64,000 nucleotides of DNA, from NCBI RefSeq assembly GCF_011045215.1, contig NZ_CP049201.1; one strand, 5' to 3'. A program made the position numbers and the translations under genes. The notes under the pieces are model-generated. The model had not been told where the DNA came from. It did not search any database and saw only the letters and a list, made by a program, of their open reading frames with translations. This document shows positions 1 to 64,000 of the stretch, one piece after another (positions within the stretch are counted from its first letter, which is position 1; the number at the start of each line of letters is the position of its first letter). The DNA comes from Escherichia coli. Lineage in GTDB: Bacteria; Pseudomonadota; Gammaproteobacteria; Enterobacterales; Enterobacteriaceae.

Positions 1-28
1 CTTATCACACTGTTGAAGGTGAAACGTA

Positions 29-955
29 ATGATTGAATTTAGCCATGTCAGCAAACTGTTTGGCGCACAAAAAGCCGTTAACGATCTCAATCTCAATTTT
101 CAGGAAGGGAGTTTTTCGGTGCTGATTGGCACATCTGGCTCCGGCAAATCCACCACCCTGAAAATGATTAACCGCCTGGTGGAGCATGACAGCGGAGAGA
201 TCCGCTTTGCCGGAGAAGAAATTCGCTCGCTGCCAGTACTGGAGTTGCGCCGCCGTATGGGCTATGCCATTCAATCTATTGGCCTGTTTCCCCACTGGAG
301 CGTGGCACAAAACATTGCCACCGTGCCGCAATTACAAAAATGGTCGCGGGCGAGGATTGACGATCGTATCGACGAATTAATGGCGCTACTGGGGCTGGAG
401 TCAAATTTACGTGAGCGTTATCCACATCAGCTTTCCGGTGGTCAGCAGCAACGTGTGGGAGTGGCGCGTGCACTGGCTGCCGATCCGCAAGTCTTACTGA
501 TGGATGAACCTTTTGGCGCACTGGACCCGGTAACGCGCGGCGCGTTGCAACAAGAGATGACGCGCATTCACCGTTTGCTGGGGCGCACTATTGTGCTGGT
601 CACTCATGATATTGATGAGGCGCTACGGCTGGCAGAACATCTGGTATTGATGGATCACGGTGAAGTGGTGCAGCAGGGGAATCCGCTGACGATGCTGACT
701 CGTCCGGCGAATGATTTTGTCCGCCAGTTTTTTGGACGTAGTGAACTGGGTGTGCGCCTGCTTTCGTTACGTAGTGTGGCGGATTACGTGCGTCGCGAAG
801 AACAAGCAGAAGGTGAGGCACTGGCAGAAGAGATGACGCTACGCGATGCGCTCTCTCTGTTTGTCGCGCGGGGATGCGAGGTGCTGCCGGTGGTGAACAC
901 GCAGGGCCAGCCTTGCGGCACGCTGCATTTTCAGGATCTGCTGGTGGAGGCGTAA
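29..955 (+). CDS. yehX: ABC transporter ATP-binding subunit of the YehZYXW osmoprotectant (glycine betaine-type) uptake system
   Basis: 308 aa ORF; Walker [13 protein letters not shown] signature LSGGQQQRV, Walker B LLLMDEP; C-terminal CBS-like tail; followed 4 bp later by the permease gene. Confidence 0.9.
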
Positions 956-959
956 GCGT

Positions 960-1691
960 ATGAAGATGTTGCGCGATCCGCTGTTCTGGCTCATTGCTTT
1001 GTTTGTGGCACTGATTTTCTGGCTGCCTTACAGCCAGCCGCTGTTTGCTGCCTTGTTCCCACAACTGCCACGACCCGTTTATCAGCAAGAAAGTTTTGCA
1101 GCTCTGGCACTGGCTCATTTCTGGCTGGTGGGAATTTCGAGTTTGTTTGCGGTGATCATTGGTACTGGTGCCGGAATTGCTGTCACTCGCCCGTGGGGCG
1201 CGGAATTTCGCCCACTGGTGGAAACTATTGCCGCCGTTGGACAGACTTTTCCGCCCGTCGCGGTGCTGGCGATCGCCGTTCCGGTGATCGGGTTTGGTCT
1301 GCAACCAGCGATTATCGCCTTGATCCTTTACGGTGTGCTGCCCGTCCTGCAGGCGACACTTGCCGGGCTGGGAGCGATTGATGCCAGCGTGACAGAAGTT
1401 GCGAAAGGTATGGGAATGAGTCGTGGTCAGCGACTGCGTAAGGTCGAGCTACCGCTGGCGGCTCCGGTGATTCTGGCGGGCGTGCGAACTTCGGTGATTA
1501 TCAACATTGGTACGGCGACGATCGCCTCAACGGTAGGGGCCAGCACGCTGGGTACGCCCATCATCATCGGGCTTAGCGGATTTAATACCGCGTATGTGAT
1601 CCAGGGGGCGTTACTGGTGGCACTGGCGGCGATCATCGCAGACCGCCTGTTTGAAAGGCTGGTGCAGGCGCTTAGCCAGCACGCAAAATAA
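960..1691 (+). CDS. yehW: ABC transporter permease subunit of the YehZYXW system
   Basis: 243 aa hydrophobic multi-TM ORF immediately downstream of yehX; matches K-12 YehW length and context. Confidence 0.9.
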
Positions 1692-1779
1692 AGGTATAAC
1701 CTGCGAGCATGACGCCACCAATTCCGCCTAACGCCATAAACAGGAACAGGGCGATGACCCCAATTTTAGCTATGCGCAT
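1675..1779 (-). CDS. yohO: small (34 aa) hydrophobic membrane protein, convergent with and overlapping the yehW 3' end
   Basis: Hand-translated minus-strand [38 protein letters not shown], below the 60 aa cutoff of the ORF track; single predicted TM helix; position between mlrA and yehW matches the K-12 small protein YohO as I recall it. Confidence 0.6.
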
Positions 1780-1838
1780 AATGCACTCCTTATGTTAACG
1801 AAAGGATTGTACAGTAAAGCGCATTTGTTAACGAATCA

Positions 1839-2570
1839 TTAAATGCCGAGTGGGAAAATATCATAGCCTTGTTCTTGCCAACTGGTGAGTTGCTGTTGTT
1901 GGGCGGAGGTTCGATTTTCACCGCACCACACCAGCAATGTACGGCCTTCGAACAGTTCAGGGCGTAGTTGATTGAGCGAGTGGGCGAGGACATCAATGCG
2001 CCATCCTTGTTGACTGGCAATCCAGCCCTCCAGCCACAGACGGGTGGTATCGTGAATATTCCAGCCAACCACCAGCGCATCTTTACCCTGTTTTTTACGT
2101 GCCGAAGCCAGACAGATGGCGATGTAGTTGATCAGTACGCCGTCGAGGATCGCCAGCAGCGCCTGGAGAGTCGGTTGTTGGCACTGAAGCCGTCGGCGCA
2201 GAGGAATAAACAGATGCGTGGTGAGCGTCTGGGCGGGGTAATCCTGACCGCGCTCTTTGATCCACGTTCGCAGGCTATGCAGATTGCCGCTTTGCAAGTA
2301 AGTCAGTAATGTTTCTTGCTGATCGCGCCAGCCGTTCTGCACATCAACATTTTCATTACTGAGCAGCATTTTAACTTTGCTGACCTGCACGCCGTTGTCG
2401 ATCCAGCGTTTGATCTCGCGGATCCGGTCAATATCGGCATCGTTGAACAGCCGATGACCGCCGTCTGTCCGTTGCGGTTTCAGCAATCCGTAACGCCTCT
2501 GCCACGCGCGTAACGTGACAGGGTTAATATCACAAAGCAACGCCACTTCACCAATTGTGTAAAGCGCCAT
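1839..2570 (-). CDS. mlrA: MerR-family transcriptional regulator (activator of csgD/curli)
   Basis: 243 aa; N-terminal MerR HTH (YTIGEVALLCDINPVTLRAWQRRYGLLKPQRTDGGHRLF); K-12 context. Confidence 0.9.
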   Translation of the reverse strand: MALYTIGEVALLCDINPVTLRAWQRRYGLLKPQRTDGGHRLFNDADIDRIREIKRWIDNGVQVSKVKMLLSNENVDVQNGWRDQQETLLTYLQSGNLHSLRTWIKERGQDYPAQTLTTHLFIPLRRRLQCQQPTLQALLAILDGVLINYIAICLASARKKQGKDALVVGWNIHDTTRLWLEGWIASQQGWRIDVLAHSLNQLRPELFEGRTLLVWCGENRTSAQQQQLTSWQEQGYDIFPLGI

Positions 2571-2791
2571 CGTCTCACCCTTGCTCGCGAGGTCCCGGTT
2601 TAACTTTAGACGCAGTTTTGCGAACCAGGTAGTTTTACCCGTTTTTTGTGCATCTATAGGGTGATTTTATTTTTGCCAGGCGATTTTGAGTGATCGTACT
2701 CACGAATTCTCATTTTTCTGCAAGAGTTCAAAGAAAGTTAAACGCAGGCAATGTATGTTACGCGTTTTAAAGGGAAGTGTGGTTTGCGGGT

Positions 2792-4477
2792 ATGTACGAT
2801 TTTAATCTGGTGTTGCTGCTGCTTCAGCAGATGTGCGTTTTTTTAGTCATTGCATGGTTAATGAGTAAAACGCCATTATTCATACCGTTAATGCAGGTCA
2901 CGGTTCGTCTGCCGCATAAATTTCTCTGCTACATCGTCTTTTCCATCTTCTGCATCATGGGCACCTGGTTTGGGTTGCACATTGACGATTCTATTGCCAA
3001 TACCCGTGCGATAGGCGCGGTAATGGGCGGCTTACTCGGCGGTCCGGTCGTCGGTGGGCTGGTTGGCCTGACCGGCGGGTTACATCGATATTCGATGGGG
3101 GGCATGACCGCGCTAAGTTGCATGATCTCGACCATCGTTGAAGGATTGCTCGGCGGCCTGGTACACAGCATCCTGATCCGTCGCGGGCGCACTGATAAAG
3201 TCTTTAACCCCATTACCGCTGGTGCCGTCACGTTCGTCGCTGAAATGGTGCAAATGCTGATCATCCTGGCGATCGCCCGACCTTATGAAGATGCGGTGCG
3301 TCTGGTGAGTAATATTGCTGCGCCAATGATGGTCACCAATACCGTCGGCGCGGCGCTGTTTATGCGTATATTGCTCGATAAACGCGCGATGTTTGAAAAA
3401 TACACTTCGGCTTTTTCTGCCACTGCGCTGAAAGTGGCAGCCTCGACGGAAGGCATTTTGCGCCAGGGGTTTAACGAAGTGAACAGCATGAAAGTGGCAC
3501 AGGTGCTGTATCAGGAGCTGGATATTGGTGCAGTCGCGATTACCGATCGAGAGAAATTGCTGGCCTTTACCGGAATTGGTGACGATCACCATTTACCCGG
3601 CAAACCGATTTCTTCGACTTACACCTTAAAAGCGATTGAAACCGGTGAAGTGGTCTACGCTGATGGCAACGAAGTACCTTATCGTTGCTCTTTGCATCCG
3701 CAATGCAAACTGGGGTCGACGCTGGTAATTCCGTTGCGTGGTGAAAATCAGCGGGTGATGGGCACCATCAAATTGTATGAAGCCAAAAACCGTTTATTTA
3801 GTTCAATCAACCGCACGTTGGGTGAGGGGATTGCGCAATTGCTTTCGGCGCAGATCCTTGCCGGGCAATATGAGCGGCAAAAAGCGATGCTCACCCAGTC
3901 AGAGATCAAACTGCTTCACGCCCAGGTGAATCCCCATTTTTTGTTTAATGCGCTTAACACCATTAAAGCGGTGATCCGCCGCGACAGCGAACAGGCCAGC
4001 CAGCTGGTGCAGTATCTTTCCACTTTTTTCCGCAAAAACTTAAAGCGGCCTTCGGAGTTTGTTACTCTCGCCGACGAAATTGAACATGTGAACGCTTATC
4101 TGCAAATTGAAAAGGCGCGCTTCCAGTCGCGGTTGCAGGTCAACATTGCTATTCCGCAAGAATTATCCCAGCAGCAATTGCCCGCGTTTACCCTGCAACC
4201 GATAGTGGAAAACGCCATTAAACATGGGACATCACAACTGCTGGATACAGGGCGAGTGGCAATCAGCGCCCGACGTGAGGGGCAACATTTGATGCTGGAG
4301 ATCGAAGACAATGCCGGTTTGTATCAACCGGTAACCAATGCCAGTGGGCTGGGGATGAATCTGGTGGATAAGCGTTTACGTGAACGGTTTGGCGATGACT
4401 ATGGGATAAGCGTCGCCTGTGAGCCTGATAGTTACACCCGAATAACGTTACGACTACCATGGAGGGACGAGGCATGA
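2792..4477 (+). CDS. btsS: LytS-type sensor histidine kinase of the pyruvate-responsive BtsS/BtsR system
   Basis: 561 aa from ATG 2792 (ORF track begins 15 nt upstream at GTG); 5TM Lyt domain, GAF, His-kinase region; stop overlaps btsR start (ATGA). Confidence 0.9.
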
Positions 4478-5193
4478 TTAAAGTCTTAATTGTCGATGAT
4501 GAACCGTTAGCACGGGAGAACCTGCGCGTATTTTTGCAGGAGCAGAGCGATATTGAAATCGTTGGAGAGTGTTCAAACGCCGTGGAAGGGATCGGCGCGG
4601 TGCATAAACTGCGCCCGGATGTGCTGTTTCTCGATATCCAGATGCCGCGCATCAGTGGTCTGGAAATGGTGGGGATGCTTGACCCGGAACATCGTCCGTA
4701 TATCGTTTTTCTCACCGCGTTTGACGAATACGCTATTAAAGCCTTTGAAGAACATGCCTTTGATTATCTGCTGAAGCCAATTGATGAAGCGCGACTGGAG
4801 AAAACGCTGGCGCGATTGCGTCAGGAGCGCAGCAAGCAGGATGTTTCGTTGTTACCGGAAAATCAACAGGCGCTGAAATTTATCCCTTGTACGGGGCATA
4901 GTCGGATTTATTTGCTGCAAATGAAAGATGTGGCATTTGTCAGCAGTCGGATGAGCGGTGTCTACGTTACCAGCCACGAAGGGAAAGAGGGCTTTACCGA
5001 ATTGACATTACGTACCCTGGAAAGTCGTACACCACTACTGCGCTGCCATCGTCAGTATCTGGTTAACCTCGCGCATTTACAGGAGATTCGTCTGGAAGAT
5101 AACGGCCAGGCCGAGTTGATTTTGCGTAATGGCTTAACCGTGCCGGTCAGCCGCCGTTATCTGAAAAGCTTAAAAGAGGCGATTGGCCTGTAA
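4474..5193 (+). CDS. btsR: LytTR-family response regulator BtsR
   Basis: 239 aa from [16 protein letters not shown]; receiver domain plus LytTR DNA-binding domain; ATGA overlap with btsS. Confidence 0.9.
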
Positions 5194-5239
5194 AAGACTG
5201 CTAAAATGGCTTTTTGCCTCATCAACACCTGAAGGCCTC

Positions 5240-5710
5240 ATGCTAAGTAACGATATTCTGCGCAGCGTGCGCTACATTTTGAAAGCCAATAATAATGACC
5301 TGGTGCGTATTCTGGCGCTGGGTAATGTCGAAGCCACCGCGGAACAGATCGCCGTCTGGCTACGTAAAGAAGACGAAGAGGGTTTTCAGCGTTGTCCGGA
5401 CATTGTTTTGTCGTCATTCCTCAATGGCCTGATTTATGAAAAACGCGGCAAGGATGAGTCTGCTCCGGCACTGGAGCCGGAACGTCGCATTAATAACAAC
5501 ATCGTGCTGAAAAAATTACGCATCGCGTTTTCGCTGAAAACCGATGACATTCTGGCGATCCTCACCGAACAGCAGTTCCGCGTTTCGATGCCGGAAATTA
5601 CAGCGATGATGCGCGCACCGGATCATAAAAACTTCCGCGAATGCGGCGATCAATTTTTACGTTATTTTCTGCGTGGACTGGCAGCGCGCCAGCATGTGAA
5701 GAAAAGCTAA
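5240..5710 (+). CDS. yehS: DUF1456-family protein
   Basis: 156 aa from internal Met MLSNDILRSV of the 175 aa ORF; K-12 gene order. Confidence 0.8.
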   Translation: MLSNDILRSVRYILKANNNDLVRILALGNVEATAEQIAVWLRKEDEEGFQRCPDIVLSSFLNGLIYEKRGKDESAPALEPERRINNNIVLKKLRIAFSLKTDDILAILTEQQFRVSMPEITAMMRAPDHKNFRECGDQFLRYFLRGLAARQHVKKS

Positions 5711-5719
5711 GACGGGTAT

Positions 5720-5744
5720 GGCGGCCATGCGAAACATGGCCGCC
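5720..5744. terminator. 10-bp-stem hairpin between convergent yehS and yehR (ggcggccatg cgaaa catggccgcc)
   Basis: Perfect inverted repeat seen in sequence; no strong T-tract on either strand, so termination is inferred only. Confidence 0.35.
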
Positions 5745-5750
5745 GACAGA

Positions 5751-6212
5751 TTATTTCACTTCTTTAAAACCAGCGGCTTTCATCACCTGTTCCATTTGCG
5801 CCATAGTGATACCTTTTTTGGCATCTTCAGCAGAAACGTTGATTCCTGAAATACCCTGCAGGGCTTTAAAATCCACTTTTTCCATATCGATAGTCACGTT
5901 TTCCTGCGCGTAGGTATCGGTATAGGTTAATTTTTCTTCAACACCCGCGATGTTTTTGTATTTGGCGCTTAACGGCTCAAGTGTCTTGGCAGCATCTTCT
6001 TTGGTGGTAGCACCAATGGAGGCAAATTGAATTTTGGTTTCAGAAGATTGCTTAAGCACCTTGTCACCTTTGTAGACATAGGTAATGGCAATTTCAGTGC
6101 CGTTCAGATTGGCGCTGAATTTCTTCGATTCTTCTTTGTCACCGCAGCCAGCAAGAGAGAAAACCAGAACAGATGCAACAACAAGGGAAAACAGCTTATT
6201 GAAAGCCTTCAT
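5751..6212 (-). CDS. yehR: DUF1307 lipoprotein
   Basis: 153 aa from MKAFNKLFSLVVASVLVFSLAGCG (signal peptide plus lipobox LAGC). Confidence 0.85.
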   Translation of the reverse strand: MKAFNKLFSLVVASVLVFSLAGCGDKEESKKFSANLNGTEIAITYVYKGDKVLKQSSETKIQFASIGATTKEDAAKTLEPLSAKYKNIAGVEEKLTYTDTYAQENVTIDMEKVDFKALQGISGINVSAEDAKKGITMAQMEQVMKAAGFKEVK

Positions 6213-6336
6213 GTAAAACTCCATTTTATTTAATCAAGGAACTGGTGACTCTCACCAGGGGCTATATAGGATATGCCTAATACCGTGGCGTGAGCAGTCC
6301 GGAACTGGAGTAGAACTCTTAGTAAAAAGCACTATT

Positions 6337-8340
6337 TCATCCTTGTTGCTGAAGCATGGGGAATAATTGTTCGCACAGCAAAACACCGTTATTCATTGCT
6401 TCTACCCGTGCCTCGCTTTCTGTATTACGAAATTGTCCCAACACATGTGCCAGCCGATAAAAACCCACCGCGGTGAGGTCATTCGCCAGCAACTCTGCCT
6501 GACCAATAGCACTCTGTTCCTGATAGCGCCAGCCGTTATGGAGCAGTTGAATAAGTAATGCCTGGCAGCGCATCAGCAACTGATGAGCAGTAGACGGCAC
6601 AGGCAGAACGCTGGCAGAAGGTAGTGATGCCACCACAGGCGCAGTTTCTGCGTCCAGCGCCCAGGCACGAGTCTTTGTCATCATTACCTGTGGTTCCAGT
6701 GTCAATTGCCCATCAACAAAACTGACAAAGCCAGAAACCAGACACACGGGGTCGTCTGTTTGTTGCAAAAGCGCCGCCATGCGTTCAACGGCATAAGGCG
6801 CGCTGGCTGAGGCTGGCAGTGATAACGTCAGCAGATTATCTTCACCTTCGCCGCTGATTACCTGCGCATCCAGCGTTTGGCGGCTGCTATCCCAACCGAG
6901 TGAAATACACTCAGCGACCGGCAGAATAAATAAGTTATCGACCTGATTAAGAGGCCGTATGCAGGCGGGGGGACGCTGGCGTAAATATTCCCGCAAAGCC
7001 ACAATGCCCGGCTGGCGCAACGGCGCGCTCAACATTTGCCAGGCATCTGGCGACAGTGGAACAACACTACTCAAGCGGTTACGGGTCGCGAACAGCAGTT
7101 CGCCTTCGGCACTGCGACGCGCTGCTTGTGAAACAATTTGTCCACCTGCCAGTGCGCCAGCCTGAAAACTAAACAGCCGACGTTTTGCCGCGGGAGCGTT
7201 TTCTTGTTCGCTTCTCGGCCAACTACGCGAAAGATGCAAAATACTGCCGGTGTCGGGATCGGTAAACCAGATGCGTAAACCATAATGCTTAATATCCTGC
7301 CAGCAACGCATACCTAAAGACACCAGCCGCAGATGATCAAGCTTTGCTTCTCCGGCAATGCCAGAGCCAACGCCCGTGCGCCACGGCACAGGAGGAACTT
7401 CACCAACACTGTCGCGCCGGGCCATCTCTTGTGCGCAATTTAATCGACTGTTTAATGCCGCAAGCTGACGTAAGCATTCTCCGGCATGATAGTGGCTGGC
7501 GCGAGTGTGGAAGGCATCAACGCTTGCCCGTAGCTGTCGTAGTGATTCACTCACCCATCGCCAGTTGCAGCGTTCCGCCGCCTGCTGTGCGCGGCTGAAA
7601 GCGGCCTCGTAATGGATTGGCGGCTGGCTGATGCCGCCCAGCCATAATGCCTGACTTAATTGCTGAACATATTGACGACATGTTTTGCCTTCTTCGCTGG
7701 CAAACGGATCGTCAGATGATGTGACGTGTTCGCTGCGCATCTGCCAGATTAAATGAGTAAATTCCGCTTGCTGAGTTTTGGCCTCGACGAAGGCCTGCAC
7801 AGCCAGTACGACATGTTCGCAAAGTGTGCCTTCAATACAATCACAGCGGGCGAAGCGAATGCTGCTGCGGGAATAAAAACGCACATCACTCATCGGTAAG
7901 CGGGCTGAGGGAATTTTGCCAGGCGCACAGAACAACTCAATGGTGATGCCTTTAGCGACCAGCGCCTGTGCGCGTTTGCGGGTGGCATCGGGAAGGGTAG
8001 CCAGTTCTTCCAGCCAGATTGCCGGATCCCATTCCTCTTCTTTTCCCGTAGGCTGGGCGGTAGCACAAAGTCGTTGATAACTTAACACCAGCATCACGCG
8101 ATGACGGCACATGCCGCTGGCCCCGCAGCTGCACTGAGCCTCTTTCAGTGCCTGGCCGTTCGCCAGCTGGGTACGGACACCGTCACTGAAGGTGGCGATT
8201 AAAGCGCCGTTCTCATGGCTGATCTCCGGGACGTTGCCATTTTCCAGTTCCTTAAGACTGCGCTTAACAAAACCGGCATTGCTTAACGCTGTCAGGGCCT
8301 GCGGTGTCAGTTCTAATAATTCCGGACGTAGTGAATTCAT
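6337..8340 (-). CDS. yehQ: twin SWIM zinc-finger protein, last gene of the yehLMPQ cluster
   Basis: Two CxC...CxH SWIM-like motifs (CSCGASGMCRHRV and CDCIEGTLCEHVV); start placed at the ATG overlapping the yehP stop (ATGA at 8337-8340), giving 667 aa; ORF track extends to 8364. Confidence 0.75.
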   Translation of the reverse strand: MNSLRPELLELTPQALTALSNAGFVKRSLKELENGNVPEISHENGALIATFSDGVRTQLANGQALKEAQCSCGASGMCRHRVMLVLSYQRLCATAQPTGKEEEWDPAIWLEELATLPDATRKRAQALVAKGITIELFCAPGKIPSARLPMSDVRFYSRSSIRFARCDCIEGTLCEHVVLAVQAFVEAKTQQAEFTHLIWQMRSEHVTSSDDPFASEEGKTCRQYVQQLSQALWLGGISQPPIHYEAAFSRAQQAAERCNWRWVSESLRQLRASVDAFHTRASHYHAGECLRQLAALNSRLNCAQEMARRDSVGEVPPVPWRTGVGSGIAGEAKLDHLRLVSLGMRCWQDIKHYGLRIWFTDPDTGSILHLSRSWPRSEQENAPAAKRRLFSFQAGALAGGQIVSQAARRSAEGELLFATRNRLSSVVPLSPDAWQMLSAPLRQPGIVALREYLRQRPPACIRPLNQVDNLFILPVAECISLGWDSSRQTLDAQVISGEGEDNLLTLSLPASASAPYAVERMAALLQQTDDPVCLVSGFVSFVDGQLTLEPQVMMTKTRAWALDAETAPVVASLPSASVLPVPSTAHQLLMRCQALLIQLLHNGWRYQEQSAIGQAELLANDLTAVGFYRLAHVLGQFRNTESEARVEAMNNGVLLCEQLFPMLQQQG

Positions 8341-9473
8341 GACTGAAGATTCTCCGCAAGCCATGATGCCAGCTCGCCCGGTGTCATGGCGGCTATTTGT
8401 GCGCCGACATTTACCAGCGCCTGGGCCGTATCGTGGTCATAGCAAGGCGTTGCTGTGCTATCGAGCGCTGCCAGTCCCAGCACTTTGATGCCGCTCTGGA
8501 CACACTTTTTCACCTGATGCGTCAGTAATGATGATGAACCCCCTTCGTAAAAATCGCTCACGAGGATAATGACGCTTTTCGCTGGTTGTTCAATAAGTTG
8601 CCGACCATATTCCACGGCACTGGCGATATTGGTTCCGCCGCCTAATTGCACTTTCATTAATAACTCTACCGGATCGGCAACGTCTGCCGTGAGATCAACC
8701 ACGCTGGTGTCAAACGCCACCAGATGGGTACGAATGCCGGGTAACTGCCATAAACAGGCCGCCATCACCGCAGAGTGGATCACCGAATCGACCATCGAGC
8801 CGCTTTGATCAACCAGTAAGACCAGTTGCCATTGTTCGCTTTGGCGTTTAATGCGGCTGTTAAAGCGGGGGGATTCGATATACAACTTGCCGTGTTGCGG
8901 GTGCCAGTGTTGCAGGTTGGCGCGCAGAGTACTTTTGAAATCAAAGTTTCGCGCCAGTGGAATAAATGAGCGGCGACGGCGATCGCGGACACCAGAAAAA
9001 GCCTGACGAACTTCCTTTGCCAGTCGAGCCATAATTTCTTCAACAACCTGGCGCACTATCCGGCGGGCGGCAGCCAGTACTTCGGGATTCATCAGATGTT
9101 TGGTGTGCAAAACGGCGCGTAGCAGGCTTTCAGAAGGCTGCATACGTTCCAGCACGTCGAGATTCGTCACCACATCTTCAATGCCATAGCGCAGTACGGC
9201 ATCGCTTTCCAGCCGCTCAATCACCTGTTGCGGAAACAGCGTGTGAATACTGTTGATCCACTCAGGGGTGGTGAGATTTGAGCCACCTAATCCACCGGAG
9301 CGTTCACCACGCTGGAGCCGTTCAGGATCGCGCCCATACAGCCACTCCAGCGCGTGGTCTACCTGCCGGGCATTGTCATCCAGCCCACAAAGGGTCGTTT
9401 CTGCCGCTTCGCCAAGAATTAATCGCCAGCGTTGTAGCTCACGGGTAGTCAGAAGATCGTTCAGTTCAGACAT
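8337..9473 (-). CDS. yehP: von Willebrand factor A (VWA) domain protein
   Basis: 378 aa from MSELNDLLTTRELQ; MIDAS motif DQSGSM in LVLLVDQSGSMVDS; start overlaps the yehM 3' end by 8 nt. Confidence 0.85.
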   Translation of the reverse strand: MSELNDLLTTRELQRWRLILGEAAETTLCGLDDNARQVDHALEWLYGRDPERLQRGERSGGLGGSNLTTPEWINSIHTLFPQQVIERLESDAVLRYGIEDVVTNLDVLERMQPSESLLRAVLHTKHLMNPEVLAAARRIVRQVVEEIMARLAKEVRQAFSGVRDRRRRSFIPLARNFDFKSTLRANLQHWHPQHGKLYIESPRFNSRIKRQSEQWQLVLLVDQSGSMVDSVIHSAVMAACLWQLPGIRTHLVAFDTSVVDLTADVADPVELLMKVQLGGGTNIASAVEYGRQLIEQPAKSVIILVSDFYEGGSSSLLTHQVKKCVQSGIKVLGLAALDSTATPCYDHDTAQALVNVGAQIAAMTPGELASWLAENLQS

Positions 9474-11745
9474 GGAAAACTCCCCAGTGTTGCAGCGATG
9501 CCAGTGCCTGCTGTTCGAGTTGTTGATGATGTGCAATGGCTTGCGGAGGATAATGCAACGGCATTTGCAGCGCTGAAACAGGAAGCTGCGCAAGCTGGTA
9601 ATGCTCAAGCACCTGATGCGCCAGTGTCCCGCGTTCTCGTGGCGGTAGCCAGGCCATCGCCGCGCGCAAATCGGGCAAGGCGTTAATAAAATCGTCGTCA
9701 CTCAGTTGATTTAAATGACTACTGAAACCGGCGATAAATGCTGGTTGGCAGGCCAATTGATGACGGGCGAGCGCCAGCAAACCGTGCAGCGCCTCGCCGG
9801 ATTGTGCCGGGGATAACTGCGCCAGCATCGTCAGCGCCGCTTCGGCACTGGCGTTGGGATGTTCCAGACGCATCAGTGCGCCAAGAGCCGCGCCGCGATC
9901 CAGCGCCGGGACATGAATCGCCTGACTGCGGCGCTCCAGTAAGGCTACCGCCGCAGAAAGAAAAACGCCGGGTAAATTAACGCCGCTATGTAGATCGCGC
10001 AGGATATGGCAAAGCGCCTGCCAGCTATGCATGTGAGCGTGAAACTCCTTTTCATCTGGTCTGCCGTTAGATTCACACAGCCACAGCGTGCGATCGATAG
10101 CCGCGCATAACGTCGTTTGTAATATCTGCGCGCCTTGCATACCGCTAATTTCATCCAGCCGCCATAAGGCATATAGCACTTCCAGCGCCTGGCCCATTTC
10201 GGCAAATTGATTTTCCTGGGCGATTAATAATGTGAGTTGCTCCAGTAATTGCTCACTAAAGCTCGCCAGGCCCGCTAACGCCGCCTGGCTTAGACATGCG
10301 GTAATGCTGCCGATTCCACCCGCGTCCAGCATATCGGCTTCTAATTTATTGCGTGCGGCTTCCTGGAGCGTGGCACCAAAGCAGGCGGCCTCAATTAATG
10401 CCGCATGCTGGCTAAGCGGCTGGGTTAATTTCCACTGTTCTTCACCGTTACCCGCAAGCGTCAGTGTACTTCCGTGCTGGCGCACAATGCCGGGAATCTC
10501 CAGTATTGCCAGCCGATGTAACACCTGACTTTGCGCTAGTCCATTGGGGTTAAAGCGATTTAAGGTAAGCTCCACCGGAAGAGAGATTGCGGTACGTTCC
10601 AGTTCGCAGGTGACATCTTTTGGCAGAGGCGGTTGTGGCGTAGAAGGGGCAAGTTTACCGAATCCGTCACCCGCTAATGTGTCTATCAACGTTAGCAGAA
10701 TCGGATCGGTGTCGGGATGAATAACTCCGCGATAGCTCCACGGCAACGGCGCGTTCAGGGCTTCTTTAATCAGCGAGCCTGCTATGGCATCCAGCCAGTC
10801 AGTGCGTAACGGTAGTTTATGTCCGCGCAACTGTGCCAGCGCCATCGCATGCAGATGAGCGGCAGCCATATCCGCGGTCGAAGCAGGCAAGTGGTGTTGG
10901 CGCAAACGGGTAAGAACCGTTTTTAGCAGTTGTTCTCCCGCCTGCTGTAAGCCCCACTGCCAGCACCAGCTTTGCCAGACCGGGGCAGGCATTCCTGAAA
11001 GGTATCCTGCCAGCACATCAAGGCGCTTTTCACTGTAGGGTGTGAGATAACAACCTGTAACGGCATCTGCCAGCGAGGGCAATTCTGGCTTGTTAATGTC
11101 CTGCGGGCATTCGCGCCACATTTTTGCCAGTGCCGGAGCGTGCCAGCCACCGCAGACGACTAACACGTCGCCATTATTTTGCTGCACCGCCCATGCAATC
11201 CAGCGAGCCATAAAGGCTTCGCGCTGACGATTGAGTGCATCGCCGGGGAAATCGCCCCGCAGTTGGGCAAAATAGTGCGCCAGTGCAGAGGGTAATGCAG
11301 TTTGCTGGCTTTCATCTTCGAACAAGTGATCCCACAGGGTATCGCTGTTATCCATGCGGGAGGCACGCAGCAGCAAGGTCTGGCTTTCCTCTTGCGTTTC
11401 AGGCGAATCGTCCTCTTCTTCACTCTGTGCCCAGCAAGGCAAATCGATGAAGTAAGTTTGTGCCTGAATACGACGAGCGGCTTGTAGCGCCTGCCACTCC
11501 GGCGAAAATTCAGCAAATGGCGTCCAGGCACCACGCCCGGGGGCTGCACCGTCCTGATACTGGCAATAACTGTAAATAGCTACCGGAAGCTGGTGGGCTA
11601 AAAACAGTTCGTCTACCCGGTCATTAAAATCAGCCGGGCCTTCAATCAACACGTATCGTGGCCGCTGGCTTTCGATTAACGATTTCACCAGCCGGGCGCA
11701 GGCCGGACTATGATGCCGGATGCCGACAATTAACGGCTCGCTCAT
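9466..11745 (-). CDS. yehM: large uncharacterised protein of the yehLMPQ cluster
   Basis: 759 aa from MSEPLIVGIRHHSP; no domain recognised by eye; tightly packed between yehL and yehP. Confidence 0.8.
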   Translation of the reverse strand: MSEPLIVGIRHHSPACARLVKSLIESQRPRYVLIEGPADFNDRVDELFLAHQLPVAIYSYCQYQDGAAPGRGAWTPFAEFSPEWQALQAARRIQAQTYFIDLPCWAQSEEEDDSPETQEESQTLLLRASRMDNSDTLWDHLFEDESQQTALPSALAHYFAQLRGDFPGDALNRQREAFMARWIAWAVQQNNGDVLVVCGGWHAPALAKMWRECPQDINKPELPSLADAVTGCYLTPYSEKRLDVLAGYLSGMPAPVWQSWCWQWGLQQAGEQLLKTVLTRLRQHHLPASTADMAAAHLHAMALAQLRGHKLPLRTDWLDAIAGSLIKEALNAPLPWSYRGVIHPDTDPILLTLIDTLAGDGFGKLAPSTPQPPLPKDVTCELERTAISLPVELTLNRFNPNGLAQSQVLHRLAILEIPGIVRQHGSTLTLAGNGEEQWKLTQPLSQHAALIEAACFGATLQEAARNKLEADMLDAGGIGSITACLSQAALAGLASFSEQLLEQLTLLIAQENQFAEMGQALEVLYALWRLDEISGMQGAQILQTTLCAAIDRTLWLCESNGRPDEKEFHAHMHSWQALCHILRDLHSGVNLPGVFLSAAVALLERRSQAIHVPALDRGAALGALMRLEHPNASAEAALTMLAQLSPAQSGEALHGLLALARHQLACQPAFIAGFSSHLNQLSDDDFINALPDLRAAMAWLPPRERGTLAHQVLEHYQLAQLPVSALQMPLHYPPQAIAHHQQLEQQALASLQHWGVFHV

Positions 11746-11755
11746 GCATCTTTCC

Positions 11756-12844
11756 TCACGGCAGGCGGTGGCGGGCTTGATAATAAGCCTGCCAGTGAGC
11801 TTCTTTATGTGTGGCGACACGCTGTTCGAAGTAACGGCGCAGACGAGCGCGATCTTCTTCGTTATCTTTGACGATGGTTCCGGCAATACAGTCCACCAGG
11901 TCGGCAGGCTCCCCCGCGCGATTCGCTAAAAACCAGGCGCGGACGCCCACGGCGTGGGCCACGTTCACGGCTTCAGCGGTGGACATAATCGCTGTTAGTG
12001 TATCCATTGACGTTTTCTTTTCGCCGTTGGCACGCAGATCGCGGAAGGTGCGGACCAGTAACTCCAGTACCGCGTCAGGCACTTTATGCGGAATACCGCT
12101 ATGGGCCAGCAAACGCGCCGAAGCACTGGCGACAAGCTCCAGCTCTTGGGCGAAATCCATAATCGGAAAGACAGTTTCAAAATCGAAGCGACGCTTTAGC
12201 GCAGCACTCATTTCATTGACGCCGCGATCGCGGGTATTGGCAGTGGCAATAATATTAAAGCCTTCTCGCGCATAGAGCTGACTGGCTTCACCAGTGAGTT
12301 CCGGCACCGTCATCACCCTGTCAGAAAGCATACCTAACAGACAGTCTTGCACTTCCAGCGGTGTACGCGTTATCTCTTCAAAACGGACGATTTTGCCGTC
12401 GCGCATTCCCTGGTAAAGCGGGGCAGGGACCAGCGCTTCCGTTGATGGACCATGATTGATAAGCAGGGCGTAGTTCCAGCCGTACTTGATTTGATCTTCG
12501 GTAGTAGATGCGCCGCCCTGGATGGTTAACCCGGCATCGCCGCTAATAGAGGTTGCCAGTAATTCAGACAGGAGAGATTTTGCGGTGCCAGGTTCCCCCA
12601 CCAACATCAAACCGCGTCCGGTGGCAAGAGTGACTAACATACGTTCGACAGCGGAGGGACTAATCACCACTTTACGGCTAATATTTTGCGCGCTATCGCC
12701 AAGGATAAAAGCACGGGCCGCAGGCAAACTTAACTGCCAACCGGGCGGGCAAGGTGCGTTATCATTTTGTTTTAATTTTGCCAGTTCATCGGCGTATAAC
12801 ACAGCAGCAGGCGGACGCTGCAGATGATTATTCTGCGGTGACAT
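11756..12844 (-). CDS. yehL: MoxR-like AAA+ ATPase
   Basis: 362 aa from MSPQNNHLQRPP; Walker A GEPGTAKS, compact AAA+ core typical of MoxR/RavA-like ATPases. Confidence 0.85.
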   Translation of the reverse strand: MSPQNNHLQRPPAAVLYADELAKLKQNDNAPCPPGWQLSLPAARAFILGDSAQNISRKVVISPSAVERMLVTLATGRGLMLVGEPGTAKSLLSELLATSISGDAGLTIQGGASTTEDQIKYGWNYALLINHGPSTEALVPAPLYQGMRDGKIVRFEEITRTPLEVQDCLLGMLSDRVMTVPELTGEASQLYAREGFNIIATANTRDRGVNEMSAALKRRFDFETVFPIMDFAQELELVASASARLLAHSGIPHKVPDAVLELLVRTFRDLRANGEKKTSMDTLTAIMSTAEAVNVAHAVGVRAWFLANRAGEPADLVDCIAGTIVKDNEEDRARLRRYFEQRVATHKEAHWQAYYQARHRLP

Positions 12845-12951
12845 ATATTCATCCCTGAAATGTATTAATGAAATAAACGATATTTTACGCGCAATAAATG
12901 TTTGGCGCATTAGTTGTTTGAGCGAAAAATATCTGGAAAGCAGATTACAGT

Positions 12952-12990
12952 AAATAAAAAAACCTGCTGGTGAGGCAGGTTCTTTTATTT
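12952..12990. terminator. hairpin (aacctgc tggtgag gcaggtt) flanked by an A-tract and a T-tract; candidate bidirectional terminator upstream of yehL
   Basis: Seen in sequence: 7-bp stem, aaaaaaaa upstream and cttttattt downstream. Confidence 0.4.
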
Positions 12991-13276
12991 ACTATTTTCA
13001 GGCCTAACACCACAGCCTGTGCAACATCGTGTTCCAACGAACGAATTATAACCACGGCTGGACCCCGTTGCAATTAAGATAATGAGATTTATAATCCAGA
13101 CCGTTGGGACGTTGCGCCGGATCGAACCTATTTCAAGTCCTGGCTACCGGACGGGTGGTGCTGCAGGTGGTGCCCTGATCCGGAGTGCAACATCGTGGTC
13201 CAACATACGTAAACCAGTATCGACAGGCAGTGTAAGGGTAAGGTGCTGGTGTTGCGCTCCTTAATAAGGAGAGCGG

Positions 13277-13366
13277 ATGGACTCGCTGACACAAAAGTTA
13301 ACCGTGCTCATTGCTGTACTGGAGCTATTAGTAGCTCTGTTACGTTTGATTGATTTGTTGAAGTAA
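13277..13366 (+). CDS. candidate small hydrophobic protein (29 aa), unannotated as far as I can tell
   Basis: ATG preceded 6 nt upstream by AAGGAG; encodes MDSLTQKLTVLIAVLELLVALLRLIDLLK; followed by a GC hairpin; candidate promoter TTGCAA-N16-TATAAT at 13068-13095. Confidence 0.35.
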   Translation: MDSLTQKLTVLIAVLELLVALLRLIDLLK

Positions 13367-13389
13367 CGGGCAAATTGAAACGCATCTAA

Positions 13390-13415
13390 GGGGGAAAACC
13401 GCTTCCCCCTTTAAT
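13390..13415 (+). terminator. hairpin gggggaa-aaccgc-ttccccc followed by a short T-run, downstream of the small ORF
   Basis: Seen in sequence; T-tract is short (ttt) so strength is uncertain. Confidence 0.35.
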
Positions 13416-13475
13416 AAAGCTATACTCGTCATACTTCAAGTTGCATGTGCTGCGACTTGAATTATCTAGAGTATA

Positions 13476-13793
13476 TTATTCTATTTCTTGGTTGAATATA
13501 TTCTGTAGTTCACGATTAAAAATTGCTATTACAGTTTCAGGTGATTCACCTCGTAATTTCCGCTCATCAATACACTCATCTCTTATATAAATCAACGCAT
13601 CATTTATTAGCGGGTCAGCATCTTCTCGATCACGTTGATGAAATGTTGGATGTAGCCGGAATCGCTCCAGTCGATAGACGGAACCTGTAAATAATTCAGA
13701 GCATTTATGGATCTCAAGTCTGAAGGAAAACGGATCTTCAGGTACAGGGACCTCATAATCGTAAATAGCAACCAGCTCTTTTTGCACGATCAT
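13476..13793 (-). CDS. yehK: uncharacterised 105 aa protein
   Basis: 105 aa ORF (MIVQKELVAIYDYEVPVPEDPF...) in the K-12 yehK position immediately downstream of yehI. Confidence 0.75.
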   Translation of the reverse strand: MIVQKELVAIYDYEVPVPEDPFSFRLEIHKCSELFTGSVYRLERFRLHPTFHQRDREDADPLINDALIYIRDECIDERKLRGESPETVIAIFNRELQNIFNQEIE

Positions 13794-13853
13794 CGCTTTC
13801 CCCGCTGGTAAGTCGTGTTGATAACGGGCAGTTGCATCACTGCCCGCTGTGTT

Positions 13854-16800
13854 TTAATGGAAAATGACGTCAGCTGCGCTTAACGCCTCACTCAAATCAA
13901 ACACATCGAGTTCGGCAAAAGTGACGGATTTATTGTTACGGTAAACCCGAAGAGAATGGAAGCTCATCAGCGCTTTGCTATCAGCACTGTAGTGGTTAAA
14001 ACCGGGTGAAAACTTAAGGACCAGCCGGTACTCACCCAGGTCATAGACAAATGCGTCCTCATAGCCTGACTCCCAGCCTTTGTATCGCATTCCCATAAGT
14101 TGCCCAACGGTAGCGGATTTACCTTCCCAGCGAGTCAGGCTGTTACTGGTTGACTCGTCAGGTGTGAGCAGCACCGTGCGGCGCGACAACTGGCGAAAAG
14201 GCGGCATAATTTCGTAATCGGCAAAAAGCTGTGCAAATTCACTGCGCATTTCTACTGTCATTTCTAACGGGTGGGCAATGCCAATCAGAGCGTCCGCAGG
14301 CAGGTCAATTGGCTCATCTTGCGCATTGCAGAACTCCCCCTCTGCGGCCACACGAAAGGCGTTGAGTAAACAACGCGGTTCATTTGCCGGATAAACCCCC
14401 CATATTAATCGCTGGGTAACCAGACGGGTAAAGGGATGATTAACAAACAGAGAATGAAAATCTGCCAGCGACCAGCGTCGGGTGGTACGTAGGGCCGTTT
14501 CAAGACGCGGGAGCAGGTTTTTGCTCACCTGAGTGGCATCTTTTTTTAGCCCTTTTAGTTGGGCCAGTGCCTCGGGCGCTTTCAGTTGATCGTCATCGGC
14601 GCGCAACCGGGGAACGCTTTTCTGGCGAACGTTTTGCTGATCAAAGATAATCGGGTTGAGGTTTTCATCGAAGCGAACGGTAAACTGCCGGGGACCAAAA
14701 TCAAAAATCAACGCCTGCGGATCATCAAGGCCAAGGGTTGGGACTAATCTGTCCGCTAGCTCTTCCTGGCTTAGCCCGCGATTTTCTGCGACCACCTGAA
14801 GAAATTCCGCCGCGTTATCACGTAAGGGGCGGGATTTAGCCCGTTGCGATATATGATGCAGCTGTATCAGCGCCATATCATTATTCATCAGGGTAAGGAT
14901 GTTCAGGCCGCTGACAGCACGGGCAGATTTGCCTTCTTGTGGCCAGGCGAGGATCTGTGTCGTCAGATCCCGTGCCGTGCTTTCGTCACCAAAGAGACTT
15001 AACGCCAGAAATGCCCAGTTGTCTTTTGCGGGGGCACCAGCTTGTTGCCACGCAGTGAAGAGATCCCAGGCAAAAGCTGCCAGCGTTTGTGGCTGGCAGA
15101 ACGTTTTCAGTTGTTCCAGCCCGCTATAAAAACGTCCCCCCTGGGTAAAGCGCAGCATTTCGCCGAAAATTTCCAGAGCGTCATCGGTAACAGTTTGATT
15201 ATTAGTGATAAGGCGCGGCCTGGACCACATTTGCGGATGCCAGAAATCAGGGGCTTTTGGAATGCGTGCCGGGTAAATCTCTATTGGACTCTGTTTAAGT
15301 AATTGTTCCAGGGCAGGCCATAGATCTGTACGCTGCCAACGATTGGCTAAAGTTTGTAGCAATTCGCCATGCCCATGTTCGTAAAGTAAACGCAGGGCAA
15401 GTAATGCAGCTTCGCTTTTATCGCTGGATTTGGTGAAGACAAGAGGGATAAGTGCAGTAGCCGTATGTTCCGGCCAATGTAAAATCCACTGGCGAGCCAG
15501 ATTACGCTGGCCCGCAAAACGGTGCCAGACGCGGGCAATGGGCAGGGCCAGTTCTGTTGCGCCGAAATTTAAAATTAACGGAAATGTTTCTTTTGGACGA
15601 TGTGAAAAAGCCAACAGCAGACCTGGTAGCGCATCCAATCCGAGGATACTGAGAAAATAGTCCTCACCCGCGAACAGATGCTTTTTCTCATTGATACGCA
15701 GCCAGAAGGTCAAAGCTATCTCACGCGGCAACTGTGCCAATAAATACAGGTTCCAGACACTCTTTTCCGGACGATAACGTGAGTAGTTGTCATTTTCCCA
15801 TATGTTAATTAACGCTTCTACGTGACCACTGCGAAGCGCCTGTTCTGCTAATGGTGCTTCCGGGGAGTTCCAGCCATTCAGGATCTCTTCAACCCGCCCC
15901 TGGTAGTAATGCCACTCAACAATGAGTGAATTGCGTGCAGCATCCAGTTTTCCGGGGAGTATATAATTCAAAAACAGCCATACATCATCCCCAAAACCCA
16001 GTTCCTGTAATACAACTCGCCCACTTTTTTGTTCCATGCGTTCCGCAAGAGATTCCGTGCTGAAATAACGGGCAGGCTCAGTGGCGGCAAGCCTCTCTCG
16101 TTCGCCTGGTTGCCAGTAAACTTGCGGAGTTAATTCGAGCCGTGCCAAATCAAGACGTGGAGCTGTCATTTTTTTCTTACTACGCCACGGTGGTGAAACG
16201 AGGATTTCAGGCAGATTGCTGTTATCGGTGCCATCAATAACCGGTTTTGGCAGTGCCGATAAATAACTCTTCAGCACTGCCCTGGCTTGAGTACTTAACC
16301 ACGGCATCACTTCTGCTGCCAGTTGTGGCTGCGATGCCATCAGCGTTTGTAACAGCGTACGCCAGTATTCATCGCGTGCTTTTTGCTGTGCAGGCAGCTT
16401 TTTGTCTTCGATGATTGGATAACCAGGGCGGGCTGGTGGTTCTGTTAACGCCAGCAGTTCTGCCAGTGCGGCGAGCGTCGCATGGGGGAAGTTTTTATGG
16501 TATTTAGCTACACGTTGCAGGCTGGGTTTGTTTTTATCAGCCACCAGTAGCAAGGTGCGGATGACTTGCGGATGGTTAATTTGTACCAGCAGACTGCCGC
16601 AATCTTCTTTATAGGCATACATCGCGAGGCGCGGAATGGCTGCCAGTCCTTGTTCGCGCAAAAGGGCGGCGCAGGCCGCGTAGCCGAAGTGGTTTTCATG
16701 CGACATGTAGCTGGCTTCTCGATCGCTAAATATATCCTGGCTCCAGTAGTGTTCGAGTTTTCTCACCGCTGTGGGGTCATTAGCTACAACTTTTAACCAC

Positions 16801-17486
16801 TCCTTAGAATGAAAATGAGTTCGCGGGCATTCAAGGCCTACCAACTCATTGGCTATTTCTGGTTTTTCCGGGAGGATCAGCGCAATAAAAGGGCGGCGAA
16901 CTTTGGTTATTCCTGGTAGTGCGGCAATGAGTTTGTCGGCGCAACGCTGCCAGCAGCTTTCCTCTGCCAGAGAGAGGTGTTTACGCAGTCGGAGATCGAA
17001 TTCGTTATAGGTTTCTGAGCGATAACCATAGCCATAGTCCTCGTTCTGATACTGCAATGTGACTACCAGAGGATCACTCTCATAACACCGTGCAATAAAC
17101 TGGCGTGCAATCACCACCTCAGTCGCATATTCCAGCCCCTCTTGTTGGACGATTTCGTCGAGCAACTGTTGGCTGTCATTTTGCGCGATACAGGCTAGCG
17201 CCGCCATTGTCCGGGCCGGGATTGAGGGTTTGTGTTCGCCGATCAAGTTGATGGCCTGCGTGATGGCGGACTGCCACTCCAGTGAAAAATTTTCATAACG
17301 CCAGACAATGTTTTTTTTCTTCTCAGCTTTTTGTAGCAATTCATCACCCAGTGTCTGAATGATGCTTTCAGTGATAACAGGCACTGGTTCGCCCGGCCAA
17401 TTGCGATGGCTGAGTGGTGTTTTACCCTTTTTATATTTCAGTTCCAGTTGGGCGTTATCAGCCAGCCACGGTAATTCCTTGTCCAT
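13854..17486 (-). CDS. yehI: giant DUF4132-type protein, paralog of the two upstream genes but lacking the N-terminal WGR-like domain
   Basis: 1210 aa; begins at the PWLAD motif that follows the WGR domain in the paralogs; C-terminal region aligns with both upstream paralogs. Confidence 0.85.
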   Translation of the reverse strand: MDKELPWLADNAQLELKYKKGKTPLSHRNWPGEPVPVITESIIQTLGDELLQKAEKKKNIVWRYENFSLEWQSAITQAINLIGEHKPSIPARTMAALACIAQNDSQQLLDEIVQQEGLEYATEVVIARQFIARCYESDPLVVTLQYQNEDYGYGYRSETYNEFDLRLRKHLSLAEESCWQRCADKLIAALPGITKVRRPFIALILPEKPEIANELVGLECPRTHFHSKEWLKVVANDPTAVRKLEHYWSQDIFSDREASYMSHENHFGYAACAALLREQGLAAIPRLAMYAYKEDCGSLLVQINHPQVIRTLLLVADKNKPSLQRVAKYHKNFPHATLAALAELLALTEPPARPGYPIIEDKKLPAQQKARDEYWRTLLQTLMASQPQLAAEVMPWLSTQARAVLKSYLSALPKPVIDGTDNSNLPEILVSPPWRSKKKMTAPRLDLARLELTPQVYWQPGERERLAATEPARYFSTESLAERMEQKSGRVVLQELGFGDDVWLFLNYILPGKLDAARNSLIVEWHYYQGRVEEILNGWNSPEAPLAEQALRSGHVEALINIWENDNYSRYRPEKSVWNLYLLAQLPREIALTFWLRINEKKHLFAGEDYFLSILGLDALPGLLLAFSHRPKETFPLILNFGATELALPIARVWHRFAGQRNLARQWILHWPEHTATALIPLVFTKSSDKSEAALLALRLLYEHGHGELLQTLANRWQRTDLWPALEQLLKQSPIEIYPARIPKAPDFWHPQMWSRPRLITNNQTVTDDALEIFGEMLRFTQGGRFYSGLEQLKTFCQPQTLAAFAWDLFTAWQQAGAPAKDNWAFLALSLFGDESTARDLTTQILAWPQEGKSARAVSGLNILTLMNNDMALIQLHHISQRAKSRPLRDNAAEFLQVVAENRGLSQEELADRLVPTLGLDDPQALIFDFGPRQFTVRFDENLNPIIFDQQNVRQKSVPRLRADDDQLKAPEALAQLKGLKKDATQVSKNLLPRLETALRTTRRWSLADFHSLFVNHPFTRLVTQRLIWGVYPANEPRCLLNAFRVAAEGEFCNAQDEPIDLPADALIGIAHPLEMTVEMRSEFAQLFADYEIMPPFRQLSRRTVLLTPDESTSNSLTRWEGKSATVGQLMGMRYKGWESGYEDAFVYDLGEYRLVLKFSPGFNHYSADSKALMSFHSLRVYRNNKSVTFAELDVFDLSEALSAADVIFH

Positions 17487-17495
17487 GCTCTTTCC

Positions 17496-20400
17496 TTATT
17501 CAAACAGGGCTTCAATATCGTTAATTAGCTCGCTGGCGGTGATGGCATCGAGTACGGAGAACAGCGCTTCCTGTGTTGAATTACTCCCCCAGCCATAGCT
17601 TTCCGCTTTGCCTTCCCATAGCCACAGCTTGCTTAAGAGCTGCTCAGCGCTAAGTTCGGCTGGTGACATACCCACTGCAAAGCCTTCATCGATTTCCATG
17701 ATTAACGACCAGCGGCCCAGAGGTTTGATCATCCAGCCGATCCAGCCTCCATCCTGTGGTTCGCCCTTTATCCAGCCTTTATTCGCCAGCCCCATTACCC
17801 GACCGCTCGGGCATTTTCTGCCTGCCCAGCGGGTCAGTTCGCTGGCGTTGCGCTCGGCTTCTGTCAGGGCGTAACTGTTACGGTCAAGCTGGCGGAACGG
17901 TGGTAACAGTTCGTAGTCGGCAAAAAGCTGACCAAAGGCGGCAGCATCCGTCGGTGATATTTCCAGAACGTGAGGAATACCAATAGAGATATCGCCTTCC
18001 GGCAGGGTGAAAAGATCATCGTCAGCGGTGCTGTAGCTGTTATCTTCCGCTACGCGAAAGCAAGCCTGCAGCTGGTTTTCGGCGCTATAAACGCCCCAAA
18101 TCAGACGGCGGGTTAAGTGGCGAACCAGCGGATGCTCAACCAGGAAGAGCTGAAAGTTTTCCGGTGACCAGCGGCGACGCAGGCACATGGCGGATTCCAG
18201 CCTTGCTACCTGCTGGGCGGCGACGGTACGCGCATCTTTTTTCAGCAGTTTGTAGCGGTTAACAGCATCGTTCGCCTGTGATTCATCATCGCTTTTGTTT
18301 GGTTTGGGCAGGTCTTTCAGACGGCTGCCAGAAACATCACGCACAAACGGTTTTAAGGTTTCATCAAAGCTGACGGTGAACTGGCGTGAGCCGAAATCCA
18401 GCAGCAACGAACCGTTATCATCCAGACCGAGATCCGGTGCTAACCGATCTTCAAGCTCTGCCACCGTGAGTTCGCGGCTTTCGGCAATGTCGGCAATTTT
18501 TTCTTTTGCCCGCTCCTGTAATGCTTTGAATTTCAGTTTCTGGGCAATACCGTTAAGCTGCATCAGGGCGATATCACTACCGATAGCGGCGAGAATATCC
18601 AACCCAACGGTGGCGCGTTTATGCTGGGATTCACCAGGCCAGGCGCGTATTAATGGCGTCAGTTTGCGGGCGGTGTCATCGTTACCAAGAACGCCTAACG
18701 CAGTGAACGCCCAACTCTCTTTCGACGGTGCGCCCGCAGTCAGCCAGGCGGTAAACAGATCCCAGGCAAATTCAGCCAGTGAGTCGGCGGTACAGGCATC
18801 TTTCACCTGCAATAATCCCGGATACAGGGCCTCTTCCTGAGGGAAGCGGAGCATTTCACCGAGGTGCTGGAGTGCGCTATCTGGCAGTACCTTGCTGCTA
18901 TTTTTGAGTTTCGGGCGAGTCCATAATGGAGGTTGATAAAACAACGGTAAAGGGGGGATTTTCGCCGGGTATTTACCCACAGGACTGTTGTCGTTATTTT
19001 TATTTTGAGTTTCCCAGGGCGGCGAGACTAGTACCATTGGTAGAATTTCTGAGTTTGCAAAATCTTCATTGCGACTATTCAGCAATTGCTGACATTGTTG
19101 CAATAAATTTACCGCTTGCGACGATAATCCGATGACTAATTTTTCGACCAATAAAGGATTTGCATTAAGTAATGAAACCAGCAACGTATGTTTGCGTTTA
19201 TCATCTTTTTTTACCAATGCTTCGGCTAATGCCGCTATCGTGGCAGAAGGAAAATTTTCGGCACTTTTTATTAGTCGTTCATAACAGCGTTTATTAGTAT
19301 CGGCGGCTTCGATGAGTGCCGTAATGGCCAACGGATGATTAATACATTTCAGTACGTCACCGCAATTATCTTCTTCAGCATAGGGAGCCAGGCGAGCCAG
19401 TGCCGCTATACCTTGCTCCCGTAATACCGTAGCTGACCAACTGGCACCATAGGTGTTAAATACATCAATGTATTGATAGTTCTCCAGTATTTCGAGCGTG
19501 AATGGATCTGTCGCTACCAGTTTCAACATTTCAAGTTGTGGAACATCTGCGACCTGGTGTAAACGATGTACGATCTCATGGGCCACTTCGGGTATTTCTG
19601 GCATTAAAATGGCAATTAACGGTTGGCGATAGAGTGATATATCTGGTAACGCAACGAGTAATTTTGCAATGCAATTTTGCCATACTTCTTCTTCTGCTAG
19701 TGATAAATGTTTACGCAGACGTAAACTAAATTTGTCGTTATTCCTTCTATAACTGTCCTTGCTGCTATCTGCATAATTAATAAAGAAAGTCAAATGTTCA
19801 TCTTTATAGTCAAAATCGAAATCAATTTGCCACCAGAAGATGACAGTTTCAGTTGCGTATTCGATACCGAAGGTGCTTACAATTTCATCCAGCAACTCGG
19901 ATGAGGTTTCATCATTCCAGCCCTGACAAAAACATATTTCCAGAAAAGTAAGTACCGCCATAGTACGCGCGGGTATCTTAGTCTTTTGGGCCTTAATTAA
20001 GCTGATTGCCTGGCTAATCGCATCAGCCCATTCATCAGAGCATGAGCTGTAATCGAAAGTCAGATTTTTATAATAATGATAAGTACGATTTGCCAATCGG
20101 GAAATTAAATTTTGTTTCTCGGGTTTGGTTGGTTTTTTTACTGGCTCTCCCGGCCAAAGGCGGTGGCTGAGGGCATGGCGGGCAATATTCGGGGGAAGAA
20201 TAATGGGATCGTTGTCTGCCAGCCAGGGTAAACCATTAGTTGCTGCCTGGCGATTTATTGAGGCTTTTTCCTCTGTGACCAGGACTTTCTTTGCTGAGGC
20301 ATCATGTGAGTGAGCGTTAGCGTCTACTTGCTCCACATACCCCTTCTTCACCTTCTCCGCAATCAGCTTCAGTGCTGCTTTTTCCGCCGCCGCAGTATCT

Positions 20401-20528
20401 GCAAAGCTTTTTACCTGACTTTGCCCGTTGGTACCGACTTTACCCCAGTTAATATGCAGCTCGTTTCCCTGCTGCTCCACCGCCCAGAATTTATGTGATT
20501 TTTCGTCCTGATAAATATAGGTTTTCAT
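17496..20528 (-). CDS. giant WGR-domain/DUF4132-type protein, middle paralog of the tandem array
   Basis: 1010 aa; N-terminal about 65 aa near-identical to the 1269 aa paralog (MKTYIYQDEKSHKFWAVEQQGNELHINWGKVG...); conserved C-terminus ...ITASELINDIEALFE; 9 bp from the yehI start. Confidence 0.8.
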   Translation of the reverse strand: MKTYIYQDEKSHKFWAVEQQGNELHINWGKVGTNGQSQVKSFADTAAAEKAALKLIAEKVKKGYVEQVDANAHSHDASAKKVLVTEEKASINRQAATNGLPWLADNDPIILPPNIARHALSHRLWPGEPVKKPTKPEKQNLISRLANRTYHYYKNLTFDYSSCSDEWADAISQAISLIKAQKTKIPARTMAVLTFLEICFCQGWNDETSSELLDEIVSTFGIEYATETVIFWWQIDFDFDYKDEHLTFFINYADSSKDSYRRNNDKFSLRLRKHLSLAEEEVWQNCIAKLLVALPDISLYRQPLIAILMPEIPEVAHEIVHRLHQVADVPQLEMLKLVATDPFTLEILENYQYIDVFNTYGASWSATVLREQGIAALARLAPYAEEDNCGDVLKCINHPLAITALIEAADTNKRCYERLIKSAENFPSATIAALAEALVKKDDKRKHTLLVSLLNANPLLVEKLVIGLSSQAVNLLQQCQQLLNSRNEDFANSEILPMVLVSPPWETQNKNNDNSPVGKYPAKIPPLPLFYQPPLWTRPKLKNSSKVLPDSALQHLGEMLRFPQEEALYPGLLQVKDACTADSLAEFAWDLFTAWLTAGAPSKESWAFTALGVLGNDDTARKLTPLIRAWPGESQHKRATVGLDILAAIGSDIALMQLNGIAQKLKFKALQERAKEKIADIAESRELTVAELEDRLAPDLGLDDNGSLLLDFGSRQFTVSFDETLKPFVRDVSGSRLKDLPKPNKSDDESQANDAVNRYKLLKKDARTVAAQQVARLESAMCLRRRWSPENFQLFLVEHPLVRHLTRRLIWGVYSAENQLQACFRVAEDNSYSTADDDLFTLPEGDISIGIPHVLEISPTDAAAFGQLFADYELLPPFRQLDRNSYALTEAERNASELTRWAGRKCPSGRVMGLANKGWIKGEPQDGGWIGWMIKPLGRWSLIMEIDEGFAVGMSPAELSAEQLLSKLWLWEGKAESYGWGSNSTQEALFSVLDAITASELINDIEALFE

Positions 20529-20540
20529 TGTTAAATCCTT

Positions 20541-23500
20541 TTAATCAAACAGTGATTCAATGTCGTTAATCAGCTCGCTGGCGGTGATGTCGTCGAGCAT
20601 GGAGAAAGTGGGTGAGGATTGTTTACCATAGCGATCATAAGGGGCGGTGATTTTTACGCTTTCGACAGGCAGCAGGTCGCTATACCCCGTTTCGCCATAA
20701 ATTAATGAAAAAGGTTCCGTTTCAAGTTCGAGAGCACCATAAGGGGTAGATTTGCGCATCGCATAGACGCTGCCGCTTTCTTCCAGACGTTGCCAGCCTC
20801 GGCGTTCCAGCCCGACAATGCGTCCGGCCTGGCAGAGACGTCCGTTCCAGCGTGACAATTCATGGACATTACGTTCGTTATCAGCAAGGTGGTAACTACC
20901 ACGTTCGAACTGTTGGAAAGGGGGAAGCAGTTCGTAATCAACGTAAATTTGCCTGAATGCAGCGGCGGATTCAGGGGGGATTTCCAGCACATGCGGTATA
21001 CCGATGTTTCCTGCTGGCAGCGTGAATAACTCATCCTGCGCATCGCTGTAAGTGCTGTCTTCTGCCACGCGAAAACAGGTGATAAGAGCGTTTTCATCGT
21101 TATAACCCCCCCATAACAGCCGTCGGGTTAAGTGACGTACCAGCGGATGCTCCACCAGAAACAGGCGGAACTGCTCTGCCGTCCAGCGTCTGCGCTGGCA
21201 CATAGCCTGTTCCAGACGGGTAATTTGCTGGCTGGCGATAGCACGAACATCTTTTTTCAACTGTTTGAAGAGATTAACTGCGTCAGTTGCCAGTGTTTTA
21301 TCATCGCTCTGGTTTGGCTTAGGTAAATCTTTCAGGACTTTGCCGTTTGCATCGCACACTACAGGTTTTAAGGTTTCGTCAAAACCAACGGTGAATTTGC
21401 GGGGGCCGAAATCCAGTGTCAGCGAGCCACTGCTATCAAGCCCTAAATCTGGAGCCAGGCGGTCTTCCAGTTCAGCCATAGTCAGCCCACGGTTTTCAGC
21501 AACTATGTTGATTTTCTCGCGGGCATGTTCCTGTAATGCTTTGAATTTAATTTTTCGCGCGATGCCATTAAGCAGCATTAGCGCAACATCGCTGCCAATA
21601 TCAGCTAATACATCCAGCCCGGACACCGCCCGTTTATGCTGGGATTCCCCAGGCCAGGCGCGGATAAGCGGGGTTAATTTACGCGCGGTGTCGTCATTGC
21701 CTAAAATCCCAAGCGAAGTAAATGCCCAGTTTTCTTTTGCGGGTGCGCCAGCTTCTGTCCAGGCGGTATACAGATCCCAGCCAAATTCAGCCAGTGATTC
21801 GCGGGTGAAGATTTCTCTAATGATATCCAGCCCAGCGTAGGCGGTAATGTCGCGAGGAAAGCTCAGCATAGTGCCGAGGTGGCGCATAGCGTCATCTGAC
21901 AGAGGCAGGTTGTTACTTTTAAGCCGTGGTCTGCGCCACAAGGTGAACTGATAAAAGCCGGACAGTGGGGCGATTTTAGCGGGATATTCTTCCAGTGGGT
22001 CGCTATCGAACAATGTTGCCAGCGCAGCTAAAACATCAGGTTGGTTGTATCCCTGGGCGATTTCCTCAATCGTTTCTCGCTGGTTTAAATTCACCAGCAG
22101 ACGAAGCGCCTGGCGGGCACAATCACGATCTTTTCCCTGTTTGCCCAGGGCCACAGGAAGTAGCCCGGCGGCGGCATGGCGTGGGTAGTCAGTTAGCCAG
22201 TTTCGCGCATCTTCATAAGACATTTTTTTCTGTAGCTGTTGCGCCATCGGTAAGGCCAGTTCACTGACACCGAGGAAGAAGGTGAAGAAGCACAGGCGTC
22301 GTGGATTACGTTGCAGACAGGTCATAAATGCAGGTATGGCGGCGCTACCAAAAATTGCCAGAATATTTTCCTCACCAGAGTAGTTATCTTCTTTGACTAT
22401 CTGGTTAAGAAAAGAAATGGCCTGTTGACCAGGCAGGTAACAGAGGGCCATGAGATCCCAGCTTTTGTATGCATTGTTATGGTATTGCGCAAATTCAGCA
22501 TTGAGTGCTGGAAAATCGAAGCGTAGCAGGGCATCAACGGCGCTTTGTGGGGCCGGAATTTTTTCGTATATTTTCTCTCCGCTTTCCCGCCATTTTTCAA
22601 AACCAAGATGCCACAGTATTTGTTGCTCCGGTGTAAGCGGTATTAATTGTTTCTCCCAGCTTGCTTTTTTCATCGGCGGCAGGTCGGTAAACAATGTTTG
22701 TTTTGTCGCCTGCTGTTGGGCTATTTGCTGGAAGCGGGTGACAAGGTAAGTACGGGTTAGTCTTTTGGCAATCTCGGGAGTGACATCAGAAACAGAAGGA
22801 ACTGGAAGCACAGGAAGATCAAACACAGGCGTATTTTTCTTTTTCTCTTTGGTCATCCAGGGCGGCGAAACAAGCAGTTGTGGCAACATATCCGCAGTGG
22901 CGTATTCACACACTTCAGTCACAGGTTGCAGGCGACATTCAGATAAGATGCCAGCGGCTTTGGCATTCACCCAGGGAATGACGTCGCATACTAACTCTGG
23001 CGTGGCGGTAATCAGTTTGACAAGCGCTTTACGCCACTCTTTATCTTCATGTATTGCCAGCAAAGTAGCATAAGCCGCAATAGCCGCAGCGGGATGCTTT
23101 TGACTGGCCTTGCTTAAGTATTCCAGGTGCTTTTTCTTACCAATTACACCGAGGATCAGAATTTGAATCGCATCCGGGTGATTAGTTTTCCATAGCCATT
23201 TGACAAGATTTTCAGTCTCGCTGATGCGTTCGAAGAGATAAGTGGGATTGTCAGAATGGTCTTCCGTAAACTCAAGAAGTATCCGGCTTACACCGCGCAC
23301 CCCATTATTTGCCAACAACATTGCCAGATAAGCGCGAAAATTACGAAAATCACGATACAACGGTGGGAAGTCGTATTTTTCCACTGTACTCAGAGCAGTA
23401 TCATCGGTTATCACCAGTCTTAACCAGGCCATCGCCGGGACGTTTTGGTCTGCATAGCGTAGAGCTATAGCATGGGCGATATCCGGGCGTTCAGGGAGCA

Positions 23501-24350
23501 GTAACGCCGCAAAAGGTTGCCGTGCGGGGGATAGCGTCGGAATGGCGGTGAGTACTTTATCTACACAGCGTTGCCACTCATCTTCTGAAGCGAGTGAAAG
23601 ATGATGACATAGACGTTGATGCCAACTAGGTAGCGATTCTGCTTCGTGATTAGGTGGAATGATGGTGGTTACTGCGCCTTTTACTGGTTTATATTTGAGT
23701 TGAAGGGCAAAAAGGGCGATTTCAACGGCGCTTTCCAGACCACAGCGAATGACTAAGTCATCGACCAGTTCATCTGCAGAGTAAGAGTTCCAAAAACTCC
23801 AGAGCAATGCTGCATCAGATTGCGCACTCCCTGTCTGTTGATTATCCAGAATTCGCCTTTGTAACTCAGCAAAAGCCTGCTGCCAGTTTTCAGGATAAGA
23901 GCGGTAATTGTTGTCGGGATCATATGCCCTGGTGTTATCTGCAATACGCTTCCATATCTCACCGTCTTTGCGCAGATAATTGATCTCTCTGGGGCGAGAG
24001 CGATGAGGAAAAGCAAATCGGTTAATATCGTCAGTTACCGGAATAACTGCATCATCAGCCAGCCACGGGCGTTGGTTTTTACTCTCAGGGGAAGATTCAA
24101 CTTCAGGAGTGGCTTTGGTGATGGGGGAGATATGCACGTTTGCTGAAGCATTTTCCACATAGCCTTTTTTCGTTTTCTCTGCGATCAGCTTAAGCTCCGC
24201 TTTTGCCGCTGCCGCAGCATCTGCAAAACTTTTTATCTGGCTTTGCCCTTTGGTGCCAACTTTTCCCCAACTGATATGCAACTCGTTTCCCTGTTGCTCC
24301 ACCGCCCAGAATTTATGTGATTTTTCGTCCTGATAGATAAAGTGTCTCAT
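20541..24350 (-). CDS. molR: giant WGR-domain/DUF4132-type protein, intact here; K-12 counterpart is the molR pseudogene
   Basis: 1269 aa uninterrupted ORF adjacent to metG; N-terminal WGR-like domain (MRHFIYQDEKSHKFWAVEQQGNELHISWGKVG...); symbol assigned from position next to metG as I recall the K-12 map. Confidence 0.7.
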   Translation of the reverse strand: MRHFIYQDEKSHKFWAVEQQGNELHISWGKVGTKGQSQIKSFADAAAAAKAELKLIAEKTKKGYVENASANVHISPITKATPEVESSPESKNQRPWLADDAVIPVTDDINRFAFPHRSRPREINYLRKDGEIWKRIADNTRAYDPDNNYRSYPENWQQAFAELQRRILDNQQTGSAQSDAALLWSFWNSYSADELVDDLVIRCGLESAVEIALFALQLKYKPVKGAVTTIIPPNHEAESLPSWHQRLCHHLSLASEDEWQRCVDKVLTAIPTLSPARQPFAALLLPERPDIAHAIALRYADQNVPAMAWLRLVITDDTALSTVEKYDFPPLYRDFRNFRAYLAMLLANNGVRGVSRILLEFTEDHSDNPTYLFERISETENLVKWLWKTNHPDAIQILILGVIGKKKHLEYLSKASQKHPAAAIAAYATLLAIHEDKEWRKALVKLITATPELVCDVIPWVNAKAAGILSECRLQPVTEVCEYATADMLPQLLVSPPWMTKEKKKNTPVFDLPVLPVPSVSDVTPEIAKRLTRTYLVTRFQQIAQQQATKQTLFTDLPPMKKASWEKQLIPLTPEQQILWHLGFEKWRESGEKIYEKIPAPQSAVDALLRFDFPALNAEFAQYHNNAYKSWDLMALCYLPGQQAISFLNQIVKEDNYSGEENILAIFGSAAIPAFMTCLQRNPRRLCFFTFFLGVSELALPMAQQLQKKMSYEDARNWLTDYPRHAAAGLLPVALGKQGKDRDCARQALRLLVNLNQRETIEEIAQGYNQPDVLAALATLFDSDPLEEYPAKIAPLSGFYQFTLWRRPRLKSNNLPLSDDAMRHLGTMLSFPRDITAYAGLDIIREIFTRESLAEFGWDLYTAWTEAGAPAKENWAFTSLGILGNDDTARKLTPLIRAWPGESQHKRAVSGLDVLADIGSDVALMLLNGIARKIKFKALQEHAREKINIVAENRGLTMAELEDRLAPDLGLDSSGSLTLDFGPRKFTVGFDETLKPVVCDANGKVLKDLPKPNQSDDKTLATDAVNLFKQLKKDVRAIASQQITRLEQAMCQRRRWTAEQFRLFLVEHPLVRHLTRRLLWGGYNDENALITCFRVAEDSTYSDAQDELFTLPAGNIGIPHVLEIPPESAAAFRQIYVDYELLPPFQQFERGSYHLADNERNVHELSRWNGRLCQAGRIVGLERRGWQRLEESGSVYAMRKSTPYGALELETEPFSLIYGETGYSDLLPVESVKITAPYDRYGKQSSPTFSMLDDITASELINDIESLFD

Positions 24351-24449
24351 TCTGCATCCCTGTAATTTTATCCAGTTAAATGCAGATGCTACCAGTATTT
24401 ATGCGGGTTAGAGAGAGACAAAATCGCAAGAAAACAACTTTAGGAATTT

Positions 24450-24479
24450 ATAAAGAAAAGGCGCTGTCGATGCAGCGCC
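24450..24479 (-). terminator. rho-independent terminator of metG
   Basis: Minus-strand hairpin ggcgctg/cagcgcc followed by a U-rich run (plus-strand aaagaaaa), 12 nt past the metG stop. Confidence 0.5.
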
Positions 24480-24490
24480 TTGAAGGGGGA

Positions 24491-26524
24491 TTATTTCACC
24501 TGATGACCCGGTTTAGCACCAGCATCCGGGCTTAGCAGGAAAATATCTTTCCCGCCAGGACCGGCAGCCATCACCATGCCTTCAGAGATACCGAAGCGCA
24601 TTTTACGTGGTGCCAGGTTAGCCACCATAATGGTGTGACGACCAATCAGTGCCTGCGGATCCGGGTAAGCAGAACGAATGCCGGAGAAGACATTACGCTT
24701 TTCGCCGCCGAGATCCAGCGTCAGGCGTAGCAGTTTGTCAGAACCTTCAACAAACTCTGCGTTTTCAATCAGCGCCACGCGCAGGTCAACTTTGGCGAAG
24801 TCGTCAAAGGTGATGGTTTCCTGAATCGGATCATCTGCCAGTGGGCCAGTAACTGGCGCGGCAGCTGCTTTCACTTCTTCTTTAGACGCTTCCACCAGTG
24901 CTTCAACCTGCTTCATATCGATGCGGTTATATAGCGCCTTGAACGGATTCACTTTGTGGCCCAGCAGCGGTTGCTGGATACCATCCCAGGTCAGTTCCGT
25001 ATTGAGGAATGCTTCTGCACGCTCGGTCAGTTTCGGCAGTACCGGCTTCAGGTAAGTCATCAGCACGCGGAACAGGTTTATGCCCATCGAGCAAATTGCC
25101 TGCAGGTCAGCATCGCGGCCTTCCTGTTTCGCTACCACCCACGGAGCCTGTTCATCGACATAGCGGTTAGCCAGATCAGCCAGCGCCATAATTTCGCGCA
25201 CTGCTTTACCAAATTCGCGGCTTTCCCACGCTTCACCAATCACTTCAGCGGCATCAGTGAAGGTTTTGTACAACTGCGGGTCAGCCAGTTCGCTTGCCAG
25301 CACACCGTCAAAACGCTTGTTGATAAAGCCCGCATTACGAGAGGCCAGGTTAACCACTTTATTAACGATATCGGCATTCACGCGCTGAACGAAATCTTCC
25401 AGGTTGAGATCGATATCATCAATGCGCGAAGAGAGTTTCGCAGTGTAGTAGTAACGCAGGCTGTCGGCGTCAAAATGATTCAGCCAGGTGCTGGCTTTAA
25501 TAAAGGTACCGCGAGACTTGGACATTTTCGCGCCGTTCACCGTCACATAGCCGTGAACAAACAGGTTGGTCGGCTTGCGGAAGTTGCTACCTTCCAGCAT
25601 TGCTGGCCAGAACAGGCTGTGGAAGTAAACGATATCTTTACCGATGAAGTGGTACAGCTCGGCGGTGGAGTCTTTCTTCCAGTATTCATCGAAGCTTACG
25701 CTATCGCCGCGCTTGTCGCACAGATTCTTGAAAGAACCCATATAGCCAATCGGTGCGTCCAACCAGACGTAGAAATATTTGCCCGGCGCGTTCGGAATTT
25801 CAAAACCGAAATAAGGGGCATCGCGGGAGATATCCCACTGTTGCAGGCCAGATTCAAACCACTCCTGCATTTTATTTGCCACCTGCTCCTGCAACGCACC
25901 GCTGCGGGTCCATGCCTGCAGCATTTCGCTGAAAGAGGGCAGATCAAAGAAGAAGTGTTCAGAATCACGCATTACCGGGGTGGCGCCAGAAACCACCGAT
26001 TTCGGCTCGATCAGTTCAGTCGGGCTGTAGGTCGCACCGCAGACTTCGCAGTTATCGCCGTATTGATCCGGGGATTTACATTTCGGGCAGGTGCCTTTCA
26101 CAAAACGGTCCGGCAGGAACATGCCTTTTTCCGGATCGTACAGCTGAGAGATGGTGCGGTTTTTAATAAAACCGTTTTCTTTCAGGCGAGAGTAGATAAG
26201 TTCTGACAACTGGCGGTTCTCTTCGCTGTGCGTCGAGTGATAGTTGTCATAGCTGATGTTAAAGCCTGCGAAATCAGTCTGATGCTCCTGACTCATTTCG
26301 CCAATCATCTGCTCCGGGGTGATACCAAGCTGCTGAGCTTTCAGCATGATCGGTGTACCGTGGGCATCGTCGGCGCAGATGAAGTTGACCTCGTGGCCGC
26401 GCATTCGCTGGTAACGGACCCAGACATCAGCCTGGATGTGCTCCAGCATATGGCCGAGGTGGATTGAGCCGTTAGCGTACGGCAGTGCGCACGTCACCAG
26501 AATTTTCTTCGCGACTTGAGTCAT
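24491..26524 (-). CDS. metG: methionyl-tRNA synthetase
   Basis: 677 aa from [29 protein letters not shown] (HIGH motif), KMSKS present; ORF track starts 3 codons upstream. Confidence 0.95.
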
Positions 26525-26655
26525 AGTAGGCATTACTTCTTAATAGTGAAAAGGGGTTAGATAGTACCAAATGGGAAAATGTTAAGTAAGTACTTCTCTA
26601 TATTCTTCAGGTAAACTATCAGCTGATGGTTTATCTATACAAAAAAGGAGTCGGG

Positions 26656-27765
26656 ATGAACGAACAATCCCAGGCCAAATCACCAGAAGCCTTGCGCGCA
26701 ATGGTCGCCGGGACACTGGCCAATTTTCAGCACCCAACCCTGAAGCATAACCTCACCACGCTGAAAGCGTTGCACCATGTCGCCTGGATGGACGACACGT
26801 TGCATGTGGAACTGGTTATGCCATTCGTCTGGCATAGCGCGTTTGAAGAGTTAAAAGAGCAATGTAGCGCCGAACTGCTGCGTATCACCGGGGCGAAAGC
26901 TATCGACTGGAAACTGTCGCACAATATCGCCACCTTAAAACGCGTGAAGAATCAGCCGGGTATTAATGGCGTGAAGAACATCATTGCGGTCAGTTCCGGT
27001 AAAGGCGGCGTGGGTAAATCCTCCACGGCGGTAAACCTGGCGTTGGCACTGGCGGCGGAAGGGGCGAAAGTCGGCATTCTGGACGCCGATATCTACGGTC
27101 CATCAATTCCCACCATGCTGGGCGCAGAAAATCAGCGTCCAACTTCGCCGGACGGTACCCATATGGCACCGATTATGTCTCATGGCCTGGCAACCAATTC
27201 AATTGGTTATCTGGTCACTGACGACAATGCGATGGTGTGGCGTGGACCGATGGCGAGCAAGGCGTTAATGCAGATGTTGCAGGAAACCTTGTGGCCGGAT
27301 CTCGACTATCTGGTGCTTGATATGCCGCCAGGCACCGGTGACATTCAATTGACGCTGGCGCAAAACATTCCAGTAACTGGTGCAGTCGTGGTCACCACCC
27401 CGCAGGACATCGCGTTGATCGATGCGAAAAAAGGCATTGTGATGTTCGAGAAAGTCGAGGTTCCGGTGCTCGGTATTGTCGAGAACATGAGTGTGCATAT
27501 TTGCAGTAACTGTGGTCACCATGAACCGATTTTCGGTACCGGTGGTGCAGAGAAACTGGCTGAAAAATACCATACACAGCTGCTGGGGCAGATGCCGTTA
27601 CACATCTCCTTACGTGAGGATCTCGATAAAGGCACGCCAACGGTTATCAGCCGTCCGGAGAGCGAATTTACCGCTATCTACCGCCAGCTGGCTGACCGCG
27701 TTGCAGCTCAGCTCTACTGGCAGGGTGAAGTCATTCCAGGCGAGATTTCCTTCCGCGCGGTCTAA
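26656..27765 (+). CDS. apbC: Mrp/ApbC-family P-loop iron-sulfur cluster carrier ATPase
   Basis: 369 aa from MNEQSQAKSPE; deviant Walker A SGKGGVGKSS; CxxC motif (CSNCGHHE); divergent from metG. Confidence 0.9.
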   Translation: MNEQSQAKSPEALRAMVAGTLANFQHPTLKHNLTTLKALHHVAWMDDTLHVELVMPFVWHSAFEELKEQCSAELLRITGAKAIDWKLSHNIATLKRVKNQPGINGVKNIIAVSSGKGGVGKSSTAVNLALALAAEGAKVGILDADIYGPSIPTMLGAENQRPTSPDGTHMAPIMSHGLATNSIGYLVTDDNAMVWRGPMASKALMQMLQETLWPDLDYLVLDMPPGTGDIQLTLAQNIPVTGAVVVTTPQDIALIDAKKGIVMFEKVEVPVLGIVENMSVHICSNCGHHEPIFGTGGAEKLAEKYHTQLLGQMPLHISLREDLDKGTPTVISRPESEFTAIYRQLADRVAAQLYWQGEVIPGEISFRAV

Positions 27766-27793
27766 CGCCTATTAACCATTCTGGTTATTCTTC

Positions 27794-27836
27794 ATACACC
27801 GCAGAGATGTTATATTGATGCGGTGTATTTGTTTTT
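27794..27836 (+). terminator. rho-independent terminator of apbC
   Basis: Stem atacaccgca / tgcggtgtat followed by ttgttttt. Confidence 0.55.
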
Positions 27837-28026
27837 GCCGCATTAATGAACACTTATTTAATACTGCGAATATTCAGTGGATCTTAGTCCGAAACTGTAC
27901 AAAGTCGATTGATCGTACAGGCAATGCTTCATTATCATCCTTCGTGCTGTGTAGTGGATGTACAGCTATAGTTTGTTATGCACTCATTCTATCCAGGCAT
28001 AACCTTTACTACAGGGATAACGTTCA

Positions 28027-28308
28027 ATGAATAAGTATTGGCTGTCAGGAATTATTTTTCTTGCCTATGGATTGGCTTCTCCCGCGTTCTCTTCAGAGAC
28101 TGCAACATTAACGATTAATGGCAGGATCAGTCCCCCAACATGCAGTATGGCTATGGTTAATAGTCAACCTCAACAGCATTGTGGTCAGTTAACGTATAAT
28201 GTCGATACCCGTCATCAGGTTTCTTCGCCCGTCAAAGGTGTAACGACAGAAGTGGTTGTTGCAGGTAGTGATAGCAAACGTCGAATCGTGTTAAATCGCT
28301 ACGATTAA
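28027..28308 (+). CDS. yehE: small secreted protein preceding the yeh fimbrial operon
   Basis: 93 aa with N-terminal signal peptide (MNKYWLSGIIFLAYGLASPAFS). Confidence 0.8.
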   Translation: MNKYWLSGIIFLAYGLASPAFSSETATLTINGRISPPTCSMAMVNSQPQQHCGQLTYNVDTRHQVSSPVKGVTTEVVVAGSDSKRRIVLNRYD

Positions 28309-28337
28309 TTTGGCAACCTGATTTTAATTGCATTTAG

Positions 28338-28378
28338 AAAGCCGAAATCATTTATATAAATGATTTCGGCTTTTTTTA
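28338..28378 (+). terminator. strong rho-independent terminator after yehE
   Basis: 13-bp perfect stem gccgaaatcattt / aaatgatttcggc followed by ttttttt. Confidence 0.6.
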
Positions 28379-28601
28379 TTGATATCAACAATACCATTTA
28401 CATAAATCTACATTAATTAATAGATGCGATAAATATTTAATACTCTTAAGTATTTGTTGTATTTATATTGCAATGGTTAATTTGTTTTAAATCAATAAAA
28501 CAATATGTTTACATTGCGGCAACTTTTTTGATGTGAGAAATTTGTTTCCAAGAGATACAGACTCTTAACAACCAAAAATAAATTTTATTAAGGAACATAT
28601 T

Positions 28602-29144
28602 ATGAAACGTTCAATTATTGCTGTCGCTGTCTTTTCTTCTTTTTTTATGAGCGCTGGAGTATTTGCTGCAGACGTTGATACCGGAACATTAACTATTAAA
28701 GGGAATATTGCAGAATCTCCGTGTAAATTCGAAGCGGGTGGTGATTCAGTAAGTATTAATATGCCGACTGTACCAACCACTGTCTTTGAAGGTAAAGCTA
28801 AATATTCTACCTATGATGATGCAGTCGGTGTAACCAGCAGCATGTTAAAAATTAGCTGCCCGAAAGAAGTTGCTGGTGTAAAACTCTCGTTGATTACCAA
28901 CGATAAAATAACTGGTAACGATAAGGCGATAGCCAGTAGCAACGATACTGTGGGTTACTATCTCTATTTAGGTGATAACAGCGATGTCCTGGATGTTTCT
29001 GCACCTTTTAATATTGAGAGTTATAAAACAGCGGAAGGTCAATATGCTATTCCGTTTAAAGCAAAATACCTGAAACTGACAGATAACTCAGTGCAATCAG
29101 GTGATGTATTATCTTCTCTGGTTATGCGTGTGGCGCAGGATTAA
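28602..29144 (+). CDS. yehD: fimbrial major subunit (type 1/P-like pilin)
   Basis: 180 aa; signal peptide; pilin-like Cys pair; first gene of the chaperone-usher set. Confidence 0.85.
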   Translation: MKRSIIAVAVFSSFFMSAGVFAADVDTGTLTIKGNIAESPCKFEAGGDSVSINMPTVPTTVFEGKAKYSTYDDAVGVTSSMLKISCPKEVAGVKLSLITNDKITGNDKAIASSNDTVGYYLYLGDNSDVLDVSAPFNIESYKTAEGQYAIPFKAKYLKLTDNSVQSGDVLSSLVMRVAQD

Positions 29145-29177
29145 TAAATAAAATTGCAAGTTTCTCCAGGTAATAAA

Positions 29178-29207
29178 CATGGCCGCTATCCCCATGGCGG
29201 CTTTTTA
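29178..29207 (+). terminator. hairpin plus T-run between the pilin and chaperone genes (candidate intra-operon attenuator)
   Basis: ggccgc ... gcggc stem followed by ttttt; common position for partial terminators in chaperone-usher operons. Confidence 0.35.
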
Positions 29208-29224
29208 ATTTAAGAGGCATTAAG

Positions 29225-29899
29225 ATGAAAGGATTATTATCTTTACTCATTTTTTCTATGGTCCTTCCTGCACATGCCGGAATTGTTATCTACGGGACGC
29301 GCATTATTTACCCGGCAGAAAATAAAGAAGTTATGGTGCAGTTGATGAACCAGGGAAACCGTTCTTCGCTGCTGCAGGCGTGGATTGATGATGGCGATAC
29401 GTCGTTACCACCAGAAAAAATTCAGGTTCCTTTCATGTTAACGCCACCAGTGGCAAAAATAGGGGCAAATTCCGGCCAGCAAGTAAAAATCAAAATTATG
29501 CCGAATAAACTGCCCACTAATAAAGAAAGCATTTTTTATCTGAATGTTCTGGATATTCCACCAAATAGTCCAGAACAAGAAGGTAAGAATGCACTGAAGT
29601 TTGCGATGCAAAACAGAATCAAATTGTTTTACCGGCCGGCGGGTATTGCTCCGGTAAATAAAGCGACCTTTAAAAAGTTACTGGTAAATCGCAGTGGCAA
29701 TGGATTGGTGATAAAAAATGACTCAGCTAATTGGGTGACGATTTCGGATGTCAAAGCTAATAATGTTAAAGTCAATTATGAAACTATTATGATTGCCCCC
29801 TTAGAAAGTCAGAGTGTTAATGTCAAAAGTAATAATGCAAATAACTGGTATCTGACCATTATCGATGACCACGGCAACTATATTAGTGACAAAATTTAA
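29225..29899 (+). CDS. yehC: periplasmic PapD-like fimbrial chaperone
   Basis: 224 aa; signal peptide; conserved chaperone core (GTRIIYPAENKEVMVQLMNQGN). Confidence 0.85.
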   Translation: MKGLLSLLIFSMVLPAHAGIVIYGTRIIYPAENKEVMVQLMNQGNRSSLLQAWIDDGDTSLPPEKIQVPFMLTPPVAKIGANSGQQVKIKIMPNKLPTNKESIFYLNVLDIPPNSPEQEGKNALKFAMQNRIKLFYRPAGIAPVNKATFKKLLVNRSGNGLVIKNDSANWVTISDVKANNVKVNYETIMIAPLESQSVNVKSNNANNWYLTIIDDHGNYISDKI

Positions 29900-29914
29900 T
29901 TGCAGGAGCTGCCT

Positions 29915-32395
29915 ATGTTGAGAATGACCCCACTTGCATCAGCAATCGTAGCGTTATTGCTCGGCATTGAAGCTTATGCAGCTGAAGAAACCTTTGATAC
30001 CCATTTTATGATAGGTGGAATGAAAGACCAGCAGGTTGCAAATATTCGTCTTGATGATAATCAACCCTTACCGGGGCAGTATGACATCGATATTTATGTC
30101 AATAAGCAATGGCGCGGGAAATATGAGATTATTGTTAAAGACAACCCGCAAGAAACATGTTTATCAAGAGAAGTTATCAAGCGGTTAGGCATTAATAGCG
30201 ATAACTTCGCCAGCGGTAAGCAATGTTTAACATTTGAGCAACTTGTTCAGGGTGGGAGCTATACCTGGGATATCGGGGTTTTTCGTCTCGATTTCAGTGT
30301 CCCGCAGGCCTGGGTGGAAGAACTGGAAAGTGGCTATGTTCCACCGGAAAACTGGGAGCGGGGTATTAATGCGTTTTATACCTCTTATTATGTGAGTCAG
30401 TATTACAGTGACTATAAAGCGTCGGGTAATAGTAAGAGTACATATGTACGTTTTAACAGCGGGTTAAATTTACTGGGGTGGCAACTGCATTCTGATGCCA
30501 GTTTCAGTAAAACAAATAACAATCCAGGGGTGTGGAAAAGCAATACCCTGTATCTGGAACGTGGATTTGCCCAACTTCTCGGCACGCTTCGCGTGGGTGA
30601 TATGTACACATCAAGCGATATTTTTGATTCTGTTCGCTTCAGAGGTGTGCGGTTGTTTCGTGATATGCAGATGTTGCCTAACTCGAAACAAAATTTTACG
30701 CCACGGGTGCAGGGGATTGCTCAGAGTAACGCGCTGGTAACTATTGAACAGAATGGTTTTGTGGTTTATCAGAAAGAGGTTCCTCCTGGCCCGTTTGCAA
30801 TTACAGATTTGCAGTTGGCCGGTGGTGGAGCAGATCTTGATGTCAGCGTGAAAGAGGCGGACGGTTCGGTAACCACCTATCTGGTGCCTTATGCAGCCGT
30901 GCCAAATATGCTGCAACCCGGCGTGTCGAAATATGATTTTGCGGCGGGTCGTAGCCATATTGAAGGGGCGAGCAAACAAAGTGATTTTGTCCAGGCGGGT
31001 TATCAGTATGGTTTTAATAACTTATTGACGCTGTATGGTGGCTCGATGGTCGCGAATAATTATTACGCGTTCACTTTGGGGACTGGCTGGAATACACGCA
31101 TTGGTGCCATTTCCGTCGATGCCACGAAGTCGCATAGTAAACAAGACAACGGCGATGTGTTTGACGGGCAAAGTTATCAAATTGCCTACAACAAATTTGT
31201 GAGCCAAACGTCGACGCGTTTTGGTCTGGCGGCCTGGCGTTATTCGTCGCGTGACTACCGGACATTTAACGATCACGTTTGGGCAAACAATAAAGATAAT
31301 TATCGCCGTGATGAAAACGATGTCTATGACATTGCCGATTATTACCAGAATGATTTTGGTCGCAAAAATAGCTTTTCCGCCAATATGAGCCAGTCATTGC
31401 CAGAAGGTTGGGGTTCTGTGTCATTAAGTACGTTATGGCGAGATTACTGGGGGCGTAGCGGCAGTAGTAAGGATTATCAGTTGAGTTATTCCAACAACCT
31501 GCGACGGATAAGCTATACCCTCGCGGCAAGCCAGGCTTATGACGAGAATCATCATGAAGAGAAACGTTTTAATATTTTTATATCGATTCCCTTTGATTGG
31601 GGTGATGACGTTTCGACGCCTCGTCGGCAAATATATATGTCTAACTCAACGACGTTTGATGATCAGGGGTTTGCCTCAAATAATACGGGATTATCAGGAA
31701 CAGTAGGGAGTCGGGATCAGTTCAATTATGGTGTCAACCTGAGTCATCAACATCAGGGAAATGAAACGACAGCTGGAGCGAATTTAAACTGGAACGCGCC
31801 GGTGGCAACAGTGAATGGCAGTTATAGTCAGTCGAGTACTTATCGACAGGCTGGAGCCAGTGTTTCAGGGGGCATTGTCGCCTGGTCGGGTGGCGTTAAT
31901 CTGGCGAACCGTCTTTCCGAAACGTTTGCTGTGATGAATGCGCCAGGAATTAAAGATGCTTATGTCAATGGGCAAAAATATCGCACAACAAACCGTAATG
32001 GAGTGGTGGTATACGACGGAATGACACCTTATCGGGAAAATCACCTGATGCTGGATGTGTCGCAAAGCGATAGCGAAGCAGAATTGCGCGGTAACCGGAA
32101 AATTGCCTCACCTTATCGCGGCGCGGTTGTACTGGTTAATTTTGATACCGATCAGCGCAAGCCCTGGTTTATAAAAGCGTTAAGAGCGGATGGGCAACCA
32201 TTAACGTTTGGTTATGAAGTCAATGATATCCACGGTCATAATATTGGCGTTGTCGGCCAGGGAAGTCAGTTATTTATTCGCACCAATGAAGTACCGCCAT
32301 CGGTTAATGTGGCAATTAATAAGCAACAAGGACTTTCATGCACAATCACCTTCGGTAAAGAGATTGATGAAAGTAGGAATTATATTTGCCAGTAA
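29915..32395 (+). CDS. yehB: outer-membrane fimbrial usher
   Basis: 826 aa from MLRMTPLASAIVALLLG; usher-sized beta-barrel protein between the chaperone and adhesin genes. Confidence 0.85.
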   Translation: MLRMTPLASAIVALLLGIEAYAAEETFDTHFMIGGMKDQQVANIRLDDNQPLPGQYDIDIYVNKQWRGKYEIIVKDNPQETCLSREVIKRLGINSDNFASGKQCLTFEQLVQGGSYTWDIGVFRLDFSVPQAWVEELESGYVPPENWERGINAFYTSYYVSQYYSDYKASGNSKSTYVRFNSGLNLLGWQLHSDASFSKTNNNPGVWKSNTLYLERGFAQLLGTLRVGDMYTSSDIFDSVRFRGVRLFRDMQMLPNSKQNFTPRVQGIAQSNALVTIEQNGFVVYQKEVPPGPFAITDLQLAGGGADLDVSVKEADGSVTTYLVPYAAVPNMLQPGVSKYDFAAGRSHIEGASKQSDFVQAGYQYGFNNLLTLYGGSMVANNYYAFTLGTGWNTRIGAISVDATKSHSKQDNGDVFDGQSYQIAYNKFVSQTSTRFGLAAWRYSSRDYRTFNDHVWANNKDNYRRDENDVYDIADYYQNDFGRKNSFSANMSQSLPEGWGSVSLSTLWRDYWGRSGSSKDYQLSYSNNLRRISYTLAASQAYDENHHEEKRFNIFISIPFDWGDDVSTPRRQIYMSNSTTFDDQGFASNNTGLSGTVGSRDQFNYGVNLSHQHQGNETTAGANLNWNAPVATVNGSYSQSSTYRQAGASVSGGIVAWSGGVNLANRLSETFAVMNAPGIKDAYVNGQKYRTTNRNGVVVYDGMTPYRENHLMLDVSQSDSEAELRGNRKIASPYRGAVVLVNFDTDQRKPWFIKALRADGQPLTFGYEVNDIHGHNIGVVGQGSQLFIRTNEVPPSVNVAINKQQGLSCTITFGKEIDESRNYICQ

Positions 32396-32410
32396 TAGTC
32401 AGGTGGTTCT

Positions 32411-33445
32411 ATGAAAATTCGCATAATGCTATTTATATTAATGATGATGGTTATGCCAGTGAGCTATGCAGCATGTTATAGTGAGTTATCTGTTCAGCAC
32501 AATTTGGTTGTTCAGGGGGATTTTGCACTTACTCAAACACAAATGGCGACCTATGAGCATAATTTTAATGATTCGTCATGCGTGAGTACAAATACTATCA
32601 CCCCTATGAGCCCGTCGGATATTATTGTTGGACTTTATAACGATACTATTAAATTAAATTTACATTTTGAATGGACCAATAAAAGTAACATCACGTTGTC
32701 AAATAATCAGACCAGTTTCACCAGTGGTTATTCGGTAACGGTGACACCTGCGGCTAGTAATGCAAAAGTGAATGTTTCTGCGGGGGGCGGCGGTTCAGTG
32801 ATGATTAATGGTGTAGCGACATTATCCAGTGCTTCATCATCGACACGCGGGAGTGCCGCAGTACAATTTCTACTGTGTTTATTAGGTGGCAAGTCATGGG
32901 ATGCATGTGTAAATAGCTACAGAAATGCATTGGCACAAAATGCAGGTGTCTATTCCTTTAATCTGACATTGTCATACAACCCGATAACCACAACCTGCAA
33001 ACCGGACGATTTATTAATTACTTTAGAGAGTATTCCCGTTTCACAATTACCAGCCACAGGTAACAAAGCAACAGTAAATAGTAAAAAAGGGGATATTATT
33101 CTGCGTTGTAAAAATTTATTAGGTCAACAAAATCAAACATCACGGAAAATGCAGGTGTATTTATCAAGTTCTGACTTGTTAACCAACAGCAACACAATAC
33201 TGAAAGGTGCGGAAGATAATGGCGTAGGATTTATTCTTGAAAGTAATGGTTCGCCAGTCACACTTTTAAATATCACTAACAGCAGTAAAGGATACACAAA
33301 TTTAAAAGAAATTGCGGCAAAGTCAAAACTTACAGATACAACGGTTTCAATTCCGATAACAGCCAGTTACTACGTCTACGATACAAACAAAGTTAAATCT
33401 GGCGCACTGGAGGCAACCGCACTAATCAACGTGAAATACGACTAA
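32411..33445 (+). CDS. yehA: fimbrial tip adhesin-like subunit
   Basis: 344 aa; signal peptide; two-domain size typical of tip adhesins; last gene of the operon. Confidence 0.8.
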   Translation: MKIRIMLFILMMMVMPVSYAACYSELSVQHNLVVQGDFALTQTQMATYEHNFNDSSCVSTNTITPMSPSDIIVGLYNDTIKLNLHFEWTNKSNITLSNNQTSFTSGYSVTVTPAASNAKVNVSAGGGGSVMINGVATLSSASSSTRGSAAVQFLLCLLGGKSWDACVNSYRNALAQNAGVYSFNLTLSYNPITTTCKPDDLLITLESIPVSQLPATGNKATVNSKKGDIILRCKNLLGQQNQTSRKMQVYLSSSDLLTNSNTILKGAEDNGVGFILESNGSPVTLLNITNSSKGYTNLKEIAAKSKLTDTTVSIPITASYYVYDTNKVKSGALEATALINVKYD

Positions 33446-33501
33446 TAACAAGCAAGACGAGCAAGTGGCTAATAATAAAAAATAACAAGGTGTCTGCATT
33501 T

Positions 33502-33528
33502 CCCCCTCATGATGAGGGGGCTTTTTTT
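33502..33528 (+). terminator. rho-independent terminator after yehA, overlapping the rcnB 3' end
   Basis: Stem ccccctcatgatgaggggg followed by ctttttttag. Confidence 0.55.
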
Positions 33529-33865
33529 AGCGATGATAAAAAATCTCACCGTCGTAGGCTTTAATGATTTTACCGTCGGTGTCGCTGATCAACACGTACG
33601 CGCCACCCATATAGGTCCAGTGCGTCCCGGCATCCGGCGCGGGCAGGTTACGTAACTGCCACTGCTTAATGTTGTACTCATCGGTTCGGTACATCTCTGG
33701 GACGGTATCACCTGGTTTGAAATGCTTAAAGTCAGCAATGAAACTACTTAACTCATACTTAGAAATTCCCGAGGTATTGGTCGAACCCGCGGTGGCTGGT
33801 GCGGCCCAGGCGGCACTGGTAACCAGCAAAAGCACACCCAGCAACATCTTATTTTTAATGGTCAT
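33527..33865 (-). CDS. rcnB: periplasmic Ni/Co homeostasis protein
   Basis: 112 aa from MTIKNKMLLGVLLLVTSAAWA (signal peptide); the 172 aa ORF-track form is an upstream in-frame extension. Confidence 0.85.
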   Translation of the reverse strand: MTIKNKMLLGVLLLVTSAAWAAPATAGSTNTSGISKYELSSFIADFKHFKPGDTVPEMYRTDEYNIKQWQLRNLPAPDAGTHWTYMGGAYVLISDTDGKIIKAYDGEIFYHR

Positions 33866-34083
33866 AAACTCTCCACTTTGGGGATCTGTAATATCAGTCG
33901 CATATCTTTCCTGCCATACAATATAACTGACAAGCGATATTTTGTTAGTGATCCCATGATTTCGTAAAAAGTGTAAATGAAAGGATGCCCTAAAAGCATC
34001 CTTATCGAGCAGAGAGTCAGCGGAAATAGCTGATTTAAGAATCATCCTGGGCTGAAGATAACATGCAAGCCTAAAGGATTGAG

Positions 34084-34908
34084 TTATCGCATTATGCCCA
34101 TGAAGCCATGTACGCCCATATACACACCAACTAAGCCAATCAACAGACTGGAAAAATAGGGGGCGCGTTTAGCGAGAGTGTTAAATCCGCTCCAGCGTTT
34201 TGCGACCTGTTGAACGCTGATTGCTGCGCCAACGCCTACGGTGACAAGCGTTAACGCCAGGCCAATGCTGAAACTGACGACCAGTGTTGCGCCCAGTGTC
34301 AGGGCTTTCAACTGAATGCATATCAACAGCACGGTAATTGCTGCCGGGCAGGGGATAAGGCCACCGGTTAAGCCAAATAACAAAATTTGCCAGTTGGTGA
34401 CCTCTCTACCATCAAAGCGTCGTTTAATGTCATTGGCATGGGCTCGTGCATGGGCATCCTGATACTCGCCATGTTCGTGATGGTGATGATGTCCATGGTC
34501 GTGGTGATCTTCGTGATCGTGGTGATGATGTTCATGATCATGCTCGTGCATATTCTCCAGCCAGTTGCGTTCGCCGCGCCAGGTACGCCAGAACATCCAG
34601 AACGCGGTGCCAATAATGATCACTGCGGAAATCAGCTGGAGCCACGGTTCTGCTGATTGAGCAGTAAAGCGCTTGCTGATCACCATCCCGCCAAAGGCAA
34701 CCAACCAGACCACCGCGGTATGCGAAATGGTTGCTGCCAGTCCGAGCATCACCGCCTGTTTAATGGTGCCTTTGATGGCGATGATAAACGCCGCCATCAT
34801 CGTTTTTGAGTGCCCTGGTTCCAGGCCATGAAGCGCACCAAGTAAGATGGCGCTGGGGATGAAGAACCAGGCGTTTCCTTGCTGAAGAAGAGTTGTAAAT
34901 TCGGTCAT
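34084..34908 (-). CDS. rcnA: nickel/cobalt efflux permease with His-rich cytoplasmic loop
   Basis: 274 aa; HEHDHEHHHHDHEDHHDHGHHHHHEHG loop; NiCoT-like TM core. Confidence 0.9.
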   Translation of the reverse strand: MTEFTTLLQQGNAWFFIPSAILLGALHGLEPGHSKTMMAAFIIAIKGTIKQAVMLGLAATISHTAVVWLVAFGGMVISKRFTAQSAEPWLQLISAVIIIGTAFWMFWRTWRGERNWLENMHEHDHEHHHHDHEDHHDHGHHHHHEHGEYQDAHARAHANDIKRRFDGREVTNWQILLFGLTGGLIPCPAAITVLLICIQLKALTLGATLVVSFSIGLALTLVTVGVGAAISVQQVAKRWSGFNTLAKRAPYFSSLLIGLVGVYMGVHGFMGIMR

Positions 34909-34945
34909 GATAATAATTCTTAGTATTAATTCGGCAATCTGATTC

Positions 34946-34960
34946 TACTCCCCCCCAGTA
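34946..34960. promoter_or_regulatory. RcnR operator site 1 (TACT-G6-N-AGTA type, read as TACTCCCCCCCAGTA on the plus strand)
   Basis: Matches the published RcnR recognition motif; located in the rcnA-rcnR divergent intergenic region. Confidence 0.75.
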
Positions 34961-34965
34961 CCTGA

Positions 34966-34980
34966 TACTACCCCCCAGTA
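34966..34980. promoter_or_regulatory. RcnR operator site 2 (TACTACCCCCCAGTA)
   Basis: Second copy of the TACT-G6-N-AGTA motif 20 bp from site 1. Confidence 0.75.
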
Positions 34981-35028
34981 GATTAATAGTGCTATGATTT
35001 TTCATATTCTTGTTAACCAGGTGTTGCC

Positions 35029-35301
35029 ATGTCTCATACAATCCGTGATAAACAGAAACTGAAAGCGCGTGCCAGTAAGATTCAGGGCCAGGTCGTGGCG
35101 CTCAAGAAAATGCTCGACGAGCCGCACGAATGCGCTGCAGTTTTACAACAGATTGCTGCTATCCGTGGCGCGGTAAACGGCCTGATGCGGGAAGTGATTA
35201 AAGGTCATCTGACAGAACACATTGTTCACCAGGGCGATGAACTAAAGCGTGAAGAAGATCTGGATGTCGTTCTGAAGGTGCTGGATTCTTATATCAAATA
35301 A
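35029..35301 (+). CDS. rcnR: Ni/Co-responsive transcriptional repressor (CsoR/RcnR family)
   Basis: 90 aa ([41 protein letters not shown]...); divergent from rcnA. Confidence 0.9.
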
Positions 35302-35389
35302 TTTATTAACGCGATTGTAAAACTGCGGTTTTTCCTCGTTTACAACGCGTGCGCTGGACATTACCATCTTCCTCTGCGATTTATCATCG

Positions 35390-35523
35390 CAACCAAACGA
35401 CTCGGGGTGCCCTTCTGCGTGAAGGCTGAGAAATACCCGTATCACCTGATCTGGATAATGCCAGCGTAGGGAAGTCACGGACCACCAGGTCATTGCTTCT
35501 TCACGTTATGGCAGGAGCAAACT
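35390..35523 (+). promoter_or_regulatory. TPP (THI-box) riboswitch in the thiM leader
   Basis: Leader contains ctcggggtgcccttctgcgtgaaggctgagaaatacccgtatcacctgatctggataatgccagcgtagggaa, the characterised E. coli thiM aptamer, followed by the SD-sequestering expression platform. Confidence 0.85.
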
Positions 35524-36312
35524 ATGCAAGTCGACCTGCTGAGTTCCGCGCAATCTGCGCACACGTTACACCTTTTTCACCAACATTCCCCTCTTGTGCA
35601 TTGCATGACCAACGATGTGGTGCAAACCTTTACTGCCAATACCTTGCTGGCGATCGGTGCATCGCCAGCGATGGTTATCGAAACCGAAGAGGCCAGTCAG
35701 TTTGCGGCTATCGCCAGTGCCTTGTTGATTAACGTTGGCACACTGACGCAGCCACGCGCACAGGCGATGCGTGCTGCCGTTGAGCAAGCAAAAAGCTCTC
35801 AAACACCCTGGACGCTTGATCCAGTAGCGATTGGTGCGCTCGATTATCGCCGCCATTTTTGTCATGAACTTTTATCTTTTAAACCGGCAGCGATACGTGG
35901 TAATGCTTCGGAAATCATGGCATTAGCTGGCGTTGCTAATGGTGGACGGGGAGTGGATACCACTGACGCCGCAGCTAACGCGATACCCGCTGCACAAACA
36001 CTGGCACGGGAAACTGGCGCAATCGTCGTGGTCACTGGCGAGATGGATTATGTTACCGATGGACATCGTATCATTGGTATTCACGGTGGCGATCCGTTAA
36101 TGACCAAAGTGGTAGGAACTGGCTGTGCATTATCGGCGGTTGTCGCTGCCTGCTGTGCGTTACCAGGCGATATGCTGGAAAATGTCGCATCTGCCTGTCA
36201 CTGGATGAAACAAGCCGGAGAACGCGCAGTCGCCAGAAGCGAGGGGCCAGGCAGTTTTGTTCCACATTTCCTTGATGCGCTCTGGCAATTGACGCAGGAG
36301 GTGCAGGCATGA
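35524..36312 (+). CDS. thiM: hydroxyethylthiazole kinase
   Basis: 262 aa ([34 protein letters not shown]...). Confidence 0.95.
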
Positions 36313-37109
36313 AACGAATTAACGCTCTGACGATTGCCGGTACTGATCCGAGTGGTGGTGCGGGGATTCAGGCCGATCTTAAAACCTTCTCGGCACTTGG
36401 CGCTTATGGTTGCTCAGTTATTACTGCACTGGTGGCGCAAAATACCCGTGGCGTACAGTCGGTGTATCGCATTGAGCCTGATTTTGTCGCCGCCCAGCTC
36501 GATTCGGTGTTCAGCGATGTGCGAATCGATACCACTAAAATCGGTATGTTGGCGGAAACCGATATTGTTGAAGCGGTGGCAGAACGGTTGCAACGTTATC
36601 AGATCCAAAACGTGGTACTCGACACCGTTATGCTGGCAAAAAGCGGCGACTCACTGCTTTCACCTTCGGCAGTTGCCACGCTACGCAGTCGATTATTGCC
36701 ACAGGTTTCATTAATAACGCCAAACTTGCCCGAAGCAGCCGCCTTGCTCGACGCGCCACACGCGCGCACCGAACAGGAAATGCTGGAACAAGGGCGATCG
36801 CTGTTGGCGATGGGCTGTGGCGCAGTGCTAATGAAAGGTGGTCATCTGGATGATGAGCAAAGCCCGGACTGGCTGTTTACCCGCGAGGGTGAACAACGGT
36901 TTACCGCACCGCGCATTATGACCAAAAACACCCACGGCACTGGTTGTACACTCTCTGCGGCGTTGGCTGCACTACGCCCGCGCCATACAAACTGGGCTGA
37001 CACCGTACAGGAGGCAAAAAGCTGGCTTTCATCGGCGTTAGCCCAGGCCGACACGCTGGAAGTTGGTCACGGTATTGGTCCGGTTCACCACTTCCACGCC
37101 TGGTGGTGA
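36309..37109 (+). CDS. thiD: hydroxymethylpyrimidine / phosphomethylpyrimidine kinase
   Basis: 266 aa ([27 protein letters not shown]...); 4-nt overlap with thiM. Confidence 0.95.
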
Positions 37110-37173
37110 GCACCGTACTATAGCTGCTTTGGTTATTGTCAGCCTTTGGCACTGACATTCAGGGATGAAACCA

Positions 37174-37992
37174 ATGCAGCTAAGAATTACCAGTCGAAAA
37201 AAACTCACCGCTCTATTATGCGCTCTTGGGCTAATTTCCATCGTTGCAATTTATCCGCGTCAGACGGTGAATTTTTTCTATTCGACAGCAGTTCAGATTA
37301 CAGACTACATCCACTTCTACGGTTATCGCCCGGTTAAATCTTTCGCTATTCGTATTCCTGCCAGTTACACCATTCACGGAATAGATGTTTCGCGCTGGCA
37401 GGAGCGGATCGACTGGCAGCGGGTGGCAAAAATGCGCGATAACGGTATCCGCTTACAATTTGCCTTTATCAAGGCGACGGAAGGCGAAAAGCTGGTGGAC
37501 CCCTATTTTTCGCGTAACTGGCAACTAAGCCGCGAAAATGGCCTGCTGCGCGGGGCGTATCATTATTTCTCCCCGTCGGTAGCAGCGCCTGTTCAGGCGC
37601 GATTATTTCTGCAAACGGTGGATTTCTCACAAGGCGATTTCCCTGCCGTGCTGGACGTAGAAGAACGGGGAAAATTATCGGCAAAAGAATTACGCAAGCG
37701 GGTAAGTCAGTGGCTAAAAATGGTCGAAAAAAGTACGGGGAAAAAGCCGATTATTTACTCAGGAGCCGTTTTTTATCACACCAATCTGGCGGGCTATTTC
37801 AATGAATATCCGTGGTGGGTGGCTCACTACTATCAACGTCGTCCGGACAATGACGGCATGGCCTGGCGCTTCTGGCAGCATTCCGACCGTGGACAGGTAG
37901 ATGGCATCAATGGTCCGGTGGATTTTAATGTATTTAATGGCACGGTGGAGGAGTTGCAGGCATTCGTTGATGGGATTAAAAAAACGCCTTAA
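37174..37992 (+). CDS. yegX: GH25-family lysozyme-like glycoside hydrolase (putative)
   Basis: 272 aa from MQLRIT (ORF track starts 3 codons earlier); N-terminal TM/signal; HGIDVSRWQERIDW motif typical of GH25 muramidases. Confidence 0.8.
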   Translation: MQLRITSRKKLTALLCALGLISIVAIYPRQTVNFFYSTAVQITDYIHFYGYRPVKSFAIRIPASYTIHGIDVSRWQERIDWQRVAKMRDNGIRLQFAFIKATEGEKLVDPYFSRNWQLSRENGLLRGAYHYFSPSVAAPVQARLFLQTVDFSQGDFPAVLDVEERGKLSAKELRKRVSQWLKMVEKSTGKKPIIYSGAVFYHTNLAGYFNEYPWWVAHYYQRRPDNDGMAWRFWQHSDRGQVDGINGPVDFNVFNGTVEELQAFVDGIKKTP

Positions 37993-38043
37993 ATAAGAAG
38001 CAGTGATATACTCCTACCAGACTCCCTGGCAGGAAAAAGACAA

Positions 38044-38790
38044 ATGGAACAAGCGCATACCCAGCTGATTGCCCAACTGAACGAGCGTATTTTAGCGGCG
38101 GATAACACGCCGCTTTATATTAAGTTTGCCGAAACGGTAAAAAATGCCGTGCGCAGCGGGGTGCTGGAGCATGGCAATATTTTGCCCGGTGAGCGTGATT
38201 TAAGTCAGTTAACCGGCGTTTCACGCATTACGGTGCGCAAGGCGATGCAGGCGCTGGAAGAAGAGGGGGTGGTGACGCGTTCGCGTGGTTACGGCACGCA
38301 GATCAACAACATCTTCGAATACTCGTTGAAAGAAGCGCGAGGTTTTTCTCAGCAGGTGGTATTGCGCGGGAAAAAGCCCGATACGCTATGGGTTAACAAG
38401 CGTGTCGTGAAATGTCCCGAAGAAGTCGCGCAGCAGCTGGCGGTCGAAGCGGGAAGTGATGTCTTTTTGCTTAAGCGTATTCGCTATGTCGATGAAGAAG
38501 CGGTATCGATTGAGGAATCGTGGGTTCCGGCGCATTTAATTCATGATGTTGATGCCATCGGAATTTCTCTTTATGACTATTTCCGCAGCCAGCACATTTA
38601 CCCACAACGTACACGTTCCCGCGTTAGCGCCCGGATGCCAGATGCCGAGTTTCAGTCACATATTCAGTTAGATAGCAAAATACCGGTGCTGGTGATCAAG
38701 CAAGTGGCGCTTGACCAACAGCAACGGCCTATTGAATACAGCATTAGCCACTGTCGCAGCGATCTATACGTTTTTGTGTGCGAGGAGTAG
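38044..38790 (+). CDS. yegW: GntR-family transcriptional regulator
   Basis: 248 aa; GntR HTH (LPGERDLSQLTGVSRITVRKAMQALEEEGVV) plus UTRA-like C-domain. Confidence 0.85.
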   Translation: MEQAHTQLIAQLNERILAADNTPLYIKFAETVKNAVRSGVLEHGNILPGERDLSQLTGVSRITVRKAMQALEEEGVVTRSRGYGTQINNIFEYSLKEARGFSQQVVLRGKKPDTLWVNKRVVKCPEEVAQQLAVEAGSDVFLLKRIRYVDEEAVSIEESWVPAHLIHDVDAIGISLYDYFRSQHIYPQRTRSRVSARMPDAEFQSHIQLDSKIPVLVIKQVALDQQQRPIEYSISHCRSDLYVFVCEE

Positions 38791-39729
38791 TTCCTCGCGC
38801 GTTGGCGCACAATCACCGCCCCGATGCCCGACAACCCACGACGCCACTGCATTGCCCAGTAATACGGCATCCGCCAGTGGCAGACCAGAGGCCAGCCCGG
38901 CAAGTACGCCACCGGCATGACTGTCGCCCGCCCCAATGGTGTCGACAACTTGCGTTGGAAATGCCGGAATGCAGGCAGAAGCGTCGTTGCTGAAATACCA
39001 TGCGCCTTCTTTATCGAGACGAACGATCAACGGCGCGGCAAATTTCTCCTGCCATTGTTTGCCAAGTGTTGTTATCTCTGCGGATAAAGCAAAACGTTCG
39101 GCGGCAATCTCAGCCTCTTGACGATTGAGCGACACTAAAGGGCGACAGGCCATGATCCGCGCCAGTAATGCGTCCGGGATATCGCCAATACGTGGGCCAA
39201 AATCGATAAACGGCGTCACGTCTTGCAGCTCTTCCAGCCATTCCACTAACAATTCGCCGCAGGGCGAGGCCAGTTGATAACCGGAAAAATAGAGCAGGCT
39301 GCCAGGCGCAACGGTTAATCGCGCCAGCCACTGGCGATTCCACTGATTTTCCACACCGCTGAATGACATAAAAGTGCGTTCGCCATCCGGCTCAACCAGC
39401 GCCAGGCACCAGCCGTTATCACCTTTGGCGTTATCGATCAGGCTGATTAACCCCTCTTTTGCCATCCGGTTGCGAATAATCTCCGCCCATACCCCCTGAC
39501 CGAGCGGCAAGGCATTACCCGCTTCGATGCCGAGGCGCTTTAACGCCACGGCAATATTCAGTGCGCAGCCGCCAACGTTAACGCTCTGCTGTTTCAGTTC
39601 GATATCGCACCCACGCCAGGGGAGGGCATAAGCGTCGGCGATCACGTCAATGACCGCCGCGCCGACGACCATCACCGGCTGACGCGTGGTTAATTCAGGC
39701 AGCAGCGTGTGTAATCGAGCGCCGCTCAT
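38764..39729 (-). CDS. yegV: PfkB-family sugar/nucleoside kinase
   Basis: 321 aa; ribokinase-like GG and DTIGAGD motifs; convergent with yegW, 3' ends overlapping 27 bp. Confidence 0.85.
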   Translation of the reverse strand: MSGARLHTLLPELTTRQPVMVVGAAVIDVIADAYALPWRGCDIELKQQSVNVGGCALNIAVALKRLGIEAGNALPLGQGVWAEIIRNRMAKEGLISLIDNAKGDNGWCLALVEPDGERTFMSFSGVENQWNRQWLARLTVAPGSLLYFSGYQLASPCGELLVEWLEELQDVTPFIDFGPRIGDIPDALLARIMACRPLVSLNRQEAEIAAERFALSAEITTLGKQWQEKFAAPLIVRLDKEGAWYFSNDASACIPAFPTQVVDTIGAGDSHAGGVLAGLASGLPLADAVLLGNAVASWVVGHRGGDCAPTREELLLAHKNV

Positions 39730-40730
39730 ACCGCCTCCCGTTGTTGACGATATTTCGCCAGCGCTGTGGCATAGCGGTTGAAATCAAGCTGATTTACCGC
39801 ATCCAGCTCCGCCTTTAACGCAGGATCGATAGCGTTAATGCCATGCAACGCGCCGCAGATTGCCGTCGCCATAGCACCGATGGTGTCTGTATCGCCGCCA
39901 AGGTTAGCGCACAGGACGGCGCAGCGATTCGGGTCGGTTTGTGCCAGTTCAACCAGCGCAATGGCGCACGGAACGGACTCAATAGTGCTGGTACCTGCGC
40001 CAACGACCTGGTAAAGCTGTTCGCTGGCGGATTCGGTGCCGTCGGCATTGCGCACAATTTTCAGCGCAATCTCCAGACGTGCTGCCAGTGAGGCGCTGAA
40101 GGTAGTGATGCGTTTTTGCTGTGCATGTCGCGCAATTGAAGGCAGTGAATCAACAATCGCTGACCAGCTTTCTCCGTCAATGGCACGGGAAATCGCCCAT
40201 GCGATGACTACCGCACCTGCAACCGCCAGATCGGATTTATGGGTCGGGCTGGACGCCAGCGCCACATCATCAATAAAGGAATCAACATCACGCGCCGGAA
40301 GCAAACAACCTAATGGCGAGACGCGCATCGCTGCGCCGTTGGTCACGCCGTTGTTTTCCAGTTCAGCAACGGGTTTACCGTCGCGAATGGCGTTGAGAGC
40401 AATCTTCGAGGTCGGACCTAGTACGTTTTTGTTAAAGGCGTCGAAACGCAGCGCCCAGTCGAGAATATTACGCCCAATCAGATCCGGATCGATCTTGCCT
40501 TCACGTTCCAGTAACGCATCCGCCAGACACAGCGCCATCGAGGTATCGTCGGTGAATTCGGCGCGGTTAAAATAACAGGCCGCGTTATTCTCCTTTGGTC
40601 CAGGCAGAAAACGGTCAATCCAGCCAAAGTGTGCTTTAACGCGGCTGCGTGGCCAAAGCTCGGAGGGCATCCCCATCGCATCCCCTAACGCCTGCCCATA
40701 AAGAGCACCGAGAATACGTTCTGTTTTCAT
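39726..40730 (-). CDS. yegU: ADP-ribosylglycohydrolase-family protein
   Basis: 334 aa; family fold recognised; 4-nt overlap with yegV. Confidence 0.85.
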   Translation of the reverse strand: MKTERILGALYGQALGDAMGMPSELWPRSRVKAHFGWIDRFLPGPKENNAACYFNRAEFTDDTSMALCLADALLEREGKIDPDLIGRNILDWALRFDAFNKNVLGPTSKIALNAIRDGKPVAELENNGVTNGAAMRVSPLGCLLPARDVDSFIDDVALASSPTHKSDLAVAGAVVIAWAISRAIDGESWSAIVDSLPSIARHAQQKRITTFSASLAARLEIALKIVRNADGTESASEQLYQVVGAGTSTIESVPCAIALVELAQTDPNRCAVLCANLGGDTDTIGAMATAICGALHGINAIDPALKAELDAVNQLDFNRYATALAKYRQQREAV

Positions 40731-42004
40731 TTAACTTCCCCTTGTGTCAACGCAATATCGCGATCATCGACCTTGATAGCCGTAATTTCGTTGTCGGATT
40801 CGCGGAAAAAAATCATGAACAGCACGGCGATAATGGCAATCATCACCGCGCCAAAAGTCCACATCCCGGACCAGTTGAAAGTCAGTCCGTTTACCGGTTC
40901 CTGATAAGCGAACATCTTTTCCATCATCACACCGCCAAGACGATAGCCGAGCAAACTGCCGAAGCCCTGGCAGCAGAGCGTGATCAGCCCCTGCGCGGCG
41001 GTACGCATATGCACGGGGGCTTTTTTATCGACATAGATGTAAGCGGTAACGTAGTAAAAATCGTAACTTACGCCGTGAAGCAAAATACCGAGGAACAGTA
41101 ACGCGTAGGTGAAATATTCATCCGCACTACCGTAAATAAAGAAGCCATAGCGGATCGCAGCGGTGATCAGACCAAGCAATAATACCTTTTTGATACCAAA
41201 GCGTTTAGTGAAAAACGGCAATGCCAGCATAAAGAAGATTTCAGAGAACTGGCCGAGCGTCATCCAGCCGGTGGCGTTTTTCATGCCAACTTCGGTCAGA
41301 TAACCGTTGGCAAAGATGTAATAGAACGCCAGTGGCATCGCAAACAGGAATGAACAGAAGAAAAAGACGAGGAAGTTTTTATCGCGCAGCAGGATCAGCG
41401 CATCCAGGCCGAGCATGACTTTAATGTCCATTTTGCCGGTGCTTTTTGGTGGCGTGTCGGGCAGGAAAAACGCAAACACACCGAGCAGAGCAGAACTTCC
41501 GGCGGTAATCAGCAGCGGGATGTTAGTCGGTGAGATATCGGCATACCCCAGCATTTGCGGCAAGAAACCACATGCCAGACCGGAGGCAATCCAGCCGATA
41601 GTGCCCATCACACGAATGCGCGGGAAATCACGCTCAACATCCGGCACGTTGGCAAAAGCGATGCTGTTAGTCAGCGCAATGGTCGGCATATAGGTTAGCG
41701 AGTAGGCCAGCAGTAACGGGAAGAACCCGGCAAAAGTGGTCTGTTGCGCAGCGAAATACATCAGCGCCGCACCAGTGAACATCAATACCGCCAGCACTTT
41801 CTGCGCCGAGAAAAAGCGGTCAGTGATGGAGCCAACCAGAATTGGCGACAGGATCGCCGCAATGGCTGTGCAGGCATACGACCAGCCAATTTCTCCGGCA
41901 CTAAAACCGCTTTTACTTAACCACAACCACAATGGCACAAACCACGCGCCCCAGATAAACCATTCAACAAACATCATGAACGACAGCTTTGCTGTTGTTT
42001 TCAT
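40727..42004 (-). CDS. yegT: MFS nucleoside transporter (NupG/XapB-like)
   Basis: 425 aa 12-TM protein; heads the yegTUV operon. Confidence 0.85.
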   Translation of the reverse strand: MKTTAKLSFMMFVEWFIWGAWFVPLWLWLSKSGFSAGEIGWSYACTAIAAILSPILVGSITDRFFSAQKVLAVLMFTGAALMYFAAQQTTFAGFFPLLLAYSLTYMPTIALTNSIAFANVPDVERDFPRIRVMGTIGWIASGLACGFLPQMLGYADISPTNIPLLITAGSSALLGVFAFFLPDTPPKSTGKMDIKVMLGLDALILLRDKNFLVFFFCSFLFAMPLAFYYIFANGYLTEVGMKNATGWMTLGQFSEIFFMLALPFFTKRFGIKKVLLLGLITAAIRYGFFIYGSADEYFTYALLFLGILLHGVSYDFYYVTAYIYVDKKAPVHMRTAAQGLITLCCQGFGSLLGYRLGGVMMEKMFAYQEPVNGLTFNWSGMWTFGAVMIAIIAVLFMIFFRESDNEITAIKVDDRDIALTQGEVK

Positions 42005-42260
42005 CTTTTAATTCCTTCATGACAGGTAATGTAAGGTACGCGATGACAATACCACTTAATAATACCTTTTAAATACCTTTGCGGTGAAAACTTGACCGCG
42101 CTAACATTTTTTCTGATGAATCGAGCCAACAGAAAACGCTGAAAAAACATCCAAAAGATGGAAAAACTCGCCCGTAACGACCAGGATTATGATTGCCCGC
42201 AAAAGGCGGGCCAGGACAATCCATAGCCGATATCCAATCGGAATTTACGGGAGCATAGTA

Positions 42261-43313
42261 ATGACAGATATTGCGCAGTTGCTTGGCAAAGACGCCGACA
42301 ACCTTTTACAGCACCGTTGTATGACTATTCCTTCTGACCAGCTTTATCTTCCCGGACATGACTACGTAGACCGCGTGATGATTGACAATAATCGCCCGCC
42401 AGCGGTGTTACGTAATATGCAGACGTTGTACAACACCGGGCGTCTGGCTGGCACAGGATATCTTTCTATTCTGCCCGTTGACCAGGGCGTTGAGCACTCT
42501 GCCGGAGCTTCATTTGCTGCTAACCCGCTCTACTTTGACCCGAAAAACATTGTTGAACTGGCGATCGAAGCGGGCTGTAACTGTGTGGCATCAACTTACG
42601 GCGTGCTGGCGTCGGTATCGCGGCGTTATGCGCATCGCATTCCATTCCTCGTCAAACTTAATCACAACGAGACGCTAAGTTACCCGAACACCTACGATCA
42701 AACGCTGTATGCCAGCGTGGAGCAGGCGTTCAACATGGGTGCGGTGGCGGTTGGTGCGACTATCTATTTTGGCTCGGAAGAGTCACGTCGCCAGATTGAA
42801 GAAATTTCTGCGGCTTTTGAACGTGCGCACAAGCTGGGCATGGTGACAGTGCTGTGGGCCTATTTGCGTAACTCCGCCTTTAAGAAAGATGGCGTTGATT
42901 ACCATGTCTCCGCCGACCTGACTGGTCAGGCGAACCATCTGGCGGCAACCATAGGTGCAGATATCGTCAAACAAAAAATGGCGGAAAATAACGGCGGCTA
43001 TAAAGCAATTAATTACGGTTATACCGACGATCGCGTGTACAGCAAGTTAACCAGCGAAAACCCGATTGATCTGGTGCGTTATCAGTTAGCTAACTGCTAT
43101 ATGGGCCGGGCCGGGTTGATAAACTCCGGTGGTGCTGCAGGCGGTGAAACTGACCTCAGTGATGCAGTGCGTACTGCGGTTATCAACAAACGCGCTGGCG
43201 GAATGGGGCTGATTCTTGGACGTAAGGCGTTCAAGAAATCGATGGCTGACGGCGTGAAACTGATTAACGCCGTGCAGGACGTTTATCTCGATAGCAAAAT
43301 TACTATCGCCTGA
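42261..43313 (+). CDS. fbaB: class I fructose-bisphosphate aldolase
   Basis: 350 aa from [27 protein letters not shown]; ORF track starts 24 codons upstream. Confidence 0.9.
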
Positions 43314-43337
43314 TACGCCTCATACTAACAGCACTAC

Positions 43338-43460
43338 CCCGTAGGACGGATAAGCCGTTTACGTCGCATCCGGCAACCTATGCCTGATGCGACGCTGACG
43401 CGTCTTATCATGCCTACACAGCGCTGCCACGTATGTTTACGCCGCATCCTGCATAAAACC
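43338..43460. repeat. BIME: cluster of REP palindromic units between fbaB and gatY
   Basis: Recognisable REP units gtaggacggataagccgtttacgtcgcatccggcaa and gcctgatgcgacgctgacgcgtcttatcatgcctaca plus a partial third. Confidence 0.7.
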
Positions 43461-43475
43461 ACGCGCACTTTGTTG

Positions 43476-43504
43476 CGGCTTCCCTCCGGGAGGCCGTTTT
43501 TTTT
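43476..43504 (+). terminator. rho-independent terminator of fbaB
   Basis: Stem cggcttccc / gggaggccg followed by tttttttt. Confidence 0.6.
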
Positions 43505-43566
43505 GCCTTTCACTCCTCGAACAATTTTCACATTGTCGTTTTTGTGATCGTTATCTCGACATTTAA

Positions 43567-44502
<936 letters not shown>

Positions 44503-44503
44503 T

Positions 44504-45766
<1,263 letters not shown>

Positions 45767-45775
45767 GGACGGTAT

Positions 45776-46228
45776 ATGACTAACCTGTTTGTTCGTAGCG
45801 GAATTTCTTTTGTCGATCGTAGCGAAGTTTTAACCCATATCGGTAATGAGATGCTCGCGAAAGGTGTGGTTCATGATACCTGGCCACAGGCATTAATTGC
45901 CAGAGAAGCAGAATTCCCTACCGGGATAATGCTTGAGCAGCACGCCATTGCAATACCGCATTGTGAGGCGATTCATGCTAAGTCGTCAGCCATTTATCTG
46001 TTAAGGCCAACAAATAAAGTTCATTTTCAGCAAGCGGATGATGATAACGACGTGGCGGTATCGTTGGTTATTGCGTTGATTGTGGAAAATCCGCAGCAGC
46101 AATTGAAACTTTTACGCTGTTTATTTGGCAAGTTACAACAGCCCGATATCGTTGAGACACTAATCACTCTTCCTGAAACTCAGTTAAAGGAATACTTCAC
46201 AAAGTATGTTTTAGATTCAGACGAATAA
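45776..46228 (+). CDS. gatA: galactitol PTS enzyme IIA
   Basis: 150 aa. Confidence 0.9.
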   Translation: MTNLFVRSGISFVDRSEVLTHIGNEMLAKGVVHDTWPQALIAREAEFPTGIMLEQHAIAIPHCEAIHAKSSAIYLLRPTNKVHFQQADDDNDVAVSLVIALIVENPQQQLKLLRCLFGKLQQPDIVETLITLPETQLKEYFTKYVLDSDE

Positions 46229-46258
46229 ATCCCTCTGTAACAATAAAAAGGACTATTT

Positions 46259-46543
46259 ATGAAACGCAAGATTATTGTCGCTTGCGGAGGCGCGGTTGCG
46301 ACCTCTACGATGGCGGCGGAAGAAATTAAAGAGTTGTGTCAGAGTCATAATATTCCTGTTGAATTAATCCAGTGTCGGGTTAATGAAATAGAAACCTATA
46401 TGGATGGCGTGCATTTGATATGCACCACTGCCAAAGTGGATCGTAGTTTTGGCGATATTCCATTAGTTCACGGCATGCCTTTTGTTTCTGGTGTCGGTAT
46501 CGAAGCATTACAAAATAAAATTCTGACTATCTTACAGGGGTGA
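46259..46543 (+). CDS. gatB: galactitol PTS enzyme IIB
   Basis: 94 aa; active-site Cys in [11 protein letters not shown]. Confidence 0.9.
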
Positions 46544-46546
46544 CCT

Positions 46547-47902
46547 ATGTTTTCAGAAGTCATGCGTTATATTCTCGATCTCGGCCCTACGGTGATGTTG
46601 CCGATTGTCATCATTATTTTTTCTAAAATATTAGGCATGAAGGCAGGCGATTGCTTTAAAGCGGGTCTGCATATCGGGATTGGCTTTGTTGGCATTGGCC
46701 TTGTGATTGGCTTAATGCTGGATTCCATTGGCCCGGCGGCGAAAGCGATGGCGGAAAATTTCGACCTGAATCTGCATGTGGTCGATGTCGGCTGGCCGGG
46801 CTCTTCACCAATGACCTGGGCGTCGCAAATTGCGCTGGTGGCGATTCCGATTGCGATTCTGGTTAACGTGGCGATGTTACTGACCCGTATGACGCGGGTG
46901 GTAAATGTTGATATCTGGAATATCTGGCATATGACCTTCACCGGCGCGTTGCTGCATCTGGCAACCGGTTCATGGATGATAGGGATGGCGGGTGTGGTAA
47001 TTCACGCGGCGTTTGTTTATAAGCTCGGCGACTGGTTTGCCCGCGATACCCGAAATTTCTTTGAGCTGGAAGGCATGGCAATCCCGCACGGTACGTCGGC
47101 GTATATGGGGCCAATTGCGGTGCTGGTCGATGCTATCATCGAGAAAATCCCAGGCGTTAACCGAATTAAATTTAGCGCCGACGATATTCAGCGCAAATTT
47201 GGTCCGTTTGGCGAGCCTGTCACCGTGGGTTTTGTGATGGGGCTGATTATCGGCATCCTCGCGGGTTACGATGTCAAAGGTGTATTGCAGCTGGCGGTAA
47301 AAACAGCGGCGGTGATGCTGCTGATGCCACGGGTGATTAAACCCATCATGGATGGTTTAACGCCCATCGCTAAGCAGGCCCGTAGTCGTTTACAGGCGAA
47401 GTTCGGCGGTCAGGAGTTCCTGATTGGCCTGGATCCCGCATTACTGCTGGGGCATACGGCGGTGGTATCGGCAAGCCTGATTTTTATTCCACTCACCATT
47501 TTAATTGCTGTTTGTGTGCCGGGTAATCAGGTGCTGCCGTTTGGCGATCTTGCCACTATCGGCTTCTTTGTGGCGATGGCGGTCGCGGTGCATCGTGGAA
47601 ATCTGTTCCGCACCTTAATCTCGGGTGTCATCATTATGAGCATCACCCTGTGGATCGCGACGCAAACTATTGGTTTGCACACCCAACTGGCGGCTAATGC
47701 TGGGGCGTTAAAAGCCGGAGGTATGGTGGCTTCAATGGATCAGGGCGGTTCTCCCATTACCTGGTTACTGATTCAGGTTTTCTCCCCGCAAAATATTCCC
47801 GGTTTCATTATTATCGGCGCAATTTATCTTACCGGTATTTTCATGACTTGGCGTAGAGCGCGTGGTTTTATTAAACAAGAGAAAGCCGTTCTCGCAGAAT
47901 AA
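46547..47902 (+). CDS. gatC: galactitol PTS enzyme IIC permease
   Basis: 451 aa polytopic membrane protein. Confidence 0.9.
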   Translation: MFSEVMRYILDLGPTVMLPIVIIIFSKILGMKAGDCFKAGLHIGIGFVGIGLVIGLMLDSIGPAAKAMAENFDLNLHVVDVGWPGSSPMTWASQIALVAIPIAILVNVAMLLTRMTRVVNVDIWNIWHMTFTGALLHLATGSWMIGMAGVVIHAAFVYKLGDWFARDTRNFFELEGMAIPHGTSAYMGPIAVLVDAIIEKIPGVNRIKFSADDIQRKFGPFGEPVTVGFVMGLIIGILAGYDVKGVLQLAVKTAAVMLLMPRVIKPIMDGLTPIAKQARSRLQAKFGGQEFLIGLDPALLLGHTAVVSASLIFIPLTILIAVCVPGNQVLPFGDLATIGFFVAMAVAVHRGNLFRTLISGVIIMSITLWIATQTIGLHTQLAANAGALKAGGMVASMDQGGSPITWLLIQVFSPQNIPGFIIIGAIYLTGIFMTWRRARGFIKQEKAVLAE

Positions 47903-47949
47903 TTTTTACCTGAGGGGGAGGTTATCCCCCTTAACAATCAGGAGTTTTT

Positions 47950-48990
47950 ATGAAATCAGTGGTGAATGATACTGATGGTATCGTGCGCGTTGCAGAAAGC
48001 GTCATTCCTGAAATTAAACATCAGGATGAGGTGCGGGTAAAAATTGCCAGCTCGGGCTTATGTGGTTCCGATTTACCCAGGATATTTAAAAATGGTGCAC
48101 ATTATTATCCAATAACGTTAGGCCATGAATTTAGCGGCTATATTGATGCGGTAGGATCCGGTGTTGATGATTTACACCCTGGCGATGCGGTTGCCTGTGT
48201 GCCGTTATTACCCTGTTTTACTTGTCCAGAGTGTCTGAAAGGGTTTTATTCCCAGTGCGCAAAATATGATTTTATTGGCTCACGGCGTGATGGTGGATTT
48301 GCCGAATATATTGTCGTTAAGCGGAAAAATGTCTTTGCTCTACCCACGGATATGCCTATTGAGGATGGGGCTTTTATTGAACCGATTACCGTTGGCCTGC
48401 ATGCTTTTCATTTAGCGCAAGGTTGTGAGAATAAAAACGTTATTATTATTGGTGCCGGAACCATTGGCCTGCTGGCTATTCAGTGCGCTGTCGCGCTGGG
48501 AGCAAAGAGTGTGACGGCGATCGACATTAGCTCAGAAAAACTGGCACTGGCAAAATCTTTCGGTGCGATGCAAACATTTAACAGTAGCGAAATGAGCGCG
48601 CCGCAAATGCAGAGCGTTTTACGCGAACTGCGCTTTAATCAGCTTATCCTCGAGACGGCTGGCGTACCGCAAACTGTCGAACTGGCGGTAGAGATTGCCG
48701 GTCCTCATGCCCAACTGGCGCTGGTGGGGACGTTGCATCAGGATCTGCATTTAACATCGGCAACGTTTGGCAAAATATTGCGTAAAGAGCTGACGGTTAT
48801 CGGCAGTTGGATGAACTACTCCAGCCCTTGGCCGGGGCAGGAGTGGGAAACGGCGAGCCGGTTGCTGACAGAACGTAAGTTAAGCCTGGAGCCATTAATC
48901 GCTCACCGTGGAAGCTTTGAATGCTTCGCCCAGGCGGTGCGTGACATCGCTCGTAATGCTATGCCGGGCAAAGTGTTGCTCATTCCCTGA
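47950..48990 (+). CDS. gatD: galactitol-1-phosphate 5-dehydrogenase (Zn-dependent MDR family)
   Basis: 346 aa; catalytic Zn ligands and structural Cys cluster (CFTCPECLKGFYSQC); Rossmann GAGTIG. Confidence 0.9.
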   Translation: MKSVVNDTDGIVRVAESVIPEIKHQDEVRVKIASSGLCGSDLPRIFKNGAHYYPITLGHEFSGYIDAVGSGVDDLHPGDAVACVPLLPCFTCPECLKGFYSQCAKYDFIGSRRDGGFAEYIVVKRKNVFALPTDMPIEDGAFIEPITVGLHAFHLAQGCENKNVIIIGAGTIGLLAIQCAVALGAKSVTAIDISSEKLALAKSFGAMQTFNSSEMSAPQMQSVLRELRFNQLILETAGVPQTVELAVEIAGPHAQLALVGTLHQDLHLTSATFGKILRKELTVIGSWMNYSSPWPGQEWETASRLLTERKLSLEPLIAHRGSFECFAQAVRDIARNAMPGKVLLIP

Positions 48991-48995
48991 AACCG

Positions 48996-49018
48996 CGGGC
49001 CAGCGTGATGCTGGCCCG
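48996..49018 (+). terminator. hairpin after gatD (cgggccagc gtgat gctggcccg); weak T-tract
   Basis: 9-bp perfect stem seen in sequence; no strong U-run. Confidence 0.3.
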
Positions 49019-49095
49019 GTATTGTGCAAAACAGATCATTCACCAATGGTCCCCCTTCGTTTACACTAGCCACAATTGAATATGGGTAAATGACG

Positions 49096-49869
49096 ATGAA
49101 TTCATTCGAGCGAAGGAATAAGATCATCCAATTAGTGAATGAACAGGGAACCGTGCTTGTTCAGGATCTGGCGGGAGTATTTGCTGCCTCGGAAGCGACA
49201 ATCCGTGCCGATTTGCGCTTTCTCGAACAAAAAGGCGTGGTTACGCGCTTTCATGGCGGTGCGGCGAAAATAATGTCCGGTAATAGTGAAACCGAGACCC
49301 AGGAAGTCGGGTTTAAAGAGCGATTTCAGCTCGCCAGCGCGCCAAAAAACAGAATAGCGCAGGCGGCAGTCAAAATGATCCACGAAGGGATGACCGTTAT
49401 TCTCGACAGCGGAAGTACGACAATGCTTATCGCCGAAGGATTAATGACCGCCAAAAATATCACGGTGATTACCAACAGTCTCCCGGCAGCGTTTGCCCTT
49501 TCCGAAAATAAAGACATTACTCTGGTCGTCTGCGGTGGCACGGTCCGCCATAAAACGCGCTCGATGCATGGTTCCATTGCCGAGCGTTCATTGCAGGATA
49601 TTAATGCCGATTTAATGTTTGTCGGTGCTGATGGTATTGATGCGGTTAATGGTATTACGACCTTTAATGAAGGTTATTCGATTAGCGGGGCGATGGTCAC
49701 CGCCGCAAATAAAGTGATTGCCGTTCTCGATTCATCGAAATTTAATCGTCGCGGTTTTAATCAGGTACTGCCAATCGAAAAAATTGACATTATTATTACC
49801 GATGATGCTGTGTCAGAGGTGGATAAACTGGCATTGCAGAAGACACGGGTAAAATTAATTACGGTGTAG
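49096..49869 (+). CDS. gatR: DeoR-family repressor of the gat operon, intact
   Basis: 257 aa from MNSFERRNKIIQLVNEQGTVLV (DeoR HTH) with sugar-binding C-domain; uninterrupted reading frame. Confidence 0.85.
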   Translation: MNSFERRNKIIQLVNEQGTVLVQDLAGVFAASEATIRADLRFLEQKGVVTRFHGGAAKIMSGNSETETQEVGFKERFQLASAPKNRIAQAAVKMIHEGMTVILDSGSTTMLIAEGLMTAKNITVITNSLPAAFALSENKDITLVVCGGTVRHKTRSMHGSIAERSLQDINADLMFVGADGIDAVNGITTFNEGYSISGAMVTAANKVIAVLDSSKFNRRGFNQVLPIEKIDIIITDDAVSEVDKLALQKTRVKLITV

Positions 49870-49880
49870 TATTGTTCTGT

Positions 49881-49914
49881 ATGCCGGATAAGGTGTTTAC
49901 ACCGCATCCGGCAT
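49881..49914. repeat. REP palindromic unit between gatR and yegS
   Basis: atgccggataaggtgtttacaccgcatccggcat. Confidence 0.6.
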
Positions 49915-49950
49915 TACGGATTCTCTCTGGTTCAAGAGAGAATAGTTTGA

Positions 49951-50850
49951 TTAACGCAATAATGGGCAATCTGGTGGTAATCGACAACGCAACGCCGCCG
50001 GAAGTATTTCAATATGAAAGTTTTGCCCACTCAACGGTTCGCCATCAAGATTAAAAGTGATTTCGTGTGGGGCTTGTATATCAAACCACGACGAAGCGCC
50101 TTCGATAATATTCGGGTTATCTTCGTCAGATTTTAAGGTTGATACGAGAGCTGGAAGAATTTCATCGCCGGTAAAAATGCGCAGTTGCAGCAAGCCATCG
50201 TTAATTAACGCGTTCGGACACAATTGCTGACCGCCACCGGCCTGACGCCCGTTACCAATACCAATGACCAGGGCGTCACCTTGCCAGTGAAAGTTTTCAC
50301 CGCGGATTTCACAACGGTCCGGTTGCAGAGTATCCATGCGCATTAAGCCATGAATGATGTAAGAGACGCCACCCAGCGCGGCTTTTAATTTTTCCGGCGT
50401 TTCTGTGGTAATACGCGTCCCAAACCCGCCTGTCGCCATATTAATAAAACAGGTTTGTTTGTTGACCTGCGCCATATCTATCGCAATGGCGTTACCGGCA
50501 ATTGCCAGTTTCAGCGCCTTATCCAGTGCCTCAGGAATCCCTACACTGGTGGCAAAATCATTGGCGGTTCCTAATGGCAAAATTCCCAGCGCGGGTATGT
50601 TATCCCCCTCACACTGAATCAACGCCGTAGAAACTTCATTAATGGTGCCATCGCCACCACCGGCAATCACCGTTGCGACGCCCAACTTCCGAGCCTCCTC
50701 TACATATCGTGCGGCATCGCCTTTCTCCCAGGTGACCCGCACATGGATCGTCATTCCTTCCTCACGCAACAGCATAATTGCTTCGCGCAATGGTAAATTG
50801 TCAGTACTTTTGCCATTAAGAATCAGTAAGCTGGCGGGAAATTCTGCCAT
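49951..50850 (-). CDS. yegS: DAG-kinase-like lipid kinase
   Basis: 299 aa ([18 protein letters not shown]...GGGDGT). Confidence 0.9.
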
Positions 50851-51254
50851 GATCGTATGTGCCTTTATGATTGGTCTGTAGATAGTGTAGAGCAGAAAAG
50901 AAAAGGTGGAGTCAGAACAGGATGAAAGTCGGAGGATAAAAAGTCAGTTCAAGTATGGAGGATTCAGTGGTTACCACCAGGAGCTTGCAATTGGGACAGC
51001 GAATACTAACGGCAGCCACCGATAAATGTTAAAAAAGAGCATATACCTAATATTCAACTAAACAGTGGCATCTTCAATATAATATATTAAAGCCCCCATG
51101 GAGTTACCCGGAAGGGCCTCCATGTCCGTAATTCCTACTTATGTAGGAAATGTTGTACAGAACATTTATTATAATCCTATTCAATTATAATAATCAGCCA
51201 TTATTATATTTAAACACTAGAGAGTGTCGTTGGTATTTAATGGGGAAAGGTGAG

Positions 51255-51572
51255 ATGAAAAAGATAGCTGCTATATCATTAATTAGTATTTTTATTATGT
51301 CTGGTTGTGCTGTGCATAATGATGAGACAAGTATCGGTAAATTTGGTCTTGCATATAAAAGTAATATTCAGCGTAAACTCGATAACCAATACTACACCGA
51401 AGCCGAAGCTTCTTTAGCCAGGGGCAGAATATCTGGTGCAGAAAATATAGTAAAAAATGATGCAGCCCATTTCTGTGTTACTCAGGGCAAAAAAATGCAG
51501 ATAGTTGACCTGAAGACAGAAGGTGCAGGATTACATGGCGTCGCTCGTCTGACATTCAAATGTGGAGAGTGA
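51255..51572 (+). CDS. yegR: small lipoprotein of unknown function
   Basis: 105 aa from MKKIAAISLISIFIMSGC (lipobox); ORF track starts 35 codons upstream. Confidence 0.8.
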   Translation: MKKIAAISLISIFIMSGCAVHNDETSIGKFGLAYKSNIQRKLDNQYYTEAEASLARGRISGAENIVKNDAAHFCVTQGKKMQIVDLKTEGAGLHGVARLTFKCGE

Positions 51573-51730
51573 GAATATTTTTTGGTAAGCGTCAAACATG
51601 CGCGTTCTGGCTGTGCGTAGCCGGAACCTGTGGGAGCACGATGCCGATAAGTGTAAGGCATCGTGCTATGAAGGGAGATTCTATCGATGTGGTCAATGGA
51701 AGACGGTGACCAGGGATAGGGCTTATGCAT

Positions 51731-51817
51731 AAAAAATAAGCCCGTGTAAGGGAGATTACACAGGCTAAGGAGGTGGTTCCTGGTACAGCTAGCATTTTAT
51801 GGGTTATGTTTTTCAGC
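51731..51817 (-). ncRNA. cyaR: Hfq-dependent sRNA CyaR (RyeE)
   Basis: Minus-strand sequence gctgaaaaacataacccataaaatgctagctgtaccaggaaccacctccttagcctgtgtaatctcccttacacgggcttatttttt matches CyaR as I recall it, including the intrinsic terminator. Confidence 0.85.
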
Positions 51818-51851
51818 GAAACGGATGATAACCTTAATAAATGCAGCTGTA

Positions 51852-51867
51852 TGTGATCGGTTTCTAA
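51852..51867. promoter_or_regulatory. candidate CRP site (TGTGA-N6-TCTAA) about 41 bp upstream of the cyaR 5' end
   Basis: One perfect half-site and one degenerate half-site; position fits the class II CRP activation known for cyaR. Confidence 0.4.
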
Positions 51868-51901
51868 GAATTTTCCATCCGGGAAAAATAATCGAAATTA
51901 A

Positions 51902-53263
51902 TCACTTACCGTGTGGGTTACGCGTGGTTTCCCCGGAGAAATTACGCATCAGCAGCGCGTAATTTAGCTCAAGATCCTGCGGCACCGGGAGCCACACAGT
52001 ATAACCATCGCCTGGTGCTACCGGCATAGCTTCGCCTTTGGCGTTTTCCATCTGCTCAAGGGTAAAGTTAATGTTGCCTTGCGGCGTCATCAGCTCAAGG
52101 CTGTCGCCAACGGAGAATTTATTTTTCACCGCTACCGCCGCGAGGTCCCCCTTGCGCTCACCGGTAAACTCACCAACAAACTGCTGGCGGTCAGAAACCG
52201 AATAACCGTATTCGTAGTTCTGATAATCGTCGTGAGTATGACGACGCAGGAAACCTTCGGTATAGCCACGATGCGCCAGACCTTCCAGAGTTTCCAGCAG
52301 GCTGGTATCGAACGGTTTGCCCGCAGCGGCGTCATCAATAGCTTTGCGGTAAACCTGTGCGGTGCGTGCGCAATAGTAGAAAGATTTGGTACGGCCTTCG
52401 ATTTTCAGCGAATGCACGCCCATTTTGGTCAGGCGTTCAACATGGGCGATGGCGCGCAGATCTTTCGAGTTCATGATGTAAGTGCCGTGCTCATCTTCAA
52501 ACGCGGTCATATACTCGCCCGGACGCTGGGCTTCTTCGATCATAAACACTTTGTCGGTTGGCGCGCCGATACCCAGCGTCGGCTCAACATTTTGCACCGG
52601 AATCGGCTCGTACTTGTGTACGATGTTGCCAACTTCATCTTCTTTCCCTTCCTGGACGTTGTACTCCCAGCGGCAGGCGTTGGTGCAGGTACCCTGGTTC
52701 GGGTCGCGCTTGTTGATATAGCCAGAGAGCAGGCAGCGACCGGAGTAGGCCATGCACAGTGCGCCGTGAACGAAGATCTCGATCTCCATATCCGGCACCT
52801 GATTACGGATCTCTTCAATCTCTTCCAGCGACAGCTCGCGAGAGAGGATCACGCGGGTCAGGCCCATTTGCTGCCAGAATTTCACCGTCGCCCAGTTTAC
52901 GGCGTTAGCCTGCACCGAGAGGTGGATCGGCATTTCAGGGAAGTGCTCACGCACCAGCATAATCAGCCCTGGATCGGACATAATCAGCGCATCCGGCCCC
53001 ATTTCCACCACCGGTTTCAGGTCACGGATAAAGGTTTTCAGCTTGGCGTTGTGCGGTGCAATGTTGACCACGACATAAAACTTTTTCCCCAGCGCGTGGG
53101 CTTCATTGATGCCGAGCTGAAGATTTTCGTGGTTGAATTCGTTGTTGCGCACACGCAGGGAGTAACGCGGCTGGCCCGCATAAACAGCATCTGCGCCATA
53201 AGCGAAAGCGTAACGCATATTTTTCAGCGTTCCCGCCGGGGAAAGGAGTTCCGGTTTAAACAT
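51902..53263 (-). CDS. trhP: peptidase U32-family protein required for tRNA ho5U34 hydroxylation
   Basis: 453 aa (MFKPELLSPAGTLKNMRYAFAYGADAVYAGQPRYSLR...); K-12 yegQ. Confidence 0.9.
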   Translation of the reverse strand: MFKPELLSPAGTLKNMRYAFAYGADAVYAGQPRYSLRVRNNEFNHENLQLGINEAHALGKKFYVVVNIAPHNAKLKTFIRDLKPVVEMGPDALIMSDPGLIMLVREHFPEMPIHLSVQANAVNWATVKFWQQMGLTRVILSRELSLEEIEEIRNQVPDMEIEIFVHGALCMAYSGRCLLSGYINKRDPNQGTCTNACRWEYNVQEGKEDEVGNIVHKYEPIPVQNVEPTLGIGAPTDKVFMIEEAQRPGEYMTAFEDEHGTYIMNSKDLRAIAHVERLTKMGVHSLKIEGRTKSFYYCARTAQVYRKAIDDAAAGKPFDTSLLETLEGLAHRGYTEGFLRRHTHDDYQNYEYGYSVSDRQQFVGEFTGERKGDLAAVAVKNKFSVGDSLELMTPQGNINFTLEQMENAKGEAMPVAPGDGYTVWLPVPQDLELNYALLMRNFSGETTRNPHGK

Positions 53264-53365
53264 AATTCTCTCGTTCTGATGACAGGTCAGATCCGCTTCA
53301 CCTGATGAAGCGGTTAGGGGAGTGCCCCCACTTTAAGGGCGGGCATTGTAGCGCAATCGGCGGGT

Positions 53366-53662
53366 TTAGCTCCAGTGTAAATGTCTGGTGGCGTCCTGGT
53401 TTTGGTTAAGGATACGAATGACGATAATTTCCCCTGGTGATTGCAGGAAATAAATTACGTGGCGTTCAAAAGGAAGAACAAAAATACCTTCGCCTAATTC
53501 AGGTCTGGGCGTACCTATATTATTGTTACTCAGAATCTGGAGAACGTCTGAAAGATGTTCCACATATCTGTCGGCTTGTGGTTCGCCGAAATGGTGATAA
53601 CTGTAATACCAGATGCCTTCTAAATCCTCATTGGCTTTTGGCATGAGTTTAATAATACGCAC
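53366..53662 (-). CDS. ParE/RelE-superfamily type II toxin
   Basis: 98 aa from GTG, or 92 aa from ATG at 53644; ParE-like pattern (EDLEGIWYYSYHHFGEPQADRYVEHL ... IYFLQSPGEIIVIRILNQNQD); starts 1 nt after the antitoxin stop. Confidence 0.7.
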   Translation of the reverse strand: MRIIKLMPKANEDLEGIWYYSYHHFGEPQADRYVEHLSDVLQILSNNNIGTPRPELGEGIFVLPFERHVIYFLQSPGEIIVIRILNQNQDATRHLHWS

Positions 53663-53663
53663 A

Positions 53664-53915
53664 TTATTTCCTTATCCCTGCTTTCACCTTCCGTAAAAAC
53701 GCGTCCTTTTCCCACGGCTGAGCTTCACCACTACTCAACCCTTCTGCAAGCATGTCACGTAACGCTTGCAGGCGAGACTCTGCTTGCTTTTCTCGAAGTA
53801 AGCGCAGTGACTCACGGATCACTTCGCTTTGGGTGCGATAGTCGCCGGATTCAATTAAGGACTCGATAAATTCACGCAACTCATCGCCGAGATCAACCGT
53901 CATCGTTCTGGCCAT
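53664..53915 (-). CDS. ParD-family (RHH/CopG-like) antitoxin
   Basis: 83 aa MARTMTVDLGDELREFIESLIESGDYRTQSEVIRESLRLLREKQ..., typical ParD (COG3609-like) N-terminus; immediately upstream of the toxin. Confidence 0.7.
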   Translation of the reverse strand: MARTMTVDLGDELREFIESLIESGDYRTQSEVIRESLRLLREKQAESRLQALRDMLAEGLSSGEAQPWEKDAFLRKVKAGIRK

Positions 53916-53928
53916 GTTTATGCTCTCC

Positions 53929-53947
53929 TGTAAGTAAAAATCTTACA
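53929..53947. promoter_or_regulatory. palindrome TGTAAGt-N5-TCTTACA just upstream of the antitoxin start; candidate autoregulatory operator
   Basis: Inverted repeat seen in sequence next to the antitoxin ribosome-binding site; operator role inferred from type II TA paradigm. Confidence 0.35.
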
Positions 53948-54112
53948 TCAGTGTATGTCATAAACCGGATAGCGTCACGAAAAGTATTAGAAGATATTTT
54001 GGCAGATGAACATGTTCAGGAGGATAAGCATGGAGATGTTAAACAAAGAAAGCACAATGAGTATTCATCAGTGTCCACTATTTTAATGGCGCAGGTAAAT
54101 AAATAAGCGTTA

Positions 54113-54150
54113 TTTGGAAATAAAGCCGGACGCCAACAACCCACGCCCGG
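54113..54150 (-). terminator. candidate terminator downstream of yegP
   Basis: Minus-strand stem gccgggcg/cgtccggc followed by a T-rich run. Confidence 0.4.
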
Positions 54151-54158
54151 CATCGTAA

Positions 54159-54491
54159 TTACGTATTGTCTTTCACCGTCTGGCTTGTGCCATTGGCTTT
54201 AACGGAGGCAATTCCGGTTTCACGAGATTGCGCGGTGGCGTACATCTGGCTGGAGCCGATAATTTGATGATTGGCGGCTTTCAGATTGAAATAGAATTTG
54301 CCGTTACTTGCCGTTTTTTTCTCATAGCGTTCTTCTTGCGGGCTGTTGCTACGCACCGACGCGATGCCCTTTTCCGCAGAGGCTTTTGAGGTATACAGCT
54401 CGCTGGTGAGGATAGTCTCACCATTGCCCGCTTTTAGCACAAACCGGAACTGATTATCACTGCTCTTACTGAGTTCAAACCAACCAGCCAT
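54159..54491 (-). CDS. yegP: DUF1508 (UPF0339) tandem-domain protein
   Basis: 110 aa from MAGWFELSKSSDNQFRFVLKAGNGE; two repeats of the same small domain. Confidence 0.85.
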   Translation of the reverse strand: MAGWFELSKSSDNQFRFVLKAGNGETILTSELYTSKASAEKGIASVRSNSPQEERYEKKTASNGKFYFNLKAANHQIIGSSQMYATAQSRETGIASVKANGTSQTVKDNT

Positions 54492-54681
54492 AATGACTCC
54501 TTGATTGAAATTGCTTATCGAAAACAGCATCTAAAGGTGCTGTTTACCGATTAAAGTATGAGCGATTTTCTGGTGCCTGCCAGGGCGGAGAGATAATGTC
54601 AGTTTGCTGACCATGCGTGGGATAATGTTGCCGGATCTGGTCTGAATGCCATCTCCGGCTAACAAAGTCATGTCGCTAAAA

Positions 54682-55404
54682 CTAAACGATGCGACAGGCG
54701 TCGGCTTCCCAGCGGTAACCAACGCCGTAAACGGCGCGGATAAATGACTGTTCGGCGTCGAGAGATTCCAGCTTGCGGCGCAGGTTTTTAATGTGGCTGT
54801 CGATGGTGCGGTCGGTTACTACGCGGTAGTCGTCATAAAGATGATTGAGCAATTGCTCGCGGGAGAACACTTTTCCTGGTTCGTGAGAGAGCGTTTTCAG
54901 CAGACGAAATTCCGCAGGCGTCAGGTCAAGCATTTTACCGCGCCATGAAGCCTGAAAACGACCTTCGTCGATAATCAACGGGCTTTCAGCATCCTGTTGC
55001 TGCAACTCACGCTGCGGTTTGCAACGGCGCAAAATGGTTTTGACACGCGCTACCACTTCCCGTGGGCTGTACGGCTTGCAGATGTAGTCATCTGCGCCAA
55101 TCTCCAGCCCCAGCAGGCGGTCGATCTCTTCGATTTTTGCTGTCACCATCACGATAGGAATGTCAGAAAAACGACGAATTTCCCGGCACAGCGTCAAGCC
55201 ATCGGTGCCAGGGAGCATCAGATCCAACAGGATCAGATCCGGTGGTGTCTGGCGCACATACGGCAGTACCTGATCGCCGTGGCTGATAAGCGTCGGCGCA
55301 TAGCTCGCAGCACGCAGATAATCAATGAGCAACTGCCCCAGCTTCGGTTCATCTTCCACGATCAAAATACGCGGTGTGTTTTCGTCGATTGGTAACTCGG
55401 TCAT
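54682..55404 (-). CDS. baeR: OmpR-family response regulator of the Bae envelope-stress system
   Basis: 240 aa ([30 protein letters not shown]...). Confidence 0.9.
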
Positions 55405-56804
55405 ACTTCTCTCTGTAAATCCCGTTCCAGCGGTAACTCTACTGTAATGCTTACCCCGCCAAAAGGCGAATGGGCGGCAATAATGCGGCCATTATGTGCT
55501 TCAACAATGTTCAGGCAAATCGCCAGCCCCAGCCCGGAACCGCCGCTGGCACGGTTGCGGGAACCTTCGGTGCGATAAAAACGTTCAAACAATTTTTGTA
55601 GCTGATCGTCACTGACACCTGGCGCACTGTCGGCAAAGGTCAGGCGCACCGTTTTGTCGTGCTGCTCGGCAGAGATTTTCAGGCTGCCACCGCTATCAGT
55701 GTAGCGCAGGCTGTTTTCAAGTAAGTTATTGAATAACTGCATTAAACGGTCGCGATCGCCAAATACGGTAATACTGTCTGGCAGGGAAAATTGCAGTTTC
55801 AGGCCACGGCTGGCGAATCGTTCGCGAAATGCGCCGCCCGCCACTTCCAGCAGTGGGATCAAATCTACCGGTGCTTTTTGATAGGCGAGAGCGCCTTCAT
55901 CAGACATCGACAACTGATGAAGATCGTCAACCAGTTTGGTCAGTGTACCGACCTCCGCCTGTAAAGACGCCACCGTCTCCGGCGTGAATTTGCGCACGCC
56001 ATCCTGAATGGCTTCCAGTTCACCGCGCAGCACCGCTAATGGCGTACGCAGTTCGTGAGAAATATCGGCCATAAAATCGCGCCGCATTTGCTGGTTTTTC
56101 TCCAGCGTGCTGGCGAGCTGGTTGAAGTCTTGCGCCAGTTTGCCCAGTTCATCTTCACTGGTTGGCGTTACGCGGGTAGTGAAATCGCCCGCCGCCAGTT
56201 TGTGCGTGCCATCGACAAGTCGTTTTACCGGTGCCAGTAAACCACGCGCCAGCAGAAAAGTGGCGAGTGCCGCGAGTAACGTTGCCAGGGCGACAATCAG
56301 CCAGCTGGTTTGCCGTTGTTGTTTATCGAAATTGATATCAGTATTGCGGGTCAGCCGCTCAACGGGGGAGGCAATCACCGCGCCCACTTCCGCACCGTTG
56401 ACCAGAATGGGTCGCCGTGTACCGTCAGGTGGAATCGGCGCTCGCGGACCAACCAGCACTTTGTTGTTTTGATCAACCACCCAGAACTGAGTACGCCAGC
56501 CGTGTGGTGGCATACCCGGGCCGGGTTTATCTTCCGAATTATCGTGTTCAAATGAACGCAGGATCTGAAAGACAAAGCGATCATTGTTGCGCAGGAAGCG
56601 CCAGTTGCCATGCTGCGCATACTGCTCGCCAAGCGCATCACTTAACAGTTGTAATCGCTGTTCATTACCATGCTTGATGTAATCAATAAAGCCACGCTCA
56701 AAACTGATACGCACCGCCCAGTGCATACTGATCAGCAAGACAATGCAGGTGGCGAAAATCGCCAGAAACAGTTTGCCGGTAATACCAGGTCGCCAGAACT
56801 TCAT
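55401..56804 (-). CDS. baeS: sensor histidine kinase BaeS
   Basis: 467 aa; two TM segments, HAMP, H-box ([10 protein letters not shown]), ATPase domain; 4-nt overlaps with mdtD and baeR. Confidence 0.9.
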
Positions 56805-58216
56805 TGCGCGCTCCTTTTTCGCCGCGAAATAGCTACATTTTGATGCGTATCGTTCGGCACTCTGGCAAAGATGAACGCCGGAAGGGCGATGATAAACGCC
56901 ATGCTAAGCCAGGTGTACATAAAGACGGTTTGTGTGGTGCCACTGTCGACGCTGACATGCTGCGAGCCAAAAAGTCCCAGCAACAGCCCGGCGATGGTGA
57001 CGCCGATACTCATCGACAATTGCATAATCATTGACAGCAGGCTGTTGCCGCTGCTCGCCAGGTTGTCCGGGAGATCTTTCAGCGTCAGGGTGTTCATGGA
57101 GGAGAAACGTGTCGAGTTGACCATTCCTTGTAAAAACAGGACGAACGGCAAAACGTAGTACCAGCCCAGCAGAGCGGTAGTCATAAACAACAGGGTGACC
57201 AGCGACAGGCCCAGCGTGGTCGCTACCAGTACCCGACGATAACCAAAGCGATTCACCACCTGTACCACAATTCGCTTCATTCCCATGCTGCCAAGCACCA
57301 TCGGGATCATCATCAGTCCGGCATGAAACGGCGAGAAACCGAGGCCAATTTGCAGGAAAACCGGTGTCATAAAGGGCAACATGCCACTGCCAATACGTCC
57401 GGCAAAGCTCCCCGCCAGGCCCAGTGAAAAGGTACGAGTGCGGAACAGTTTCAGACTGAAAAGAGCACGGTTGTTATTTCTGGCGTGCAGCAGATAAAGC
57501 ACCAGTGCCACCACGCCAACTGCGACCAGGCCAGCAATCGCCAGCGGCGATAAACCTGTACCTTTACTGCCGTCCAGCGCCAGGGTTAATACCGCCATGC
57601 CAACCGCCAGCAATAAAAAGCCGGAAAGATCAAAGCGCCGCGTCTGCATAGTGTAGTTCGGCATTAACATCAATGTGGCGATCGCACCGATAATCCCCAC
57701 CGGAATGTTGATCAAAAAGATCCAGTGCCACGACGCGTACTCTACCAGCAGACCGCCGAGCGCCGGACCGAGCAGCGGACCGACCTGACCGGGTAACGTG
57801 ACAAAGGTCATCGCCGCCATATATTGCTCGCGCGGTACGATTTTCATCACCGTAAGCCTTCCGACCGGCACCATCATCGCACCGCCAACGCCCTGTAACG
57901 CGCGTGCCAGCAACAGTTCGTTCAGCGTGCCGGAAAGCGCGCAAAACAGTGAACCGAGAGTAAACAGCACGATAGCGGTAAAGAAAATATTGCGCACGCC
58001 GACTTTGTCCGCCAGCCAGCCGCTGGCGGGCAGCATCACCGCCACGGTCAGCACATAAGAGACAATGACCATGTGCATATGTAGCGGACTTTCCCCGAGG
58101 CTTTGCGCCATTGAGGGAAGGGCGGTGTTTACGATGGTGGTGTCCAGCGACTGCATAAAGAAGCCGAAAGCCACAATCCACAATTGCCAGCGGGTGCTGT
58201 CGGGAAGATCTGTCAT
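56801..58216 (-). CDS. mdtD: MFS-family efflux transporter
   Basis: 471 aa 14-TM MFS protein within the mdtABCD-baeSR operon. Confidence 0.9.
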
Positions 58217-61200
58217 TTACTCGGTTACCGTTTGTTTAGGTTTACGCGAAAAACGCAGCCGCAGACGGTCGAAAAAGAGATACACCACCGGCGTGGTATA
58301 CAGCGTCAGGAGCTGGCTCATTACCAGACCGCCGACAATGGTGATCCCCAGGGGTTGGCGCAACTCCGATCCGTCGCCGCCCGACAATACCAGCGGCAGC
58401 GCACCAAACAGCGCCGCCAGGGTAGTCATCATAATCGGGCGAAAACGCAGCAGACAGGCCTGGAAAATAGCTTCCTGCGGCGTCAGGTTACCGTGCCGTT
58501 GGGCTTCAAGCGCAAAATCGACCATCATAATGGCGTTTTTCTTCACGATGCCGATTAATAGCATGATCCCTATCAGGGCGATTAGGCTGAACGGGGCATT
58601 GAACAGCTCCAGCGCCAGCAGCGCTCCAACGCCCGCCGAGGGCAGGGTGGAGAGAATCGTCAGCGGATGTACGTAACTCTCGTAAAGGATACCCAGCACG
58701 ATATACACCGTGGCGATGGCGGCGATAATCAGGATCACCTGCGAGTTCATCGTCTCCTGGAACACCTGCGCCGTGCCGGCAAAACTACCGCGCACCGTCG
58801 AAGGCACACCAAGCTGGGTCATTGCGCGATCGATCGCCGCACTGGCGTCCGAGAGCGATTTCCCGGTCGGCAGGTTAAACGAAATGGTCGAGGCCGCCGA
58901 TAATCCCTGATGATTCACCGATAGTGGGGCATTCGCCGGTTGCCATTTAGCGAAATACGACAGCGGGATCGCTTTTCCTTCGTTATTGATAACGAACATT
59001 TTTTCCAGCGCGCTGATGTCCTGGGTATAGCGCGGATCCACTTCCATCACCACTTTGTACTGGTTCATCGGCTGGTAAATGGTCGAGATTTGCCGCTGAC
59101 CGAAGGCGTTATTTAACAGGCTGTTGGCGGCTTGTACGTCGATTCCCAGCCGTGCCATGGTGTCACGGTCGTAAACCAGATTCATCTCCGCGCCGTTATC
59201 CTGCTGATCGGAGTTCACGTCCGCCAGTTCCGGCAACGTCGCCAGTTTTTTGCGGATTTTCGGCTCCCATTCGCGCAGTGCCGCCAGGTCGTCGGATAAC
59301 AACGTGTACTGGTAGCTGGCGTTCGACTGACGCCCACCAACGCGAATATCCTGTACCGCCATCAGGAACAGATTCGCCCCCGGTTCTTTCGCCAGTTTTA
59401 CGCGCAGACGGTCGATAATTTGCTGCGCCGTTTCGCTGCGTTCGTCGCGTGGCTTGAGGGTGATAAACATCATCCCGCTGTTCACTCGCGAACCGCCTGT
59501 AAAGCCGGTGACATTATCCACTGCCGGATCGTCACGGATAATTTTCATGAAATCCTGCAACTTACCGCGCATCGCCTGAAACGAAATACTCTGATCCGCC
59601 TGAATCCCGCCCATCAACACGCCAGTGTCCTGCTCCGGGAAGAAGGTTTTCGGGATCGAGATATACAGCCAGATATTCAGCGCAATGGTGCCAAGCAGCA
59701 CCACGCCCACCAGACGGGTATGATTGAGCACCCATTTCAGTGACTTGCCGTAGCCTTGTTGCAGGGCTACCAACATGCGACCAAAACCACGTAGTCGCTT
59801 TTGCTCGCGCGGCTTGCTGGCTTTCAGCATCCAGCCACACATCATTGGCGTTAATGTCAGAGAAACCAGTAACGAAATACCAATGGCGACAGAAAGCGTC
59901 ACGGCAAACTCGCGTAACAGTCGGCCCGGCAATCCGCCCATCAACAGCAGCGGCAGGAACACCGCCACCAGTGACAGACTCATCGACAGCACCGTAAAGC
60001 CGACTTCGCGAGTACCTTGTAGCGCGGCCTGTAGTGGTTTCATCCCCGCTTCCAGATGACGGGCAATGTTTTCCAGCACCACAATGGCGTCATCCACCAC
60101 GAAACCAGTAGCGATGGTGAGCGCCATTAACGACAGGTTATTGAGACTGAATCCGCACAGGTACATCGCCGCAAACGTACCAATCAGCGAAACCGGCACC
60201 ACAACGGCGGGAATAATAGTGGCGCGACCCGAGCGCAGGAATAAAAACACCACCAGAATCACCAGCGCCACCGAGATAATCAGCGTTTGCTCGACTTCTT
60301 CCAGCGAGGCGCGAATGGTGGGGGAGCGATCCTGGGCAATTTGCAGATCAATCGCCGCCGGAATGGTCTCCTGCAACTCCGGTAATTTTGCCCGGATGCT
60401 GTCAACCGTCTGGATAATATTGGCTTCCGGCAGCTTGCGGATCATCAGCAAAATAGCTGGTTTGGCGTTGGTCATCCCGGCGTTGCGCACATCCTGCACC
60501 GAGTCAGTCACCGTCGCCACATCACCCAGACGAACCGCGCCGCCGTTGTTGTAATGAATAATCAACGGCTGATATTCAGCGGCGGTTTTTAGCTCATCAT
60601 TGGTCTGGATCTGCCAGCGGTGAGTGCCATCTTCCAGTGCCCCCTGTGGTTTACGCACGTTGGCATTGCTGATGGCGGTGCGTACGTCGTCCAGCGAGAC
60701 GCCCTGATTAAACAGCGCCTGCGGATTCAGCCCGACGCGTACGGCGGGCAGTGAGCTGCCGCCGACATCGACATCACCAACACCGTCGATTTGCGAAATC
60801 GTCGGAGCCAGCTGCGTCGAGGCGAAATCGTACAGTTCACCCTGAGAATAAGTATCGGATGTCAGCGTGAGGATCATAATTGGCGCATCCGACGGGTTCG
60901 CTTTGCGATAGGTCGGACGGCTGGGCATCCCACTGGGCAGCAAACTTTGTGCAGCGTTGATCGCCGCCTGCACATCACGCGCTGCGCCGTTGATATCCCG
61001 GTCAAAATCAAACTGCAAAATAATCCGCGTGCTGCCGAGCGAACTACTGGAGGTCATTTCACTAACCCCGGCAATGCGCCCAAGTGAGCGCTCCAGCGGC
61101 GTGGCAACGGAAGACGCCATTGTCTCCGGCGACGCACCGGGCAGCGAGGCGCTGACCATAATCACCGGAAAATCGACCTGCGGCAGCGGGGCGACCGGCA

Positions 61201-61294
61201 GCATACGGAAGCCCAGTATGCCGCAGAGGGTAATGGCGACCGACAGTAAAATCGTCGCCACCGGGCGGTAAATGAAGAGGGCAAAAAACTTCAC
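58217..61294 (-). CDS. mdtC: RND multidrug efflux pump subunit
   Basis: 1025 aa AcrB-like RND protein. Confidence 0.9.
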
Positions 61295-64000
61295 TTACGC
61301 CTCCTCTTCATGGCGAGCAAAGCGACTTTTGGTCCACAATGCCAGGCGGTCGAACAGCAGATAAATCACCGGCGTGGTGAACAGCGTCAGCACCTGGCTG
61401 ACAATCAGACCGCCGACCATGCCGATACCTAACGGACGACGCAGTTCCGCGCCGACCCCGGTACTCAACATCAGCGGCAGCGCGCCAAGCAGAGCCGCCA
61501 GGGTGGTCATCAGGATCGGACGAAAACGCAACAGACAAGCCTGGTAGATGGCATCGCGCGGCGACATGCCTTGCTCGCGCTCAGCAGCCAGCGCGAAGTC
61601 GATCATCATGATGGCGTTCTTCTTCACGATACCGATCAGCAAAATAATGCCGATAATCGCCATCACATCCAGCTCACTTCCGGCAATCATTAATGCCAGC
61701 AGTGCGCCGACCCCTGCGGTGGGTAGCGTCGAGAGAATGGTGATCGGGTGAATAAAGCTCTCGTACAGAATGCCGAGCACGATATACATCGCCACCACCG
61801 CCGCGACAATCAGCCAGACAGTGCTGCCCAGCGCCGACTGGAAGGCGAGGGTGCTGCCCTGGAATTGCGTGGTGATATCCACCGGCAGATTCAGCGTCTT
61901 CTCGGTGTCCATAATCGCCTGCACCGCATCACCCAGCGAATAGTTATCCGGCACGTTAAAGGAGATGGTCGTTACCGGGAACTGATCCAGATGGTTGATG
62001 GAGAGCGGCGCAAAACGCTGCTCAATTTTGGCAATTGAGCTTAGCGGCACCACGCCACCGTCGCTGCTGGTCAGGCGAATGGTATCCAGCGCCGCGAGGC
62101 CTGGGGTATTTTCGGTGTTGTGTTCCAGCACCACGCGATACTGGTTAGCCTGAGTATAAATAGTGGAAATCAGCCGCTGACCAAACGCGTTGTACAGGGC
62201 GTTATCGACATCCGCCATGCTGATCCCCAGACGGCTGGCGCTGTCGCGATCAACATTGACATACGCCACCAGCCCTTTGTCCTGCCAGTCGCTGGAGACA
62301 TCAGAAAGCTGTGGCAGTTGCTGGAGTTTTTCCATCAACTCTGGCACCCAGGTACTGAGCGCATCCAGTGAGGTGGCCTGCAAGGTAAACTGGTACTGGG
62401 TGCGGCTGACCTGAGTATCGATGGTCAGGTCCTGCGTTGGTTGCAGGAAGAGATCGACGCCCGGCACTTTATCCACCGCCGTTTGCAGACGGGCGATGAC
62501 TTTTTGCACCCGATCATCACGTTCATCCAGCGGTTTGAGGTTGATCTGCAAACGCGCACTGTTCAGCGACGGGTTAGTGCCATCAACGCCAACAAATGAG
62601 GTCAGACTTTGCACTGCCGGATCCTGCAAAATCACGTCCGCGACCTGGCGTTGCCGCTGGGCCATATTGGCAAAGGAGCTGGATTGCGGTGCCTGCAAAG
62701 TGCCCTGAATAATGCCGTTGTCCTGTACCGGGAAGAAACCTTTCGGAATGAACACCCACAGCAGCACGCTAAGCAGCAGCGTGCTGAGTGCCACGCTTAA
62801 GGTCAGCCACGGATGATTCAGCACTTTCGCCAGTCCACGACCATAGGCGGCGATTATCCTGTCGAACATTTTTTCCGAGGCACGGGAGAAGCGGTTCTGT
62901 TTACGCAACGACTCCTGGCTGAGCATCCGCGCGCACATCATCGGTGTCAGGGTCAGCGACACCACCGCTGAGATCAAAATCGCTACCGCCAGGGTAATAG
63001 CAAATTCGCGGAACAGTCGCCCGACGATATCGCCCATAAACAGCAGTGGGATCAACACCGCAATCAGCGAGAAGGTCAGCGAGATAATGGTAAAGCCGAT
63101 TTCACCTGCGCCCTTGAGCGCCGCCGCCAACGGTTTTTCGCCTTTTTCGATATAGCGGGAAATATTTTCGATCACCACGATGGCGTCATCGACCACGAAC
63201 CCGGTGGCGATAGTTAACGCCATCAGCGTCAGGTTATTGATTGAAAAATCGAGAAACACCATGACCGCGAAGGTGCCGATTAACGACAGCGGCACTGCGA
63301 AGCCGGGAATGATGGTCGCCGGAATATTGCGCAAAAACAGGTAGATAATCATGACTACCAGCGCGATAGCCATCATCAATTCAAACTGGGTATCGTTGAC
63401 CGATGCGCGGATATTGGTGGTGCGATCGGAAAGCACTGTTACCTTCACCGATTTCGGCAGACTCTCGGTGAGCTGTGGCAGCATCTGCCGAATGCTGTCG
63501 GCGGTGGAGATAATGTTAGCACCGGGCTGGCGCTGAACATTCATCACAATGGCCTGTTCTTTGTTCGCCCATGCGCCGAGCCAGCTGTTTTCTGCACCTT
63601 GCTCTACAGTTGCGACATCGCCCAGACGAATTGGCGCGCCGTTCTGGTAGGCGATGATTAGCTGGCGATACTCTTCGGCGGATTGCATCTGGTCGTTAGC
63701 GGAAAGCGTGACCGCACGGGAAGGACCGTCGAGGCTACCTTTTGCCGAGTTAACGTTAGCGCCGGTAATGGCGGTTCGCACGGTTTCGCTGGTCAGGCCG
63801 AGGGCGGCAATCGCCTGAGCGTTAAGTTTGACGCGAACAGCCGGACGCTGAGCGCCGGAAAGCGTCACCAGGCCGACGCCGGAAATCTGCGAGATTTTCT
63901 GCGCGACGCGGGTTTCCACCATATCTTCCACTTGCGTCATCGGCATGGCGGTTGAGGTGACGGCGAGCGTCATGATCGGCGGATCTGCCGGGTTCACTTT
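61295..64000 (-). CDS. mdtB: RND multidrug efflux pump subunit, N-terminus beyond the window edge
   Basis: C-terminal roughly 900 aa of an AcrB-like RND protein directly upstream of mdtC; the reading frame continues past position 64000. Confidence 0.85.

Follow-up and report, generated by a model that had tools for sequence, protein, structure and literature searches.

The length of the central loop of the nickel/cobalt efflux protein RcnA is already known to vary, and the tract encoding it is an established typing marker in E. coli O157:H7, Salmonella and Klebsiella. Among the O157:H7 loci, TR7 is reportedly the locus of Noller et al. 2003 and O157-19 that of Keys et al. 2005. The MLVA locus TR7 has the unit GACCAC and is amplified with the primers CGCAGTGATCATTATTAGC and TGCTGAAACTGACGACCAGT (PMC2246123), and it is identical with O157-19 (PMC3768571). 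In Salmonella the locus STTR5 lies in yohM (= rcnA) and has CACGAC as its unit (PMC5183578, PMC1781188); a 54-nucleotide deletion in it, corresponding to (HD)9, arose during in vivo passage in chicken (PMC6760104). MLVA locus 27 of Klebsiella pneumoniae is likewise an array in rcnA, with the unit CATGGT and 0-19 copies (PMC3948817). Here we analyse the corresponding tract in a stretch of 64,000 nucleotides from the E. coli contig NZ_CP049201.1, referred to below as the window. We consider it very probable that this tract, which encodes the central His/Asp/Glu loop of RcnA, is the E. coli copy of the known coding VNTR and changes by slippage-type events, and that the window has a degenerate allele of it which rarely changes.

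The window contains an open reading frame whose product matches the Pfam NicO profile (PF03824) over its full length (residues 13-273; E=7.8e-70), with a score of 235.9 bits that lies well above the curated cut-off of 27.7 bits. In 5365 of the 5426 complete E. coli genomes its orthologues bear the label 'nickel/cobalt efflux protein RcnA'. On the strength of this profile match and labelling, the open reading frame is rcnA and its product a predicted inner-membrane Ni(II)/Co(II) exporter. The order rcnR-rcnA-rcnB, which is typical of E. coli, is present in the window, and the same annotation is seen at orthologous loci:

34084 to 34908, minus strand: rcnA (yohM) coding sequence, 274 amino acids, NicO-family Ni/Co efflux protein, from the open reading frame and Pfam PF03824.
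35029 to 35301, plus strand: rcnR, the divergent gene for a Ni/Co-responsive repressor, from the open reading frame; its product is WP_000019944.1 in every fetched locus.
33527 to 33865, minus strand: rcnB (yohN), downstream of rcnA and encoding the accessory subunit, from the open reading frame ending at 33527, with coordinates deduced from the rcnA-rcnB spacing in another E. coli locus (L009).

The genes thiM and thiD lie on the far side of rcnR, according to the open reading frames of the window and the annotations of related loci. A TPP riboswitch (RF00059, 71.2 bits, 35393-35489, plus strand) is located between rcnR and thiM, upstream of the latter, and has the same annotation in related genomes. 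The rcnR-rcnA intergenic region harbors two near-identical sites, TACTCCCCCCCAGTA at 34946-34960 and TACTACCCCCCAGTA at 34966-34980; the pattern TACT-N-C6-AGTA thus has two matches in this region versus 0.02 expected by chance. The RcnR operator motif described by Iwig and Chivers is reportedly TACT-G6-N-AGTA, and we take the two sites to be candidate RcnR operators. Across positions 30000-40000 the best of the matches in the 5,426 complete E. coli genomes has an identity of 99.2% over 10 kb; strain 88-3493 and strains of O169:H41 come closest, and no more than 6 records attain 99%. The window would thus derive from a lineage outside that collection, possibly Shigella or a less common clade of E. 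coli. One of the approximately 5,370 rcnA matches resides on a plasmid and not on the chromosome. A search of the PDB for a relative of RcnA recovered none, the only hits being spurious His-tag-like matches to cobaltochelatase chains.

The original prediction, made from this DNA alone, had placed a His-rich loop of RcnA, encoded by tandemly repetitive and slippage-prone DNA, at 34455-34550. This was the right place, though the span was about 13 nucleotides too wide on its low side, and the loop itself is borne out by the translation:

34468 to 34548, minus strand: His-rich loop core HEHDHEHHHHDHEDHHDHGHHHHHEHG, amino acids 121-147, degenerate allele of the length-variable tract, from the translation.
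34499 to 34526, minus strand: 10-nucleotide direct repeat ATCACCACGA, with two copies at 34517-34526 and 34499-34508, read on the gene strand.
34436 to 34455, minus strand: AHARAH segment, in which the direct repeat GCCCAT(GC) recurs at a spacing of 12 nucleotides (repeat family D3).

The 27 residues of HEHDHEHHHHDHEDHHDHGHHHHHEHG comprise 17 His, 4 Glu, 4 Asp and 2 Gly, and account for 17 of the 23 His of the protein, with the remaining 247 residues containing only 6 (Fisher p=1.4e-15); CAT and CAC are the only His codons used, numbering 14 and 9 respectively over the whole gene. As the loop is written almost wholly in CAY (His) and GAN (Asp/Glu) codons, its DNA is full of short direct repeats, of which the longest exact one is the 10-nucleotide pair ATCACCACGA with a spacing of 18. 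At lags divisible by 3, the DNA of the loop has a self-identity of 0.50-0.62, compared with about 0.27 for the remainder of the gene. However, shuffles of the 27 codons give equal self-identity at every lag (all |z| <= 1.5), and hence the repetitiveness of the window loop follows from its codon composition rather than from an ordered array. TRF reports weak arrays only, with periods of 18, 21 or 9, matches of 64-78% and scores of 35-65. We accordingly rejected a true tandem array in the window allele, given that the TRF rows are weak and no lag is enriched beyond composition. The description of the tract as tandemly repetitive is thus correct only in part for the window allele.

Mapping of the published TR7 primers (PMC2246123) to the window gave a site for each on either side of the loop:

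34266 to 34285, plus strand: TR7 primer site TGCTGAAACTGACGACCAGT, 0 mismatches.
34609 to 34627, minus strand: TR7 primer site CGCAGTGATCATTATTAGC, 1 mismatch.

The pair brackets the loop at 34468-34548 with an amplicon of 362 bp, and the window loop is at the orthologous position of TR7 / O157-19. TR7 and the window tract therefore share a genomic position, with both primers flanking the loop, but differ in content: where the O157-type gene has a GACCAC array, the window has a degenerate mix of CAT, CAC and GAN codons offering no scorable repeat allele. No perfect GACCAC tandem array was found in the window loop, the longest perfect tandem run there being two units of CATCAC.

The length of the loop was surveyed in the 5,426 complete E. 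coli genomes by means of two systematic samples of about 60 rows each, drawn at even steps down the match ranking. In the whole-gene megablast sample 51 of the 59 full-length rows span 825 nucleotides, and the other 8 gene spans are 789, 804, 822, 840, 849, 852, 858 and 870 nucleotides. In the sample based on the loop with 60 nucleotides on either side, 50 of 59 rows have the standard length, and the others differ from it by -21, -12, -1, +15, +24 (twice), +27, +33 and +51 nucleotides. Pooling the two gives 101 of 118 rows at standard length, so that a loop of 27 residues is found in about 86% and one of another length in about 14%; these frequencies come from samples and not a full census of a collection biased towards clinical clones. 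The proposed variation of loop length between strains is thereby borne out: about 14% of the sampled genomes depart from 27 residues, and far from being identical in all strains, the sampled spans differ by -36 to +51 nucleotides. Matches of the loop with its 60-nucleotide flanks that fall below 95% identity, which represent large indels, make up 673 of 5363 records. The 21 loci that were fetched have loops of 15-46 residues with 8-25 His, the shortest (15 residues, 8 His) being that of TUM17668 and the longest (46 residues, 25 His) that of the O157 strain PA8. In an alignment of the first nine RcnA proteins the length differences map to the loop, with the exception of a C-terminal Arg lost in two alleles. 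These two (L001 and L003, with loops of 32 and 35 residues) end one codon early, so that their protein length understates the gain in the loop by one residue.

The degenerate allele of the window type does not vary in length among genomes of K-12 derivatives, Nissle, NC101, ST131 and O111, a set of strains that presumably spans phylogroups A, B1 and B2. It thus appears to be length-stable over species-level divergence, whereas perfect arrays vary within a clone. Because the window allele is interrupted and degenerate, changes in it are expected to be rare, in keeping with a 27-residue length common to most of the species. Slippage-proneness, as originally proposed for this tract, is accordingly pronounced in perfect hexamer arrays, but the degenerate allele of the window itself keeps a single length.

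The perfect arrays of E. coli belong to two groups. O157-type alleles, (GACCAC)5-11, form a group of 262 genomes, among whose sampled rows n=6 was seen 30 times, n=7 15 times, n=8 5 times, n=9 3 times, n=10 once and n of at least 11 twice. In the sampled copy-number variants the flanks are otherwise identical. The diversity computed from these counts is about 0.63, which comes close to published values for TR7 / O157-19 of 0.65 (PMC3768571) and 0.71 (PMC2246123). The second group, of about 141 genomes including IAI39, has (CACGAG)3, 4 or 5 alleles, and some of these variants differ from the 4-unit allele by one unit alone. In both groups, copy number differs among otherwise near-identical strains. 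The (CACGAG)n array was not found named in the typing literature examined, but it is the same phenomenon as the known hexamer VNTRs. A generic E. coli MLVA locus, CVN014, has 2-11 copies within ST131 (PMC3407997); we considered whether it might be the rcnA loop, but it is probably a different locus, as a sampled ST131 genome has the standard 825-nucleotide rcnA.

Low-complexity tracts can invite the suspicion that such differences are artefacts of sequencing or assembly, and one case might be of this kind: in UTME-13 (L019) a single nucleotide is lost from a CCC run just outside the tract, the gene is annotated as 'frameshifted', and a homopolymer read error could be responsible. Nevertheless, the remaining sampled variants all keep the reading frame and are found repeatedly, in many assemblies made independently: an identity of at least 99% is reached by 70 records with the n=7 query and by 83 with the (CACGAG)4 query. 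Furthermore, the EDL933 assembly has n=6 GACCAC, in agreement with the TR7 allele 6 published for this strain from PCR-based MLVA (PMC3777172). An artefactual origin of the variation is therefore exceedingly improbable.

None of the loop indels examined breaks the reading frame, and each either has direct repeats at its boundaries or amounts to a whole repeat unit. Thus, locus L002 has lost 36 nucleotides between two copies of ATCACGAACAT, and strain 33F4 (L016) has lost 18 nucleotides between copies of CATCACCACGA, whose equivalent in the window is the 10-nucleotide ATCACCACGA pair. In L003 the 9-nucleotide CATCATCAC is duplicated, and in L004 3 nucleotides are lost from a CAC run. The GCCCAT repeats just downstream of the tract bound a 12-nucleotide deletion, of one AHAR unit, in strain HCM-28C-2 (L018). 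Among the perfect arrays, L014 and L015 differ by one CACGAG unit, and O157-type alleles differ by whole GACCAC units. Such repeat-bounded, whole-unit indels are what slipped-strand mispairing typically leaves behind where short direct repeats lie close together, and it is from this anatomy of the indels that we infer a slippage mechanism for the E. coli alleles. Slipped-strand mispairing, or deletion and duplication between short direct repeats, would add or remove 3, 6, 9, 12, 18 or 36 nucleotides, changing loop length and His count while the reading frame holds. Where a hexamer has turned into a perfect array, the tract behaves as a rapidly changing VNTR with variation inside a single clone; the hexamer concerned is GACCAC in the O157:H7 lineage, CACGAG in a second group of E. 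coli, and CACGAC and CATGGT in Salmonella and Klebsiella respectively. As the repeat-mediated indels are all multiples of three, they do not disrupt rcnA. In the few inactivated copies that were seen, the cause lies outside the repeat tract: besides the frameshifted gene of UTME-13, rcnA is truncated by IS421 in WS4437A-1 (L021, 301-1425), and an IS3-family element lies within rcnA in 81EVA (H240), a case seen in the sample of the loop with its 60-nucleotide flanks.

A different origin for the length differences would be homologous recombination that brings in complete rcnA alleles horizontally in place of the resident ones, with local slippage playing little part. Alleles do differ by SNPs besides indels, as in the 207-nucleotide variants with two extra SNPs. 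In addition, the atypical O157:H7 strain LSU61 (L011) has an RcnA loop identical to that of the unrelated baboon isolate PapM-32-1 (L013), namely (GACCAC)5 with a longer N-terminal part, together with a non-O157 rcnB allele. This suggests either ancestral retention or recombination at the LSU61 locus. However, recombination moves alleles and cannot create them, and O157-type as well as (CACGAG)n variants differ only by whole units in otherwise identical sequence, identities of 97.0-97.1% being explained entirely by a 6-nucleotide gap. Moreover, unit changes at TR7 have been directly observed in laboratory passage, at a rate of 1.3e-4 changes per generation (PMC3777172). Replacement as the main source of the length differences is thus improbable, and we favor local slippage, even though some differences between lineages, such as that of LSU61, may stem from recombinational allele replacement. 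In the O157-type loci (L006, L007 and L008; 327-998), genes for a hypothetical protein and an 'outer membrane protein' are found upstream of rcnR, at the position occupied by thiM and the TPP riboswitch in the window and most E. coli; this pattern would indicate an insertion or replacement adjoining rcnR in the O157-type lineage.

That the metal-binding capacity of the exporter might vary with loop length, as was also suggested originally, is plausible. In the literature the relation of loop length to metal resistance or function appears as speculation only, with no experiment linking them found: extreme lengths of STTR5 'may affect' stability or resistance (PMC5183578), its (HD)9 deletion 'may alter' sensitivity (PMC6760104), and for the RcnA of cable bacteria the choice between an exporter and a loop-mediated chelator is left undecided (PMC11247825). 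A stronger proposition is that loop length acts as an adaptive tuning knob, with selection acting on the number of His, through Ni/Co binding, buffering or efflux, and lengths being matched to niches. Several observations could be read in this way: one and the same loop has grown independently through different hexamers (in E. coli by GACCAC and CACGAG, in Salmonella by CACGAC and in Klebsiella by CATGGT), nickel-dependent cable bacteria have a much enlarged loop of 100-123 residues with 33-53 His (PMC11247825), and STTR5 alleles of S. Typhimurium cluster in the mid-range, for which a possible functional constraint was offered by the authors (PMC5183578). Yet the three studies just named (PMC5183578, PMC6760104, PMC11247825) only speculate on length and resistance, and the tolerance of anything from 8 to 25 His in intact genes suggests a weak constraint on the loop. 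Likewise, variation within the O157:H7 clone resembles a stepwise mutational distribution around n=6-7, and mutation by itself should give rise to arrays again and again where a tract is confined to CAY and GAN codons. Adaptive tuning is thus unlikely, and we rate as slightly less likely still its extension to a recurrently re-evolving evolvability module, in which independent DH, HE, HD and CATGGT arrays would supply a range of 8-25 His that tunes Ni/Co handling under niche selection. Were that the case, selection specific to each niche would act on the length alleles, which would then not be neutral typing markers. Intact genes, with a natural spread of 8-25 His, offer a ready allelic series with regard to Ni/Co handling.

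The significance of the tract is otherwise small beyond its existing use in strain typing: outside the O157 lineage most E. coli have the degenerate 27-residue allele of stable length, with a separate (CACGAG)n array varying in another group of about 140 genomes. In its repeat-mediated, slippage-type length change within a gene, the tract is reminiscent of phase-variable contingency loci. Unlike these, which switch genes on and off, the rcnA units are all multiples of 3 and keep the frame, so that there is no switch. We therefore rejected the rcnA loop as a contingency locus, its coding sequence being intact and the sole frameshift, in the CCC run, lying outside the tract. Klebsiella locus 27 resembles it in being a 6-nucleotide coding repeat in rcnA, but differs in its unit, CATGGT, and is matched at the level of the gene only (PMC3948817). 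Salmonella STTR5 is likewise an array of hexamers in the gene of the orthologous Ni/Co exporter, where it gives the central loop its His-Asp repeats, and is also highly polymorphic and used for typing (PMC5183578, PMC1781188, PMC6760104). It differs in the species, in the phase of its unit, CACGAC, and in its dominant alleles of 8-14 units, which form arrays much longer and faster-changing than anything in the window allele.

Follow-up and report, generated by a model that had tools for sequence, protein, structure and literature searches.

The window analyzed here, the whole 64-kb stretch of DNA under study, comes from an Escherichia coli chromosome and carries the gene order yehA–rcnB–rcnA/rcnR–thiM–thiD. 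The Ni/Co efflux permease gene rcnA and the gene of the metal-responsive repressor RcnR are transcribed divergently, and the 120 bp between them are the exact gap between two ATG codons, that of rcnA on the minus strand, ending at 34908, and that of rcnR on the plus strand, beginning at 35029 (table 1). The second best NCBIfam model for the rcnR product, that of FrmR, reached 76.5 bits against a cut-off of 133. The RcnR translation contains a RASK motif at residue 14 as well as His3, Cys35, His60, and His64, four residues that the literature includes, along with the N-terminus, in the ligand set of RcnR. Downstream of rcnA, the start assigned to rcnB is an internal ATG of a long ORF, and RefSeq places a 339-bp rcnB at the same position. 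The 221 bp around the intergenic sites described below are 100% identical to many E. coli genomes in which RefSeq annotates rcnR and rcnA; thousands of E. coli genomes have these annotations at the identical locus, and this region is present in 5,363 of 5,426 complete E. coli genomes. In particular, the control region, comprising both sites and three promoter regions, is identical to that of E. coli K-12, with the window being the reverse complement of the K-12 orientation.

Table 1. Positions in the window of the rcnB, rcnA, and rcnR genes and of the elements of their control region.
Feature	Position	Strand	Description
rcnB, periplasmic accessory protein, 112 aa	33527–33865	−	downstream of rcnA; Pfam PF11776 RcnB, E = 1.8e-18
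rcnA, Ni/Co efflux permease (NicO family), 274 aa, His-rich loop	34084–34908	−	Pfam PF03824, E = 7.8e-70; NCBIfam NF007454, 559.7 bits (cut-off 195)
rcnA–rcnR divergent intergenic control region, 120 bp	34909–35028		bounded by the flanking ORFs; flanked by RefSeq-annotated rcnA and rcnR where E. coli loci are identical
rcnA P1 start (K-12 2183912)	34935	−	measured; 27-nt leader
Inferred −10 of rcnA P1, TAGAAT (−12 to −7)	34942–34947	−	shares two bases with the AGTA half-site of site 1
RcnR operator site 1, rcnA-proximal	34946–34960	−	TACTGGGGGGGAGTA; plus strand TACT-C7-AGTA, C7 run 34950–34956; exact pattern match
rcnA P2 start (K-12 2183891)	34956	−	measured; 48-nt leader; first G of the site 1 tract
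Spacer between the sites, CCTGA, 5 bp	34961–34965		length conserved; first four bases vary, A34965 conserved
Inferred −10-like hexamer of rcnA P2, TAGTAT (−14 to −9)	34965–34970	−	overlaps the AGTA half-site of site 2
RcnR operator site 2, rcnR-proximal	34966–34980	−	TACTGGGGGGTAGTA; plus strand TACT-A-C6-AGTA, C6 run 34971–34976; exact match
Inferred extended −10 of the rcnR promoter, TGcTATGAT	34990–34998	+	TGnTAnnnT kept across species
rcnR promoter start (K-12 2183841)	35006	+	measured; 23-nt leader
rcnR, Ni(II)/Co(II)-responsive repressor, CsoR/RcnR family, 90 aa	35029–35301	+	NCBIfam equivalog NF011613, 197.3 bits (cut-off 138); Pfam PF02583 Trns_repr_metal

Several other elements of the window were recognized by Rfam models: a TPP riboswitch between rcnR and thiM (35393–35489, plus strand; RF00059, 71.2 bits) and, all above their gathering scores, the CyaR sRNA (51734–51819, minus strand; 100.7 bits), OrzO-P, the antitoxin RNA of a type I toxin–antitoxin pair (12956–13031, minus strand; 99.9 bits), and naRNA4 (43344–43414, plus strand; 62.7 bits). 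Within rcnA, the His/Asp-rich loop of the permease (approximately residues 121–147; 34471–34539) is encoded by imperfect tandem repeats of 9–21 nt. Loop length varies among E. coli strains, whose annotated rcnA genes measure 789–858 bp (262–285 aa), and this coding repeat looks more variable in length than the operator tracts considered below. A rearranged locus was found in E. coli ET979 (NZ_CP100876.1, 3001–3760), where an IS1A lies directly upstream of rcnA and where the operator region and rcnR are absent, hypothetical genes being found instead, before the TPP riboswitch and thiM; in this strain rcnA is presumably no longer controlled by RcnR.

Two 15-nt sites of the intergenic region match TACTGGGGGGNAGTA exactly on the minus strand, as established by direct reading and by a pattern search of the 64-kb window, which contains no further match to this motif even when up to two mismatches are allowed. 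A chance occurrence of the pair was rejected, the expectation being 0.18 matches in the window and two or more matches being found in only 1 of 100 shuffled sequences. A repeat finder also returned the sites as a direct repeat with a start-to-start spacing of 20, and the plus strand across them reads GATTC-TACT-C7-AGTA-CCTGA-TACT-A-C6-AGTA-GATTAAT. An initial annotation of this DNA had described two TACT-G6-N-AGTA elements, 20 bp apart, between the divergent pump and repressor genes. Both elements proved to be perfect at the positions listed in table 1, and the distance of 20 bp holds from start to start but not as a gap, the latter being the 5-bp spacer. Similarly, both G6 tracts fit the motif, but the run of site 1 is a 7-mer, in which the N is also G/C. 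On a larger scale, the outer flanks of the sites (34934–34949 and 34977–34992; GCAATCTGATTCTACT and AGTAGATTAATAGTGC) form a 16-nt inverted repeat with 75% complementarity, so that the two-site operator as a whole has a pseudo-dyad.

To follow this arrangement across species, we compared 80 loci encoding RcnR relatives (76–100% identity), with one genome per species. The exact array TACTCCCCCCCAGTA, 5 bp, TACTACCCCCCAGTA was found upstream of rcnR in 54 of the 80 species, and the geometry (site 1 with its C7 run, 5 bp, and TACT-N7-AGTA) in 64; site 1 itself was unchanged in 72 loci. The spacer showed 23 different 5-mers among the 64 species sharing this geometry, always with a length of 5 bp, and a single Escherichia sp. 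locus had a spacer of 6 bp. In an alignment of 65 sequences, identity to the window base was 90–100% over 34941–34960 and 34965–34982, dropped to 10–40% in the spacer (34961–34964) and in the flanks (34924–34940 and 34983–34988), and rose again only at the TGnTAnnnT −10 element, at the Shine–Dalgarno sequence of rcnR and over 18 bp around the rcnA start codon. Site 1 alone was kept in Morganella, Edwardsiella anguillarum, Erwinia psidii, and one Enterobacter sp., and the tract of site 2 was interrupted in Mangrovibacter.

Three further features emerged from the same comparison. A short extension of the sites, TC-TACT...AGTA-GA, is kept across species. In the Kosakonia/Phytobacter group (nine loci, including related taxa), a third, degenerate element, AACT-C7-AGTT, lies 21 bp past site 2, and the rcnR ATG is about 105 bp away from site 1 instead of about 84 bp, so that three sites are the natural arrangement in this clade. 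Finally, the 18 bp at 34906–34923 are as conserved as the RcnR sites. Overlapping Fur-box-like sequences (34903–34927; matching GATAATGATAATCATTATC at 14 of 19 positions on either strand) lie on the rcnA start codon and leader, and they may be related to the link between rcnA and iron/Fur that Koch and colleagues reportedly described in 2007.

Tract-Length and Copy-Number Alleles in E. coli

The initial annotation had suggested that strains be compared for tract-length polymorphism, and tract length does vary among the ~5,360 complete E. coli genomes surveyed. We searched these genomes with queries of 98–99 nt, consisting of positions 34905–35003 and edited versions thereof, for which a match in the band at or above 99% identity corresponds to an exact match. 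The allele of the window (C7 in site 1, C6 in site 2) was found in 4,505 genomes (84%). For the variants, the counts are upper bounds, each about 10 too high, because partial alignments with 100% identity also fall into this band: up to 118 genomes have C6 and up to 104 have C8 in site 1, whereas up to 26 have C5 and up to 39 have C7 in site 2. One-base tract-length alleles are thus present in ~5% of complete E. coli genomes. The remaining ~570 genomes differ in other ways, and five that we sampled carried substitutions in the flank (G34941T, two genomes), in the spacer (G34964A, two genomes), or in a half-site (A34977G, one genome). The A34977G query returned 11 records in the top band, of which only 2 among the first 30 matches listed were exact over the full length; this half-site substitution is found in only 2 of ~5,340 genomes. 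Slippage at the two runs is the commonest way in which half-sites or tracts change in E. coli. The claim that the tracts are prone to slippage agrees with these one-base alleles, but it has to be set against a tract length that is strongly conserved across species.

The site 1 alleles recur under particular strain labels: C8 occurs in several independent assemblies (at least three) with the label O121 or O121:H19, as well as in avian, porcine, and wildlife isolates, and C6 recurs in O111-labelled strains (O111:H- 11128, RM9322, and 8E) and is also found in other human, animal, and environmental strains. Copy number varies too, a third operator copy being present in 6 of ~5,340 complete genomes from several backgrounds. 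A 20-bp duplication gave rise to it in O111:H8 8E and O157:H7 NE 1092-2, where it was read directly, and in EC26, N39, and N47, as judged from match length and identity; in WW2, the third operator stems from a 23-bp duplication.

One may ask whether the length variants are mostly homopolymer errors of long-read assemblies, the operator being effectively invariant in E. coli. The longest site 1 runs, C9 in 64EVA and C11 in 21EVA, are likely assembly errors because rcnR is annotated as frameshifted in these same two assemblies, a sign that they are prone to indels, and some singleton variants, such as that of ATCC 43889, are found in backgrounds that are otherwise standard. As a control, we used the only other C7 run of the window (21106–21112), which is located in the coding sequence of a DUF4132 gene (20541–24350, minus strand). 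This gene is variable, and a 99-bp probe (21060–21158) matched 1,577 of 5,426 genomes, ~500 of them at 95–99% identity and ~1,077 at 80–90%. No exact C6 or C8 allele of the control run was found among the ~500 genomes that have this gene allele (95–99% identity), whereas ~20 variants would be expected at the site 1 rate of ~4%; as the run is coding, this result bounds sequencing error and not the neutral rate of slippage. The recurrence of C8 in at least three separate O121 or O121:H19 assemblies and of C6 in at least three O111-labelled records, O111:H- 11128 and RM9322 included, also speaks against miscalls, and duplications of 20 and 23 bp cannot be homopolymer miscalls at all. Given the control without variants, the recurrence in O121 and O111, and the multibase duplications, these data suggest that most operator length alleles are real and that generic assembly error is an unlikely explanation for them.

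If the alleles are real, the tracts might act as a contingency switch, in which frequent reversible slippage of the C7 run of site 1 and the C6 run of site 2 would toggle RcnR repression within a clone, so that subpopulations would express the efflux pump constitutively. Length alleles of both tracts do exist among complete E. coli genomes, the strains carrying them come from varied hosts and sources, a distribution suggestive of recurrent origin, and they are far commoner than the half-site substitution seen in two genomes. We nevertheless consider such a switch highly improbable. Homopolymer tracts that undergo slippage at high frequency usually have 8 or more nucleotides, and the operator tracts, with 7 and 6 nt, fall below this length and are shorter than classical contingency tracts. 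Moreover, ~84% of the genomes share one allele, the same tract length is found in most of the 80 species, and the recurrence of C8 in O121 and of C6 in O111 resembles what stably inherited alleles would show more than what rapid switching would. None of the matches listed in a full-text search connected rcnA with phase variation or with slippage at homopolymers, and a poorly targeted search on rcnR and laboratory evolution returned nothing relevant. Because one allele dominates, because tract lengths are kept in most Enterobacterales sampled and because a contingency locus would usually have longer runs, we take the alleles to be occasional and for the most part stable polymorphisms that are subject to purifying selection, rather than a phase-variation switch.

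Promoter Overlap and the Proposed Mode of Repression

The positions of the sites relative to transcription were deduced from a map of K-12 transcription starts (Kim et al. 2012, supplementary file 2), which gives three starts in this region, each printed with the 50 nt upstream of it. All three upstream strings were found verbatim in the window; the read counts behind the starts are low (11, 12, and 25) and come from noninducing conditions. Given these mapped starts, the sites lie over the −10 and −35 regions of the promoters of both genes, the hexamers being our assignments: site 2 spans −40 to −26 relative to the rcnR start, and the ATTC at 34942–34945, complementary to part of the −10 proposed for rcnA P1, is conserved across species. 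Each AGTA half-site on the rcnA strand would then double as part of a −10 hexamer, and the conservation of the half-sites could partly come from this second role. Two other promoters proposed by a promoter scan were rejected, a minus-strand TTGCCG/TATTAT pair, whose start would fall within the rcnA coding sequence, and a plus-strand promoter inside rcnR; in both cases the mapped starts and the conservation profile point elsewhere.

The mapped rcnR start coincides with an A/G polymorphism at 35006. Queries including 35004–35010 had exact matches in 3,854 genomes, ~650 fewer than the 4,505 of queries ending at 35003, and a G is present at 35006 in O157:H7, 2010C-3142, and M10.

We conclude, with a probability of roughly 96%, that these two elements make up the tandem type 1 operator at which RcnR, a repressor sensing Ni(II) and Co(II), acts in the E. 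coli chromosome, and that RcnR, once bound, would block both promoters. This conclusion is based on the exact motif, unique in the window, on the equivalog-level identification of the flanking genes and on the 100% identity to other E. coli loci, as well as on the motif known from the literature, the positions of the start sites, the conservation across species, the existence of a plasmid copy (see below), and the rarity of half-site substitution. That the 15-mers are primarily promoter elements, namely two tandem −10 hexamers and a spacer, with only a secondary resemblance to repressor sites, is barely credible: each AGTA half-site does lie in a −10-like hexamer (TAGAAT or TAGTAT) correctly placed for a mapped start, but conservation is equally high in the distal TACT half-sites and over the entire G tracts, neither of which are promoter hexamers, RcnR is favored by the dyad symmetry as well as by the binding and mutagenesis results in the literature, and PrcnA is described as a weak promoter.

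The tandem RcnR operator suggests the following mode of action, for which binding, stoichiometry, and the response to metal are taken from the literature, and the sequence, genes, K-12 identity, start positions, and conservation from the present analysis. Without metal, one RcnR tetramer would occupy each TACT-G6-N-AGTA site. Site 1 would cover the −10 of the main rcnA promoter, and transcription from the second rcnA promoter starts within it; site 2 would cover the −10 of this second promoter together with the −35 region of the rcnR promoter. Because the sites overlap core elements of both promoters, bound RcnR would block RNA polymerase in both directions, presumably by occlusion, and thereby repress rcnAB and rcnR. 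Binding of Ni(II) or Co(II) to RcnR would lower its affinity for DNA and free both promoters.

How the natural alleles might act on this arrangement can be considered for site 1. A one-base change in its tract would shift the TACT–AGTA spacing from 7 to 6 or 8, would alter the 20-bp register of the two sites, and would also alter the spacer of rcnA P1, the tract being located between the −10 and −35 of this promoter. As three spacings would be altered at once, some functional effect of the one-base site 1 alleles is plausible from the sequence. Binding need not be lost, since the half-site spacing described for type 1 sites across the family ranges from 6 to 9 bp. We put forward, as a tentative proposal that we think rather less likely to be right than wrong, that the slippage alleles (C8 of site 1 in O121 STEC, C6 in O111, the site 2 changes, and the three-operator arrays) may be heritable regulatory variants that shift the basal level of the efflux pump or its Ni/Co threshold of induction in different E. 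coli lineages. If they alter expression, they would illustrate how metal homeostasis is tuned from one lineage to another.

Comparison with Known Systems

The element described here is already known, as it is the same as the operator characterized in K-12, where the flanking genes and their divergent arrangement are the same and the control region shows no differences. Later papers trace this tandem type 1 operator to Iwig and Chivers (2009, J Mol Biol 393:514) and to Blaha et al. (2011, Biochimie 93:434), and they state that the motif TACT-G6-N-AGTA occurs twice between rcnA and rcnR, that RcnR binds with one tetramer per site via the TACT/AGTA inverted repeats, that it reads the shape of the A-form-like G tract, and that the shared operator represses both rcnA and rcnR. 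Binding of apo-RcnR, which has been published in vitro, and its release by Ni(II) or Co(II) have been reported for the identical K-12 sequence. The architecture of RcnR autoregulation and rcnA repression recognized in the initial annotation is supported, the gene identities, the K-12 identity, and the presence of the published motif all agreeing with it. The operator sets the threshold of Ni/Co efflux in E. coli, represents a model type 1 site for the reading of G-tract DNA shape by CsoR/RcnR-family repressors, and is described as already in use in synthetic biology as a cobalt-inducible part. What the present analysis adds is limited to a modest list of natural alleles (C6, C8, and C9 or longer in site 1; C5 and C7 in site 2; three-site arrays), a ready-made spacing series with which to study how strictly RcnR requires a given tract length and a given number of sites.

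A close parallel is found on an IncHI2 plasmid (mcr-9 context), which carries rcnA and rcnR with the same twin operator, TACT-C7-AGTA, 5 bp, TACT-A-C6-AGTA, between the divergent genes. This copy differs from the chromosomal one by a nucleotide identity of only ~77%, by its spacer AAATA, and by an RcnA loop that is larger by ~95 aa. At the protein level, a sequence search found no RcnR structure among PDB sequences; the best matches of this RcnR among solved structures are FrmR (5lcy/5lbm) and InrS (5fmn), which belong to the same fold family but respond to different effectors, formaldehyde for FrmR and Ni for InrS.

The type 2 operators described for CsoR in Streptomyces lividans and Bacillus subtilis are recognized by repressors of the same family and, like the sites studied here, are G/C-tract pseudopalindromes with AT-rich GTA/TAC dyads. 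As described, they consist of two short G/C tracts that are 2–4 bases apart, with ~11 bp between dyads, and bind two tetramers per site, whereas the RcnR sites have one uninterrupted tract of 6–7 nt and 7 bp between dyads and, according to the literature, bind one tetramer each. A different kind of likeness exists with the homopolymer contingency loci formed by promoter tracts in Neisseria, Haemophilus, and Bordetella, in that a G/C homopolymer lies between or within promoter elements and that a change in its length would alter both spacing and regulator binding. Unlike these loci, the rcnA–rcnR tracts are 6–7 nt long, one of their alleles is dominant, and the alleles look stable within lineages.

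Follow-up and report, generated by a model that had tools for sequence, protein, structure and literature searches.

The galactitol (gat) systems closest to the locus considered here have been described in Salmonella Typhimurium and in several strains of E. coli. In PMC7972205, citing Nolle et al. 2017, the GatR protein of Salmonella Typhimurium is presented as a DeoR-type repressor of the gat promoters, with deletion of its helix-turn-helix (HTH) abolishing repression. For E. coli K-12, several papers (PMC5850726; PMC4072538, which names the element as IS3E; PMC10878103; PMC9189660; PMC3045373; PMC3446290) connect an insertion in gatR with constitutive expression of the gat genes. Our account of IS3E and of constitutivity in K-12 is drawn from the annotated MG1655 record together with these secondary citations; the original prediction had likewise held that an insertion sequence in gatR makes the MG1655 operon constitutive, and on this it agrees with several of these papers (PMC5850726, PMC4072538, PMC10878103, PMC3045373, PMC3446290). 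Expression of the gat genes is higher in MG1655 than in the K-12 strain NCM3722, whose gatR is undisrupted (PMC3045373), and than in REL606, for which an intact gatR is described (PMC3446290); without inducer, REL606 and NCM3722 express these genes far below the level of MG1655 (PMC3446290, PMC3045373). The most direct functional precedent is that of Sousa et al. 2017, in which the MG1655 pseudogene was swapped for a PCR fragment of strain HS reaching from yegS to gatD, resulting in a regulated operon (PMC5850726). When MG1655 with the HS gatR was followed in mice, gat-negative mutants ceased to arise, and constitutive mutants emerged via new IS insertions in gatR (PMC5850726). The gat locus is a recurrent target of IS-mediated inactivation during gut colonisation (PMC5850726); hence, an intact gatR marks a strain without that adaptation.

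The window, i.e. the whole stretch of 64,000 nucleotides of E. coli DNA that was analysed, carries gatR at 49096..49869 (+). In the six-frame ORF list this is an unbroken frame of 257 codons followed by a TAG stop (774 nt), and the single uninterrupted ORF of 257 codons called by the original prediction is recovered at the same coordinates. The odds of as many random codons being free of stops are roughly 4e-6, i.e. about (61/64)^257, and this together with its domain matches in Pfam indicates that the ORF is not a product of chance. The encoded protein combines an N-terminal DNA-binding HTH_DeoR domain (PF08220; residues 6-58, 49111..49269 (+); E=1.3e-16, 60.5 bits vs a cut-off of 21) with a C-terminal effector-sensing/oligomerisation DeoRC domain (PF00455; residues 83-236, 49342..49803 (+); E=2.5e-51, 174.2 bits vs a cut-off of 31.8). 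Both scores lie far above the gathering thresholds, in keeping with the earlier assignment of the gene to the DeoR family; the order of the two domains and the length of 257 aa (about 250 expected) are those of a DeoR/GlpR family member. By sequence, the nearest entry in the PDB is the C-domain of E. coli DeoR (7l6l, E=1.9e-11), and no other relative was recovered from that database. The exact 257-aa protein is encoded on at least 1000 contigs, under source names including ‘DeoR family galactitol utilization operon repressor’, and the identical protein is annotated as WP_001295426.1 in the strains N3, HS, ETEC1721 and 05-3629. Antisense or overlapping ORFs within gatR do not exceed 83 aa, which is the chance level.

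Two in-frame starts are available to the gene. The first ATG (ATG ACG at 49090..49095 (+)) gives an ORF at 49090..49869 of 259 aa, which is chosen by some gene callers and is represented both in the protein cluster and among the called genes; the second, at 49096, gives the protein of 257 aa. The RefSeq start of gatR in N3, HS and ETEC1721 is the ATG equivalent to 49096 (774-nt CDS).

The gene lies directly downstream of gatY, gatZ, gatA, gatB, gatC and gatD (43621..48990 (+)) and is convergent with yegS. All six structural genes are intact, being full-length ORFs of 284, 420, 150, 94, 451 and 346 aa, respectively, with no internal stops; gatY occupies 43621-44475 (+) and gatC, coding for the PTS IIC component, 46547-47902 (+). 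The order fbaB-gatYZABCD-gatR-yegS is the same in N3, HS and ETEC1721, and the placement of gatD-gatR-yegS is also that of MG1655. Folding points to a G+C-rich hairpin just past the gatD stop (48996..49018 (+); 9-bp stem, 5-nt loop, no T-run); MG1655, HS and N3 have the identical sequence (100%), and the hairpin is possibly a partial terminator or an RNA-stabilising element between gatYZABCD and gatR. A further hairpin (49920..49943) separates gatR from the convergent yegS; preceded by a REP-like palindrome at about 49880-49915, it is likely a transcription stop shared by the two genes. The fbaB-gatY spacer at the other end of the operon contains a REP/BIME cluster matching the Rfam family naRNA4 (43344-43414 (+), 62.7 bits); about 77 bp of the cluster are missing from N3, and the length of the spacer is therefore polymorphic.

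In the MG1655 record gatR (b4498) is a two-piece pseudogene of 299 nt + 475 nt, split by an IS3E element of 1258 bp (insE5/insF5, record positions 2170171-2171428), which is the interruption that the original prediction had described for that strain. Joined, the two fragments make up 774 nt and are collinear with the single ORF of the window; a base-by-base comparison is gapless throughout, with no indel and 10 substitutions, all synonymous, and 0 amino-acid differences. The alignment against the MG1655 fragments that had been proposed as a check was hence run, and gives the same length with neither insertion nor frameshift in the gatR of the window. The first MG1655 fragment ends in GAC (...GATGAC) and a second GAC precedes the other fragment, forming a 3-bp duplication; the target duplications of IS3 are typically 3 bp long. 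In the window this triplet (49392..49394 (+)) is unoccupied. The MG1655 insertion point corresponds to window 49394/49395, inside the codon for Thr100, which places it within DeoRC and downstream of the HTH, and the empty site reads GGGATGAC/CGTTATT, with the slash at the point of insertion.

The original prediction had also counted the intact gatR as a sign that the window is not from MG1655. Its conclusion stands: the window has no IS3E at this site and differs from the joined MG1655 gene at 10 nucleotides, its gatC is intact (1356 nt, 451 codons) vs the frameshifted 1358-nt pseudogene with a 2-bp insertion of the MG1655 reference, and the genes neighbouring gatR are 97-99% identical to those of MG1655. 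The sign itself, however, is insufficient when taken alone, and an intact gatR does not by itself rule out K-12, because gatR is reported to be undisrupted in NCM3722. What excludes a K-12 origin is the divergence of gatR, 1.3% and entirely synonymous, along with flanking genes that are 97-99% identical.

The frequency of the uninterrupted gene was gauged in a set of 5426 complete E. coli genomes, using a query of 951 bp around gatR. Matches were obtained in 5109 of the 5426, with no more than 4756 genomes matching in one place with at least 80% of the query covered; this latter figure is an upper bound, since the search joins pieces across gaps of the size of IS1. Of the 5426 genomes, 344 have the IS3E::gatR junction of MG1655 (the laboratory strains ER1709 and HE_50 being those that span it among the matches listed), and these nearly cover the 353 genomes with a partial match only. 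The gatR of the BL21 family is interrupted by IS1A, flanked by a 9-bp duplication, CGATTTCAG, and 36 genomes have this junction; the same 9-bp target is unoccupied in the window (49321..49329 (+)). The IS1A::gatR of BL21 TaKaRa lies on its sequence L010 at 13006-14555, and the gatR of strain K207-3 also has an IS1A. The IS1A event of the BL21 family is independent of the IS3E event of K-12. Uninterrupted gatR is thus a feature of roughly 85-88% of the complete genomes and of more than 90% of those carrying the locus: the window shows the norm of the species, and it is the K-12 and BL21 lineages that are exceptional.

The protein of the window matches that of HS, WP_001295426.1, at 257 of 257 positions in a direct BLASTP comparison. 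The 105-bp spacer between gatD and gatR, together with the start region, is 100% identical across the window, MG1655, HS and N3. Relative to HS there are 0 amino-acid replacements in GatR, with the neighbouring gat proteins having between 0 and 10, and the 10 synonymous and 0 non-synonymous changes in gatR are consistent with purifying selection on the protein. We accordingly put at about nine in ten the probability that the gatR of the window is a wild-type, functional allele of the DeoR-family repressor of the galactitol operon gatYZABCD. As a gene it is an ordinary wild-type gatR, already well known. Retention of regulation by galactitol in this strain, which the original prediction had presumed, is a strong inference from the identity of the protein to the HS allele, the identical spacer and the intact structural genes, and the operon is expected to be inducible, unlike the constitutive one of K-12 MG1655.

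The mechanism that would follow is a conventional one. The N-terminal HTH of GatR would bind one or more operators at the gatY promoter and thereby keep the operon off, galactitol would be imported and phosphorylated by the GatABC PTS, and an effector would then bind the C-terminal DeoRC domain with a consequent release of GatR from the operator. This effector would be either galactitol itself or a phosphorylated intermediate, the latter appearing more likely for the DeoR family. What we infer in this scheme is where the operator lies, what the effector is, and that repression and induction take place in this particular strain.

A candidate gatY control region can be proposed from the sequence at 43543..43595 (+), downstream of a proposed fbaB terminator (43475-43505). 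Its predicted elements are a CRP-like site, TGTGA-N6-TCTCG (43543-43558 (+)), the centre of which would be about 41.5 bp upstream of a putative start near 43592; a sigma-70-like promoter with TCGACA as its -35 and CATTAT as its -10 (43556-43585 (+)); and an inverted repeat, ATTTCA-N8-TGAAAT (43576-43595 (+)). By overlapping the -10, the last of these lies where a repressor would naturally bind, and it is plausible that it serves as the GatR operator. Pentamers of the type TTTCA/TGAAA are weakly enriched here (5 in 128 nt vs 2.1 expected, p about 0.03), and none is present upstream of gatR. A de novo search for the operator by repeat finding returned only an inverted pair of 8 nt, 61 nt apart, and promoter-like matches were at the chance level (10 vs 9.7 expected).

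It is in this region that the foremost alternative to a regulated operon is to be sought, namely that gatR is an intact ORF but that substitutions in the gatY operator have lost or altered the regulation and left the operon partly or fully constitutive. The last ~110 bp before gatY do have four substitutions in the window vs HS, and likewise when HS and MG1655 are taken together, one of them being a T-to-C change directly 3' of the TTTCA pentamer at 43526-43530. However, every one of the four is a natural polymorphism in other strains with an intact gatR: two are common to N3, one is common to ETEC1721, 05-3629 and contig L008, and the fourth, a G-to-T at 43611, recurs in the B lineage. Moreover, the repeat overlapping the -10 is unchanged across the four strains aligned (the window, MG1655, HS and N3), and the 0 non-synonymous changes in gatR argue for continued selection on the repressor, which would be odd with a dead operator. 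None of the substitutions points to a loss of the operator, and we regard this alternative to the wild-type, regulated reading as improbable.

The change at 43611 (+) converts AGGA to ATGA in the Shine-Dalgarno of gatY, 10 nt before its ATG. The position is a G in MG1655, HS, N3, ETEC1721 and the contigs L008 and L009, and the closest promoter haplotypes are without the T. We considered whether the T might be unique to this strain, or a defect, and rejected this, as 78 of the 5426 complete genomes, those of the BL21/E. coli B family among them, contain the exact 41-mer with the T. The change may lower the translation of GatY. One could go further: the window would then pair an intact repressor with a weaker ribosome-binding site of gatY, and the lowered translation of GatY would be a product of natural selection, although we hold this to be a speculative idea with the balance tilted well against it. 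Were it true, the stoichiometry of GatY:GatZ or the flux through the toxic galactitol/tagatose-phosphate branch would be shifted, and there would be a second route for tuning gat expression in the gut, besides IS insertions in gatR or the gat genes.

If its promoter or start were defective, the intact gatR could, in principle, be poorly expressed or silent, so that the strain would behave as a gatR null. Upstream of 49096 neither a strong sigma-70 consensus nor a Shine-Dalgarno is evident, and gene callers are divided between the starts for 257 and 259 aa; against this, the spacer and start region are 100% identical to those of HS, and it was an HS fragment including this native upstream region that restored regulation in MG1655 (PMC5850726). 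Such a failure of expression is thus very unlikely. That the ORF is a chance one or a mis-assigned DeoR paralogue such as AgaR or SrlR can be dismissed almost outright: the best NCBIfam models for GatR are indeed those of AgaR and SrlR, but the scores of 232.6 and 226.3 bits are below the respective curated cut-offs of 260 and 350, and gatR itself is indicated by the position, by the synteny and by a protein 100% identical to those of the K-12 and HS genes. The paralogue assignment is refuted outright by the comparisons with the joined MG1655 gene (0 amino-acid differences) and with HS (257/257 identical).

Over 39000-63900 (24.9 kb), identity to the complete E. coli genomes does not exceed 98.6%, and the positions that differ in the nearest one are evenly spread. 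Identity to the contigs that code for the exact GatZ is 98.4-99.2% across the 13 kb of 38504-51766, with abrupt changes along the way in the best of these draft contigs; one of them, L008, is near-identical to the window only at about 41.5-45.9 kb. From this, the window appears to be naturally recombinant, a mosaic whose lineage is absent among the complete genomes.

Several other loci of the window were noted alongside gatR. Between yegQ/trhP and yegP is a parDE-type type II toxin-antitoxin pair (53366-53915 (-)), comprising a ParD antitoxin of 83 aa (PF03693) and a ParE toxin of 98 aa (PF05016). The corresponding spacer is without parDE in MG1655 and HS, and in N3 it has a different insertion coding for a hypothetical protein and a HEAT-repeat protein. 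The interval from yegS to yegQ (50851-51901, about 1.05 kb) contains yegR and the RNA CyaR (51734-51819 (-)), and is without the ogrK/yegZ P2-remnant ‘cryptic prophage PR-X’ which adjoins cyaR in MG1655. Farther away, a match to the Rfam OrzO-P antitoxin RNA (12956-13031 (-), 99.9 bits) points to a type I toxin-antitoxin locus of the zor-orz kind; this locus is not known to be present in K-12. Three consecutive very large ORFs of 1210, 1010 and 1269 aa follow at 13854-24350 (-), of which the 1269-aa one, adjoining metG, corresponds by position to a DUF4132 protein of HS. The equivalent of these ORFs in MG1655 is presumably the molR region, which we take to be fragmented there.

The finding matters mainly for annotation, in that the window comes from a non-K-12 E. 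coli, whose galactitol operon would be of the ancestral, regulated form. Both of the main laboratory lineages have lost gatR, through different IS insertions, and both MG1655 (gatR::IS3E and, in the reference, the gatC frameshift) and the BL21 family (gatR::IS1A) are atypical at this locus; hence, results on gat expression or fitness obtained with them are not transferable to strains like that of the window.

Set against the known systems, the GatR of the window has the same two-domain architecture as the sugar-phosphate repressors AgaR, SrlR (GutR) and DeoR of E. coli, which act on other operons and respond to other effectors. The models of AgaR and SrlR align to it end to end. The equivalog cut-offs of 260 bits for AgaR (NCBIfam NF040755) and 350 bits for SrlR/GutR (NCBIfam NF007753) are nevertheless not reached by its scores of 232.6 and 226.3 bits, and GatR is therefore to be seen as a paralogue that is a member of neither group. 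The GatR of Salmonella Typhimurium is the same kind of regulator in the same pathway, with the species and the organisation of the gat cluster being different. The BL21-family gatR::IS1A is the same gene at the same locus, with the 9-bp site at 49321-49329 being empty in the window. In MG1655 the joined fragments encode the same 257-aa protein as the window, and the difference is the IS3E after ORF nt 299, which splits the DeoRC domain and from which the gatR of the window is free. The HS system is the nearest: it shares with the window the protein, the synteny (gatD-gatR, convergent with yegS) and the upstream spacer, and differs by 10 synonymous nucleotides in the ORF and at a few positions ahead of gatY, in the promoter region.

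Follow-up and report, generated by a model that had tools for sequence, protein, structure and literature searches.

Is the short interval between yegR and yegQ in this Escherichia coli chromosome an empty phage attachment site, and has it been occupied before? Within the 64,000-nucleotide stretch of DNA that was analysed (the window), the interval covers 51573-51901; it starts 1 base past the yegR stop codon and ends 1 base before the stop codon of yegQ (trhP). Inside it lies cyaR (ryeE; 51734-51819, minus strand), a small regulatory RNA gene recognised by a full-length match to Rfam RF00112 (model positions 1-85; 100.7 bits against a gathering score of 47, E 1e-19). Since cyaR is on the minus strand, its 3' end faces yegR (51255-51572, plus strand), which according to the open reading frame and the RefSeq annotation encodes a predicted lipoprotein of 105 aa (PF27694). 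The gap between the yegR stop codon and the cyaR 3' end, for which an earlier note on this DNA had given approximately 160 bp, measures 161 bp (51573-51733). The conserved right-hand neighbour of cyaR is yegQ (51902-53263, minus strand), assigned from its open reading frame and the annotation of matching records, while on the left the 3' end of cyaR has yegS (49951-50850, minus strand) as its ancestral neighbour, as judged from its open reading frame, annotation and position in outgroups. A terminator scan of 51100-52000 yielded the CyaR terminator (51766-51739, minus strand) as the sole terminator-like site, and a permissive Rfam search of 50850-51900 returned no RNA family except cyaR.

The evidence for an attachment site starts with a 27-bp sequence, AAAAAATAAGCCCGTGTAAGGGAGATT, at 51731-51757, which is an exact match to the core of P2 attP. 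It has a single match in the 64-kb window, with 0 mismatches (27/27), and 0 matches are expected in shuffled sequence. An independent BLAST search of phage genomes with the region gave P2 (AF063097) 24355-24382 at 100% identity, and the attP annotated in that record (24356-24382) is identical to the window core. On one side of attP, AF063097 has the ogr terminator, an integrase P-arm site (24293-24320) and an IHF site; on the other side are Cox sites, int and the P' arm. In the window, the core contains the last 24 nt of cyaR, i.e., the terminator loop, the 3' half of the stem and the U-tract. Because the phage carries the same 27 bp covering the terminator end, integration would rebuild the CyaR terminator and leave cyaR intact in a lysogen.

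P2 integrase is a tyrosine recombinase that works with IHF, and its recombination chemistry and site preference are established P2 biology. At this locus, strand exchange by P2 integrase and IHF would take place between the attP core (27 bp) and its identical counterpart in the chromosome. We take the position between yegR and yegQ to be the P2 site locI, the preferred site in E. coli C. The attB at locI of E. coli C is reportedly the subject of work by Yu, Bertani and Haggard-Ljungquist in 1989, and Barreiro and Haggard-Ljungquist are said to have defined the P2 att sites and the K-12 remnant in 1992. Compared to locI of E. coli C, which has the identical 27-bp attP core at the same position between yegR and yegQ, nothing material is different in the window. 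ATCC 8739 (Crooks, E. coli C lineage) shows the same empty layout, with the window allele differing from it by 6 substitutions and one A in an A-run. Judged from the sequence, 51731-51757 is thus very probably the unoccupied primary chromosomal attachment site (attB, locI) of P2 and its close relatives, coinciding with the 3' end of cyaR, and none of the results speaks against this assignment. A strain with the window allele would then be predicted to be lysogenised by P2 at locI, like E. coli C.

Occupied versions of the same site are found in other strains. The distance between yegR and yegQ is 959 bp in K-12 vs 329 bp in the window, and in the alignment the 630 bp that are extra in K-12 consist of ogrK and a truncated gene D (yegZ). 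The statement in the earlier note that these genes lie between yegR and cyaR in K-12 is therefore right, and the two strains do not have a short spacer in common. In MG1655, the annotation gives a 'cryptic prophage PR-X' at 2167183-2167811, overlapping the 3' end of cyaR. The left end of the K-12 insert is a truncated copy of the core, AAAAAATAAGCCCGTGTAG, with D sequence directly after it; the right end has the P arm of P2 and a full-length core that leads into cyaR, and resembles P2 attR. PR-X has the same insertion point as the site in the window, but ogrK and the truncated D, which lie between yegR and cyaR in K-12, are absent from the window. When 50930-51760 of the window was searched with P2 queries (tblastn and blastn), no similarity to ogr, D or int was found except for a short non-coding arm relic, which agrees with the claim that the gap is without ogrK- or yegZ-like genes. 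PR-X itself has neither int nor cox, and its left core is truncated, so that precise excision of PR-X is impossible. It is what was left of a prophage (D', ogrK and the P arm) after a deletion that extended from within the left core into gene D.

A complete version is present in STEC309, where a 33.2-kb P2-like prophage occupies the site with the 27-bp core at both ends, 33,192 bp apart. Its integrase, C and cox genes adjoin yegR, and D and ogr adjoin cyaR. A four-way alignment of the window, STEC309 attL, STEC309 attR and P2 attP displays the exchange of arms round an identical core (BOB' x POP' -> BOP' + POB'). Both the K-12 remnant and the STEC309 prophage start and stop at the 27-bp core, and these common breakpoints, together with the exact match to the attP core, bear out the earlier note in its view of the flank as an unoccupied attachment site. 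As a side observation, the STEC309 prophage has a SIR2-family gene and a DUF6602 gene between its tail-fibre and tail-sheath genes; the two look like anti-phage defence cargo in the variable region of P2.

To put numbers on the different states, 5,426 complete RefSeq E. coli genomes were surveyed, and the locus was found in 5,423 of them (99.9%). The site is empty, defined as a contiguous match over a 181-bp query centred on the core, in 4,202 genomes (77.4%). A P2-type attL junction (spacer, core, P' arm and int) is present in 817 (15.1%), and the left junction of K-12 PR-X in 356 (6.6%). In occupied genomes, an 851-bp BLAST query breaks exactly at the edges of the core, into 1-608 and 582-851. 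Occupied and empty strains thus both exist, the comparison for which the earlier note had called. With 77% of genomes empty, an unoccupied site is the rule; it is K-12, and not the strain of the window, that represents an unusual state of the P2 site.

Whether the site in the window was never filled or was emptied again is a separate matter, since excision restores attB exactly, and 'unoccupied' and 'cleanly excised', the two options offered at the outset, look alike in sequence. The lineage could once have carried a P2-like prophage or a K-12-type remnant that was lost by precise Int/Cox excision, so that the site has been 'cured'. Frequent turnover is suggested by the approximately 15% of genomes that are lysogenic at the site, and the core of the window is the exact P2 version, GCCCGTG, with a G-U pair in the terminator, while some strains have GCCTGTG. 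The empty state is, however, the 77% majority across very different strains, a frequency that makes a simple empty site the economical reading. Moreover, a PR-X junction is present in only 356 genomes, and those among the matches listed are K-12 laboratory derivatives; PR-X, for the reasons given above, could not have been lost in this way. We therefore regard a cured site as improbable, and continue with the reading that the site in the window is simply empty.

The core itself is not invariant, as is clear from the strains with a 1-nt variant such as ST131 (GCCTGTG vs GCCCGTG at the equivalent of 51731-51757). With this change, the CyaR terminator stem of ST131 has A-U in place of the G-U pair, and the P2-identical version of the window is the weaker-pairing one. 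The weaker-pairing, P2-identical core may be a trace of phage-derived sequence. Outside E. coli, Kluyvera georgiana and K. ascorbata have the exact 27-bp P2 core at their cyaR, and in both species approximately 0.75 kb, encoding an HTH/antitoxin-like protein, is inserted between yegS and cyaR.

An empty P2 site at cyaR is a correct finding but known biology. A table in the publication on the E. coli W genome has 'cyaR RNA' as an insertion site that is occupied by Wphi2 (P2) in W, by ogr-D' in K-12 and by P2*B in B, and is empty in Crooks (PMC3032704). The same table gives 'rybB ncRNA' as a further insertion site of P2-type prophages, which confirms the statement of the earlier note that the 3' ends of sRNA genes serve as targets for the P2 family (PMC3032704). 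Att sites at rybB (P2-type), ssrA (Fels-2, SopE-phi and CP4-57) and tRNA genes (phage 186) are located, like the one at cyaR, at the 3' ends of genes for small stable RNAs. At all of these sites the phage carries its own version of the RNA gene's 3' end, and integration rebuilds the gene (PMC3032704, PMC3448106). The cyaR site differs from the others in that the block of identity is short (27 bp), with just 24 nt within the gene. The cyaR att site is a hotspot beside an sRNA gene at which prophages and defence genes turn over repeatedly. The only addition made here is an apparent older P2-type layer under the site, which appears to be unannotated.

This layer is first seen directly beside the core, where 51670-51718 aligns to the P arm of P2 attP and constitutes a decayed copy of it. 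The stretches TCGATGTGGTCAATG (15/15) and GTGACCAG (8/8) match P2, and both their order and their side relative to the core agree with the phage. Local alignment gives a score of 22, compared to 9.4 +/- 1.3 for shuffled sequences (maximum 15.5), and blastn gives 27/31 identities to P2 24293-24322, the annotated 'Int P arm' site. Of the integrase arm repeats, for which P2-type enzymes have the consensus tgTGGaCa (PMC3448106), the first, TGTGGTCA, is intact and the second is degenerate, and the IHF region has lost approximately 16 bp. An O158:H23 allele, in which about 11 additional bases of the P arm are preserved, bridges the window allele and P2. The site is therefore empty of recent prophage only: its left flank retains an older P2-type arm relic.

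Directly to the left of this relic, at 51651-51680, direct-repeat families D2 and D3 outline a possible third copy of the core, interrupted and tentative, made up of GTGTAAGG, 12 nt and AAGGGAGATT. Its score is reached by 42 of 20000 shuffles and by 2 of 804 native tiles. The arrangement hints at a deletion relic similar to PR-X.

The likeness between the spacer and the P arm could also be read in the opposite direction, with an ancestor of P2 having taken up bacterial DNA beside cyaR by imprecise excision, in which case the spacer would be ancestral intergenic DNA. Imprecise excision is a known route by which phages capture host flanks, and the block in common is short (approximately 50 bp). 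However, that block is the annotated arm-binding site of P2 integrase, and its tgTGGaCa motif is shared by P2-type phages integrating at other att sites (PMC3448106). In addition, the spacer and yegR are not found beside cyaR in most other Enterobacterales, and E. albertii, the divergent E. coli strain SCPM-O-B-8794 and Salmonella diarizonae each have their own, different P-arm-like stretch beside cyaR. A bacterial origin of the arm sequence is thus very improbable, even more so than a cured site, and a decayed phage arm is the reading that we retain. Larger pieces are present at cyaR in other genera: two Citrobacter youngae genomes have ogr beside cyaR, one of them also D, and one Enterobacter genome has an integrase fragment. 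In a separate case, a 9.7-kb contig filed as 'MAG: Collinsella sp.' carries E. coli cyaR together with P2 ogr (100% protein identity) and is almost certainly a binning contaminant.

The P-arm relic forms the end of a larger block. The 766 bp from yegS to the cyaR 3' end (50965-51730), which we call the yegR segment, have a G+C content of 40.3% (window, 50.4%), and yegR is the only gene in this AT-rich stretch. At the edge on the yegS side, a scan with the core revealed a degenerate copy, AAAAAGTCAGTTCAAGTATGGAGGATT, at 50938-50964, matching at 18/27 positions. Matches of at least 18/27 occur at 3 of approximately 128,000 positions in the window (both strands), one of which is the true core. 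The segment (50938-51757) is thus bordered by direct repeats of the core, with 27/27 matches on the right and 18/27 on the left. The left copy is kept in K-12, STEC309 and OkiPb01695, and it is placed exactly where the alignment to the segment-free arrangement stops. The possibility that the left copy is a pseudo-cyaR was considered and rejected, as the score of 15 (9.9 +/- 1.6 for shuffles) is reached by 13 of 1000 shuffles and 5 of 389 native segments, and there is no Rfam match.

The whole segment is missing from most other Enterobacterales. We scanned one genome per bacterial species with the cyaR terminator plus seed and obtained at least 120 loci. Among the matches listed, 87 have yegS to the left of cyaR, and in 43 of these no more than 130 bp separate the yegS start codon from the cyaR terminator, compared to 890 bp in the window; yegR is present at none of the loci listed. 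In E69, a divergent strain that bears the name E. coli and whose YegS protein is 94.8% identical, yegS is 95 bp from the terminator and yegR is absent; the window is longer by 795 bp, which corresponds to the 766-bp segment, one 27-bp core and a 2-bp indel. Among the 5426 complete RefSeq E. coli genomes, by contrast, essentially none is without the segment, and one has a partial deletion. H40, a candidate for a segment-free E. coli, was rejected, being a lysogen with a rearranged left side.

Against an older insertion at the core stand the gene content of the segment and the low match (18/27) of the left core copy. Almost all YegR (PF27694) homologues are from E. coli or Shigella; the rare distant ones are in unrelated contexts, either an insertion-sequence-rich region or an unrelated chromosomal site, and not in P2-like prophages. 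A strong PHROG hit (phrog_21109) had pointed to YegR as a phage protein, but this was rejected, since both phage-database records behind it (vB_EcoM-720R8 and 'Phage TP') include bacterial flank. Searches against the right end of P2 (tblastn and blastn) found no phage gene in the segment; the integrase and the P' arm are absent, leaving the P arm and the core, and the P-arm relic of approximately 50 bp is the sole phage-like sequence of the segment.

From the P-arm relic, the absence of the segment in outgroups, the degenerate left core and the low G+C content taken together, we infer that the yegR segment may be what remains of an ancient site-specific insertion into this core. On balance, we lean towards a history in which a P2-type element entered the cyaR core in an early ancestor of E. 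coli, decayed to approximately 0.8 kb (yegR, the degenerate left core and the decayed P arm) and reached fixation in the species. The interrupted third core copy suggests that integration may have happened more than once. Later P2 phages would then re-use the surviving right-hand core of the fossil insertion. If this history is true, yegR has its origin in a mobile element, and the cyaR terminator has long been a target of the P2 family across the Enterobacteriaceae, in keeping with the relics in E. albertii, Salmonella diarizonae, Citrobacter youngae and Enterobacter. If confirmed, it would also be a clear case of an att site outlasting repeated rounds of integration and decay by virtue of its place in a conserved RNA terminator.

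The spacer between yegR and the core contains a prominent hairpin, which the earlier note had placed at 51637-51667 with a perfect stem of 10 bp. An inverted-repeat search confirms that the stem is perfect, but it consists of 11 bp and the start is 1-2 nt off: the arms, AGCACGATGCC and GGCATCGTGCT, are at 51635-51645 and 51657-51667, on either side of an 11-nt loop (51635-51667 in total). The predicted stability is -24.6 kcal/mol (z = -6.2 vs dinucleotide shuffles). A second hairpin, GTTCTGGCTG / TAGCCGGAAC with a 4-nt loop, is located at 51604-51627 in the predicted fold of 51590-51733 (z = -4.5). As the identity that recombines is the 27-bp core, the hairpin at 51635-51667 is unnecessary for att function. 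It could form a 3'-terminal structure of yegR mRNA, or it could be inert relic DNA.

A role in RNA, in which the hairpin and its neighbours would function in the yegR transcript, for example as an atypical terminator or by stabilising the 3' end, and would not be an inert relic, has several points in its favour. The stem is strong and located 63 nt downstream of the yegR stop codon, and the entire spacer is unusually structured (z = -4.5 to -5.3). The hairpin is also kept in alignments with K-12, ST131, STEC309 and ATCC 8739, the sole change seen in the stem being a C -> T in ST131 that retains a G-U pair. However, the hairpin has no Rfam match, and the alleles contain no compensatory changes by which the pairing could be tested. 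In the divergent strain SCPM-O-B-8794 it is missing altogether, with a different relic at that position, although the second hairpin (51604-51627) is retained there. As a Rho-independent terminator it was rejected, given that a T-run is absent on both strands and that the scan finds the CyaR terminator alone. A functional RNA element is therefore less likely than not, if clearly more probable than a cured site or a bacterial origin of the arm.

Several other differences between strains were seen around the site. Directly after the yegR stop codon (the equivalent of 51573 in the window), ST131 and an O158:H23 strain have an AT-rich insertion of approximately 171 bp that is present neither in the window nor in K-12. 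On the far side of yegQ, between yegQ and yegP, the window has a parDE toxin-antitoxin pair (ParE PF05016, ParD PF03693) at 53366-53915, within an insert of approximately 750 bp (about 53355-54125). STEC309 also has the pair, while K-12 and OkiPb01695 have only approximately 146 bp there, so that a second locus, at a distance of 1.5 kb from the att site, is polymorphic for the presence of an insert. To the left of yegS, gatR (49090-49869), for the DeoR-family repressor of the galactitol operon, is intact in the window, whereas the K-12 copy is split by IS3.

Follow-up and report, generated by a model that had tools for sequence, protein, structure and literature searches.

A ParD/ParE-type toxin-antitoxin module between yegP and yegQ on the Escherichia coli chromosome

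The spacer between yegP and yegQ (trhP) in the window, by which we mean the whole 64-kb stretch of E. coli DNA analysed here, contains two small genes that very probably constitute a canonical type II toxin-antitoxin operon of the ParD (PF03693)/ParE type, fixed at this site. Four genes follow one another on the minus strand:

54159–54491, minus strand: yegP
53664–53915, minus strand: parD, antitoxin gene; 83-aa ORF with a predicted ribbon-helix-helix N-terminus and toxin-binding C-terminal region
53366–53662, minus strand: parE, toxin gene; 98-aa ORF with a GTG start 1 nt after the parD stop
51902–53263, minus strand: yegQ/trhP

The genes parD and parE are adjacent and co-oriented, with the antitoxin first, both reading frames intact and a ribosome-binding site ahead of each; a single base (53663) separates the parD stop codon TAA (53666–53664) from the parE start codon GTG (53662–53660). 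These observations bear out an initial annotation made from the letters alone, which had proposed an antitoxin of 83 aa followed after 1 nt by a toxin of 92–98 aa, and had noticed a palindrome at the 5′ end of the antitoxin gene; the palindrome lies upstream of the parD ribosome-binding site. Its two family assignments, a ribbon-helix-helix (RHH)/ParD-type antitoxin and a toxin of the ParE/RelE fold, likewise held in profile, sequence and fold searches, in which the nearest solved relatives of the toxin are all ParE toxins.

By analogy with characterised relatives, from which operator binding, neutralisation and antitoxin lability are carried over, the module would work as follows: a weak σ70 promoter (GTGACG-17-TACACT) would produce a bicistronic parD–parE mRNA, and the 1-nt gap would allow translational coupling; a ParD dimer would bind TGTAAG-N7-CTTACA just downstream of the −10 element through its N-terminal ribbon-helix-helix and thereby repress the operon, and the C-terminal part of ParD would wrap around ParE and neutralise it; upon depletion of ParD, by proteolysis or by a block of its synthesis, free ParE would poison DNA gyrase, and the poisoned gyrase would lead to DNA breaks, SOS induction and growth arrest.

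The accessory segment, its distribution and its history

The spacer extends over 895 bp from the start of yegQ (53263) to the stop of yegP (54159), compared with 146 bp in K-12 BW25113, and the difference lies in one accessory segment bordered by the terminator of yegP:

53355–54125: accessory segment of 771 bp, not in K-12, which has 22 nt (CGCTTTACCAGAGCCCCCCACA) instead; boundaries by alignment
54125–54151, minus strand: yegP terminator hairpin at the left junction; hairpin GCCGGGCG...CGTCCGGC, then TTTATTTCC

On the yegP side, the flank common to the window and K-12 ends with ...GGCGTCCGG (54126); on the yegQ side it restarts with GCGCTACAATG (53354). No direct, inverted or terminal repeats and no target-site duplications were seen at the ends of the segment, and its 771 bp contain no mobility gene. 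We considered whether the 22-nt filler of K-12 is a relic of the 3′ end of parE, with which it has TTTAC..GAGC..CCC in common, but the similarity is too weak to support this reading.

The initial annotation had estimated the spacer at about 900 bp, set against it a much shorter one in K-12 and supposed that the module is missing there; the lengths agree, and alignment of the two spacers shows that K-12 lacks both genes. Its further proposal of a small strain-specific insertion does not survive the comparison of genomes. Of the 5,426 complete E. coli genomes surveyed, 1,843 carry the module, without exception as one copy on the chromosome, and it occupies the same site in E. whittamii (ParD 99% and ParE 95% identical). 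In a further 296 E. coli genomes all that is left of the segment is its last 42 nt, and the remaining genomes are K-12-like at this site; in each of the 2,139 E. coli genomes that retain any trace, this trace is chromosomal and lies between yegP and yegQ. Strain A0 34/86 has a 5.3-kb island with genes for PcfJ-domain, DUF1266, DUF4034 and hypothetical proteins, bordered on one side by these 42 nt and on the other by about 65 nt from the opposite end of the segment, which implies that the island overwrote an earlier parDE; Escherichia sp. E1V33 carries an internally deleted relic at the same site.

Both genes are under purifying selection and are maintained as coding sequences, as follows from their low dN/dS together with the near-invariance of their products. 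Between the window and E. whittamii, parD differs by eight synonymous changes and one non-synonymous change (dN/dS 0.03), and parE by nine synonymous and four non-synonymous changes (dN/dS 0.11); among nine E. coli loci, ParD is invariant (9/9) and ParE varies at up to four positions, with both genes intact in every sampled allele. The synonymous divergence of parD and parE is 0.16 between the same two sequences, well under that of the surrounding genes (baeR 0.56, yegP 1.0, yegQ 0.38), which suggests exchange of the module by recombination after the species had split; it has thus probably moved between lineages more recently than the species divergence. The locus is a common and old presence/absence polymorphism that has been repeatedly deleted, overwritten or exchanged by recombination.

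In the stretch of approximately 210 nt that separates parD from the yegP terminator, a 51-aa ORF on the plus strand (53951–54106) and an 18-aa ORF behind an AGGAGG were considered and rejected, as both frames are disrupted by indels of 1 nt and 13 nt that distinguish E. coli alleles. A search of the spacer against Rfam returned only a sub-threshold match to '6A RNA' (E 0.42), which we dismissed, and a search of positions 50500–55000 at the gathering threshold returned only CyaR (51734–51819), located downstream of yegQ and outside the module. The T run behind the yegP terminator hairpin comes from the accessory segment itself. Between parE and yegQ, none of the hairpins was found to be followed by a U run, and it is therefore possible that transcription reads through from parE into trhP.

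The antitoxin, its start codon and its putative operator

Profile and structure databases agree on the identity of the antitoxin. ParD scores 88.4 bits against TIGR02606 of NCBIfam (curated cut-off 46.2; residues 4–74 on model positions 1–69 of 70), a model named after the Caulobacter antidote CC2985, and matches Pfam PF03693 at 4.7e-19 over residues 1–78. Among PDB sequences the best match is PrpA (7YCS_D; about 61% identity over 77 residues, E 1.9e-27), followed by VcParD2, CcParD1 and MtParD1, and all four alignments begin at residue 1–3; weak matches to RHH_1 (0.0034) and NikR were also obtained. Judged by this homology, the N-terminus of ParD is a ribbon-helix-helix DNA-binding domain related to those of the solved ParD proteins. 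In Salmonella, Citrobacter, Klebsiella and Pluralibacter the homologues have the start MARTMTVDL in common and diverge only at the C-terminus.

The region upstream of parD contains three short elements that are relevant to its expression:

53925–53928, minus strand: GGAG, Shine-Dalgarno sequence of parD as read from the sequence, 9 nt ahead of the ATG
53929–53947: inverted repeat TGTAAG-ATTTTTA-CTTACA, putative ParD operator, between the putative −10 element and the ribosome-binding site
53950–53978, minus strand: putative σ70 promoter of parDE; −35 GTGACG (53973–53978), 17-nt spacer, −10 TACACT (53950–53955)

Alleles differ in this leader: at the Shine-Dalgarno position the common E. coli allele has GGCGGG, and the allele of the window and that of E. 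whittamii read GAGAGCA there, with one additional C. In the protein database, one E. coli allele shows ATA instead of the conserved parD ATG.

The extra C bears on how the antitoxin is annotated. RefSeq flags it as a frameshifted pseudogene in XH990, the spacer of which is identical to that of the window, and in EC12 (99.7% identical). The reference behind the flag is a 98-aa ParD model that starts from an ATG 45 nt upstream (window position 53961), and in the window allele the extra C, situated 1 nt before the conserved ATG, places that upstream ATG out of frame. Taken at face value, the flag assigned by PGAP against this reference would make the antitoxin a frameshifted pseudogene and leave the toxin orphaned or decaying, a reading that we consider extremely unlikely: the extra C falls outside the 83-aa ORF, which spans the whole ParD profile, and an orphan ParE would be expected to be lethal or soon inactivated, whereas parE is intact. 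We conclude that the flag is probably artefactual and due to a reference that starts too far upstream, because the Pfam and TIGRFAM models both start at the conserved ATG; because the homologues of other genera start with MARTMTVDL and have no N-terminal extension; because the construct of the PrpA structure aligns from residue 2; because no ribosome-binding site precedes the upstream ATG, which is located between the putative −35 and −10 elements; and because E. whittamii has the same extra C in the same GAGAGCA leader. The 98-aa RefSeq model of E. coli ParD thus probably begins 15 codons early, and if its start is wrong, the antitoxin is mistakenly labelled a frameshifted pseudogene in about a hundred complete genomes that have this allele.

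The inverted repeat occurs once in the 64-kb window. A perfect 6+6 inverted repeat with a short spacer would arise by chance in a 60-nt leader with a probability of about 0.1 (approximately 45 starts × 11 spacers / 4096), and since chance occurrence is not rare, the palindrome alone would be weak evidence of an operator. Its conservation is more telling. The motif GTAARAY-N5-CTTAC is present exactly once, directly upstream of parD, in all 12 fetched parD loci (among them a K. pneumoniae plasmid, an E. coli IncF plasmid and the P. gergoviae chromosome), and is absent from all five fetched loci without parD. We aligned the regions upstream of parD in three Escherichia alleles with their counterparts on a K. 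pneumoniae virulence plasmid, an E. coli IncFIA/FIB plasmid and the P. gergoviae chromosome: between the Escherichia alleles and these three distant sequences only GTAAGAT-N5-CTTACA and a −10-like hexamer are retained, the hexamer (TACACT, TATAAT, TAAACT or TATCAT) being 2–3 nt upstream of the repeat. As the repeat is kept together with a −10-like box in distant homologues whose other upstream sequence has diverged, the palindrome is probably the ParD operator. The stretch RTMTVD near the N-terminus of ParD, which we take to be the DNA-reading strand of the antitoxin, is identical in PrpA. PrpA was footprinted on TTTG(T/A)AAT (PMC7848731, PMC9731233), a site that has the core TGTAA in common with the palindrome; unlike that of PrpTA, the putative operator of this locus forms a clean palindrome of 6+6 nt.

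The putative promoter was read manually, agrees with the consensus at 8 of 12 positions and draws its support from the conserved place of the −10-like box only; an automatic promoter scan with a threshold of 9/12 called no promoter on the minus strand. We infer that GTGACG-17-TACACT is a weak σ70 promoter, the start site of which would fall in the palindrome. A start site within the operator palindrome is the usual arrangement for autorepression.

The toxin, its family and its probable target

ParE can be read as 98 aa from a GTG or as 92 aa from an internal ATG. The GTG start is supported over the ATG, because homologues keep both the GTG and the six residues that open the protein, because position 7 is Thr and not Met in the plasmid copies, and because AAGGAA lies 6 nt upstream of the GTG. 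An identical protein is annotated in XH990 under RefSeq WP_001220181.1; ParE matches Pfam PF05016 at 2e-13 (residues 4–90 on model positions 1–88 of 89), and a search of NCBIfam returned no model for it.

PF05016 also covers RelE-type RNases, including RelE of E. coli K-12 (PMC11980606), and the Pfam match alone therefore does not decide what ParE attacks. The toxin could then be a RelE-like ribosome-dependent mRNA endonuclease rather than a gyrase poison, and RefSeq gives its product no narrower name than 'RelE/ParE family toxin'; Pfam does not split the two activities. Sequence and predicted fold, however, leave this reading only a slim chance. The matches among PDB sequences are PrpT (2.3e-12), MtParE1, CcParE1, VcParE2 and Mesorhizobium ParE3; all matches at E ≤ 0.01 are of the ParE type, and at E ≤ 1 there are five ParE-type matches and one unrelated protein (E 0.34), with no RelE among them although RelE structures are in the PDB. 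An AlphaFold model of ParE built with 11 homologues (mean pLDDT 90.3) has one strand, two long helices and three strands; in a Foldseek search of the PDB its top 23 chains are all ParE-type toxins (TM 0.64–0.87, normalised by query length), and RelE, YoeB and YafQ rank below them (TM approximately 0.5–0.66). The partner, moreover, is a PF03693 ParD, the usual partner of ParE toxins. The toxin is nearer to ParE toxins than to the RelE, YoeB and YafQ RNases, in sequence as well as in predicted fold.

Gyrase as the target of ParE, and its toxicity, would then follow by analogy with the Caulobacter, Vibrio, Mycobacterium, Pseudomonas and RK2 systems. It calls for caution that Phe25 of ParE aligns with the key Trp25 of VcParE2 on the α1–α2 hairpin; Phe is also found in PrpT, and Trp in MtParE1 and CcParE1. 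In VcParE2, full toxicity is kept at position 25 only with a Tyr substitution, and the Trp is important for the interaction with gyrase. A role in persistence and a stabilising effect on the neighbourhood, both raised in the initial annotation, are what the family as a whole would suggest.

Among characterised systems, PrpT/PrpA of Pseudoalteromonas rubra plasmid pMBL6842 (7YCS/7YCU; PMC7848731, PMC9731233) is, of the systems with solved structures, the closest to both proteins: ParE is about one-third identical in sequence to PrpT (TM 0.87, rmsd 1.1 Å), and in both loci the antitoxin belongs to PF03693, the toxin to PF05016, and the antitoxin comes first. PrpTA differs in being plasmid-borne, and its antitoxin binds the origin iterons and limits plasmid copy number (PMC7848731). 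The locus described here does not resemble such a copy-number controller, as no replication gene lies within 3 kb and it is chromosomal in 2,139 of 2,139 genomes. A gyrase target for PrpT is not reported in either study (PMC7848731, PMC9731233). The same architecture and fold are found in ParDE1 of Caulobacter (3KXE), ParDE1 of M. tuberculosis (8C24), ParDE2 of V. cholerae (7R5A) and ParDE1 of P. aeruginosa (6XRW), which are chromosomal and have gyrase-poisoning toxins; they match ParD at E 3e-12 to 9e-11 and ParE at E 6e-8 to 7e-7 with TM 0.83–0.85, yet their toxins are only 26–31% identical to ParE, and Phe25 here corresponds to Trp in VcParE2. The toxin of the RK2 ParDE system belongs to the same Pfam family as ParE, and gyrase is reportedly its presumed target. 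RK2 ParD belongs to PF09386, which is unrelated to PF03693 (PMC7848731).

Plasmid relatives and possible roles

The closest relatives outside Escherichia are parDE copies on IncF-type plasmids, such as pINF078-VP, which resemble the locus in operon layout and operator repeat and differ from it in being plasmid-borne rather than chromosomal. Relatives at 60–80% nucleotide identity (68–71% among the matches listed) are found in 881 plasmid records, mostly of conjugative IncF types, from Escherichia, Klebsiella, Enterobacter and Salmonella. The copy on K. pneumoniae pINF078-VP is intact, and its ParD is 92% identical to that of the window but its ParE only 65%. In the one E. coli IncFIA/FIB copy examined, approximately 1.3 kb from repB, parE has stop codons and parD a frameshift.

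The very high conservation of the antitoxin and the common operator leave room for cross-talk between chromosome and plasmid. It is conceivable, though unlikely, that the module acts chiefly through its antitoxin: ParD would cross-neutralise or cross-repress the parDE of IncF plasmids, or would serve as a regulator, and the toxicity of ParE would be attenuated or secondary. Such a role would be in line with the disparity between ParD and ParE in their identity to pINF078-VP, with the large number of plasmids that carry relatives, with the degenerate state of the IncFIA/FIB copy and with the precedent of PrpA, which regulates beyond its own operon (PMC7848731); the purifying selection on parE and its integrity in the sampled alleles would be unexpected if ParD alone mattered. 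An antitoxin-centred role of this kind is compatible with the main toxin-antitoxin explanation. Going one step further, the chromosomal module might be an anti-addiction and cross-regulation device directed against the parDE of IncF virulence and resistance plasmids: its ParD, at 92% identity to the plasmid antitoxin, would read the same operator and could both neutralise the toxin of the plasmid and repress its operon, and by analogy with PrpA the module might even touch the control of IncFIB replication. We offer this idea as a long shot, to which we assign a low probability.

A primary function in abortive infection of phage seems to us improbable. Type II toxin-antitoxin systems in general can defend against phage, and the 5.3-kb island found at the same site in strain A0 34/86 suggests a variable hotspot; against this, neither protein matches PADLOC (E ≤ 0.01), deposited phage records gave one short partial match (to a 2-kb Salmonella record), and no defence genes adjoin the module. 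We retain the reading of parDE as a toxin-antitoxin operon of the ParD/ParE type with gyrase as the presumed target of its toxin.

In conclusion, the module is already known by annotation, as RefSeq names ParD and ParE correctly in approximately 1,800 complete genomes, and as an annotated pair of a well-studied toxin-antitoxin family it has in itself little significance beyond bookkeeping. We found no experimental paper on this yegP–yegQ parDE locus in the open-access literature, and a 2025 review gives ParDE in E. coli as a plasmid system only. The conserved palindrome provides a ready-made putative operator for the study of this ParD, and the yegP–yegQ spacer, with at least three states (empty, parDE, and the 5.3-kb island over parDE), is a possible lineage marker. 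ParE toxins act on the fluoroquinolone target, which makes a ParDE module present in a third of strains a candidate for inclusion in studies of quinolone tolerance. A comparative study has linked the gain of ParDE-family modules in general to later resistance mutations (PMC10575684). If the anti-addiction idea were true, the third of E. coli that carries the module would retain or lose IncF virulence and resistance plasmids differently from the rest, and the pseudogenised state of the IncFIA/FIB copy would be in keeping with addiction having lost its value in hosts of this kind.

Probable exchange, and loss, of the module at the yegP-yegQ site

Our comparison with Escherichia whittamii (locus L008) suggests that parDE was exchanged between the E. 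coli and E. whittamii lineages after they split: parD and parE together (window 53366-53915) show a synonymous divergence of 0.16, whereas the flanking genes show 0.56 (baeR), 1.0 (yegP) and 0.38 (yegQ). A non-coding element upstream of the module is kept in every E. coli allele examined and in E. whittamii:

54007-54018, perfect 12-bp palindrome TGAACATGTTCA, non-coding, between the yegP terminator and the putative parD promoter

The same site holds other occupants and relics. E. coli A0 34/86 carries a 5.3-kb island at the parDE site (comparison locus L007, about 370-5560; matching window 53385-54060), which encodes PcfJ-domain, DUF1266, DUF4034 and hypothetical proteins. The island overwrote parDE, because remnants of the parDE segment (about 65 nt and 42 nt) border it on either side; a relic of 42 nt alone is present in 296 complete E. 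coli genomes. Escherichia sp. E1V33 (L010 1354-1700) has an internally deleted relic at the identical yegP-yegQ site, which keeps the left leader and parE codons about 56-98; the deletion has taken out parD along with the initial half of parE.

Homologues on plasmids and in Pluralibacter

Homologues of parDE also occur on plasmids, with two examples:

L011 2501-3089, parDE homologue on E. coli IncFIA/FIB plasmid pRIVM_C039227_1
L012 2495-3075, parDE homologue on K. pneumoniae plasmid pINF078-VP

The pINF078-VP copy is intact, with identity to the window of 92% for ParD but only 65% for ParE; in the pRIVM_C039227_1 copy, which lies about 1.3 kb from repB, parE is interrupted by in-frame stops and parD by a frameshift. 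ParD is far more conserved than ParE, an unusual gap between antitoxin and toxin. Pluralibacter gergoviae ATCC 33028 (L009 4001-4290) has a parD that is 88% identical but carries ATA at the position of the start ATG, with neither yegP nor yegQ alongside; matches to the adjacent parE are split over two frames and include one stop, and this parE looks pseudogenised.

The ParD start and its annotation

RefSeq/PGAP labels ParD of the exact window allele a "frameshifted" pseudogene. The region behind the flag is as follows, in the window and two comparison loci:

53916-53961, window
3401-3698, L002
622-919, L016

The RefSeq ParD reference has 98 aa and begins at an upstream ATG that is absent from homologues of other genera. 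As the 83-aa parD ORF is intact in the window allele, the pseudogene label is apparently an artefact of annotation and would touch roughly 100 complete genomes (on the basis of 394 records at ≥99% identity, of which up to 296 are relic-only). One E. coli ParD allele, represented by the 98-aa protein P0053 (cluster of 510 member sequences), carries ATA in place of the conserved start ATG (...GGRKITRTMTV...); strains with this allele would need another translation start, or their antitoxin would be compromised.

Surroundings of yegQ

K-12 has a P2-like prophage remnant, made up of ogrK and a fragment of late control D, in the interval from yegR to cyaR/yegQ, and this remnant is missing from the window; in strain Z142-7, P2-like phage tail and late-control genes adjoin ogrK in this interval.

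about 51573-51901, window region compared for the P2-like remnant (L001 854-1366 in the comparison locus)
51734-51819, minus strand, CyaR

In the stretch from the parE stop to the start of yegQ/trhP (window 53264-53365), we found no hairpin with a trailing U-run, and the accessory segment that carries parDE replaces the TTTACC that in K-12 lies at −35 distance from a TACAAT box upstream of yegQ. Given these two features, yegQ may be transcribed differently depending on whether a strain carries parDE.
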